This document shows, in pieces, positions 1 through 32,038 of a stretch of DNA of 32,038 nt. This stretch comes from Candidatus Deferrimicrobium sp. (GTDB taxonomy: Bacteria; Acidobacteriota; Aminicenantia; UBA2199). The notes beneath the pieces were generated by a model. It was not told where the DNA came from, searched no databases, and saw only the letters and a program-made list of their open reading frames with translations. How positions within the stretch are numbered: the first letter of the stretch is position 1; the number at the start of each line of letters is the position of its first letter. The position numbers and the translations under genes were made by a program. The stretch is from positions 1-32,038 of the forward strand of contig DATGXF010001204.1 in NCBI GenBank assembly GCA_035299165.1. The letters are read 5' to 3'.

Positions 1-3000
1 TATTTACCTATTGACCCGGAGTTTCCACAGGAACGTATCGATTATATGTTGAAAGACAGCGGGGCTAAATTGTTGGCTGTCGCCAACGGTCAAGATAGTG
101 AGAAGTTGGGGAAGTGGGAAGGTGAAAAAATTCTTTTAGAAGATATCTTCAAATCTCCAAAAAGATATTCATACTTTCTTGCTCACTTACCTTCTTATCA
201 TTTAAATTCCTCAAATATCGCCTATATCATCTACACTTCAGGTTCTACGGGAAGGCCCAAAGGTGTTTTGGTAGAGCACCGTTCTGTAGTGAATTTGATT
301 TGTCACCAGGATAAATATTTTAATATAAACCGGTCGGATCGAATATTACAATTTTCCTCTATTTGTTTTGATGCTTCTGTAGAACAAATGTTTATTGCTT
401 TTTCCAGTGGTGCGATTTTGATATTACCCGATAAGAATACTCTGCTGGATTTCAATAAATTTGATAAATTTATAATTCGTCACCGGGTTAGTCATATTCA
501 TGCCGTACCCTCATTTATAAATAATATTCAATTGATTAATTCTTCTCAATTAAAGCGCGTGATTAGCGGTGGTGATGTTTGCCCTGAATCTTTAGCTAAA
601 AAATGGAACATCAGTTTCAATTTTTATAATGAGTATGGACCCACAGAAACGACAGTTACTTCAATTGAAATATTGATAAAAAATGCAAATGCGTTTTTAT
701 TTCGAATACCGATAGGAAAACCAATCAATAATACTGTTGTATATATTCTGGATCAGTGGCTTAATCCTGCACCACTGGGAGTAATTGGCGAATTGTATAT
801 CGGGGGATCCGGAGTCGCTAGAGGATACTTGAATTGTCCGGAATTAACCGCGGAGAAATTTGGAAAGCAGATAACGCAGATAACGCAGATGACGATTATG
901 AAAAACTACAAAACCGGTGATTTGGCACGGTGGATATCCGGTGGCAATATTGAATTCATGGGCAGGATTGATCACCAGGTCAAGATTCGGGGCTATCGCA
1001 TCGAATTGGGAGAAATCGAAAACCGCCTCTTACAAAAACAGGAAATCACGGCTGCCGTGGTAGTGGTAAAAGAAAACAAAAAAACAGAAAAATACCTGTG
1101 TGCTTATATCGTTTCCCATGAAGAAATTCCCCCCACTCAGTTGACCGATCATTTAGCCGCCGCCTTGCCTACCTATATGATACCTGCCTATTTTGTACGT
1201 CTGGAAAAGCTACCTCTTACGGTCCAGGGAAAAATAGACCACAAAACCCTAGAAATGATGCCTGACAGTGAGTCCATCGTCGGAGGCGAATACAGTCCAC
1301 CGGATAGCGATATCGAACACTTACTGGTGAAAATCTGGGAGCAAGTAATGGGACACATGCCTATCGGTGTTAATGACAATTTTTTTACCAGCGGCGGTGA
1401 TTCCATCAAAGCCATACAAATATCGGCACGGATGAACAGGAAAGGATATAAAATAGGAGTAAGAGACATTTTCCAGAATCCCACCATCGCCCGTTTGGCT
1501 CCTTTCATAAAAAAAATAGAGCATATCATAGTCCAAACACCTGTAAGCGGTGCTGTTCCCTTAACCCCAATCCAGGTGGAATTTTTTCAAAACCATAAAA
1601 GCGAACCTCATCATTATAACCAGGCTTTCATGTTTTATTCAAAGGAAAATCTTGATGAGCCAATCATAAAAGCTATATTCTTCAAATTGCAAGAACACCA
1701 TGATGCGTTGCGTATGGTCTATAATTATGAAAAACAAGAAGAAGTCAGCCAGGAGAATCTCGACATCGGCTTAAATCCGGATATCTGGGTATATGATCTA
1801 CGAAAGCGAAAAGATGCAGCAGCAGTGCTAATGAAAGAAGCAAACAAAATCCAGGCCGGCATCAATTTAAAAACCGGGCCATTAATGAAAATAGGACTAT
1901 TTCATTTAGATGATGGGGAGCGATTGTTGATCGTTATTCATCACCTGGTGGTAGACGGCATTTCCTGGCGAATTCTTTTCGAAGATATCGATATATTATA
2001 CCGGCAATGTAAAAAAAGAGAACCGATGATTCTACCGCCCCGAACCGATTCATTTAAAACCTGGGCGGAACGATTAATCCAGTATGCGGGGACCCCATTG
2101 TTTTTAAAAGAAAAAACTTACTGGACCACTTTGGAATCGCAAATAATAACTTCTATACCCAAAGATTTTGCCCAAGAAAACAATTCAAAAAAAGATGAAG
2201 AAAAACTTTCTTTCAACCTGGGAGAAAATGAAACCAATCTTCTGTTAACCCGTGCTCATGAAGCTTTCGGCACAGAAATTAACGATTTGTTGTTGACTGC
2301 CCTGGGTATGGCAATAAAACAAATGTTTGGCGTTGAAAAAATCGCCGTTGCACTTGAAGGACACGGTCGCGAGGAAATTTTCGCTGATGTCGATATAAAA
2401 CGGACAGTCGGTTGGTTCACTATCGTATATCCCATAATACTCGATTTTTCTCACCGCTTTCCGGGGCAAGACTTGGGCCGACAAATAAAGGAAATCAAAG
2501 AACATTTGCATCATGTTCCGAACAAAGGTATCGGTTACGGTATTATAAAATATTTATCAGTTTCTGGTCATAAAAAAGATATTCATTTTACCTTAAAACC
2601 TCAAATTATCTTTAATTACCTGGGGCAATTCGATTCCAATACTCGAGAAATGTCATTCCGCATAGCCGCTGAATCGCCAGGACATATGACCAGCAGCTTC
2701 ACACCCAGGGAATTCGAATTAGATGTAGAGAGTATAATTGCCGAAAAGCGTTTGTTTATGACGATCTTCTACAGCAAAAAACAATATCGAAAAGAAACCA
2801 TTCAAAATTTAATGAATCATTACCGGGAAACTTTAACTCATATTATTACTTATTGCTGCAGCCGGGAAAGGAGTGAATTAACCCCTTCTGATTTTAGTTA
2901 CTCAAGTTTAACTATTGAGCAAGTCGAGCTATTAGAACATAAATATAGCCCCTATTTAATCGAGGATATTTATACCTTATCTCCTCTGCAAGAAGGAATG

Positions 3001-4353
3001 TTGTTCCAATGGATGTATGAACAGAATTCACTTGCCTATTTCCTGCAAACTTCTTATCAGTTGCGTGGTGAATTCGACATAACGCTGCTGAGAGAAAGTT
3101 TCAATCAACTGCTGCAGAGACATCAAGCATTGCGGGCTTTATTCGTACATCAAGGCGTCGAACGTCCTATCCAGGTAATATTAAAAGATAAGGAAATCGA
3201 TTTTCATTATGAAGATATTCACCACTTAAGTGGGATGATTGAAAAAGAGCAATGGCTCGAAGATTACCGGGAAAAAGACCGGCAGCGTTCCTTTGATCTT
3301 ACCCAGGCCGCGCCGATGCGAGTCAGTGTTATCCAATTAGAACGAAATCAATTCGAAATAATCTGGAGCCACCACCATATCCTGATGGATGGATGGTGCC
3401 GGGGAATACTAATAGCAGAGTATCTTGAGATTTTCGCAAGCCTGTTGGAAAAAAGAACTCCCCGTTTACCCCATGTGACCCCTTATCGGGAATATATTCG
3501 CTGGCTGGATAAACAGTCACCAGAACAAGGACGGCAGTATTGGAGTCGGTATTTGCAAGGCAATGAAGAAACCGCATGCATCCCCAAACGATGTACATTA
3601 AAAGAAGATATCCGGGAATACCGCGTAGAGGCTGTTGCATGGAAATCAGGAAAAGAAAAAGAAGCTGGGTTAATGCAATTGGCCGCACGTAACCAGGTCA
3701 CTGTGAGCACAGTAATGCATACCCTATGGGGCATTTTATTGAGCAAATATAACGATAAACAAGATGTGATATTCGGTTCCGTCGTGTCTGGTCGGCCTTC
3801 GGAAATCCAGGGGGTAGAAGCAATGATAGGGTTATTTATTAATACTGTACCATTTCGATTGCGCTTCCATTGCGGCGATAGGTTTGCTGCATTATTAAAA
3901 CAGATGCAAAAACAAACATTGGAAAGTGAAGCCTATCATTATTTACCGCTGACAGAAATCCAGGCCCAGAGCCTCTTAAAACAAAATTTATTCGATCATA
4001 TCCTGGTCTTTGAAAATTACCCGACAGCGTTGAGAATAGAAGGAATTACAGATAAGATAAAACAAGATCAACGGTTTTTGAAACTGAACCTAATGGGAGT
4101 TAAAATCTTCGAACAAACTCATTATAATTTTATTGTCGTCATTTCAAACGAACCTCTGACAATAAAAATTCAATATAATACGGAATTTTATGACAGTGAA
4201 TCGGTAAACAAAATCCTCGGTCATTTAAATTCTATTATAGACCAGGTGTTGGCAGATGAACAAATCGAAATACAAAATATCGCGGTCCAATATGAACTGT
4301 TGGAGGCCGACGTAACTGCCGGCGAGGATGAATATGAAAATTTCGGCTTTTAA
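1..4353 (+). CDS. NRPS subunit 1, 5'-truncated by the window edge; A(partial)-T-E-C(DCL) plus acidic FGF C-terminal tail
   Basis: Frame 1 is open from nt 1. YLPIDPEFPQERIDYML (A2 core motif) precedes the first ATG at 46. Stop TAA 4351-4353. Motifs: YTSGSTGRPKG (A3), FDASVEQ (A4), NEYGPTETT (A5), YKTGD (A7), GRIDHQVKIRGYRIELGEIE (A8), GGDSI (T), HHLVVDGISW and EGHGRE (E), LSPLQEGMLF and HHHILMDGWC (C). Confidence 0.95.
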   Translation, partial: YLPIDPEFPQERIDYMLKDSGAKLLAVANGQDSEKLGKWEGEKILLEDIFKSPKRYSYFLAHLPSYHLNSSNIAYIIYTSGSTGRPKGVLVEHRSVVNLICHQDKYFNINRSDRILQFSSICFDASVEQMFIAFSSGAILILPDKNTLLDFNKFDKFIIRHRVSHIHAVPSFINNIQLINSSQLKRVISGGDVCPESLAKKWNISFNFYNEYGPTETTVTSIEILIKNANAFLFRIPIGKPINNTVVYILDQWLNPAPLGVIGELYIGGSGVARGYLNCPELTAEKFGKQITQITQMTIMKNYKTGDLARWISGGNIEFMGRIDHQVKIRGYRIELGEIENRLLQKQEITAAVVVVKENKKTEKYLCAYIVSHEEIPPTQLTDHLAAALPTYMIPAYFVRLEKLPLTVQGKIDHKTLEMMPDSESIVGGEYSPPDSDIEHLLVKIWEQVMGHMPIGVNDNFFTSGGDSIKAIQISARMNRKGYKIGVRDIFQNPTIARLAPFIKKIEHIIVQTPVSGAVPLTPIQVEFFQNHKSEPHHYNQAFMFYSKENLDEPIIKAIFFKLQEHHDALRMVYNYEKQEEVSQENLDIGLNPDIWVYDLRKRKDAAAVLMKEANKIQAGINLKTGPLMKIGLFHLDDGERLLIVIHHLVVDGISWRILFEDIDILYRQCKKREPMILPPRTDSFKTWAERLIQYAGTPLFLKEKTYWTTLESQIITSIPKDFAQENNSKKDEEKLSFNLGENETNLLLTRAHEAFGTEINDLLLTALGMAIKQMFGVEKIAVALEGHGREEIFADVDIKRTVGWFTIVYPIILDFSHRFPGQDLGRQIKEIKEHLHHVPNKGIGYGIIKYLSVSGHKKDIHFTLKPQIIFNYLGQFDSNTREMSFRIAAESPGHMTSSFTPREFELDVESIIAEKRLFMTIFYSKKQYRKETIQNLMNHYRETLTHIITYCCSRERSELTPSDFSYSSLTIEQVELLEHKYSPYLIEDIYTLSPLQEGMLFQWMYEQNSLAYFLQTSYQLRGEFDITLLRESFNQLLQRHQALRALFVHQGVERPIQVILKDKEIDFHYEDIHHLSGMIEKEQWLEDYREKDRQRSFDLTQAAPMRVSVIQLERNQFEIIWSHHHILMDGWCRGILIAEYLEIFASLLEKRTPRLPHVTPYREYIRWLDKQSPEQGRQYWSRYLQGNEETACIPKRCTLKEDIREYRVEAVAWKSGKEKEAGLMQLAARNQVTVSTVMHTLWGILLSKYNDKQDVIFGSVVSGRPSEIQGVEAMIGLFINTVPFRLRFHCGDRFAALLKQMQKQTLESEAYHYLPLTEIQAQSLLKQNLFDHILVFENYPTALRIEGITDKIKQDQRFLKLNLMGVKIFEQTHYNFIVVISNEPLTIKIQYNTEFYDSESVNKILGHLNSIIDQVLADEQIEIQNIAVQYELLEADVTAGEDEYENFGF
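100..131 (+). repeat. 8-nt-periodic purine array (A2-A3 region of the NRPS-1 A domain)
   Basis: GAGAAGTT|GGGGAAGT|GGGAAGGT|GAAAAAAT. A degenerate pyrimidine-rich counterpart lies at about 174-212. Confidence 0.75.
868..894 (+). repeat. 9-nt tandem repeat x3 in the A6-A7 loop
   Basis: CAGATAACG CAGATAACG CAGATGACG, read as QIT QIT QMT. Confidence 0.9.
1303..1510 (+). other. Thiolation (PCP) domain, E-partner type
   Basis: DNFFTSGGDSIKAIQISARM. Ser codon at 1402-1404. GGDSI is the variant usually found upstream of epimerization domains. Confidence 0.9.
1540..2870 (+). other. Epimerization domain
   Basis: PLTPIQVEFF, HHLVVDGISWRIL (HH codons 1939-1944), ALEGHGREEIF, FNYLGQF. Confidence 0.9.
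2959..4290 (+). other. Condensation domain, DCL type, at the subunit C-terminus
   Basis: IEDIYTLSPLQEGMLFQ, SHHHILMDGWC (3370-3393), GLFINTVPFR. It follows an E domain. No A domain follows in this protein. Confidence 0.9.
4324..4350 (+). other. Acidic FGF-COOH tail (EDEYENFGF*), candidate docking peptide
   Basis: Codons gag gat gaa tat gaa aat ttc ggc ttt then taa. The same tail type ends NRPS-2 and the radical SAM protein. Confidence 0.7.
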
Positions 4354-4363
4354 CTTGTGTTTT

Positions 4364-4369
4364 AAGGAA
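4364..4369 (+). promoter_or_regulatory. Shine-Dalgarno-like site for NRPS-2
   Basis: AAGGAA lies 7 nt upstream of ATG 4377. The intergenic gap is only 23 nt. Confidence 0.6.
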
Positions 4370-4376
4370 TAATATC

Positions 4377-5106
4377 ATGGATAAAGACATTAGCCGCGAA
4401 ACGAAAATTATCAGCAGTCAAAGAATAAAAGAAAAAACATATTGGTTGGAGCAACTTTCCGGCAGCCCTGAGAAAACCGGTTTTCCATATGATCAAAGAA
4501 GCCCAGGTACAAAGGAATATATTGCTGAAACGCTGGAATTCAGCTTTTCTTCGAACCAAGCCGCTGCACTTTTGAAACTTTGCAATAACTCCGATATACG
4601 TTTATTCATTATCCTGGCTGCAGGCTTAACATTATTATTAAAAAAATATACCGGCAGCAGTGATATTATCCTGGCCGCCCCGATTTACAAACAGCAAATA
4701 AAAGGGGATTACATCAACACCATACTCCTATTGAAGAACTCTGTCCCCCCCAGGATAACTTTTAAAGAACTGTTGATTCACACGGCCCGCGTCATTAAAG
4801 AAGCTGATGAAAATAAAAATTACCCTATTGAAATCCTGATGGAACAGTTAAATATTCCTTTCTATGAAAATGAATGTTCATTATTCGATACGGCCTTACT
4901 GTTGGAAAATATCCATGATAGACAATATCTCAGTCCCATCAAACCGGCTGTGATCTTTTCCTTCGCGAGGGTAGGGACAGACGTTGGGGGAATCATCGCA
5001 TATAATTCGCGGTTGTATAAACAGACAACCATCGAAAATATCGCCGCTCATATGAAAAACCTATTTCAACAGTTTTTGAATCACCCGGATATAACGGAAA
5101 ATGACA
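4377..5106 (+). other. N-terminal half condensation domain (C-terminal lobe only, no HHxxxDG)
   Basis: aa 1 to ~243 align to the second half of the in-window LCL domains. Matches: KTYWLEQLSG ~ ETYWVKEFAG; IRLFIILAAGLTLLLKKYTGSSDIILAAPI ~ TVYTVLLSLYYILLAKLASQEDIVIGIPV; YINTILL ~ FVNTLAL; NKNYPIEILMEQL ~ NQDYPIEDLIEKV. A normal C-A linker (LSEVEKRQLLIVFNDT) follows. No His motif lies upstream. Confidence 0.8.
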
Positions 5107-8100
5107 TCGATATATTATCTGAAGTCGAGAAAAGACAATTGCTAATCGTTTTTAACGACACTGCGGCGCAATATCCGGATAAAGGGATTAGTGATTTATT
5201 TGCCGGTCAGGTCGAAAAAACTCCCCATTATACGGCCCTTATATATGAAAATGCGAGCTTGACATACAGGGCATTGGATAGCAGGGCCAACCTCATGGCT
5301 GCATATTTTAAAAGCAAAGGAATTACTGTCGATAACATAGTTGCTGTGCTGCTGGAGCGATCATTAGAGATGATAACCTCTATATTAGCAATATTAAAAT
5401 CCGCTGGGGCTTACATGCCTATCGATCCCGAATATCCCCGGGAAAGAATTGATTATATGCTAAAAGACAGTGGAGCTAAACTGCTGGTTACCGTTGGCAA
5501 TCAAGAAATTGAGAAGCTGAGAAGGTGGGAAGGTGAGAAAAATTTTGAAATTGTTTTTTTTAATTCGTTTTTTTACTCTTCTTTATCAACTTCTGATCTT
5601 CCTAACTTCCTAACTTCCCATACTTTCAATCTCGCCTACGTCATCTATACCTCCGGTACTACAGGGAAACCCAAAGGTTCCCTGATTACTCATAAGAATG
5701 TGGTTCGCCTTTTATTTAACGATAGGTCCCGGTTTGATTTTAATCACCGGGATATATGGGCCATGTTTCACTCCTATTGTTTTGATTTTTCCGTTTGGGA
5801 AATGTATGGCGCGCTGTTTTATGGGGGCAAATTGGTTGTAGTACCCAGGATAGTGACCCGGGATCCTGCGCAATACCTTGAACTTCTTAAAAATAGGGGA
5901 GTTACAATTCTAAATCAAACTCCGACTGCCTTTTATAACCTGATAGAAGAAGAGTTGAAGCATCTTGATCACTCATTGAACTTGAAGTATATAATCTTTG
6001 GCGGAGAGGCCCTGAATCCTTTTCGATTGGCAAAATGGCACAAAAAATACCCGACCACTAAATTGATTAACATGTTCGGTATCACTGAAACCACCGTACA
6101 TGTGACTTATAAAGAAATCAGTGACCGCGAAATTGGGTTAGGTGTTAGTAATATTGGTTCTCCCATCCCAACCCTGAGTACTTATATCATGGATAGTTAT
6201 TTATCTCTCATGCCCATCGGGGCAGTCGGCGAATTATGCGTCGCTGGGGATGGAATCGCCAGGGGATATTTGAATCGACCGGAAATGACCGCGGAAAAAT
6301 TCATTGAAAATCCTTATAAATCTGGCGAAAAAATGTATCGCTCCGGTGATCTGGCCCGGTTATTAAATAATGGTGAAATGGAATATATCGGGCGACTCGA
6401 TCAACAGATCAAAATCAGGGGGTTCCGAGTGGAACTTGGAGAGATCCAAAACCGGCTGCTCCAACATGATAGTGTAAAAGAAGCAATCGTCACAATACGA
6501 GAAGATGAGGATGGAGAAAAATCCCTTTATGCCTATATCGTGTTCCATCAACCTTTTGAAATATCCAAATTGAGAGCTTTCCTGGCTATCACACTGCCCG
6601 ATTATATGATCCCCGGTTATTTCATTCCGCTTGAGCGAATCCCCTTAACCGCCAATGGTAAAGTGGATATTAAAGCCCTGCCCCACGCTGTGGCTAGAGG
6701 TTCGGTTTACCTTTCCCCCCGGAACACAATCGAAGAAACACTGGCCGCTATATGGGTTCATGAATTAAACCTTGAACGGGTCGGTATCGATGAAAATTAT
6801 TTTAATATCGGCGGTGATTCCATAAAAGCTATTCGCTTATTAAACACCGTTAACCAGTCATTTAACACCGATCTGAAAATCGTAGATATATTTACCCATG
6901 AAACCATTGAAAAATTAGCCCAACGCATCACACGGGAGAAGCCGGGACAATCTACAGACAGCCAGAGTCAAGAGGTTAAAAAAGAAATAGAGGTATTGAA
7001 AACCCGGGCAATGGAAAAACTTCCGCTTCTTTTAGCAGAAGATATCGAAGATATTTATCCCATGAGCGATATCGAAAAAGGTATGATATATTATACTTTA
7101 AAAGATCCCGGGGATGGGGCTTATCATGACCAGATAGTTTACCAGGTACCTTACCGTGATTTTAATCCATTAACTTTTACGCGCGCCCTCCAATTAATGA
7201 CGGAAAAGCATCCTATCTTAAGAACTTCTTTTCAGATGGAAAATTATGAAGAACCGCTTCAATTGGTCCATAAATCGGTATGCATAGACATGGAGCACCA
7301 GGACATATCCTCTATGGACCCGGCTCTGCAAGAAGATTTTTTAATAAATTATTTAATAGCAGACAGGAAAAAGGGATTTGTGGTAAGTGAAGCCCCGTTA
7401 TGGAGAATAAGAACTTTTCAGATTGATTCAAAACAAATTTGCATCTTACTGGTAACGCATCATGCAATATTGGACGGCTGGAGTGTAGCCGCTTTTTCCA
7501 CTGAATTAAACAATATTTACCGGCATTTAAAAAATAATCCCCATCTTACCTTACACAAATTGCACAGTACATACAAAGATTTTATCATAGATCAATTGGT
7601 GGAAATGAGAACGAACCGGGTCCAGGATTACTGGAAAGATCAACTGGACGGATATCAGCGGATGGATTTTATCAAGAAAAACCGCGGTGATACTTTCACC
7701 AGTGCGCGTATGTATTCCTTTGAGCCGGAGCAAGGCCTGGCGGTGAAACTGGAAAATTGCGCGTGGCAATACGGTTCCACGGTAAAGCATTTATGCCTGG
7801 CCGCATATATATATATGTTGAATATGTTTTCATATGAAAATGATATCACCGCAGGTATTGTGGTCATGGGGAGACCGGTGTGCGAGGATGGTGACAAAAT
7901 ATTAGGTTGCTTTTTAAATACAATCCCTTTTCGGTTAAAAATACCCGACCATTTTACATGGGCAGACTATATCCGGGAGGTGGAACGAAAACAAACCGAA
8001 CAAGCCAATTACAGTAGGACATCGTTGTTTGAAATATCGCGAATAATTGGAGAAACCCCACAAAGTAACAATCCAATCTTCGATACCATATATAATTTTA

Positions 8101-11100
8101 TCGATTTTCATATTTATGAATCAGTGGAATATGACGAAAAAACCGACGCTGGGGCCGTTAATCGTAACCGGCAGCGTCTATCGATTTCCGGCTATGTGAA
8201 AACAAATACCTTGTTGGATTTCCATGTAGATTTTACGTTGGGAAGATTCGTCGTAACAATTAATTATACAAATTCCACATTTACAGGGGATGAGATAAAG
8301 ACATTGGCTTATTATTTCGAACAGGTTTTAAAAACCATTATTACCAGGCCCATTGAAGTCATAAGCAAAGATGAAATTATATCTCCAGGGGAAAGAGAAA
8401 AATTGTTATACAAGTTTAACCAGACAGAAGCGGATTATCCCAACTCAACAACCCTACAGGAGTTATTCCATAAGCAGGTAGAGCGCACCCCTTACCGAGT
8501 GTCCCTGCTGGGAGGCGAAAACAACACGCGCAGAAAGCAGCAAATAACTTATAATGTATTGAATGAAATATCCGGGCGATTGGCGCATGTATTAAGAACG
8601 AAAGGAGTTAAGGAAGACCGGGTGGTAGGAATCATGGTGGAACGGTCTATCGAATTTATTACCGGCGTTTTCGGAATATTAAAAGCGGGCGGCGCGTATT
8701 TACCAATGGATCCGGTGCACCCGGCAGCACGGAACAGGTATATGCTTCAAGATAGCAGGGCGGAGCTTCTATTAACTACAAAAAAAACAGCAGCAAAAAT
8801 AGCGTTTGACAGGCAAATGATCTATATTGACGATCTAAATATTACTCCTGGATTTTTCCCTGACCCGGTAGAATCTTCTGCAACGGGGGCAGGCAGCATC
8901 GCATATATTATTTATACTTCCGGTTCTACCGGGAAGCCGAAGGGAGTTCTTATCGAGCATAAAGCAATAGTTAACCGGCTTCATTGGATGCAACAACGAT
9001 ATCCAATCGATGGGGGGGATACGTTGTTGCAAAAGACACCTTTTACATTTGACGTGTCGGTTTGGGAGATATTCTGGTGGTCCCTGGTGGGGGGGCGGTT
9101 ATGTATGTTGGTGCCGGGAGGCGAAAAGGACCCTGGCGTTATTATCGAAGTGGTTCAAAAAAATCGGGTTACGGTAATACATTTTGTACCTTCCATGTTA
9201 GCTGTACTTTTGGATTTTCTGAGCGAAAGTGGCGACGCTTATAAATTGTCTTGTTTAAAACAGGTAATCACAAGTGGAGAAGCTTTGACCCTTGCCCATG
9301 TGAGTCATTTCAATGCAGTATTAGGACAGCGGTATAATATAAAATTGGCTAATTTTTATGGACCCACCGAGGCAACGGTAGATGTTACCTTTTTCGATTG
9401 TCCTCTTGGAGAGGCGATGGACATAGTGCCCATCGGCAAACCAATCGATAATATTTTCTTATATATCCTAGATAAGCATGGCCAACTTCAGCCTCCCGGT
9501 GCGTCGGGAGAGTTATGCATTACCGGGACCGGTTTGGCCAGAGGGTATATAAATAATCCTGGCTTGACTAATGAAAAATTCAAAACAGTTCAACAATGGA
9601 ATGGATTAAACAAAAATTTTTCAGGGGGTCCAGGGGGGCGGTTTTTTAAAAAAGCCCCCCTGGCACTTTACAAAACCGGTGATCTAGCGCGTTGGCTGCC
9701 GGACGGTAACATCGAATTCCTGGGTCGGATTGACCGGCAGATAAAAATACGTGGCAACCGTATCGAATTGGGGGAGATCGAGAATCGGTTATTAGAATAC
9801 CCACAGGTAAAAGAAGCCGCAGTTGAAGCAAATTTATGCGCTTATTTTGTGCCCCAGGTTGGCGCCGACATTTCCATTAGCCAGCTAAGAGAATATTTGC
9901 AGCAGCATTTACCGGGATATATGGTTCCTTTACATTATGTCAGACTAGAGGCGATGCCATTGACTCCCAGTGGGAAGATCGACAGGAAATCGTTACCGGC
10001 CCCAGAAATAATTACAGATCAATCATATCTAGACCCCCAGGATGAGATAGAAAAAAAATTGACAGGAATCTGGGCGGAAGTATTAAATATAACCAAACCA
10101 ATAAGTAGCATCGCCAATTTTTTCGAATCCGGGGGACATTCTTTAAATGCTGTGGCGTTAATTTCACGAATACATAAAGCTTTCGATGTAAAGATAACTC
10201 TCGAGTCGTTATTTAAAAACCCCACCATCCAGAAAATCGCGGCACATTTAAAGGCAGCACAACCTGATAAATTTTTAGTGATCCCGGCAGTAGAAAAAAA
10301 AGAATTTTATCCGCTGTCATCCGCTCAGGAGCGGTTGTATTTCCTCCAGCAAATGATAGGAGCAGAAACGGTTTACAATATCCCGCTTGTCATGCTGCTG
10401 CATGGTCCAATAGATAGGGCGGCGTTGGAACGGGCCTTCAATCGCTTGATCCAGCGTCATGAAAGTTTTAGAACATCTTTCCATGTAGTGAGTGGTGAGA
10501 TTGTGCAAAAAGTCCATGACAATGTGAAATTTGAAATCGAAATATTAGCGGACAAGGGGCAGCAGGAAGAACTAAATGCTTTGGTCCGGCCCTTTGAACT
10601 ATCGAAAGCGCCATTGTTGAGGGTAGGATTGATAAAAAAAACCACCGAAGAATATATCCTGGCGCTGGATATGCATCATATCATAGTGGATGGAGTATCT
10701 TTTACTGTACTGGTAAGGGATTTTATGCAGTTATATGAGAAGAATGAATTGCCGCCAATGAGAGTGCAGTATAAAGATTTTGTCCAATGGATGCGGATGG
10801 ATTTACAGGAAGAAATGATCCGGCGGCAGGAAACCTACTGGGTGAAGGAGTTTGCGGGAGATGTCCCGGTATTATCGCTTCCTACCGATTATTTGCGGCC
10901 GGCTATCCAGAATTTTGAAGGGAGTTCGTTAGGATTTGTGATAGATGCAGAAATTGCCGGGTTATTGGAGAAGTATGCCCTGGAGCAAGAAACAACAGTA
11001 TATACTGTACTGTTATCCTTATATTATATTCTCCTGGCCAAACTCGCCAGCCAGGAAGATATTGTTATAGGAATCCCGGTGGCCGGGAGAAACCATGCTG

Positions 11101-14100
11101 ACCTGGAAAATATCATTGGTATGTTTGTCAACACCCTGGCGCTCAGGAATTATCCCAATGGCAACAAAAGTGTTAAACGATTTTTAGCAGAAGTTAAAGA
11201 AAACCTCCTGGCTGGTTTAGGGAACCAGGATTATCCAATTGAAGATTTGATCGAAAAAGTATACACCAGCCGGGATACAAGTCGTAATCCTTTGTTTAGT
11301 ACGGTATTCGTCATGCAAAATGTGGACATGGCAAACAGACCGAAGGTGGAGAATCCAGGCCTGAGAATAAGTCCCTACAATTATGAGAACAAAACTGCTA
11401 AATTCGATTTAACACTACGGATAGTCGAAACAGGGAAGCGAATTGCTTGTGAATTCGAATACTGTACCCGGTTATTCGTCCAAAGTACGGTGAAACATTT
11501 CGTAGATTATTTTATTAATGCAGCTAATGCGCTTCGCCAGGGGATAGATATATCGATAGCTGACCTGGATATCCTCCCGGAGACGGAAAAACAACGATTG
11601 TTGTATGATTTCAATGAAACAGCAGCGGAATATCCGCGGGACAAAACCATCCATGGATTATTTACAGAGCAAGTAGAACAAACTCCAGATCTAATCGCGG
11701 TTGTTGGTTCAACTGTAGAGACGCCTCTACAAATAACTTATCGCCAATTGAATGAGCAATCCAACCGATTGGCCTATGTGTTACAAACAAGAGGAATAGA
11801 ACTCGATACCATTGTTGGAATTATGATGGAACGCTCAATTGAGATGGTGGCTGGGATGATAGGCATATTAAAATCCGGGAGTGCATATTTACCTATTGAT
11901 CCCGAATATCCTGGGGAACGAATCAAATATATGTTGAAAGATAGTGGCGTAAAACTATTGGTTATGACTAACCATAAAGAAAGTGAGAAAATCGGGCAGT
12001 GGGAAGGTGAGAAAAATCTCGAAATAGTCTTTTTTGATTCTCTTTCCTTCTCTTCTTCTCTCTTAACTTCTTATCTTCCTAACTTCCCAACTTCCCATTC
12101 GTTCAATCTTGCTTATGTCATTTATACCTCCGGTACCACGGGCCAACCGAAAGGGTCACTCATTGAACATCGAAATGTTGTCCGCCTACTGTTTAACGAT
12201 AAATTCCAATTCGATTTTACAGACTACGATGTATGGACACTGTTTCATTCCCTTTGTTTCGATTTTTCCGTGTGGGAGATGTATGGTGCATTGCTGTATG
12301 GAGGGAAATTGGTTATAGTGCCCAAAATGGTAGCTATGGACACAATCGGGTTCTTAGAACTTTTAAATAGAGAAGCTGTTACCGTATTAAACCAGACCCC
12401 TTCGGCTTTTTATAACTTGATAAATGAAGCGTTAAGCCCCTACCGGGAAGGGAAAAAATTATATATAAAATATGTCATTTTTGGTGGGGAAGCCTTAAAT
12501 ACGTTAAAATTGAGAGATTGGCTGGCAAAGTATCCCCAAACCAGTCTTATCAATATGTTCGGTATTACGGAAACCACCGTGCATGTGACCTATAAAGAAT
12601 TAAACCAAAAAGATGTTGAATTAAGCATCAGCAACGTTGGTAAACCAATCCCGACGTTGAAGGTTTACATATTGGATAAGTATTTAAAACAGGTTCCTGT
12701 AGGGGGTGAAGGAGAGATATATGTAGGCGGAGATGGCGTTGCCAGGGGATATTTGAATCGACCTGAATTAACATCAAATAAGTTTATCAATATTCATCAT
12801 TCATCATTCGATATTCCACGCATTCATGATCCAAAGTTATACCGTACCGGTGACCTGGCCAGGTATCTTAGCAATGGCGATATGGAGTACCTGGGTCGCA
12901 TCGATCAACAGGTAAAAATCCGGGGATTTCGAATTGAATTAGGAGAGATTGAAAATCGCTTAACAAAAATTGCCGGGATAAAAGAGGCCGTTGTCATCGA
13001 TCGAGAAGATGAACCCGGCGATAAATATTTATGTGCTTATATCGTCTCAAAAAAGGCAGTGATTGTCACAGAAATAAGAGAATATCTGACCGGGAATTTA
13101 CCGGATTATATGATACCGAGTCATTTCCTGCAAATCGATAAAATCCCCATAACTGCAAATGGGAAAATAGACCGGAAAGCATTGCCCAAACCGGGATTGA
13201 AGTTAAGTGACAGTTATATTGCGCCTCAAAGTGCACTAGAAAAGCAATTGGCCAGACTATGGGCCGATGTATTAGGAATAGAAGACAATATCGGCAGCGA
13301 TGATAACTTTTTTGAATTAGGTGGGCATTCATTAAGAGCGACGGTGTTAATTGCCAGGATGCACAAAGAATTCCATGTTAAAGTGCCGTTAGTTGAAATA
13401 TTCAGAATACCCCGGCTCAAGGAATTAGCGGTATATATCAAAGGAAAAAAGAAAGAAATCTATAACGCGATAGAACCTTGCGAAGCGAAAGAATATTACG
13501 CCCTTTCCCCAGCGCAGAAACGGTTATACATCCTACAGCAATTGGTGCCGGGTAATACCGGTTACAATATGCCTAATGTTATTCCTCTGGCTGGATATGT
13601 TGAAAAAGAGAAATTAGAATCCGTGTTTAAAGAATTAATAAAAAGACATGAAAGCTTAAGAACCTGTTTTATAAAAGTAAATGATGAACCGGTCCAGAGA
13701 ATAAATAAAGAGGTTGAATTTTCGATTGCTTGTATGAAAAGCCAGGCACCCGGTCGTCCTGATTTTGTCGGAACATTTGATTTAAGCCAGGCGCCTCTTT
13801 TACGGGTAAAACTTTTAACCGTTGATGCAACCAGTCAAATGCTTTTGATCGATATGCACCACATTATCACCGATGGAGTGTCCCAGGGTATATTGGAAAA
13901 AGAATTCATGATGTTATATGCCGGTGAAACATTGCCGACTTTGCGGCTCCAATATAAAGATTACTCCGAGTGGCAAAATAGTCGGCAGCAAAAGTTATTA
14001 ATAAAAGAACAAGAAACATATTGGTTGGAGTTATTTGCTGGAGATATCCCGGTGCTTAATCTAGCCATCGATTATCCACGTCCCATCATGCAGAGTTTCG

Positions 14101-17100
14101 AGGGAGCCAATGTACGATTCGTATTAACGGCAAACGAAAGCCGTGTTTTAAAAGAAGCGGCAGTTCAAACCGGTGCCACTTTGTATATGAGTATTTTATC
14201 CGTTTTTACCATATTACTTTCCCGGCTGAGCGGGCAGGAAGACATTATTGTCGGCGCCGCCATTGCCGCCAGAAGACATGCGGATTTAGAAAAAATCATC
14301 GGTATGTTTGTCAATACCCTGGCCATGAGAAACAATCCTGTTAGGGAAAAAAGTTATCGAGAATTTTTACTCGATCTTAAAGAACAAACATTAAAGGCTT
14401 ATGAGAACCAGGAATACCCTTTCGAAGAGTTGGTGGATAATATAACAGTAAGTAGGGATACCGGGCGTAACCCAGTGTTTGACGCCATGTTTAATTTATT
14501 GAATATCCAAGATTACAATGATAGAATCATCAACACCGGAACCGAAGAATATCAATCGACCCACCAGGAAGGAAACGCAAAATTCGATTTGACCTTAATA
14601 GGTGTTGACCTGGGCGAAAGGTTTCTCTTTGATATCGAATATTGTACCCGGTTATTTAAGCCCGAAACAATCGACCGGTTCATTTCTTATTTTAAGAAAC
14701 TCCTGGATTCAATCTCCCAGGATATCGATAAAAAATTATGTGCATTGGATATCATAACCGAAGAAGAGAGGAACCGGGTTTTATATGAGTGGAACGATAC
14801 CAGAGTTGATTATCCGAAAGATAAAACCATCCATCAACTTTTTGAGGAACAAGTGGATGTGACACCGGATCACATTGCCGTTATCGGTTCCTGGGAAAGA
14901 GAAAAGGAGAATAGTGGTGTAGAGAATTTATCCGTAGCGTCTCTACATATTACATATTTACAATTAAACGAACAATCCAATCGATTGGCTTATGGGTTAC
15001 AAACAAAAAGAGTCGGACCCGATACTATTGTGGCAATTATGGCGGAACGGTCCGTTGAAATGATCATTGAAATACTTGGTATTTTAAAGGCAGGAGGCGC
15101 CTATTTGCCAATTGACCCGGAATATCCACAGGAAAGAATTGATTACATGTTGAAAGACAGTGGAGCCAAATTAATGAAAAGAAGGCACGCGCGTGCGTGC
15201 GCGGAAGAGTTCCTCGCTTCCTCGCTTCCTCGCTTTCTCGCTTCTGCTTCTTCAAATCTCGCTTACATTATATACACTTCGGGTTCTACGGGCAAACCCA
15301 AAGGCGTTATGGTTGAACATCATTCGGTAATAAACTTAATCCAAACAAGGGCTTACCGGTTTAAAACAGGTACCCCGGGACGGTTGTTATTAGCTACTTC
15401 GATTTGTTTCGATGCCTCGGTAGAGCAAATATTTGCCGCCTTATTTTTCGGAAATGTATGCGTTGTGGCAGCCAAAGAAACGCTGTTGGGAAAGGAACTG
15501 CTTAATGGGTTTCTTAAGCAGCATGCTGTGACATATTTAACTGTTGTACCTTCTATCCTGGCTTTAATTTCGGAAGATAACAATACTTTAAAAGGAATCA
15601 CGGTGGGTGGTGAACCTTGCCCGGTTTCGTTGGCCCGGCAATGGAGTAAACGTTGTATTTTTTATAATGAATATGGACCTACTGAGACGACAGTAACAGT
15701 ATTGGAGAAAAAAATCATTGCCGATGAGGAAAATACCTGGTGCTTGCCCCTGGGCAAACCTATTCCCAATATTCGTATTTTTATCCTGGATGCCGCCTTG
15801 AAGATTGTTCCCATGATGGTTAACGGTGAGTTGTTTATTGAAGGGGCAGGTGTTACCCGCGGCTATTTAAACAACCCGGAATTAACCAGGGGCTCTTTTA
15901 CTAATATCCTGAGGAAGTGTGCAGAAAAAACAAGCATTTGGGACATAGTCTTCAAGGAAGAAAGGCCCCAGGGCCGTGCAAAGGAGCTTGGGGCGCCGCC
16001 CCATTTTGAAAAAACACCCACTGGAATGGACCCTGTAAAACGTTTGTTTAATTACCACTCACCTCTCACTGCGCGCCACTCACCGTTCGTCACTCACCAA
16101 TCACCCATCTATAAAACCGGAGATTTAGCCCGCTGGTTGCCGGATGGCAATATTGAGTTCCTGGGAAGGATCGATCAACAGGTGAAAATCCGGGGATTTC
16201 GAATCGAATTAGGAGAGATTGAGAATTGCTTAGCAAAAATTGTCGGAATAAAAGAGGCTGTTGTCATTGATCGAGAAGATGAAACCGGCGATAAATATTT
16301 ATGTGCTTATATTGTTTTCACAAAAGAATATGAGATAACCGAATTACATCGGTACTTAGCAAAAGAGTTACCCGCTCATATGGTTCCCGCCTATTTTGTG
16401 CCGGTTGAGAAAATACCGCAGACTACGAACGGAAAAATCGATCGCAAATCGCTGCCTGAACCCAAAACAATGAGTCTAAAAGAAAATATTGCGCATACTG
16501 TTCCAACTACTGCCGTAGAGAAAAAATTGGTAAAAATTTGGCAGCGCGTATTGGGTAGAGACAATATTGGTATCGATGAAAATTTCTTTATGATCGGGGG
16601 CGATTCTATAAAATCCATCCAGATCATTTCCAGGATGAACAGCGAAGGATATCGGCTCGAGATGAAAGATATTTTCCAACACCCGGTAATATCTGAATTA
16701 GCTCCACTGGTAAAAAAATTAGAACGGGTACCGGATCAAAATGCCATTACCGGGACCATACTGTTAACTCCTATCCAACAAGTATTTTTTAGTAAAGATT
16801 ATACGGTTCCACATCATTTTAACCAGTCCGTCATGTTTTATTCCCGGGAAAGATTCGATGCTGATGCACTCAAGGAAGTATTTGCTAAGATCCAGGAACA
16901 CCATGATGCCTTACGTATGACCTATCGCTTCGACGTAGATGACGAAGATAAAGAAAATAAGAAAATCATTCAAACCAATCATAGCTTAGACTACCCGCTT
17001 TGTTTCGATGAATATGATTTAAAAAATCAACCCAATAGTTTAGAAGAACTCAATATTAAAGTGAACCAGATTCAAGCCGGCATTGACCTTGAAAAAGGAC

Positions 17101-20100
17101 CATTGATGAAATTAGGATTATTTCATCTTGATAGCGGCGATCGGTTGTTGGTTGTCATTCATCACCTGGTCATCGACGGCATTTCCTGGCGCATTTTGTT
17201 TCAAGATATTGAGACTTTATATAACCAGTATCGGCAGGGTAAAACTTTTGCCTTACCACACAAAACGGATTCCTTTAAACTTTGGTCGGAAAAGCTGTAT
17301 TTATATGCTAATGGTCAACCGTTTTTAAAAGAGAAGGACTACTGGGGTCAATTGGAAGCCAATATCGTACCTGGAATTCCCCAAGATTTCGAGGAAAAAG
17401 AGAATAATGCCGATGATACGGCGAATATTCGCAGTTTATCATTTAGACTTGAAGAAGAAGAAACCAATTTACTGCTGACCAGGGTGAATCATGCTTTCGG
17501 TACTGAAATTAATGATATATTGCTAACGGCATTGGGATTAGGAATGAAGAAAACCTTTGGGCAGGATAAAGTATTATTAGCGCTTGAAGGGCATGGCAGA
17601 GAAGAGATATTGGCAGAAACCGGTATCGATATCAGTAGAACCGTCGGTTGGTTTACCAGCATATACCCGGTATCAATGGATATGTCTTATTCAGGGGACC
17701 TGGGCCGGCAAATTAAGGAGATAAAAGAAAAATTAAGACGAATTCCCAATAAAGGTGTCGGCTATGGAATATTGAAATACCTCACCGATGAAAAAAATAA
17801 AAAAGAGATTGAATTTAAATTAAAACCCCAGATCAGTTTCAATTACCTGGGGCAATTTGATGCCGATGTAAAACAAATGTCCTCTTTTGAAATGGCCAAG
17901 GAATCTCCAGGAAATCCCATAAGTACTAAAAATAAAAGGGAATATGAATTCGATATAAACGGCATGATATCTTATAATCGCCTGGTAATAGGGGTGTCCT
18001 ACAATCATACCCATTTCAAAGCGGAAACCATGGCATCATTAACCGGTAATCTCCAATCTGAACTTCGTCGCATCATTTCTTATTGTTCTGTGCAGGAGAA
18101 AAGAGAATTTACTCCCAGTGATTTTACTTACAAAAGTTTATCGATAGATTATCTTAACCGGTTAATGCAATTGTACACCGATGTCGAAGATATATATCCA
18201 TTAACACCTATGCAAGAAGGGATGTTGTTCCATGCCCTGGTTGACGAAAAATCTCATTCCTATTTCGAACAAATGTCTTACCGGTTAGAAGGAAAATTGG
18301 ATATCCATCTCACTGAAAAAAGTTTAAATGAGTTGTTTAAACGTCACGAAATATTAAGAACGGCATTTATTTATGAAGAGGTTGAGCGTCCGCTGCAGGT
18401 AGTTTTATCCAAACGGGCCATCGATTTTTATTATGAAGATATCAGGAGCATTGACGATAAAAAAGAAAAAGAATTTTTTGTCGCTGAATTTAAAGAAAAA
18501 GATAAAAGACGTTCGTTCGTTTTAAGTAAAAGTGCGTTGATGCGCGTTTCGATTCTCCAGTTAGCGGATTCAGAGTACGAATTCATCTGGAGTTTTCATC
18601 ATATCTTAATGGATGGATGGTGTATCGGGATATTAAACAGCGAATTTTTCGAAATTTATTCTTCGTATTTAGGGAATAGGCCCTATCGTTTGCCGGATTT
18701 AAAACCCTACCGGACCTATATCCAGTGGCTGGAAAAACAAAATAAAGAAGCATCGCTCAGCTATTGGGAAAATTACCTGGATTCTTATGAAGAACAAGTA
18801 AGTATGCCCAGGACAAATATCATAAAAAACGAACCTGGGAAACTGGGCGAAATAAATCGACGAGTTTCGTTTTTATTAGACAGAGATAAGACGGTGGGAT
18901 TAAATAAATTGGCCGCGGTAAACAATGTTACGCTGAATGTTGTGACCCAGGTGCTGTGGGGAATTATCCTGGGTAAATATAACGGTAAAGAGGATGTGGT
19001 ATTCGGAGCTGTTGTTTCCGGTCGTACTTCCGAATTGGATGGGATAGAATCCATGGTGGGCTTATTTATTAATACCATCCCGGTGAGAATCCAATTTAAT
19101 GAACATATGAATTTTAATTATTTGTTGCAAAAAATCCAGCAAGAAGCCTTAACTGGTGAACCTTATCATTACAATCCATTGGCTGAAATTCAATCCATAA
19201 GTTCATTAAAACAAAATTTACTCGATCATATTTTTATATTTGAAAATTACCCCATTGCAGAACGAATCGAAGGTTACGGAAAAGAAGAAAATAAAAGTGG
19301 CAAGTCACTATCAGTGCGCCTTTTAGATGTAGAAATTTTTGAGCAAACAAATTATGATTTTAATGTTTTATTGGGAGGCTCAGATCAATTAAGTATTATA
19401 TTTCAATATAATGCTAATGTGTATGAGAGGAGTTTTGTGGAACGGATTGGCCAACATTTCAGTCTTGCCGTTGACCAGGTAATTAAAAATGGGGGATTAG
19501 AGATAAAGAAACTAAACCTTCTTACCGAGGAAGAGAAGAGCTTATTACTATACCGGTTTAACAATACAGCGGTGGAATATCCCAAAGATAAATCTATCCA
19601 TCTCTTGTTTCAAGAACAGGCTGAACAAATTCCGGATAGTATTGCTCTCATTGGTCCATTATTATCGATAGAAGAAAACGGTTTAACGTCTTTAAACACA
19701 AATGCTGCCAATATGTTAATCCAGCAATCATATAATGAATTGAATAAACAATCCATTCGATTGGCTCATATGTTACAAACAAAAGGAGTTGGACCCGATA
19801 CTATTGTGGCAATTATGATGGAACGGTCTGTTGAAATGATTATCGGCATACTGGGTATATTGGCGGCAGGGGGCGCCTATTTACCCATTGATCCGGAATA
19901 TCCGCAAGCACGTATCGATTATATGTTGAAAGACAGCGGAGCCAAATTAATGATAGGAAGGGGAGAAGAACGGAAGAGCAGAAGAGCGGAAAGAAATTTT
20001 ATATATATTTCTTTTTCTTCAAACCATGCTTCCTCAAATCTCGATTCCTCGCTTCCTCGCTTCCATAATTCCGATTCTTCAAACTCCGCTTACGTCATCT

Positions 20101-23100
20101 ACACATCCGGTTCTACCGGCAAGCCCAAAGGGGTGATGGTGGGACACCGGAATATCATGAATTTTAACCAGGGAATCATTTCTAACATCCCATTTTCTCC
20201 GGGCAAAGCTATCCTGGCATTGACCACAATATCCTTTGATATATTTGTATTAGAAACTTTTCTACCGCTGTTAAATGGTCTTAAAGTAGTTATTGCCAAT
20301 GAGGAACAGCAAAAAGACCCCAGCTTGCTGGGAGAGACCATCGTTAAGCACTGTTTGGATATGCTCCAGGTAACTCCTTCCACCCTGCATATGTTAATTA
20401 GCCATAATGGAGAATTACATTGCTTACAAGGATTAAAGGAATTAATGGTAGGGGGGGAAGCGTTCCCTGATCATTTGTTTACCAGGGTAAAAGAGGCATT
20501 TAAAGGCAATATATATAATATGTATGGACCCACCGAGACTACAGTGTGGTCGGCATTAAAAAACCTTACCTTAGAAGAAACAGTAAATATTGGCACTCCC
20601 ATTGCCAATACCCAGATATTTATAGTGGATCGCTGCAACCGGTTACTACCGATAGGAGCATCCGGTGAGTTGTGCATTGGTGGAGATGGGGTAGCCCGGG
20701 GATATTTAAATCGTCCTGAATTAACCTCAGAAAAATTTTGCCGGCATTTATGGGTTGAGCGCCCCCGCCGGGGGCTTCAGCATTCAAAATTATATAGAAC
20801 CGGCGATCTGGCCCGTTGTCTCCTGGATGGAAATATCCAGTTTTTAGGTAGAATTGACCAGCAAGTGAAGGTTAGGGGATTTCGCATCGAATTGGGAGAG
20901 ATTGAAAGTCGATTACTTGAGTGCGAAGGTATTAAAGAGGCCGTTGTGGTTATAAAAGAAGGTGACGGCGCAGATAAATACATATGTGCTTATATTGTTT
21001 CCCATCCAGGAAATGTTTTAAGTGATATGAAATTAAGGGAAGAACTGGCCGCAAAATTGCCTTATTACATGATCCCATCCTATATCATACAATTGGAACG
21101 TATCCCTTTGACGCCCAACGGGAAAATCGACAGGAATGCGCTGCCTGCGCCGGCCATGGGAGAAGGCGAAGCCGGCACAGCCCCTCGAAATGATATGGAA
21201 AAGAAATTGGCGGGAATTTGGTCTGAGGTATTGGGAATGGCTAAAGAAAAACCAGGCATCGATCATAATTTTTTCCAGATAGGCGGCCATTCATTAAAAG
21301 CTGTGATAATGATATCCCGCATTCATAAAGTATTTAATGTGATCATATCCCTGGTAGATTTTTTCCAAAGGCCCACCATCAGGCAGTTGTCCGAATATAT
21401 TAAAAAAGCGGAATCGGATCGATTTTTCTCTATTGAGCCGGCAGAAAAAAAAGAATATTATCCTCTTTCATCAAGCCAAAAGAGGCTCCTTTTTCTTCAG
21501 CAATTGGAAGAATTCAATGTAGCTTACAATATGACGGCAGTATTGGAATGGCACGGGGTATTGAACAGGGAGGGGGTGGAAAGTACTTTCCAGCGATTGA
21601 TCGCACGCCATGAGAGTTTTAGAACTTCTTTTCATACGCATAATGGGCAGGCTGTGCAGCAGATACATCCCCAGGTGAAATTTGAAATCGAATATAACCA
21701 TGAAGCAGATATTGATACAGGTACAAAAAATTTTATAAAGCCTTTTGATTTGGGGCAGGCGCCACTGCTTAAAGTCCGTTTATCTGAAATTTCGCCGGGG
21801 CGGCATTTACTTATGGTGGATATGCATCATATTATCTCGGACGGGGTTTCTGTCCAATTGGCGATGCGGGATTTTATGCGACTTTATGGGGGGGAGGATT
21901 TGCCACCCCTGGGATTTCAATACAAAGATTATTCTCAATGGCAAAATGAACCGCAGCAAAAAGAAATATTAAAAAAACAACGGGGGTATTGGAGCGAAGA
22001 ATTTGCCGGGGATGTCCCCGTTCTTTCGCTGCCCCTGGATTATCCTCGCCCGTTGCTGCAGAGTTTTGATGGGGAAACCGTACATTTTGAATTAAACACT
22101 GAAGAAACTCGCGGATTACGGGCGACTGCCAAAAAAATACAGGGCACATTATATATGGTTCTGCTGGCCCTTTATACTGTTTTTCTTGCCAAAATGACCG
22201 GTCAGGAAGATATCGTAGTTGGAACGCCGGTAGCGGGTCGCAGGCATAAAGACCTGGAAGAGATCATCGGGAATTTTGTGAACACACTGGCATTAAGAAA
22301 CCGCCTCGAAGGGGGGATGACCTTCAAGGACCTACTGGACAAAGTGAAAGTAAATTTATTACAGGCCTTTGAGAACCAGGAGCATCCTTATGAAGATTTA
22401 ATTGAAGAAGTAGGTGTCAAAAGGGATACTAGCCGCAATCCACTGTTCGACGCGGCATTGGCCCTTCATAATGTGGATATGCCGGGTGAAATTTCCTGGG
22501 CTTCCAGCGGGAATATCAAGATAAAACCTGTGTCTATACCAGGGAAAACCTCTAAATTCGATTTGACATTGCAGGTCATCGAGGGTCAAGAAAAAATTGA
22601 TCTGGAATTTGAATATTGCAACAAACTCTTCATGCCTTCAACTATCCGGCGCTTTGTCGAATATTTTAAAGGAATCCTAAAAGAGGTACTGCCGGAGCCG
22701 GCAATCCGATTGAGAGAAATTTCCATTATTTCTCCGCAAGAAAAGCAGCAACTGTTAGCCGCTTTCAATCATACGCAGAGCCAATACCCTGAGTATCAGA
22801 CAATCGATCGGTTATTTGGAGAACAAGCGGTCCGGACGCCGGATGCTATTTCCGTCGCATATAACGATAATACAATCACATACAGAGAATTGGAATGCAG
22901 GGCCGGCCAGGTAACCGATTACCTCGGGAACAAGTGCGGCCTTAAGGCTGGCGAACTTGCGGCAATCCTGGCAAACCGCTCTGAAAATACCATCATCGGT
23001 ATGCTGGGGATATTGAAAGCGGGAGGGGCTTATTTACCTATCGATCCTGATTATCCGCAGGAAAGGATCGATTATATATTGCAGGACAGCGGAGCTAAAT

Positions 23101-25985
23101 TGTTGATTGTCGCCAACGACCAGGAAGGTGAGAAGGTGAAAAGCTGGGAAGGGGAGAAAGTGCTTTTAGAAGAAATCTCTAAACTCCCAAAAAGTTCTAC
23201 TTGCTCTCGTACTCTTTTAGCCTCTGACCTTCTGAGCCCTCGAAATATTGCCTATATCATTTACACTTCAGGTTCCACCGGGCGGCCCAAAGGCGTAATG
23301 GTAGAACATCGTAATGTGGTGCGATTGTTTTTTCACGAGGGATGTTTTTTTGAATTTACCGGGCGGGATATATGGACCATGTTTCATTCTCCATGTTTCG
23401 ATTTTTCTGTATGGGAAATGTATGGAGCGTTATTATTCGGCGGCAAGGTGATTGTGGTTTCCAAAATGATGGCCCGGCAACCGGCCAGGTACCTGGAATT
23501 ACTAAAATCAAAGGGGGTGACCGTATTGAACCAGACTCCCAGTGCTTTTTATGCCCTTGAAGCCATGGAATTGCAAAGCAGCGATAAAAAATTGCATTTA
23601 AGGTACGTGATTTTCGGCGGCGAGGTACTGCACCCGATTAAATTGGAGAAGTGGCGGGAAAGATACCCGGAAACGCGGTTAATCAATATGTTCGGCATTA
23701 CGGAAACCACGGTGCATGTTACTTACCGGGAGTTAAGTGCAGGGGACATCCGGCAGGATGTCCGTCATATCGGCCGTCCCATCCCCACCTTGAGCACTTA
23801 TGTGGTTAATAGATATCAACAATTAATGCCTGTCGGAATTGTGGGAGAGTTATGCGTCGGTGGAGGCGGGGTGGCCAGGGGATACCTGAACAGGGTAGAA
23901 TTAACCGCCGAACGTTTTGTTGAAAATTCTTTTGAACCGGGAGGGCGTCTGTACCGGTCCGGTGACCTGGCAAAAATAACCGATGGCAGCGATATGGAAT
24001 ACCTGGGCCGCAGCGATCAACAGGTACAGGTCAGGGGATTCCGCGTGGAACTGGGAGAAATTGAAAACCAACTGCTCCGGCATCCCCTGGTTAAAGAAGC
24101 ATATGTGATGGATCGTGAGGACAGTACCGGTGAGATTTATCTATGCGCTTATATCGCGGTGGACAAAGAAAAGGGGCTGGATACGGCCGAGCTGCGGCAA
24201 CACCTACACTCCAGGCTGCCGGAATACATGGTTCCTTCTTTTTTTGTAAGATTAGAAACGTTACCGGTTACTGCCAACGGTAAAGTGGATCGGCGGACAT
24301 TACCGGCCCCGGCTCCGGGAGAATCAAAGAAAAATTTTACTGCTCCACGGGATGAAATAGAGAAAAAATTAGCTGAAATATGGGCAACCGTATTAGGGCT
24401 GGATAAAAACACAATCGGCATTGACAATGACTTTTTCGAATTGGGCGGACATTCGTTAAAAGCAGGAATATTGGCAGCTTTGATACATAAAGAAATGGAT
24501 GTAAAAATACCTTTGCCGGAAATTTTTATTAATTCCCACATCAGGGACATGGCAGAATATACCCGGATGGCTGCCAAAGAGAAATATCTCTCGATAGAAC
24601 CTGCCAAAAAAAAGGATTATTATGCATTATCTTCGGCACAAAGACGATTATACATTATGCAGCATGTGGATCCTTCGATTACAGCTTATAATATAACCCA
24701 GATGTACGTGATCAAGGGACGGCTGCATATAGAAAAGTTGGTAGCTGCGTTCAGGCAGTTAATTCAACGGCATGAAAGCTTAAGAACTTCATTTATGCTT
24801 TTTGCTGGGGAACCTGTCCAAAAAATCCATGAAAACGTGGAATTCGAAATAAAATGCCATGACGATAATACTGGGGGGCGTACTATCATGGATAATTTTA
24901 TTATGCCCTTTGATTTGCATCATGCGCCGCTATTAAGAGTTGGACTGATAAAAGTGAAAGAGGAAGAGCACATTTTAATGATCGATATGCATCATATCAT
25001 TACTGATGGCGTCTCTACCAATATCCTGGTTCGTGATTTTGCGGCATGCTATGAGAACAACCCCTTACCTGGATTAAAATTGCAGTACAAGGATTTTTCC
25101 GAATGGCAGAACAGCGAGTTTGTAAAAAAAGACATGGCCAGGCAAAAAACGTACTGGGTGAATCGTTTTAGCGGCACGATCCCCCGCCTGAATTTGGACA
25201 CTGACTATGAACGGTCGGAAACTAAATCTTTTGCCGGAGAAAGTATTCATTTTGTCATCGATAAAGAACTATGTCATCAAGTGATAACGTTAACGCAAGA
25301 GACAGAAACATCAATATTTATGTTTTTATTGGCGGTTTACAATGTCTTGCTTTACCATTACAGCAAGCAGGAGGATATCCTGGTAGGAAGTCCCATCATT
25401 GGCAGGCGACATGCGGATTTACAGCATATCGTCGGTATGTTTGTCAATATGCTTGTATACCGAAATTATCCAGCCGGTCAGAAAACGTTTAGGGGCTTTT
25501 TGGAAGAAGTAAAACAAAATGCGCTGCAAGCCTATGAAAACCAGGATTACCAGTTCGAACAATTGATCGTGGATTTGAATTTACAAGGAACCGTGGGCCG
25601 TAATCCACTATTTGATGTTGTATTTTCAATGCAAAGAATAGACCTGGATATGGAAGAAAATGTACATATGAATAAGGCACACGGGGATTCTAAAGGGATC
25701 TCCCCTTTGCAAATTACCCCCTATCCGTTTAAAAGACAAACTACCCCATTTGAATTAATAATGTCAGCCTATGAAACGGATGATGCCATTATGATGAGCC
25801 TGGACTATGCGGCGCGACTTTTTAAACACTCCACGGCAGAAAAAATAATTCGCCATTACCAGGAAGTAATCAATCAAGTGGTGGCAAATATGGACATCGA
25901 ATTGCAAAATATTCGACTCTCACACCAATTCAAACCATTAATGGATGTAAATATTTTAGAGGATCAAGATGATTTTGGATTTTAA
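4377..25985 (+). CDS. NRPS subunit 2, 7,202 aa, six modules: halfC-A-T-C / A-T-C / A-T-C / A-T-E-C / A-T-C / A-T-C, ending in an acidic FGF tail
   Basis: Uninterrupted ORF with six sets of A core motifs, six GG(H/D)S(L/I) carrier motifs, six HHxxxDG condensation motifs and one E domain (EGHGRE). Stop TAA 25983-25985. Confidence 0.97.
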   Translation: MDKDISRETKIISSQRIKEKTYWLEQLSGSPEKTGFPYDQRSPGTKEYIAETLEFSFSSNQAAALLKLCNNSDIRLFIILAAGLTLLLKKYTGSSDIILAAPIYKQQIKGDYINTILLLKNSVPPRITFKELLIHTARVIKEADENKNYPIEILMEQLNIPFYENECSLFDTALLLENIHDRQYLSPIKPAVIFSFARVGTDVGGIIAYNSRLYKQTTIENIAAHMKNLFQQFLNHPDITENDIDILSEVEKRQLLIVFNDTAAQYPDKGISDLFAGQVEKTPHYTALIYENASLTYRALDSRANLMAAYFKSKGITVDNIVAVLLERSLEMITSILAILKSAGAYMPIDPEYPRERIDYMLKDSGAKLLVTVGNQEIEKLRRWEGEKNFEIVFFNSFFYSSLSTSDLPNFLTSHTFNLAYVIYTSGTTGKPKGSLITHKNVVRLLFNDRSRFDFNHRDIWAMFHSYCFDFSVWEMYGALFYGGKLVVVPRIVTRDPAQYLELLKNRGVTILNQTPTAFYNLIEEELKHLDHSLNLKYIIFGGEALNPFRLAKWHKKYPTTKLINMFGITETTVHVTYKEISDREIGLGVSNIGSPIPTLSTYIMDSYLSLMPIGAVGELCVAGDGIARGYLNRPEMTAEKFIENPYKSGEKMYRSGDLARLLNNGEMEYIGRLDQQIKIRGFRVELGEIQNRLLQHDSVKEAIVTIREDEDGEKSLYAYIVFHQPFEISKLRAFLAITLPDYMIPGYFIPLERIPLTANGKVDIKALPHAVARGSVYLSPRNTIEETLAAIWVHELNLERVGIDENYFNIGGDSIKAIRLLNTVNQSFNTDLKIVDIFTHETIEKLAQRITREKPGQSTDSQSQEVKKEIEVLKTRAMEKLPLLLAEDIEDIYPMSDIEKGMIYYTLKDPGDGAYHDQIVYQVPYRDFNPLTFTRALQLMTEKHPILRTSFQMENYEEPLQLVHKSVCIDMEHQDISSMDPALQEDFLINYLIADRKKGFVVSEAPLWRIRTFQIDSKQICILLVTHHAILDGWSVAAFSTELNNIYRHLKNNPHLTLHKLHSTYKDFIIDQLVEMRTNRVQDYWKDQLDGYQRMDFIKKNRGDTFTSARMYSFEPEQGLAVKLENCAWQYGSTVKHLCLAAYIYMLNMFSYENDITAGIVVMGRPVCEDGDKILGCFLNTIPFRLKIPDHFTWADYIREVERKQTEQANYSRTSLFEISRIIGETPQSNNPIFDTIYNFIDFHIYESVEYDEKTDAGAVNRNRQRLSISGYVKTNTLLDFHVDFTLGRFVVTINYTNSTFTGDEIKTLAYYFEQVLKTIITRPIEVISKDEIISPGEREKLLYKFNQTEADYPNSTTLQELFHKQVERTPYRVSLLGGENNTRRKQQITYNVLNEISGRLAHVLRTKGVKEDRVVGIMVERSIEFITGVFGILKAGGAYLPMDPVHPAARNRYMLQDSRAELLLTTKKTAAKIAFDRQMIYIDDLNITPGFFPDPVESSATGAGSIAYIIYTSGSTGKPKGVLIEHKAIVNRLHWMQQRYPIDGGDTLLQKTPFTFDVSVWEIFWWSLVGGRLCMLVPGGEKDPGVIIEVVQKNRVTVIHFVPSMLAVLLDFLSESGDAYKLSCLKQVITSGEALTLAHVSHFNAVLGQRYNIKLANFYGPTEATVDVTFFDCPLGEAMDIVPIGKPIDNIFLYILDKHGQLQPPGASGELCITGTGLARGYINNPGLTNEKFKTVQQWNGLNKNFSGGPGGRFFKKAPLALYKTGDLARWLPDGNIEFLGRIDRQIKIRGNRIELGEIENRLLEYPQVKEAAVEANLCAYFVPQVGADISISQLREYLQQHLPGYMVPLHYVRLEAMPLTPSGKIDRKSLPAPEIITDQSYLDPQDEIEKKLTGIWAEVLNITKPISSIANFFESGGHSLNAVALISRIHKAFDVKITLESLFKNPTIQKIAAHLKAAQPDKFLVIPAVEKKEFYPLSSAQERLYFLQQMIGAETVYNIPLVMLLHGPIDRAALERAFNRLIQRHESFRTSFHVVSGEIVQKVHDNVKFEIEILADKGQQEELNALVRPFELSKAPLLRVGLIKKTTEEYILALDMHHIIVDGVSFTVLVRDFMQLYEKNELPPMRVQYKDFVQWMRMDLQEEMIRRQETYWVKEFAGDVPVLSLPTDYLRPAIQNFEGSSLGFVIDAEIAGLLEKYALEQETTVYTVLLSLYYILLAKLASQEDIVIGIPVAGRNHADLENIIGMFVNTLALRNYPNGNKSVKRFLAEVKENLLAGLGNQDYPIEDLIEKVYTSRDTSRNPLFSTVFVMQNVDMANRPKVENPGLRISPYNYENKTAKFDLTLRIVETGKRIACEFEYCTRLFVQSTVKHFVDYFINAANALRQGIDISIADLDILPETEKQRLLYDFNETAAEYPRDKTIHGLFTEQVEQTPDLIAVVGSTVETPLQITYRQLNEQSNRLAYVLQTRGIELDTIVGIMMERSIEMVAGMIGILKSGSAYLPIDPEYPGERIKYMLKDSGVKLLVMTNHKESEKIGQWEGEKNLEIVFFDSLSFSSSLLTSYLPNFPTSHSFNLAYVIYTSGTTGQPKGSLIEHRNVVRLLFNDKFQFDFTDYDVWTLFHSLCFDFSVWEMYGALLYGGKLVIVPKMVAMDTIGFLELLNREAVTVLNQTPSAFYNLINEALSPYREGKKLYIKYVIFGGEALNTLKLRDWLAKYPQTSLINMFGITETTVHVTYKELNQKDVELSISNVGKPIPTLKVYILDKYLKQVPVGGEGEIYVGGDGVARGYLNRPELTSNKFINIHHSSFDIPRIHDPKLYRTGDLARYLSNGDMEYLGRIDQQVKIRGFRIELGEIENRLTKIAGIKEAVVIDREDEPGDKYLCAYIVSKKAVIVTEIREYLTGNLPDYMIPSHFLQIDKIPITANGKIDRKALPKPGLKLSDSYIAPQSALEKQLARLWADVLGIEDNIGSDDNFFELGGHSLRATVLIARMHKEFHVKVPLVEIFRIPRLKELAVYIKGKKKEIYNAIEPCEAKEYYALSPAQKRLYILQQLVPGNTGYNMPNVIPLAGYVEKEKLESVFKELIKRHESLRTCFIKVNDEPVQRINKEVEFSIACMKSQAPGRPDFVGTFDLSQAPLLRVKLLTVDATSQMLLIDMHHIITDGVSQGILEKEFMMLYAGETLPTLRLQYKDYSEWQNSRQQKLLIKEQETYWLELFAGDIPVLNLAIDYPRPIMQSFEGANVRFVLTANESRVLKEAAVQTGATLYMSILSVFTILLSRLSGQEDIIVGAAIAARRHADLEKIIGMFVNTLAMRNNPVREKSYREFLLDLKEQTLKAYENQEYPFEELVDNITVSRDTGRNPVFDAMFNLLNIQDYNDRIINTGTEEYQSTHQEGNAKFDLTLIGVDLGERFLFDIEYCTRLFKPETIDRFISYFKKLLDSISQDIDKKLCALDIITEEERNRVLYEWNDTRVDYPKDKTIHQLFEEQVDVTPDHIAVIGSWEREKENSGVENLSVASLHITYLQLNEQSNRLAYGLQTKRVGPDTIVAIMAERSVEMIIEILGILKAGGAYLPIDPEYPQERIDYMLKDSGAKLMKRRHARACAEEFLASSLPRFLASASSNLAYIIYTSGSTGKPKGVMVEHHSVINLIQTRAYRFKTGTPGRLLLATSICFDASVEQIFAALFFGNVCVVAAKETLLGKELLNGFLKQHAVTYLTVVPSILALISEDNNTLKGITVGGEPCPVSLARQWSKRCIFYNEYGPTETTVTVLEKKIIADEENTWCLPLGKPIPNIRIFILDAALKIVPMMVNGELFIEGAGVTRGYLNNPELTRGSFTNILRKCAEKTSIWDIVFKEERPQGRAKELGAPPHFEKTPTGMDPVKRLFNYHSPLTARHSPFVTHQSPIYKTGDLARWLPDGNIEFLGRIDQQVKIRGFRIELGEIENCLAKIVGIKEAVVIDREDETGDKYLCAYIVFTKEYEITELHRYLAKELPAHMVPAYFVPVEKIPQTTNGKIDRKSLPEPKTMSLKENIAHTVPTTAVEKKLVKIWQRVLGRDNIGIDENFFMIGGDSIKSIQIISRMNSEGYRLEMKDIFQHPVISELAPLVKKLERVPDQNAITGTILLTPIQQVFFSKDYTVPHHFNQSVMFYSRERFDADALKEVFAKIQEHHDALRMTYRFDVDDEDKENKKIIQTNHSLDYPLCFDEYDLKNQPNSLEELNIKVNQIQAGIDLEKGPLMKLGLFHLDSGDRLLVVIHHLVIDGISWRILFQDIETLYNQYRQGKTFALPHKTDSFKLWSEKLYLYANGQPFLKEKDYWGQLEANIVPGIPQDFEEKENNADDTANIRSLSFRLEEEETNLLLTRVNHAFGTEINDILLTALGLGMKKTFGQDKVLLALEGHGREEILAETGIDISRTVGWFTSIYPVSMDMSYSGDLGRQIKEIKEKLRRIPNKGVGYGILKYLTDEKNKKEIEFKLKPQISFNYLGQFDADVKQMSSFEMAKESPGNPISTKNKREYEFDINGMISYNRLVIGVSYNHTHFKAETMASLTGNLQSELRRIISYCSVQEKREFTPSDFTYKSLSIDYLNRLMQLYTDVEDIYPLTPMQEGMLFHALVDEKSHSYFEQMSYRLEGKLDIHLTEKSLNELFKRHEILRTAFIYEEVERPLQVVLSKRAIDFYYEDIRSIDDKKEKEFFVAEFKEKDKRRSFVLSKSALMRVSILQLADSEYEFIWSFHHILMDGWCIGILNSEFFEIYSSYLGNRPYRLPDLKPYRTYIQWLEKQNKEASLSYWENYLDSYEEQVSMPRTNIIKNEPGKLGEINRRVSFLLDRDKTVGLNKLAAVNNVTLNVVTQVLWGIILGKYNGKEDVVFGAVVSGRTSELDGIESMVGLFINTIPVRIQFNEHMNFNYLLQKIQQEALTGEPYHYNPLAEIQSISSLKQNLLDHIFIFENYPIAERIEGYGKEENKSGKSLSVRLLDVEIFEQTNYDFNVLLGGSDQLSIIFQYNANVYERSFVERIGQHFSLAVDQVIKNGGLEIKKLNLLTEEEKSLLLYRFNNTAVEYPKDKSIHLLFQEQAEQIPDSIALIGPLLSIEENGLTSLNTNAANMLIQQSYNELNKQSIRLAHMLQTKGVGPDTIVAIMMERSVEMIIGILGILAAGGAYLPIDPEYPQARIDYMLKDSGAKLMIGRGEERKSRRAERNFIYISFSSNHASSNLDSSLPRFHNSDSSNSAYVIYTSGSTGKPKGVMVGHRNIMNFNQGIISNIPFSPGKAILALTTISFDIFVLETFLPLLNGLKVVIANEEQQKDPSLLGETIVKHCLDMLQVTPSTLHMLISHNGELHCLQGLKELMVGGEAFPDHLFTRVKEAFKGNIYNMYGPTETTVWSALKNLTLEETVNIGTPIANTQIFIVDRCNRLLPIGASGELCIGGDGVARGYLNRPELTSEKFCRHLWVERPRRGLQHSKLYRTGDLARCLLDGNIQFLGRIDQQVKVRGFRIELGEIESRLLECEGIKEAVVVIKEGDGADKYICAYIVSHPGNVLSDMKLREELAAKLPYYMIPSYIIQLERIPLTPNGKIDRNALPAPAMGEGEAGTAPRNDMEKKLAGIWSEVLGMAKEKPGIDHNFFQIGGHSLKAVIMISRIHKVFNVIISLVDFFQRPTIRQLSEYIKKAESDRFFSIEPAEKKEYYPLSSSQKRLLFLQQLEEFNVAYNMTAVLEWHGVLNREGVESTFQRLIARHESFRTSFHTHNGQAVQQIHPQVKFEIEYNHEADIDTGTKNFIKPFDLGQAPLLKVRLSEISPGRHLLMVDMHHIISDGVSVQLAMRDFMRLYGGEDLPPLGFQYKDYSQWQNEPQQKEILKKQRGYWSEEFAGDVPVLSLPLDYPRPLLQSFDGETVHFELNTEETRGLRATAKKIQGTLYMVLLALYTVFLAKMTGQEDIVVGTPVAGRRHKDLEEIIGNFVNTLALRNRLEGGMTFKDLLDKVKVNLLQAFENQEHPYEDLIEEVGVKRDTSRNPLFDAALALHNVDMPGEISWASSGNIKIKPVSIPGKTSKFDLTLQVIEGQEKIDLEFEYCNKLFMPSTIRRFVEYFKGILKEVLPEPAIRLREISIISPQEKQQLLAAFNHTQSQYPEYQTIDRLFGEQAVRTPDAISVAYNDNTITYRELECRAGQVTDYLGNKCGLKAGELAAILANRSENTIIGMLGILKAGGAYLPIDPDYPQERIDYILQDSGAKLLIVANDQEGEKVKSWEGEKVLLEEISKLPKSSTCSRTLLASDLLSPRNIAYIIYTSGSTGRPKGVMVEHRNVVRLFFHEGCFFEFTGRDIWTMFHSPCFDFSVWEMYGALLFGGKVIVVSKMMARQPARYLELLKSKGVTVLNQTPSAFYALEAMELQSSDKKLHLRYVIFGGEVLHPIKLEKWRERYPETRLINMFGITETTVHVTYRELSAGDIRQDVRHIGRPIPTLSTYVVNRYQQLMPVGIVGELCVGGGGVARGYLNRVELTAERFVENSFEPGGRLYRSGDLAKITDGSDMEYLGRSDQQVQVRGFRVELGEIENQLLRHPLVKEAYVMDREDSTGEIYLCAYIAVDKEKGLDTAELRQHLHSRLPEYMVPSFFVRLETLPVTANGKVDRRTLPAPAPGESKKNFTAPRDEIEKKLAEIWATVLGLDKNTIGIDNDFFELGGHSLKAGILAALIHKEMDVKIPLPEIFINSHIRDMAEYTRMAAKEKYLSIEPAKKKDYYALSSAQRRLYIMQHVDPSITAYNITQMYVIKGRLHIEKLVAAFRQLIQRHESLRTSFMLFAGEPVQKIHENVEFEIKCHDDNTGGRTIMDNFIMPFDLHHAPLLRVGLIKVKEEEHILMIDMHHIITDGVSTNILVRDFAACYENNPLPGLKLQYKDFSEWQNSEFVKKDMARQKTYWVNRFSGTIPRLNLDTDYERSETKSFAGESIHFVIDKELCHQVITLTQETETSIFMFLLAVYNVLLYHYSKQEDILVGSPIIGRRHADLQHIVGMFVNMLVYRNYPAGQKTFRGFLEEVKQNALQAYENQDYQFEQLIVDLNLQGTVGRNPLFDVVFSMQRIDLDMEENVHMNKAHGDSKGISPLQITPYPFKRQTTPFELIMSAYETDDAIMMSLDYAARLFKHSTAEKIIRHYQEVINQVVANMDIELQNIRLSHQFKPLMDVNILEDQDDFGF
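5511..5542 (+). repeat. 8-nt-periodic purine array, module 1
   Basis: GAGAAGCT|GAGAAGGT|GGGAAGGT|GAGAAAAA, read as EKLRRWEGEK. Confidence 0.85.
5598..5621 (+). repeat. 8-nt tandem pyrimidine array, inverted counterpart of 5511-5542
   Basis: CTTCCTAA|CTTCCTAA|CTTCCCAT. The reverse complement contains GGGAAGTT and AGGAAGTT. Read as LPNFLTSH. Confidence 0.85.
6715..6930 (+). other. T domain, module 1 (GGDSI variant although no E domain follows)
   Basis: ENYFNIGGDSIKAIRLL. Ser codon 6819-6821. Confidence 0.9.
7041..8350 (+). other. Condensation-family domain, atypical subtype
   Basis: IEDIYPMSDIEKGMIYY (in place of LSxAQxRLY or LTPMQEGMLF), THHAILDGWS (HH 7458-7463), GCFLNTIPFR. It has no Cy DxxxxD motif, no second N-terminal HH motif and no EGHGRE. 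Confidence 0.8.
8440..9995 (+). other. A domain, module 2, predicted Ser-like
   Basis: YTSGSTGKPKG, FTFDVSVWEIFW, HFVPSML, ITSGEAL, NFYGPTEATVDV, YKTGD, KIRGNRIELGEIE, PSGKIDRKSL. Code DVWHISFVDK against Ser DVWHLSLIDK. It lacks the octamer arrays seen in other modules. Confidence 0.8.
9630..9663. repeat. GC-rich palindrome (10-bp perfect stem) inside the coding sequence, A6-A7 loop of module 2
   Basis: CCAGGGGGGC-GGTTTTTTAAAAAA-GCCCCCCTGG. The loop T6/A6 is itself self-complementary. Read in frame as GPGGRFFKKAPLA. Confidence 0.9.
10030..10250 (+). other. T domain, module 2
   Basis: NFFESGGHSLNAVAL. Ser codon 10140-10142. Confidence 0.9.
10300..11570 (+). other. Condensation domain, LCL type
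   Basis: FYPLSSAQERLYFLQ, RHESFRTSF, MHHIIVDGVS (HH 10674-10679), GMFVNTLALR. Confidence 0.9.
11985..12016 (+). repeat. 8-nt-periodic purine array, module 3
   Basis: GAGAAAAT|CGGGCAGT|GGGAAGGT|GAGAAAAA. Confidence 0.8.
12075..12098 (+). repeat. 8-nt tandem pyrimidine array, module 3
   Basis: CTTCCTAA|CTTCCCAA|CTTCCCAT, read as LPNFPTSH. Confidence 0.85.
12792..12819 (+). repeat. 7-nt tandem array in the A6-A7 loop of module 3
   Basis: ATTCATC|ATTCATC|ATTCGAT|ATTCCAC. Confidence 0.85.
12901..13045 (+). repeat. Dispersed direct repeat copy A (A8 to post-A8 region of module 3)
   Basis: 145 nt aligned by hand to 16171-16315 with 12 mismatches and no gaps (about 92 percent identity). Confidence 0.9.
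13220..13440 (+). other. T domain, module 3
   Basis: DNFFELGGHSLRATVL. Ser codon 13329-13331. Confidence 0.9.
13490..14750 (+). other. Condensation domain, LCL type
   Basis: YYALSPAQKRLYILQ, RHESLRTCF, MHHIITDGVS (HH 13857-13862), GMFVNTLAMR. Confidence 0.9.
15186..15203. repeat. Alternating pyrimidine-purine tract (YR)9, contains the 10-bp palindrome CACGCGCGTG
   Basis: CACGCGCGTGCGTGCGCG, a GC island in AT-rich coding sequence. Read as HARACA. Confidence 0.9.
15211..15242 (+). repeat. 8-nt tandem array x4, module 4
   Basis: TCCTCGCT|TCCTCGCT|TCCTCGCT|TTCTCGCT, read as the SSLPRFLAS portion of FLASSLPRFLASASS. Confidence 0.9.
16055..16103 (+). repeat. 7-nt-periodic array at the end of the module 4 insertion
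   Basis: CCACTCA|CCTCTCA|CTGCGCG|CCACTCA|CCGTTCG|TCACTCA|CCAATCA, read as HSPLTARHSPFVTHQS. Confidence 0.8.
16171..16315 (+). repeat. Dispersed direct repeat copy B (A8 to post-A8 region of module 4)
   Basis: See 12901-13045. Confidence 0.9.
16500..16720 (+). other. T domain, module 4, E-partner type
   Basis: ENFFMIGGDSIKSIQI. Ser codon 16605-16607. Confidence 0.9.
16745..18090 (+). other. Epimerization domain
   Basis: LLTPIQQVFF, IHHLVIDGISWRIL (HH 17160-17165), ALEGHGREEIL, FNYLGQF. Confidence 0.9.
18180..19500 (+). other. Condensation domain, DCL type
   Basis: VEDIYPLTPMQEGMLFH, SFHHILMDGWC (HH 18597-18602), GLFINTIPVR. It follows an E domain. Confidence 0.9.
19956..19995 (+). repeat. 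8-nt-periodic purine array, module 5
   Basis: GGAAGGGG|AGAAGAAC|GGAAGAGC|AGAAGAGC|GGAAAGAA. Confidence 0.8.
20046..20077 (+). repeat. 8-nt-periodic pyrimidine array, module 5
   Basis: TCCTCGCT|TCCTCGCT|TCCATAAT|TCCGATTC. It shares the TCCTCGCT unit with module 4. Confidence 0.8.
20761..20775. repeat. GC-rich hairpin in the A6-A7 loop of module 5
   Basis: GCCCCC-GCC-GGGGGC, read as RPRRG. Confidence 0.8.
21185..21400 (+). other. T domain, module 5
   Basis: HNFFQIGGHSLKAVIM. Ser codon 21291-21293. Confidence 0.9.
21455..22720 (+). other. Condensation domain, LCL type
   Basis: YYPLSSSQKRLLFLQ, RHESFRTSF, MHHIISDGVS (HH 21825-21830), GNFVNTLALR. Confidence 0.9.
22790..24310 (+). other. A domain, module 6, predicted Thr
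   Basis: YTSGSTGRPKG, CFDFSVWEMYGAL, NQTPSAF, IFGGEVL, NMFGITETTVHVTY, YRSGD, QVRGFRVELGEIE, ANGKVDRRTL. Code DFWNIGMVHK (Thr). Confidence 0.85.
23122..23161 (+). repeat. 8-nt-periodic purine array, module 6
   Basis: AGGAAGGT|GAGAAGGT|GAAAAGCT|GGGAAGGG|GAGAAAGT. A degenerate pyrimidine-rich counterpart lies at about 23195-23245. Confidence 0.8.
24345..24560 (+). other. T domain, module 6
   Basis: NDFFELGGHSLKAGIL. Ser codon 24453-24455. Confidence 0.9.
24615..25930 (+). other. Condensation domain, LCL type, at the subunit C-terminus
   Basis: YYALSSAQRRLYIMQ, RHESLRTSF, MHHIITDGVS (HH 24990-24995), GMFVNMLVYR. No A domain follows in this protein. Confidence 0.9.
25956..25982 (+). other. Acidic FGF-COOH tail (LEDQDDFGF*), candidate docking peptide
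   Basis: Codons tta gag gat caa gat gat ttt gga ttt then taa. It replaces the usual C-A linker after the terminal C domain. Confidence 0.7.
25959..25963 (+). promoter_or_regulatory. Shine-Dalgarno-like site for the radical SAM gene, embedded in the tail codons of NRPS-2
   Basis: GAGGA lies 5 nt upstream of ATG 25969. The start codon sits inside the gat gat of the DDFGF tail, giving a 17-nt overlap. Confidence 0.6.
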
Positions 25986-27705
25986 AGAAAAGATTAAATG
26001 CAAAAATACGCCTATAACTCCGATTCCCAATAAAATCCTGCTGCTCATGTTACCCTATTGGGACCCGCTCATTCCGCCGCAGGGAATTTCCCACCTTAAA
26101 TTTTTTTTACAGCAACACGGTTACATCGTGAAAACGGATGACCTTAATATCAAAAAAGAATTTAAATTAATATATGACCGCTATTTCGGTCTTTATAAAA
26201 ATTATATTCCCCAGGATATGCAAGGAAATTTTTTCAATATTGGGCATGATGTCATGCGAAACCATATGCTGGCCCATGTTAATTACACCCATGAAGCCGA
26301 ATATATGAAATTGGTAAAGGAAATCGTCTATAACACATTTTATATTATGCTCAGCGATGAGCAGGTAACCACGCTCAACAATGTAATGGTTGAATTTTAC
26401 CAGGCTTTAGAAGACTATTTACAATATTTACTAATAAGCGAAAGACCGTCTGTATTGGGTGTAACTGTACTCCGGGATACCATTGGACCGGCTTTGTTTG
26501 TTTTCAAACAAACGAGGAGAAAATATCCCTTTATAAAAACGGTTATGGGGGGAAGCATATTTTCAGATCACCTGTTAATGGGGACGCCCAACTATGAATA
26601 TTTTTTAGAGAAGACACCGTTTATAGATAAGATTATCATCGGGGAAGGGCAGAAATTGTTTTTAAAATTATTGAAAGGAGAAATCCCAGCTTCCAAACGG
26701 GTTATTACGATGAAGGATATTGAAGGGCAGGCCCTGGGATTTTCGCCCTTAAATTTCCCTGACATGTCGGACTTTAATGTTGCCGAGGATTATCCCTATA
26801 TTGCGGCCCAGGCTTCCGCCAGTTGCCCTAATCAATGCAGTTTTTGCAACGTGGCAGCCTATTTTGGAAAATATAGGGAAAAAGAAGCTTCAACCACGTT
26901 TGCTGAAATGAAAGCTTTGTATGAAAAATACGGCATGCAAATATTTTTTATGAATGATTCCTTATTAAATATGGTAGCTACCGGTTTGGCAGATGAGATA
27001 ATAAATTCTCATTTGACTTTGTATTGGGACGGGTATTTAAGAGTAGATCCGGCGGTTAGCGAGCCGGGGGTTGCGCTTCACTGGCGGCGCGGTGGATTTT
27101 ATCGGGCCCGCCTGGGAATCGAGAGTGGCTCCCAACGGGTATTGGACTTGATACATAAAGGAATCACCGTTACCCAAATAAAGGAAACTCTCATTAGTCT
27201 TGCCACTGCCGGGATAAAAACCACTGCCTACTGGGTAATCGGCCACCCGGGCGAAACTGAAGAAGATTTCTTACAAACCCTAAAACTCCTGGAAGAGATA
27301 AAGGACTATATTTATGAGGCGGAATGCAATTCGTTTATTTTCGGTTTTGGCGGCCAGGCAGATTCCGAAACCTGGAAAGAGCAACGGAAACCTCTTTACT
27401 CTGAAAGTGCCGGGGAAATGCTGCTCATCCAATCATGGGTCTGCGACACAGAACCCTCCAGGGAAGAAACTTATCGCCGGATGAACCGGTTCGTGCAATT
27501 GTGCCATCGGTTGGGTATTCCTAACCCTTATTCGATTATGGAAATTCATAATGCCGATTTGCGTTGGCAAAAATTGCATAAAAATGCGGTTCCCTGCCTG
27601 GCGGATTTCAAAGGACCCAATGCCTATATAGACGAATGTAAAACTGTAAAGCAATTGATGTTACTTCAAGATAAGATCGAGGAGGAAGGTGATTTCGGTT
27701 TTTAA
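25969..27705 (+). CDS. B12-binding-domain (class B-like) radical SAM enzyme, 578 aa, ending in an acidic FGF tail
   Basis: The N-terminal Rossmann-like segment KILLLMLPYWDPLIPPQGISHLKFFLQQHGYIVKTDD and VLGVTVL...KTVMGGSIFS is typical of cobalamin-binding radical SAM proteins. It has a canonical CxxxCxxC (CPNQCSFC) and GIESGSQRVLDLIHKG. Reaction and substrate cannot be read from the sequence. Confidence 0.88.
   Translation: MILDFKEKIKCKNTPITPIPNKILLLMLPYWDPLIPPQGISHLKFFLQQHGYIVKTDDLNIKKEFKLIYDRYFGLYKNYIPQDMQGNFFNIGHDVMRNHMLAHVNYTHEAEYMKLVKEIVYNTFYIMLSDEQVTTLNNVMVEFYQALEDYLQYLLISERPSVLGVTVLRDTIGPALFVFKQTRRKYPFIKTVMGGSIFSDHLLMGTPNYEYFLEKTPFIDKIIIGEGQKLFLKLLKGEIPASKRVITMKDIEGQALGFSPLNFPDMSDFNVAEDYPYIAAQASASCPNQCSFCNVAAYFGKYREKEASTTFAEMKALYEKYGMQIFFMNDSLLNMVATGLADEIINSHLTLYWDGYLRVDPAVSEPGVALHWRRGGFYRARLGIESGSQRVLDLIHKGITVTQIKETLISLATAGIKTTAYWVIGHPGETEEDFLQTLKLLEEIKDYIYEAECNSFIFGFGGQADSETWKEQRKPLYSESAGEMLLIQSWVCDTEPSREETYRRMNRFVQLCHRLGIPNPYSIMEIHNADLRWQKLHKNAVPCLADFKGPNAYIDECKTVKQLMLLQDKIEEEGDFGF
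26032..26720 (+). other. Putative cobalamin-binding N-terminal domain of the radical SAM protein
   Basis: Pattern of a beta-strand (ILLLMLP), PPxG-hLxxxLxxxG-h-V-x-x-D, and a later VMGG motif. It carries a ~100-aa helical insertion between them. The assignment rests on motif resemblance only. Confidence 0.65.
26824..26847 (+). other. Radical SAM [4Fe-4S] cluster motif CxxxCxxC
   Basis: tgc cct aat caa tgc agt ttt tgc = C-PNQ-C-SF-C (Cys286/290/293 of the ORF). Confidence 0.9.
27676..27702 (+). other. Acidic FGF-COOH tail (IEEEGDFGF*) on the radical SAM protein
   Basis: Codons atc gag gag gaa ggt gat ttc ggt ttt then taa. The tail type matches 4324-4350 and 25956-25982. Confidence 0.7.
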
Positions 27706-27716
27706 AATGACAGATA

Positions 27717-27723
27717 AAGGAGA
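27717..27723 (+). promoter_or_regulatory. Shine-Dalgarno-like site for NRPS-3
   Basis: AAGGAGA lies 10 nt upstream of ATG 27734. The intergenic gap is 28 nt. Confidence 0.55.
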
Positions 27724-27733
27724 CCTGAAATAA

Positions 27734-28480
27734 ATGAGAGGCATTAACAAATCGATAGATCTGGCTGATATTCTAAATCGGCATATAAAAGAGCAGAATT
27801 ACTGGTTGAATCAATTATCCGGCGATTGGGAAAAATGCAGCTTTCCGGCTTATGATACGAAAAAGGTATCCCGGCAAAAAGAAATGCAGTCGCTCAGTTT
27901 CCAGGTGGACAGTGAGCTTTTTGAAAAAATCATGAAGTTGCGCAATGGTTCCGATATCCGGTTATTCATAATATTGGCGGCGGGATTGGCGACACTTTTG
28001 TTTAAATATACCGATAACTGTGATATTGTGCTGGGGAGCCCGGTGTTAAAACAAGACCAGGGAATGGACGTTGAATTTATCAATACGGTTTTGACTTTAA
28101 GAAATCGTATTACCGGTACAATGTCCTTTAAAGAGCTCCTTTTGCAGGTAAAACAAACGGTCGCGGAAGCGACACAGCATCAAAATTACCCGGTAGAACA
28201 TTTGCCTGAACTATTAAATATACCCTTTCTTGAAGGTGAGGACTTCCCATTGTTCGATGCAGCGGTTTTGCTTGAAAATATTCATGATAAAGCATATACC
28301 CGCCCCATTCCATTGAACATGATTTTTTCTTTCAATAGGAACCCCCAGGATATTACGGGTATTATCGAATATAACCTTAACATTTATGATAGATGGACAA
28401 TCGAAAGAATTAGAGACCATTTCATCCGGATGTTCCAGGTCATTCTCTCAAACATCGATCATCCTATTTCTAATATTGAT
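27734..28480 (+). other. N-terminal half condensation domain (C-terminal lobe only, no HHxxxDG)
   Basis: It is a homologue of 4377-5106: KEQNYWLNQLSG, IRLFIILAAGLATLLFKYTDNCDIVLGSPV, FINTVLTLRN, HQNYPVEHLPELL, LFDAAVLLENIHD. The linker ILSEEEKNCLLMDFNNS follows. Confidence 0.8.
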
Positions 28481-31400
28481 ATTTTGAGTGAAGAAGAGAA
28501 GAACTGTTTATTGATGGATTTCAACAATTCGCAAATGGATTGTCCCGGCAATGTATTCATGCACCGGTTATTTGAAGAACAGGTGGAGAAGACGCCTGAA
28601 CACCCGGTTCTTATTTTTGCAAATGAGCAAACAACATATAGAGAATTAAATGAAAAAGCAAACAGGATAGGGGAGGCTTTGGTAATCAGGGGTGTGAGAG
28701 CAGGGTCATTATTAGGTATTATGACAAAGCCGTCTTCAATGATGATTGCAGCGATTCTAGGAATATTGAAAGCCGGTGGGGCTTATTTACCCATCGATCC
28801 CATTTATCCACCGGAAAGAATCGCCTTTATCATCCAGGACAGCCGTCTTCCTTTTCTGCTTACACATGAAGCACAAGTTAGCAATAAATTGTTGAGAGAA
28901 GGAACAGATGTCGTTGATCTGGATGAAATATCTGGCAATGGCGGAGCTGAAAGTAATTTTACCGTTTCGCTTAAAGATTCCGATCCGGCTTACATCATTT
29001 ATACGTCCGGTACTACAGGAAAGCCCAAGGGGGTGGTCGTGGAGCACCGGCAAGCCGTGAATACGTTAATCTGCCGGAAAACCGAATATGGCCTGGATGA
29101 CCATACCGTATCCTTACAGCTTTTTTCTTATTCTTTCGACGGTTTTGTAACTAGTTTTTTTACTCCTATTACAGCCGGGGCCCTGGTGGTACTTTTAAGT
29201 AATGAAGAGCTCCTGGATATCGATAAGATTAAAGACACCATACGACGTTACCGGGTTACGCATTTTATCAGTGTACCGACCCTTTTCCAAGCCATTTTAG
29301 AAGTAGTGAACGAAGAAGACATCAAATCTTTAAGAGTTGTTACTTTAGCGGGAGAGCAGTTATTGCCAAAGATAGTGGACATGGCAAAACGTAAAAATAA
29401 AAACCTGGAAATCGCACATGAATATGGCGTTACGGAAGCAGCGGTAATGTCCACATTATACAGGCGCCAGGAGCAGCGGGAGCGTATCGTTATTGGGCGC
29501 CCCACCGGGAACGTAAAAATATACATTCTTAACCGTGAGCTGCAAATACTGCCGGTAGGTATACCCGGTGAGTTATGCATTGGTGGAGCGGGAGTCACCC
29601 GGGGATATTTAAACAACCCCGAGTTAACCTCAGAAAAATTTAATCGGCCTTATCGTTACTATATATCCTCTTTTATATACAAAACCGGCGACCGCGCCCG
29701 CTGGTTAACAGATGCGACCATCGAATTCCTGGGCAGGATCGACCAGCAGGTAAAGATTTGGGGGTTCAGGATAGAACCGGGAGAAATCGAAGCCCGGTTG
29801 CTGGAGCACGAGAGCATCATACGGGCGACCGTCGTACCCAGGGAATCGTTATCTACAGGGGAGCGCCAGTTGTGCGCTTATTACGTAACAAAAGCACAAA
29901 TAAGTGCAAATGAGATCAGGGATTTTCTATCGAGACGTTTGCCGGATTACATGATTCCCACATATTATATTCCTTTGGAATCAATACCATTGACTGTGAG
30001 CGGGAAAGTTGACCGGAAAGCATTGCCCGAACCTAAAATCGAAAGCAGCGGCGTAACTTTTACCCAACCACGGGATGAAATAGAAAAACGGGTTGCCGAA
30101 ATATGGACGGAAGTTTTAGGTTTAAAGCAGGAGCTTGTCGGTATCGATTGCAATTTTTTCGAATATGGGGGCTATTCGATAAAGGCAACCCAGGTGGTCA
30201 ACAGGATATTCCAAAAAATGAATGTGCGTATCCCATTGGCGGAAATGTTCAAACGGCCCACCATCCGGGGTTTATCTGAAAATGTAAAAAAGGCCGGCAT
30301 TGAATGTTTCGAATCGCTGCAGCCGGTGGAAAAGAAAAAATATTATGCAGCTTCCTCTGCCCAGAAGCGATTGTTTATTCTCCAGGAACTGGATTTAGAA
30401 AAAATCAGTTACAATGCGCCGATTATGATGGTATTGGCAGGTAAATTAGACCGGCGTATGTTGGAAATGGTTTTTAAACAATTAATCGACCGGCACGAAA
30501 GTTTGCGGGCTTCGTTTCATATGGTAGGGGAGTGCCCCGTACAAAAAATCCATGATGATGTGGCATTTGCAGTCGAATATTACAGGCCGCCGGTAGAAAA
30601 AGTAACCGATAGCTTTGTTCGTCCTTTTGACCTGGGGCAGGCCCCGTTACTCCGGGTGGGACTTATTGAGACTGAAAAAGATAAATACATATTAATGGTC
30701 GATATGCATCATATTGTGTCGGATGGGACTTCGTTGGGAATGCTGATTAAAGAGTTTATCAGGCTTTATAATGGAGAACAACTCCCGGAAGTAAAAATTC
30801 AATATAAAGATTATGCGGAATGGCAGGCCGGGGAAACGCAAAAAGAACATATTAAACGCCAGGAAACATTTTGGCTAAAAGAGTTTGCAGGCGAGATACC
30901 CGTGTTAAATTTACCTACCGATTATGCCCGGCCGGCACTGCAAAGTTTTGCAGGTGCAACCGAAGGTTTCGCTGTTGACCGGGATGAAACGAGAAAGCTA
31001 AAAGCTTTAGTATCGGCTGAAAATACCACTTTGTTTGTCGTACTCCTGGCGTTATTCAATGTTTTCCTGGCAAAAATAAGCAGGCAGGATGATATCGTTG
31101 TCGGAACCGGGTCGGAGGGAAGGCGGCATTCGGATTTGCAGCAAGTAATCGGCATGTTTGTCAACACTCTGCCGCTGCGAAATTTCCCGGCTGCTGAGAA
31201 AAGCTTTAAAAATTTTATCGCTGAAGTCAGGGAAAACACGTTAGCGGCAATGGAAAATCAAGAATATCTCTTCGAAGACCTGGTGGAGCAAGTGGTGACC
31301 CGGCGGGATAAAAGCCGCAACCCACTTTTCGATGTTATGTTTCAATTGGGAGGTATCGGCGGTAAGGGAATCGAGACCATCGGTACCCCAGGGATCAATA

Positions 31401-32038
31401 TCCCGGGTTTAGTTATAAAACCCTATGGGGTTGCCGGCAAAATATCCAAATTTGATCTTACCTTAACGGCCATTGAACAGGGAGAAGAACTGCTTTTTTC
31501 ATTTGAATACTGCACGAAGTTATTTAAAAAAGAAACCATAACGTTATTTATTCAATATCTTAAAAATATTATTTCCACTGCTTTAGAGCAGCCGGGGCAG
31601 AAAATAGCAAATATACGCCAGGCAACCGAAAGCACCCAACAGGTATTAATGCGCCAGGACCTGGAGTTAGAAGCAGAAACCCGGAGAATGGAGGCCAAAG
31701 GACAAATACTTCAGACCCGGTTGAAAGAAACGCAAGAGCAGTTTAAAGACAGTATAGCCCTGGAAGATGGTGTGCTTAAATTAACTTATGAGAAGTTGAG
31801 AAAACAGACCGGGCAGGTAACCGACCAATTGTTAAATAAACCAATTAAACCCGGTACTTTTATTGGCGTTTTAATGACCCACCGGCTTTATTTTATTCTC
31901 ACCATGTTGGGCATCCTGGAAGCACGGGGGGTATTTGTGCCCCTGGATGCATCTTATCCCCAGGCCAGGCTGGAAGAAATGACGGCTTCTACCGGTATTG
32001 AAATAGTTATTATGGATAAAATTAATTTCGAGGTTTTT
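27734..32038 (+). CDS. NRPS subunit 3, 3'-truncated by the window edge; halfC-A(Tyr-like)-T-C(LCL)-A(partial)
   Basis: It is not in the supplied ORF track because no stop occurs before the window end. My manual translation of frame 2 from ATG 27734 runs 1,435 codons without a stop. It reads MRGINKSIDLADILNRHIKEQNYWLNQLSG..., YTSGTTGKPKG, FDGFVTS, HEYGVTEAAV, YKTGD, GGYSIKATQ, YYAASSAQKRLFILQ, MHHIVSDGTS, then LTYEKL and VFVPLDASYP of the next A domain. Confidence 0.92.
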   Translation, partial: MRGINKSIDLADILNRHIKEQNYWLNQLSGDWEKCSFPAYDTKKVSRQKEMQSLSFQVDSELFEKIMKLRNGSDIRLFIILAAGLATLLFKYTDNCDIVLGSPVLKQDQGMDVEFINTVLTLRNRITGTMSFKELLLQVKQTVAEATQHQNYPVEHLPELLNIPFLEGEDFPLFDAAVLLENIHDKAYTRPIPLNMIFSFNRNPQDITGIIEYNLNIYDRWTIERIRDHFIRMFQVILSNIDHPISNIDILSEEEKNCLLMDFNNSQMDCPGNVFMHRLFEEQVEKTPEHPVLIFANEQTTYRELNEKANRIGEALVIRGVRAGSLLGIMTKPSSMMIAAILGILKAGGAYLPIDPIYPPERIAFIIQDSRLPFLLTHEAQVSNKLLREGTDVVDLDEISGNGGAESNFTVSLKDSDPAYIIYTSGTTGKPKGVVVEHRQAVNTLICRKTEYGLDDHTVSLQLFSYSFDGFVTSFFTPITAGALVVLLSNEELLDIDKIKDTIRRYRVTHFISVPTLFQAILEVVNEEDIKSLRVVTLAGEQLLPKIVDMAKRKNKNLEIAHEYGVTEAAVMSTLYRRQEQRERIVIGRPTGNVKIYILNRELQILPVGIPGELCIGGAGVTRGYLNNPELTSEKFNRPYRYYISSFIYKTGDRARWLTDATIEFLGRIDQQVKIWGFRIEPGEIEARLLEHESIIRATVVPRESLSTGERQLCAYYVTKAQISANEIRDFLSRRLPDYMIPTYYIPLESIPLTVSGKVDRKALPEPKIESSGVTFTQPRDEIEKRVAEIWTEVLGLKQELVGIDCNFFEYGGYSIKATQVVNRIFQKMNVRIPLAEMFKRPTIRGLSENVKKAGIECFESLQPVEKKKYYAASSAQKRLFILQELDLEKISYNAPIMMVLAGKLDRRMLEMVFKQLIDRHESLRASFHMVGECPVQKIHDDVAFAVEYYRPPVEKVTDSFVRPFDLGQAPLLRVGLIETEKDKYILMVDMHHIVSDGTSLGMLIKEFIRLYNGEQLPEVKIQYKDYAEWQAGETQKEHIKRQETFWLKEFAGEIPVLNLPTDYARPALQSFAGATEGFAVDRDETRKLKALVSAENTTLFVVLLALFNVFLAKISRQDDIVVGTGSEGRRHSDLQQVIGMFVNTLPLRNFPAAEKSFKNFIAEVRENTLAAMENQEYLFEDLVEQVVTRRDKSRNPLFDVMFQLGGIGGKGIETIGTPGINIPGLVIKPYGVAGKISKFDLTLTAIEQGEELLFSFEYCTKLFKKETITLFIQYLKNIISTALEQPGQKIANIRQATESTQQVLMRQDLELEAETRRMEAKGQILQTRLKETQEQFKDSIALEDGVLKLTYEKLRKQTGQVTDQLLNKPIKPGTFIGVLMTHRLYFILTMLGILEARGVFVPLDASYPQARLEEMTASTGIEIVIMDKINFEVF
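28560..30040 (+). other. A domain, NRPS-3 module 1, predicted Tyr-like
   Basis: Code DGTITAEVMK against Tyr DGTITAEVAK (9/10). The A8 motif reads KIWGFRIEPGEIE, with W and P in place of the usual R and L. A10 is VSGKVDRKAL. Confidence 0.8.
30070..30290 (+). other. T domain (GGYSI variant)
   Basis: CNFFEYGGYSIKATQV. Ser codon 30176-30178. Confidence 0.85.
30341..31610 (+). other. Condensation domain, LCL type
   Basis: YYAASSAQKRLFILQ, RHESLRASF, MHHIVSDGTS (HH 30707-30712), GMFVNTLPLR. Confidence 0.9.
31750..32038 (+). other. Start of a divergent A domain (motifs A1-A2 only in window)
   Basis: LKLTYEKLRKQ (A1-like) and LEARGVFVPLDASYPQARLEEM (A2-like). It is preceded by an atypical Q/E-rich C-A linker. 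Confidence 0.7.

Follow-up and report, generated by a model that had tools for sequence, protein, structure and literature searches.

The window analysed here, a stretch of 32,038 nucleotides from Candidatus Deferrimicrobium sp. (contig DATGXF010001204.1), carries four co-directional genes: NRPS-1, NRPS-2, a gene for a B12-binding radical-SAM enzyme, and NRPS-3 (Table 1). NRPS-1 crosses the left edge of the window and ends at 4353, its visible part being a partial A-T-E-C. The ATG at position 46, formerly taken as its start, has to be discarded because the reading frame is open from base 1. NRPS-2 (4377-25985, 7202 aa) shows, as read from its motifs, the order halfC-A-T-C-A-T-C-A-T-C-A-T-E-C-A-T-C-A-T-C. 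NRPS-3 begins at 27734 with halfC-A-T-C-A and crosses the right edge. These last two synthetase genes had been regarded as direct neighbours, which they are not, the radical-SAM gene being located between them. Gene coupling is tight, with gaps of 23 nt (from the NRPS-1 stop to the NRPS-2 ATG) and 28 nt, and with a 17-nt overlap by which the radical-SAM gene is translationally coupled to the end of NRPS-2.

Table 1. Position, strand and distinguishing marks of the features discussed, in window coordinates.
Feature	Position	Strand	Marks
NRPS-1, terminal complete C domain	2962..4272	+	Follows E domain; DCL-type HHILMDGW; PF00668 profile 2-441/456
NRPS-1, acidic linker and tail	4273..4350	+	26 aa; ends EDEYENFGF (motif 4324-4350); stop 4351-4353
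NRPS-2, N-terminal half-C (C-lobe only) and C-A linker	4377..5162	+	Pfam match nt 4410-5144
NRPS-2, first module, A domain	5202-6272	+	Fused to half-C; code DFWNIGMVH; Pfam AMP-binding aa 276-632
NRPS-2, first module, T domain	6738-6929	+	Pfam PP-binding aa 788-851; A and T together span 5202..6929
NRPS-2, terminal complete C domain	24612..25928	+	HHIITDG; PF00668 profile 2-449/456
NRPS-2, linker and tail	25929..25982	+	18 aa; ends EDQDDFGF; stop 25983-25985
B12-binding radical-SAM enzyme	25969..27705	+	578 aa; ends EEEGDFGF (27679-27702); Pfam Radical_SAM, weak B12-binding
NRPS-3, N-terminal half-C and C-A linker	27734..28531	+	Pfam match nt 27788-28510
NRPS-3, first module, A domain	28571..29611	+	Code DGTSTAEVM (no assignment); adjoins radical-SAM gene; Pfam AMP-binding aa 280-626

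The claim of the original prediction that NRPS-2 and NRPS-3 open with only the second half of a C domain is fully supported; this segment, about 260 aa long, is referred to here as the half-C. The profile search that had been proposed as its check, with PF00668 (Condensation), matched only the C-terminal half of the profile in both proteins: positions 187-456 of 456 in aa 12-256 of NRPS-2 (E 1.9e-40) and positions 193-455 in aa 19-259 of NRPS-3 (E 9.7e-27). Moreover, motif and profile searches found neither an N-lobe nor the HHxxxDG motif ahead of the first A domain of either protein, the first HHxxxDG occurring not before residue 1028 in NRPS-2 and residue 992 in NRPS-3, and the loss of both elements that had been claimed is therefore confirmed. 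The motifs expected of the remaining lobe are present (YWLEQL/YWLNQL, YINT/FINT, NYP and LFD) and are followed by a normal C-A linker of the form DIDILSExEKxxLLxxFNxT.

The start codons of both genes are secure. The ATG of NRPS-2 at 4377 follows an AAGGA Shine-Dalgarno sequence at a distance of 8 nt, with TGA as in-frame stop at 4335, and the ATG of NRPS-3 at 27734 lies immediately 3' of an in-frame TAA, with AAGGAG upstream. Starts located far upstream are thus excluded, and with these stop, Shine-Dalgarno and start signals in place there is no room for an undetected N-lobe. The same signals tell against an assembly or annotation artefact, that is, a frameshift or a pseudogenised junction within one continuous NRPS. 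Nothing was found in favour of this explanation. Since the N-lobe is not encoded and the same architecture recurs in 49 loci that include isolate genomes, it is effectively refuted and its probability is negligible.

Between the two half-Cs sequence identity is 46%, and between them and the C-lobes of complete C domains in the window it is 22-28%. The profile of the half-C family aligns to residues 265-520 of TycC (PDB 2JGP), and the alignment shows what has been kept and what has been changed. Motifs C5 ((F/Y)INT, in which N114 is invariant), C6 and C7 are retained, so the half-C has the C-lobe fold with these motifs and does not have the two lobes of a catalytic C domain. In ordinary C domains the arginine of the GR motif pairs with the aspartate of HHxxxDG; in the half-C this motif has become KQ. 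Furthermore, the segment ahead of C5 is about 5-6 aa shorter than in ordinary C-lobes, and TycC has some 14 additional residues before the KFDL-type strand which are missing from the half-C, a stretch that we interpret as the latch normally crossing to the N-lobe. Judged by sequence, the three changes (GR to KQ, the shortened segment before C5 and the loss of the 14 or so residues) are an adaptation to life without an N-lobe. The earlier description of the half-C as catalytically dead is borne out by the same features: the domain is without N-lobe and without HHxxxDG, has lost the arginine of GR, and is about 14 aa shorter in the latch-like stretch. In addition, the family conserves residues that ordinary C-lobes lack (E19, F36, S72-D73, K105-Q106, K130, N148, E177 and H180), an indication that the half-C does more than pack on the A domain.

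Structure prediction points in the same direction. A confident AF2 model of aa 1-262 of NRPS-2 (pLDDT 87, pTM 0.87) retrieved with Foldseek the C-lobes of Txo1, DhbF, TomB and TycC at TMq 0.76-0.83, and the glycopeptide X domain was also among the matches. Against solved C domains, TMq was about 0.8 and TMt about 0.45, and the half-C is therefore half a C domain. The model of the half-C together with the A core was less confident (pLDDT 73, pTM 0.60); it superimposed on the Txo1 C-A didomain at TMq 0.62 over some 685 columns, as against 0.46 for A-only targets. The predicted didomain is roughly canonical, which is consistent with, and no proof of, a canonical C-lobe:A arrangement, and it lends weak support to the earlier proposal that the half-C keeps the native C-lobe:A-core interface.

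At the opposite ends of the subunits, NRPS-1 and NRPS-2 do terminate in complete C domains, as had been stated, and each of these is followed by an acidic tail of 18-26 aa ending in FGF. The same end is found a third time in the window, in the radical-SAM protein. A terminal C domain may also serve for chain release, and the three synthetases might then be independent of one another, each starting with a C*-A-T initiation module and releasing its product by amidation or cyclisation with no docking involved; chain-releasing terminal C domains and C*-type starter modules do exist elsewhere (PMC7253712, PMC7884236). This must be considered very improbable in the present case. The terminal C domain of NRPS-1 follows an E domain and carries the HHILMDGW of an elongation-type DCL domain, and the genes are coupled by the short gaps and the overlap given above. 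Moreover, related loci contain runs of single-module hC-A-T-C-tail proteins, half-C genes are preceded directly there by genes for stand-alone C-tail proteins, and true TE ends occur elsewhere (hC-A-T-TE in locus L009, for example).

The radical-SAM gene, with its tail the same as that of the NRPS subunits, had been overlooked in the original prediction. Its product matches Pfam Radical_SAM with E 5e-14 and the B12-binding model with E 0.0018, which falls short of the cutoff, the B12-binding domain being clear in its relatives. The protein thus has the CxxxCxxC radical-SAM core and an N-terminal B12-binding domain, the latter weak in the window protein itself. It does not belong to any curated equivalog of NCBIfam, the best model being TIGR03975 with 96.9 bits against a cutoff of 281.85; the nearest models, all of them matched far below cutoff, are those of B12-radical-SAM methyltransferases, and the enzyme is probably a C-methyltransferase. 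The family to which it belongs is large and unnamed (1498 matches at E <= 1e-10). Among its 120 closest cluster representatives, 104 end in [FW]x[FW] and 12 more have this motif at most 3 aa from the end; in three of the remaining four, GDFGF is followed by a short extension. The A-domain codes of the associated modules are heterogeneous, and no substrate can therefore be assigned to the enzyme. Radical-SAM domains inserted in cis in related loci were also considered as a Rosetta-stone argument, which was rejected as weak, their identity to the trans-acting family being 23-27%.

Word-indexed homologue searches with the half-Cs returned 3 and 7 short proteins. The comparative survey comprised 49 loci from about 27 genomes in seven phyla, of which 46 (L004-L049) came from a pattern scan with one genome per species and 3 from protein matches; most of the loci are from MAGs, several of them from the same bins, and the counts are not fully independent. 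Acidobacteriota (including Aminicenantes), Bacillota (including Clostridia), Bacteroidota, Desulfobacterota, Actinomycetota, Cyanobacteria (Fischerella PCC 9431 and Nostoc) and Omnitrophota are represented, and the isolates include Paenibacillus profundus, P. lutrae, Paludifilum halophilum and Lysinibacillus among the Bacillota. With an HMM built for the half-C, N-terminal half-Cs scored 149-441 bits and internal C-lobes at most 129 bits. All 67 matches of at least 140 bits lie within residues 1 to about 300 of their ORFs, none of them being internal, and the addition of weaker N-terminal matches brings the number of ORFs with an N-terminal half-C to 70. By these profile scores the half-C is a clade of its own and a conserved type of N-terminal domain. 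Further, giant NRPSs were ranked by the sum of their C-domain scores in an exhaustive search of representatives; of the first 150, 12 open with a half-C and 28 close with an FxF-like tail.

The tail is also conserved. Sixty unique ORFs in the loci end in [FW]-x-[FW]-COOH, with the consensus [DE][DE][DE]-G-D-F-[G/D/N]-F, and possession of the tail is strongly associated with a half-C start in the next gene (2x2 counts of 42/16/19/257 over the 49 loci, Fisher p = 1.7e-25), so that the correlation expected between half-C starts and upstream partners ending in C and FxF does exist. Of the 16 tail genes whose immediate successor is not a half-C gene, 13 precede another tail gene (one of these with a relaxed NFQF); one is followed by an aminotransferase gene, beyond which comes a half-C gene, one has a lower-scoring half-C behind it, and the last is at a contig end. 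Seen from the other side, 67 half-C genes could be evaluated, with a strict tail directly upstream in 42, a relaxed tail (DFDI, EFGL, or DFEF plus one to three residues) in 13, a tail reached past one tail-less gene in 7 and none in 5; thus 62 of the 67 have a tail-bearing upstream neighbour, either directly or past one tail-less gene. In the surveyed loci, no FxF tail was found upstream of the 22 ORFs that open with a complete C domain, some 17 of which lie on the coding strand, or of the 6 that open directly with an A domain, nor on subunits ending in T.

These distributions bear on the possibility that the tail is a generic tag of cluster components, related to a scaffold, a compartment, a chaperone or proteolytic control, and that the neighbourhood pattern reflects operon layout only. 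Such a tag would agree with the near-identity of the tail across clients and junctions, as in the three FGF ends of the window, and with the fact that one half-C can have several preceding tails. It is nevertheless improbable. Within the same assembly lines, subunits ending in T and those preceding full-C starts are untagged, and tail genes stand upstream of a half-C gene either directly or separated from it only by tail-bearing genes or an aminotransferase. Moreover, the tails converging on one junction are more alike than expected: at 9 of 17 junctions the tail of the C-ending NRPS and that of the enzyme preceding the same half-C agree in their middle residue (permutation p = 5e-5), and this match between non-homologous proteins points to a common receptor. 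An unsystematic look at the loci revealed no further conserved gene that could encode a scaffold.

The proteins that carry the tail are of several kinds. On the NRPS side they are subunits whose last domain is a full C domain, and C domains that stand alone (472-505 aa); on the radical-SAM side, B12-binding enzymes of about 560-610 aa and one MiaB/RimO-like protein. Peptidase_U32-like proteins, a WbuX-like protein and WbuX-radical-SAM fusions also bear it. The class-III aminotransferases found in the same gene positions are without the tail, which fits enzymes acting on free substrates. The earlier view of the half-C as a landing platform for the upstream subunit has therefore to be modified: the association with an FGF-tailed upstream subunit holds, and the restriction to traffic between subunits does not, since radical-SAM and other tailoring enzymes carry the tail too. 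The reading is shifted in this way from a dock for two partners to a recruitment hub for multiple clients.

The relation between tails and half-Cs is not one to one. A single half-C can be served by up to three tails, as in locus L007, and binding would therefore have to be competitive or to involve several sites. A few half-C genes of the same clade, for example in L010 and L044, are without any tail-bearing neighbour, and in some contexts a purely structural role, such as has been proposed for C* and ADA, may therefore suffice. The middle residue of the tail showed no significant covariation with any of 262 half-C columns (best z = 3.8). The best of these non-significant hints was a Lys at column 71 together with an acidic x, beside the clade-specific S72-D73 loop. 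It should also be kept in mind that gene order, as a criterion, does not distinguish the half-C from its fused A-T as the true receptor.

Some of these observations would equally suit a half-C acting solely as a structural chaperone of its A domain, in the manner of C* of ACV synthetase or the Lys2-type ADA, with the FxF tail binding elsewhere on the acceptor module, for instance on the T domain or on the face of the A core that MbtH-like proteins occupy (an aromatic clamp). C-lobes standing alone in front of A domains have been described, and adenylation depends on them (PMC7884236). The half-C of NRPS-2 aligns in NCBIfam to the Lys2 N-terminus (TIGR03443 positions 2-222), the canonical C-A linker is kept, the AF2 didomain is roughly canonical, and both the half-C genes lacking a tail partner and the lack of tail/half-C covariation are in keeping with such a role. 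Even so, we regard both the chaperone-only role and the alternative tail sites as rather unlikely: the six A-start subunits have no FxF tail upstream, the half-C clade has conserved residues of its own that ordinary C-lobes lack, and the association is specific to this clade.

From the anatomy of the domains, the separation of the clade, the association between neighbouring genes, the conservation of the tail and the likeness of the tails that converge on one junction, we infer a docking pair at the C|A boundary, in which the half-C is probably the receptor and the acidic G-D-F-x-F-COOH tail its ligand, the two presumably being in physical contact at a site on the half-C. The half-C, a specialised, dead relative of C domains reduced to the C-lobe, stays fused to its A domain by the normal C-A linker. 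According to this model, the short, flexible, acidic tail would be borne by those proteins that need the carrier protein of the half-C module in trans. The clients would be the upstream subunit, stand-alone C domains and tailoring enzymes, represented in the window by the B12-binding radical-SAM protein. The last domain of the upstream subunit would provide the catalytic C for the junction, with its donor T in cis and its acceptor T in trans. In NRPS-2 the presumed shared target of the trans partners is the T domain of the first module, whose A domain carries a code that we take to be Thr-like. A break at C|A instead of T|C would allow several clients to time-share one aminoacyl- or peptidyl-S-T in turns with the cis A domain: the A domain would load T, tail-docked enzymes would modify the bound residue, and the tail-docked upstream C domain would then condense.

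Docking of this kind would explain why the assembly lines break at C|A, why precisely these breaks harbour the inserted enzyme genes and why a dead C-lobe is conserved as a clade. As a more tentative extension, which we hold to be possible, the half-C and the D-F-x-F tail could constitute a portable, module-addressed recruitment code open to any tailed enzyme, be it a catalytic C domain or an anaerobic tailoring enzyme of the B12-radical-SAM, MiaB-like, U32-like or WbuX-like kind. The code would direct such enzymes to the carrier protein of the module headed by a half-C, the residues around F-x-F tuning the choice of junction. In that case it would represent a new class of NRPS docking, located at the C|A boundary, and a general answer to the question of how trans enzymes choose their module. 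A mimicry by the tail of FNxT, the WNATE-type motif in the C-A linker, was also considered and goes no further than speculation, the spacing being off by about 6 residues and the cis linker being intact.

Two open problems of NRPS biology are concerned: how separate subunits find each other, and how free tailoring enzymes target one module. If the model is correct, a C|A docking pair common to C domains and tailoring families would be a natural and apparently modular solution to both. For engineering, it would provide a split site already used in nature and a short tag with which to address enzymes to a chosen module, and it would give a function to the widely seen and unexplained "truncated C" domains. 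From the survey, the docking system looks widespread. The analysis also draws attention to a very large, uncharacterised, NRPS-associated family of B12 radical-SAM enzymes (about 1500 matches) and to further tailoring enzymes that work without oxygen in uncultivated anaerobes, the Aminicenantes among them.

Recognition between separate NRPS subunits is also the task of COM domains and of the PCP-like adaptor of TomB (PMC11186497), with which the system proposed here shares this general purpose. Their place, however, is at E|C or T|C boundaries, where helical or PCP-like elements recognise the carrier protein of the donor, and tailoring enzymes do not share them. The window junction is of the C|A type, with a half-C followed by an A domain where a COM system would have an acceptor COM before a full C domain at an E|C or T|C junction.

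A parallel in logic is the beta-hairpin/SLiM docking of TubC_N (PF18563), in which a short motif at the C-terminus of the upstream protein is bound, as is proposed here, by an N-terminal receptor domain of the downstream one. The TubC_N receptor, in contrast, is an alpha-beta-beta-alpha-alpha domain of about 50 aa, found at T|C boundaries with a full C, Cy or KS domain behind it, and PF18563 gave no match in NRPS-2 or NRPS-3 at E <= 0.01, the same model detecting TubC_N in L043. This Fischerella locus encodes, in this order, a C-ending subunit (...TFNFCD), an aminotransferase, an hC-A-T protein and a subunit opening with TubC_N. It contains both systems in one assembly line, TubC_N at the T|C junction and the FxF/half-C pair at the C|A junction. 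The original distinction between the present arrangement and COM or beta-hairpin docking is consequently maintained, on account of the C|A junction, the missing TubC_N and the separate use of the two systems in L043.

In anatomy, the half-C is most similar to C* of module 1 of ACV synthetase and to ADA of the fungal alpha-aminoadipate reductases, which are isolated C-lobes (Kalb et al. 2015, as cited in PMC7884236); C* has also been annotated in the starter module of ThdA (PMC7253712). All of them, including the half-Cs of the window, are C-lobes devoid of N-lobe and HHxxxDG and located directly N-terminal to an A domain. C* and ADA belong to initiation modules or to reductases that stand alone; they lack a C-domain partner in trans, no peptide is known to bind them, and the role ascribed to them is structural or elusive, whereas the half-Cs of the window head elongation subunits with FxF-tailed partners. 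Furthermore, C* of ACV synthetase is without motifs C1-C5, whereas the half-C of the window still has C5, together with C6 and C7.

As to recruitment, the X domain of glycopeptide synthetases (teicoplanin X-OxyB, PDB 4TX3), which ranks with C* and ADA as the nearest known counterpart, is also a dead member of the C family that serves as a platform for trans tailoring enzymes, a function which for the half-C is proposed only. The X domain, however, comprises both lobes and sits inside the last module, between its final T and the TE, whereas the half-C has half that length and is strictly N-terminal; the X domain binds folded P450s through a surface interface rather than a terminal peptide, and it has no role in transfer between subunits. 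Similarly, Interface (I) domains, which Reitz et al. in 2019 are said to have described as partners of trans beta-hydroxylases in siderophore NRPSs, are C-family domains dedicated to the recruitment of tailoring enzymes, but they are full-length and C-like, with no known terminal-tail ligand and no role in subunit docking.

We know of no precedent for the docking combination proposed here. The full-text literature searched, whose coverage excludes most subscription journals, so that an earlier description is possible, contained no account of the pairing of tail and half-C. Each of its elements is known singly: isolated C-lobes before A domains, dead recruiters of the C family (X and I) and SLiM docking (beta-hairpin). 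What looks new is their combination, in which a receptor consisting of the C-lobe only heads elongation subunits, is paired with a conserved D-F-x-F tail at the C-terminus of its partners, at a C|A junction, and has as its clients both C domains and families of tailoring enzymes.

The B12-binding radical-SAM gene of the window, of which the original prediction made no mention, has its ATG within the codons for the DFGF tail of NRPS-2, with an overlap of 17 nt, and its product terminates in EEEGDFGF, the same type of tail. Among the relatives of this protein, P0160 bears a short extension after GDFGF, so that the motif is internal rather than terminal, and a Pfam match to a CDGSH-type zinc finger (PF09360) is found in P0160, P0162, P0165, P0205 and P0207.

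Tails of the D-F-x-F type are also carried by other enzymes encoded beside genes for half-C domains (the C-lobe-only condensation domains proposed as docking receptors). These include MiaB/RimO-like radical-SAM, Peptidase_U32-like and WbuX-like proteins, as well as fusions of WbuX with a B12-radical-SAM protein, and O2-independent hydroxylases occur among U32 members. As a group, these enzymes resemble a toolkit with which the NRPSs of anaerobes could have their products tailored independently of oxygen. Furthermore, in three related loci the A domain of a half-C-headed module has a large insertion containing a B12-binding and/or a radical-SAM domain, and would be a radical-SAM-interrupted A domain. 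L025 gives a B12-binding match only, plus a ThiF domain; L007 has an additional, weak methyltransferase-like match. The inserted (cis) radical-SAM domains share only 23-27% identity with the trans family.

Features discussed and their positions (window coordinates unless a locus is named)
Feature	Position	Remarks
B12-binding radical-SAM gene	25969-27705	between NRPS-2 and NRPS-3
D-F-x-F-tailed enzymes beside half-C genes	L004:5404-6729, L005:89-1270, L015:8742-9944, L007:6855-8060, L039:5648-8494	
Half-C-headed modules with A-domain insertion	L007:9974-16774, L039:8510-14065, L025:9992-17656	
Tail regions	4273-4350, 25929-25982	compared with C-A linker, 5085-5162
Half-C alignment column 71	NRPS-2 residue N70	adjoins clade-specific S72-D73 loop
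First full C domain of NRPS-2	~6990-8400 (NRPS-2 aa ~875-1340)	HHAILDGWS motif; N-terminal YPMSDIEKGMIYY
Stand-alone C domain upstream of A-starting subunit	L039:14120-19265, L040:11867-17012	
Assembly line with both junction types	L043:3885-17529	Fischerella sp. PCC 9431

As regards the origin of the tail, the terminal C domains are still followed by the opening stretch of a canonical C-A linker (I-x-I-x-N-I-x-[LV]...), but have the acidic DFGF tail in place of the linker LLxxFNxT, some six residues further along. Speculatively, the FNxT (WNATE-type) motif of the linker may be the evolutionary source of the tail. On the side of the proposed receptor, Lys occupies column 71 of the half-C alignment in 8 of 18 cases when the middle residue of the partner tail is acidic, versus 2 of 33 otherwise, a charge match which was not significant after multiple-testing correction in the covariation scan of half-C columns.

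The most divergent C-lobe of the window belongs to the atypical C domain that is the first complete one in NRPS-2. The module before this domain has the code DFWNIGMVH, which we take to be Thr-like, and a T domain with GGDSI, a signature usually placed before E domains; this C domain might be of a specialised subtype, for example dehydrating or dual-function.

The related loci also differ in their junctions. L039 and L040 show another type of C|A split, distinct from the first: stand-alone C domains ending in ...LIDDFNQPLE lie upstream of subunits whose first domain is the A domain, without half-C. Finally, in the Fischerella locus, and equivalently in Nostoc (L042), the order is a C-ending subunit (terminus ...TFNFCD, with two residues after the motif), then an aminotransferase, a half-C-A-T protein and a subunit starting with TubC_N, the beta-hairpin docking domain used at T|C boundaries.

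What the first reader, a model, noticed from the sequence alone, without database searches (positions are those of the whole stretch)
5511..5621. In-frame but 8-nt-periodic purine/pyrimidine inverted arrays between motifs A2 and A3 of six A domains
Between ...MLKDSGAKL (A2 side) and LAYxIYTSG (A3) the DNA has an 8-nt period, not a codon period. In module 1 the purine array is GAGAAGCT|GAGAAGGT|GGGAAGGT|GAGAAAAA (5511-5542). About 55 nt later comes CTTCCTAA|CTTCCTAA|CTTCCCAT (5598-5621). The reverse complement of that unit (GGGAAGTT) matches the purine unit (GGGAAGGT) at 7 of 8 positions. The same layout occurs at 100-131 / ~174-212, 11985-12016 / 12075-12098, 19956-19995 / 20046-20077 and 23122-23161 / ~23195-23245. 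In module 4 the left arm is partly replaced by CACGCGCGTGCGTGCGCG and the right arm is TCCTCGCT x4 (15211-15242). Three units equal eight codons, so the arrays stay in frame and read as EKLxxWEGEK and LPNF(L/P)TSH or LPRFLASA. The two A domains with a different N-terminal third (module 2 and NRPS-3 A1) lack them. An 8-nt period is hard to explain by protein-level selection, so a nucleic-acid-level origin or role is implied. Candidates are an mRNA stem between purine (AAGG/GGTGA, Shine-Dalgarno-like) and pyrimidine (CTTCC/CCTCG) arms that affects ribosome pausing, a recombination signal on the 5' side of the specificity pocket, or a domesticated small palindromic element. Beyond the GGAAG/CTTCC cores the arm complementarity is imperfect, so hairpin strength is uncertain.
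Basis: seen in the sequence. Interest (0 to 1): 0.62.

Follow-up and report, generated by a model that had tools for sequence, protein, structure and literature searches.

The report
Repeat DNA translated inside NRPS loops
Short 8-base DNA repeats that normally sit between genes in some uncultured soil and sediment bacteria are lodged, in frame and apparently translated, in a tolerant surface loop of six adenylation domains of a peptide synthetase, showing how repeat DNA can be absorbed into large biosynthetic genes and might help reshuffle them.

Summary
Strong 8-nt periodicity occurs only in the A2-A3 segments of six of the eight A domains. It exceeds what the encoded peptides require. The origin is at the DNA level. 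The same units (TTCCTCGC, GGAAGAGC, GGTGAGAA, CTTCCTAA, and the heptamer TTCATCA) form dispersed arrays in non-NRPS, mostly intergenic DNA of Aminicenantes MAGs and of many metagenome contigs. There they often occur as purine/pyrimidine inverted pairs that fold into -55 to -78 kcal/mol hairpins. Homologous A domains in those MAGs carry arrays at the same spot, with several unit families and copy numbers.

In the window the arrays have been made translatable. The conserved Trp (TGG) of EKLxxWEGEK sits where a perfect array would give TGA. The third CTTCCTAA unit departs from the consensus where TAA would be in frame. Units with no stop in any of the six frames stay nearly perfect although the flanks are saturated.

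The coding copies fold no better than synonymous controls, so a selected mRNA stem is not supported. SD-likeness is unexceptional. No copy-number change was seen across metagenomes.

The arrays lie on a lower-confidence surface helix and coil, near a junction between independently assorting A-domain parts. A recombination role is possible but unproven. I found no published description.

The parts
100..131 (+). A0 purine arm, a degenerate (GAGAAGGT)n array read as EKLGKWEGEK
   Evidence: Reverting G117 to the unit consensus A would create an in-frame TGA.
178..200 (+). A0 pyrimidine-rich stretch (CTTGCTCACTTACCTTCTTATCA), a decayed right arm with no clear period
   Evidence: It pairs with the left arm in the MFE structure. 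TRF does not call it.
5511..5542 (+). A1 purine arm, GAGAAGCT GAGAAGGT GGGAAGGT GAGAAAAA, read as EKLRRWEGEK. It is the reverse complement of the intergenic TTCTCACC unit family.
   Evidence: It maps to helix 104-114 of the AF2 model.
5543..5597 (+). A1 spacer between the arms. It encodes NFEIVFFNSFFYSSLSTSD, including the retained beta strand EIVF.
   Evidence: strand 120-123.
5598..5621 (+). A1 pyrimidine arm, CTTCCTAA CTTCCTAA CTTCCCAT, read as LPNFLTSH
   Evidence: A perfect third unit would give an in-frame TAA. It lies in coil 130-147 of the model.
11985..12016 (+). A3 purine arm (EKIGQWEGEK), more degenerate than in A1
   Evidence: G12002 to A would give TGA.
12047..12098 (+). A3 pyrimidine arm, ending CTTCCTAA CTTCCCAA CTTCCCAT
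15186..15209 (+). A4 alternating GC-rich tract CACGCGCGTGCGTGCGCG plus GCGGAAGAG, a one-unit remnant of the (GGAAGAGC)n left arm
   Evidence: Homologues carry (GGAAGAGC)x4.5 here.
15210..15244 (+). A4 pyrimidine arm, (TTCCTCGC)x4.4 with 1 mismatch, read as FLASSLPRFLAS
19956..19995 (+). A5 purine arm, a (GGAAGAGC)-type array read as GRGEERKSRRAER
20040..20064 (+). A5 pyrimidine arm, CTCGA TTCCTCGC TTCCTCGC TTCC
23122..23162 (+). A6 purine arm, (GAAGGTGA)n with 70% matches, read as GEKVKSWEGEKV
23195..23245 (+). A6 pyrimidine-rich stretch with no detectable 8-nt period (a decayed right arm, or not one at all)

Best explanation
The arrays are in-frame, translated copies of a DNA-level class of short tandem repeats with 7-8 nt units. 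In Aminicenantes/Acidobacteriota MAGs and in many environmental bacteria this class is dispersed through non-coding DNA. There it often forms a purine array, a spacer and the inverted pyrimidine array, which together make a long hairpin.

Shown here:
1. The same unit families occur in intergenic mosaics and at the A2-A3 spot of homologous A domains in other genomes.
2. Periodicity exceeds what the peptide requires.
3. The coding copies bear marks of selection for translatability. TGA has become TGG, giving the conserved Trp. TAA is avoided in the third CTTCCTAA unit.
4. A length difference between homologues is 24 nt, which is three units.
5. Units that are stop-free in all six frames stay nearly perfect while flanking third codon positions are saturated.
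6. The arms map to a lower-confidence surface helix and a coil.

Inferred:
1. The repeats entered or arose in this permissive segment, the site where nature also inserts whole methyltransferase domains.
2. They spread with module duplication and A-domain recombination.
3. They are kept homogeneous by slippage or gene conversion within each arm.
4. They need no function of their own in the synthetase. Their hairpin potential has largely decayed.
5. As a side effect, the 24-36 nt tracts shared between paralogues may serve as microhomology at a recombination junction.
For: - Local, non-codon periodicity.
- A genome-collection scan for TTCCTCGCTTCCTCGCTTCC gave at least 118 loci (about 1 expected for a random 20-mer in 596 Gb). 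Twenty come from one Aminicenantes MAG, four from a second, and two from an Acidobacteriota MAG.
- Of those 26 loci, seven have the array at the same A2-A3 spot of A domains about 70% identical to window A4/A5. One has it before motif A8. The other eighteen are non-NRPS and mostly between ORFs, in mosaics with TTCCGCTC, TTCTCACC and TTCATCA arrays, beside ordinary genes.
- A metagenome scan for CTTCCTAACTTCCTAACTTCC gave at least 120 contigs, none beside an A3 motif. Of 80 with both flanks, 16 have an inverted purine array upstream (median gap 34 nt) and 0 have one downstream.
- Intergenic pairs fold to -0.40 to -0.50 kcal/mol/nt (z = -4 to -10). NRPS copies fold to -0.21 to -0.36 (z about -1).
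- Among 10 homologues, the 150-nt flanks are 68% and 45% identical (third positions 48% and 31%). The arms are 30-38 nt with 0-2 mismatches to perfect arrays, including left arms that were not used for retrieval. L029 differs from its relatives by exactly 24 nt.
- Stop-codon footprints and the open/closed status of each unit in six frames.
- AF2 model (pLDDT 88): left arm = helix 104-114, right arm = coil 130-147, pLDDT about 70-80 against more than 90 around.
- a2-a3 is a natural insertion site of interrupted A domains (PMC11355689).
- Other repeats sit in the A7-A8 loops of the same genes. An in-frame purine array occurs in a BACON/Ig protein of the MAG.
Against: - The source genome of the window is not available. 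That its own intergenic DNA carries these arrays is inferred from related MAGs only. NRPS genes move horizontally.
- Retrieval by an exact 20-mer biases right-arm purity upward.
- The central beta strand between the arms looks ancestral. A single insertion of a ready-made inverted element is therefore not the simplest history, and the arms may have arisen separately in situ.
- An inverted same-family arrangement recurs with at least four unit families at this one site: GGAAGAGC/TTCCTCGC, GGTGAGAA/CTTCCTAA, AAATYCG/CGRATTT and TTGTYAA/TTRACAA. Pure passenger status does not fully explain that.
- No mechanism of spread of the arrays is known.
Confidence: 0.7

Rival explanations
1. The arrays are selected as recombination junctions. 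Identical 24-36 nt tracts shared by many A domains, just 5' of the specificity-conferring part, promote homologous or microhomology-mediated exchange of A-domain parts and so diversify the peptide.
For: - The A4/A5 block of 84% identity (14962-15185 vs 19738-19961) ends exactly at the 5' edge of the array segment. Identity is 36-50% beyond A3.
- Among 16-17 A domains, pairwise relatedness upstream and downstream of the segment is uncorrelated (r = 0.04; Spearman U1-D1 0.06). Within each side it is correlated (U2-U1 0.55, D2-D3 0.52).
- A second conversion block (12874-13055 vs 16144-16326, 89%) starts just after the repeat-bearing A7-A8 loop.
- Natural exchange units often start near A3 (PMC8097286).
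Against: - Acore recombination is common in NRPSs that have no arrays (PMC8097286).
- Resolution is poor. D1-D2 is also decoupled (0.16), and D1 is hypervariable, so the junction cannot be placed on the arrays.
- The A1-A2 region is simply more conserved than what follows.
- The array-less A2x is related to L036:1161 downstream (60%) just as mosaically.
Confidence: 0.15
2. The two arms form an mRNA stem, and/or the SD-like purine arm pauses ribosomes, timing co-translational folding of the A-domain N-terminal subdomain.
For: - MFE structures do pair the purine arm with downstream pyrimidine-rich sequence. A0 and A3 fold better than mononucleotide shuffles (z = -3.6 and -2.65).
- Same-family inverted pairs recur at this site with several unit families.
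- Purine arms bind a generic anti-SD tail at -11.4 kcal/mol, in the top ~1% of positions.
Against: - Against synonymous-codon controls, z is only -1.5 to +0.1 in all six segments.
- Coding copies fold far worse than intergenic ones.
- The perfectly complementary unit TTCCGCTC exists in the same genomes, yet all 10 homologues use TTCCTCGC, which pairs at 6 of 8.
- L066 and L029 combine arms of different period or family. L097:731 and L008 have one arm only. L059 and window A4 lack the spacer.
- About 25 other sites in the window bind the anti-SD as well or better.
Confidence: 0.1
3. The arrays are contingency (phase-variation) tracts. Gain or loss of one 8-nt unit shifts the frame and switches the synthetase off and on.
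For: The unit length is not a multiple of three. The tracts lie inside a 7202-aa ORF, so slippage by one unit would truncate the protein (sequence).
Against: - Contigs from runs of three studies show no gaps at the A4 and A5 arrays, only substitutions.
- The tracts are short, 2.6-4.5 units.
- Every one of more than 20 A-domain instances examined is in frame.
- Six switches in one gene cluster would rarely all be 'on'.
- Caveat: Logan contigs cannot show minority variants.
Confidence: 0.03
4. Protein-level selection alone explains the arrays: a low-complexity linker peptide (EKLxxWEGEK ... LPNFLTSH / FLASSLPRFLAS) is what is conserved, and the DNA period is incidental.
For: The peptides are similar among paralogues, and the Trp is invariant in the A0/A1/A3/A6 type.
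Against: - Synonymous resampling of the same peptides does not reproduce the lag-8 signal.
- There is no synonymous variation in 30-38 nt arms although flanking third positions are only 31-48% identical.
- Identical units occur in non-coding DNA.
- The Trp codon is the one-step repair of the unit's TGA.
Confidence: 0.02

Closest known systems
Abundant TAACTGA heptamer direct repeats of Beggiatoaceae, cyanobacteria and some Bacteroidetes (MacGregor 2015, PMC4679880), and cyanobacterial STRR heptamers (own knowledge)
   Same: Both are lineage-restricted 7-8 nt units in short tandem sets dispersed through the genome and mostly intergenic. In both, a minority lie inside ORFs in the orientation that lacks stops, usually in peripheral or tolerant protein regions. 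In both, the way they spread is unknown. The octamer TAACTTCC (= CTTCCTAA) even shares TAACT with TAACTGA.
   Different: The units differ and most are octamers. Many sets here occur as inverted purine/pyrimidine pairs that form long hairpins. The coding copies sit inside a catalytic domain, recurrently at one site of a paralogous family, and show stop-codon repair.
Rickettsia palindromic elements (RPE) inserted in frame into protein-coding genes (Ogata et al. 2000, own knowledge; mentioned in PMC1779305, PMC10969869)
   Same: Both are small palindromic repeat elements that are tolerated in frame, are translated, and lie on protein surfaces without destroying function.
   Different: RPEs are 100-150 bp sequence families with a conserved sequence. 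Here only the short unit is shared, the spacers differ, the arms are tandem arrays, and the coding copies have largely lost the hairpin.
Small dispersed repeats / mini-elements of Nostocales (Elhai et al. 2008, own knowledge)
   Same: Both are very small repeat elements of about 20-30 nt that can sit inside genes without breaking the frame.
   Different: Those are single-copy insertions of a defined sequence, not tandem arrays of a 7-8 nt unit. No NRPS-loop association has been reported.
Interrupted adenylation domains (M, KR or Ox domains inserted between a2-a3 or a8-a9; PMC11355689)
   Same: The permissive sites of the A domain are the same. The arrays sit between A2 and A3. Other repeats sit in the loop before A8, which is near but not identical to the a8-a9 site.
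   Different: No catalytic domain is inserted and the segment is not longer than usual: 45-68 aa against 59-63 aa in typical A domains. The inserted material is repeat DNA.
Simple-sequence contingency loci (phase variation by slipped-strand mispairing)
   Same: Both are tandem units whose length is not a multiple of three, inside an ORF. Slippage is the likely homogenising process.
   Different: The tracts are short, no length polymorphism was seen, all copies are in frame, and there are many tracts per gene.

Membership tests
Dispersed short tandem repeat families (STRR / TAACTGA kind) | Head-to-tail copies of a 7-8 nt unit, 2-6 or more copies per set | tested here: met
   TRF reports period-8 arrays of 2.6-5 copies. 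A heptamer TTCATCA x2.6 lies at 12792-12809.
Dispersed short tandem repeat families (STRR / TAACTGA kind) | Many sets per genome, mostly intergenic | tested here: inconclusive
   Met in related MAGs: 20 loci of one Aminicenantes MAG, most between ORFs. The window's own genome is not available and the window is almost all coding.
Dispersed short tandem repeat families (STRR / TAACTGA kind) | The specific unit of the described families (TAACTGA; CCCCAGT etc.) | tested here: not met
   The units here are TTCCTCGC, GGAAGAGC, GGTGAGAA, CTTCCTAA and TTCATCA.
In-frame palindromic repeat elements (RPE-like) | Element folds into a stable hairpin | tested here: not met
   Window copies give z = -1.5 to +0.1 against synonymous controls and -0.21 to -0.33 kcal/mol/nt, against -0.40 to -0.50 for intergenic pairs.
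In-frame palindromic repeat elements (RPE-like) | Inserted in frame in protein-coding genes, at the protein surface | tested here: met
   The 7202-aa ORF is uninterrupted. The arms map to a helix and coil of lower pLDDT in the AF2 model. There is also an in-frame array in a BACON/Ig protein.
In-frame palindromic repeat elements (RPE-like) | A conserved full-length element sequence shared by the copies | tested here: not met
   Only the 7-8 nt units are shared. Spacers differ between copies and organisms.
Phase-variable contingency locus | Repeat-number polymorphism within or between populations | tested here: inconclusive
   Contigs from runs of three studies show no gaps. Contigs hide rare variants and no raw reads were available.
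Phase-variable contingency locus | Unit length not divisible by three, inside an ORF | tested here: met
   8-nt units lie within ORF 4377-25985.
Interrupted adenylation domain | An auxiliary catalytic domain embedded between a2 and a3 (or a8 and a9) | tested here: not met
   A2-A3 segments are 45-68 aa in the window, no longer than the 59-63 aa of ordinary A domains. Pfam finds only NRPS domains in ORF1.
MITE | Terminal inverted repeats plus target-site duplication, and a related transposase | not tested
   Inverted arrays could act as arms. No target-site duplication or transposase was looked for, and spacers are not conserved.
Known structured RNA family (Rfam) | Match at gathering score to a curated covariance model | tested here: not met
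   Rfam 15 searched against the window and 11 array-bearing loci returned only one tRNA.

The most novel reading that the evidence does not exclude
The purine-spacer-pyrimidine arrays of 7-8 nt units are an undescribed, widespread class of self-propagating, hairpin-forming repeat elements of uncultured soil and sediment bacteria. In the NRPS genes of Aminicenantes-like bacteria they have been co-opted as built-in recombination junctions that let the N-terminal and specificity-conferring parts of A domains reassort.
Probability: 0.15. Interest if true: 0.8.

Novelty: new variant of a known kind. Interest (0 to 1): 0.6.

Why it matters
- It gives a concrete, checkable case of repeat DNA being absorbed into a catalytic domain. 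It leaves readable scars: a conserved tryptophan that is a repaired stop codon, and length changes in steps of three units.
- It points to a family of octamer and heptamer arrays, often inverted and strongly hairpin-forming, that is abundant in Aminicenantes MAGs and in many metagenome contigs. I found no description of it in the searched literature or in Rfam.
- For NRPS work, it marks the A2-A3 segment and the loop before A8 as places that tolerate arbitrary sequence in a whole family of natural A domains.
- It raises a testable idea: shared repeat tracts may help A-domain parts recombine.
- For annotation, it warns that such tracts create spurious ORFs and odd low-complexity peptides.

Tried and rejected
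- RNA folding against synonymous-codon controls gave no significant excess stability. The first attempt timed out.
- Affinity to a generic anti-SD tail (my assumed sequence) showed the purine arms are in the top ~1% of positions but not unusual for this window.
- The Rfam search found nothing.
- Literature searches on Aminicenantes plus tandem repeats, on octamer or 8-bp repeats, and on adenylation domain plus tandem repeat or heptanucleotide found no description.
- The protein search found only homologues of at most 58% identity and no orthologue of the window.
- A look-up of the radical SAM protein returned only 2.5-4 kb contigs, so the source organism could not be identified or its intergenic DNA inspected.
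- A crude measure of distance from arrays to gene starts and ends is unreliable. CTTCCTAA arrays carry stops in all six frames, so they define ORF ends themselves. I draw no conclusion from it. The coarser classification says only that most arrays lie between ORFs.
- A first nucleotide-level identity matrix was invalid because of degenerate end-gap-free alignments. I replaced it with protein alignments.
- Copy-number variation could be examined only on consensus contigs.
Full report
**1. What is in the window**

The + strand carries NRPS genes:
- an ORF running in from the 5' edge to 4353;
- a 7202-aa ORF at 4377-25985;
- a radical SAM gene at 25969-27705;
- a further NRPS.

There are eight A domains. 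Their A3 motifs (YTSG) lie at 232, 5646, 8913, 12123, 15273, 20100, 23262 and 29000. The finding concerns the stretch between motif A2 (...MLKDSGAKL) and A3 (LAYxIYTSG) in six of them.

Yes.
- The quoted units are present at the quoted coordinates.
- TRF calls period-8 arrays at 5510-5539, 5598-5618, 12047-12095, 15210-15244, 19965-19991, 20040-20064 and 23124-23162.
- In a scan of the whole window, lag 8 gives five clusters with at least 14 of 16 matches. All five fall inside the six segments, which make up 2.7% of the window. Other lags from 3 to 12 give none or one, none of them in the segments.
- I kept each peptide and resampled synonymous codons from the window's usage. The mean lag-8 match is in excess in all six segments (P <= 0.007; 0 of 2000 for A1, A3, A4, A5). 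It is not in excess in the two array-less A domains.
- The signal is weak in A0 and in the right arm of A6.
- The six cases fall into two array types: A0/A1/A3/A6 and A4/A5.
- Contigs of independent metagenome runs reproduce the A4 and A5 arrays without gaps, so they are not assembly artefacts.

**3. Where the units come from**

A scan of one genome per species for the 20-mer TTCCTCGCTTCCTCGCTTCC returned at least 118 loci. About one is expected for a random 20-mer. Twenty come from a single Candidatus Aminicenantes MAG, four from a second Aminicenantes MAG and two from an Acidobacteriota MAG.

In seven of those 26 loci the array sits at the same A2-A3 position of A domains whose DNA is about 70% identical to window A4/A5. 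The encoded peptide is ...IMIGRAEERKSGRAEFVFSCFFLASSLPRFLASDSSNLAY.... The left arm is (GGAAGAGC)n and the right arm is (TTCCTCGC)n.

In one further locus the array precedes motif A8. In the other eighteen it lies in non-NRPS DNA, mostly between ORFs. There it is embedded in mosaics of other tandem units on the same strand:
- TTCCGCTC, the reverse complement of the NRPS left-arm unit;
- TTCTCACC/TTCTTACC, the reverse complement of GGTGAGAA, which is the left-arm unit of window A0/A1/A3/A6;
- the heptamers TTCATCA and AAATYCG, and others.

Neighbouring genes are ordinary: a PAS histidine kinase, RACo, MotA and a trypsin-like peptidase. A BACON/Ig-domain protein carries an in-frame purine array, GEKGRAEARKSGRAEK.

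A scan of metagenome contigs for the window's other right-arm array, CTTCCTAACTTCCTAACTTCC, returned at least 120 contigs from organisms of visibly different composition. None is next to an A3 motif.

**4. An inverted-array element class**

Among 80 of those CTTCCTAA contexts with both flanks available, 16 have a purine-rich lag-8 array within 250 nt upstream (median gap 34 nt). None has one downstream. The upstream arrays read (GGAAGTNA)n, (GGAGGTNA)n and similar.

These purine-spacer-pyrimidine elements fold into long interrupted hairpins of -55 to -78 kcal/mol. That is -0.40 to -0.50 kcal/mol per nt, with z = -4 to -10 against shuffles that keep the composition of each half. Most arrays lie between ORFs. 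No Rfam family matches them, and I found no description in the searched literature.

**5. The coding copies are constrained by translation**

- A perfect (GAGAAGGT)n array contains TGA in every frame. In A0, A1 and A3 the single change that restores the unit consensus (G to A at 117, 5528 and 12002) creates an in-frame TGA. The conserved Trp of EKLxxWEGEK is therefore the TGG left by removing that stop.
- A perfect third CTTCCTAA unit would give an in-frame TAA. In A1 and A3 the third unit reads CTTCCCAT.
- TTCCTCGC and GGAAGAGC are open in all six frames, and these are the purest coding arrays. Among ten homologous A domains the 150-nt flanks are 68% and 45% identical (third positions 48% and 31%). 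The arms are 30-38 nt with 0-2 mismatches to a perfect array. This holds for the left arms too, which played no part in retrieval.
- One homologue (L029) is exactly 24 nt, three units, shorter in the left arm. Another (L059) has the two arms abutting.
- A strain variant in another metagenome differs by reciprocal changes eight bases apart (19970 A>G and 19978 G>A) with no length change. That looks like unit-level turnover.

Together these results indicate a DNA-level repeat that is continually homogenised. It is allowed to persist only in frame-preserving, stop-free form.

**6. Where the arrays sit in the protein**

An AlphaFold2 model of the A1 domain (window 5190-6830, 51-row alignment, mean pLDDT 88.3) places them as follows:
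- the purine arm on helix 104-114;
- the retained strand EIVF at 120-123;
- the pyrimidine arm in an 18-residue coil, 130-147, before the A3 strand.

Block pLDDT is 69-81 there, against more than 90 on either side. The a2-a3 interval is where natural interrupted A domains carry whole methyltransferase domains (PMC11355689). The segment is not lengthened: 45-68 aa in the window, against 59-63 aa in ordinary A domains. So repeat-derived sequence has replaced ancestral sequence rather than simply adding to it.

The loops before motif A8 in the same genes carry further small repeats and GC-rich palindromes. This fits the idea that permissive loops collect repeats better than a function specific to A2-A3.

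**7. Testing the proposed roles**

*mRNA stem.* The six segments fold no better than synonymous controls (z = -1.5 to +0.1) and far worse than intergenic pairs. The perfectly complementary unit TTCCGCTC is common in the same genomes, yet all ten homologues use TTCCTCGC, which pairs at 6 of 8. Homologues also combine (GAAGGTGA)n with (TTCATCA)n, or (TTGTYAA)n with (TTCATCA)n, or have a single arm.

*SD-like pausing.* The purine arms reach -11.4 kcal/mol against a generic anti-SD tail. About 25 other sites in the window do as well or better.

*Phase variation.* No length change was seen in consensus contigs of runs from three studies. Minority variants cannot be seen in contigs.

*Recombination.* The A4/A5 block of 84% identity ends exactly at the array's 5' edge, and identity is 36-50% beyond A3. 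Relatedness upstream and downstream of the segment is uncorrelated among 16-17 A domains, while it is correlated within each side. Natural exchange units often begin near A3 (PMC8097286). But the first 100 aa after A3 are hypervariable and are also decoupled from what follows. The junction therefore cannot be pinned to the arrays, and such recombination also occurs without arrays.

One thing remains incompletely explained. Same-family inverted pairs recur at this one site with at least four unit families.

**8. Conclusion**

The period-8 arrays are in-frame, translated copies of a dispersed, lineage-associated class of 7-8 nt tandem repeats. Elsewhere these repeats live in non-coding DNA, often as hairpin-forming inverted pairs. 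In the NRPS they occupy a permissive surface segment. They have been made translatable, have mostly lost the hairpin, and most likely need no function of their own. A role as recombination microhomology is the most interesting possibility still open.

The closest described phenomena are:
- the TAACTGA/STRR heptamer repeats (PMC4679880);
- in-frame palindromic elements of Rickettsia (own knowledge).

The units, the inverted-array architecture and the recurrent residence inside a catalytic domain differ from both. I therefore file this as a new variant of a known kind.

The main weakness is that the window's own genome could not be examined. The genome-wide habit of the repeats is inferred from related MAGs.

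Noticed in passing
window 867-894, 12792-12809, 16056-16098: The loop before motif A8 of three A domains also carries short repeats. These are (GCAGATAAC)x3 read as KQITQITQMT, the heptamer (TTCATCA)x2.6 read as IHHSSF, and three spaced CACTCACC motifs read as HSPLTARHSPFVTHQSP.
   Followed up: partly
window 9622-9663, 15964-16002, 20759-20777; L036 A2-A3 segment starting at 1161: GC-rich palindromes lie inside coding loops before A8 (for example CAGGGGGGC...GCCCCCCTG and GCCCCCGCCGGGGGC). The same GCCCCCGCCGGGGGC palindrome lies between the two heptamer arms of an A2-A3 segment in the Aminicenantes MAG. Similar palindromes occur in its intergenic mosaics.
   Followed up: partly
window 12874-13055 vs 16144-16326; 14962-15185 vs 19738-19961: There are blocks of 89% and 84% nucleotide identity between modules whose neighbouring DNA is only 40-65% identical. 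These look like gene conversion or recombination between modules. Each block abuts a repeat-bearing loop.
   Followed up: partly
window 25969-25985: The radical SAM gene (578 aa, PF04055) starts 17 nt before the stop of the 7202-aa NRPS ORF. This suggests translational coupling inside the cluster.
   Followed up: no
L089 1589-4713, L110 4212-5688, L082, L045, L113 (Aminicenantes MAG JAPKZK01): Kilobase-scale regions are packed with up to 16 arrays of 7-8 nt units, all with the same strand polarity. They are interspersed with CCACGAATTACACGAATT / CACAGATTACACAGATT motifs. Long ORFs are few there.
   Followed up: partly
L196, L228, L193, L202 (metagenome contigs): Some purine arrays are tandem perfect Shine-Dalgarno-like octamers, (GGAGGTAA/GGAGGTGA)n. 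Their partners are anti-SD-like, (TCACCTCC/CCTCCTAA)n. A link to translation initiation in the intergenic elements is conceivable.
   Followed up: no
L068 1421-1450: A non-NRPS protein with BACON and Ig domains carries an in-frame purine array (GGAAGCGAGGAAGAGCGGAAGAGCGGAAAA) read as GEKGRAEARKSGRAEK. A pyrimidine array lies 450 nt downstream, outside the ORF.
   Followed up: partly
window 19970 and 19978 (run X10): A related strain differs by A>G and G>A exactly eight bases apart in the A5 purine arm, with no length change. It is as if a variant unit had moved by one repeat.
   Followed up: no
proteins P0005, P0007, P0009, P0014, P0038, P0061, P0073: A domains from unnamed MAGs and metagenomes have odd A2-A3 peptides that decode to the same repeat families. 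FHHSSF corresponds to TTCATCA. SDFEFRISDF corresponds to (CGRATTT)n. SIVNCQLLTVN ... SINNYQLTINNLQL corresponds to (TTGTYAA)n with its inverse. Their DNA was not fetched.
   Followed up: partly
window 15162-15284 (A4) and L059 2051-2167: These A domains lack the central beta strand between the arms, giving A2-A3 segments of 44-46 aa. Whether they still adenylate is unknown.
   Followed up: no
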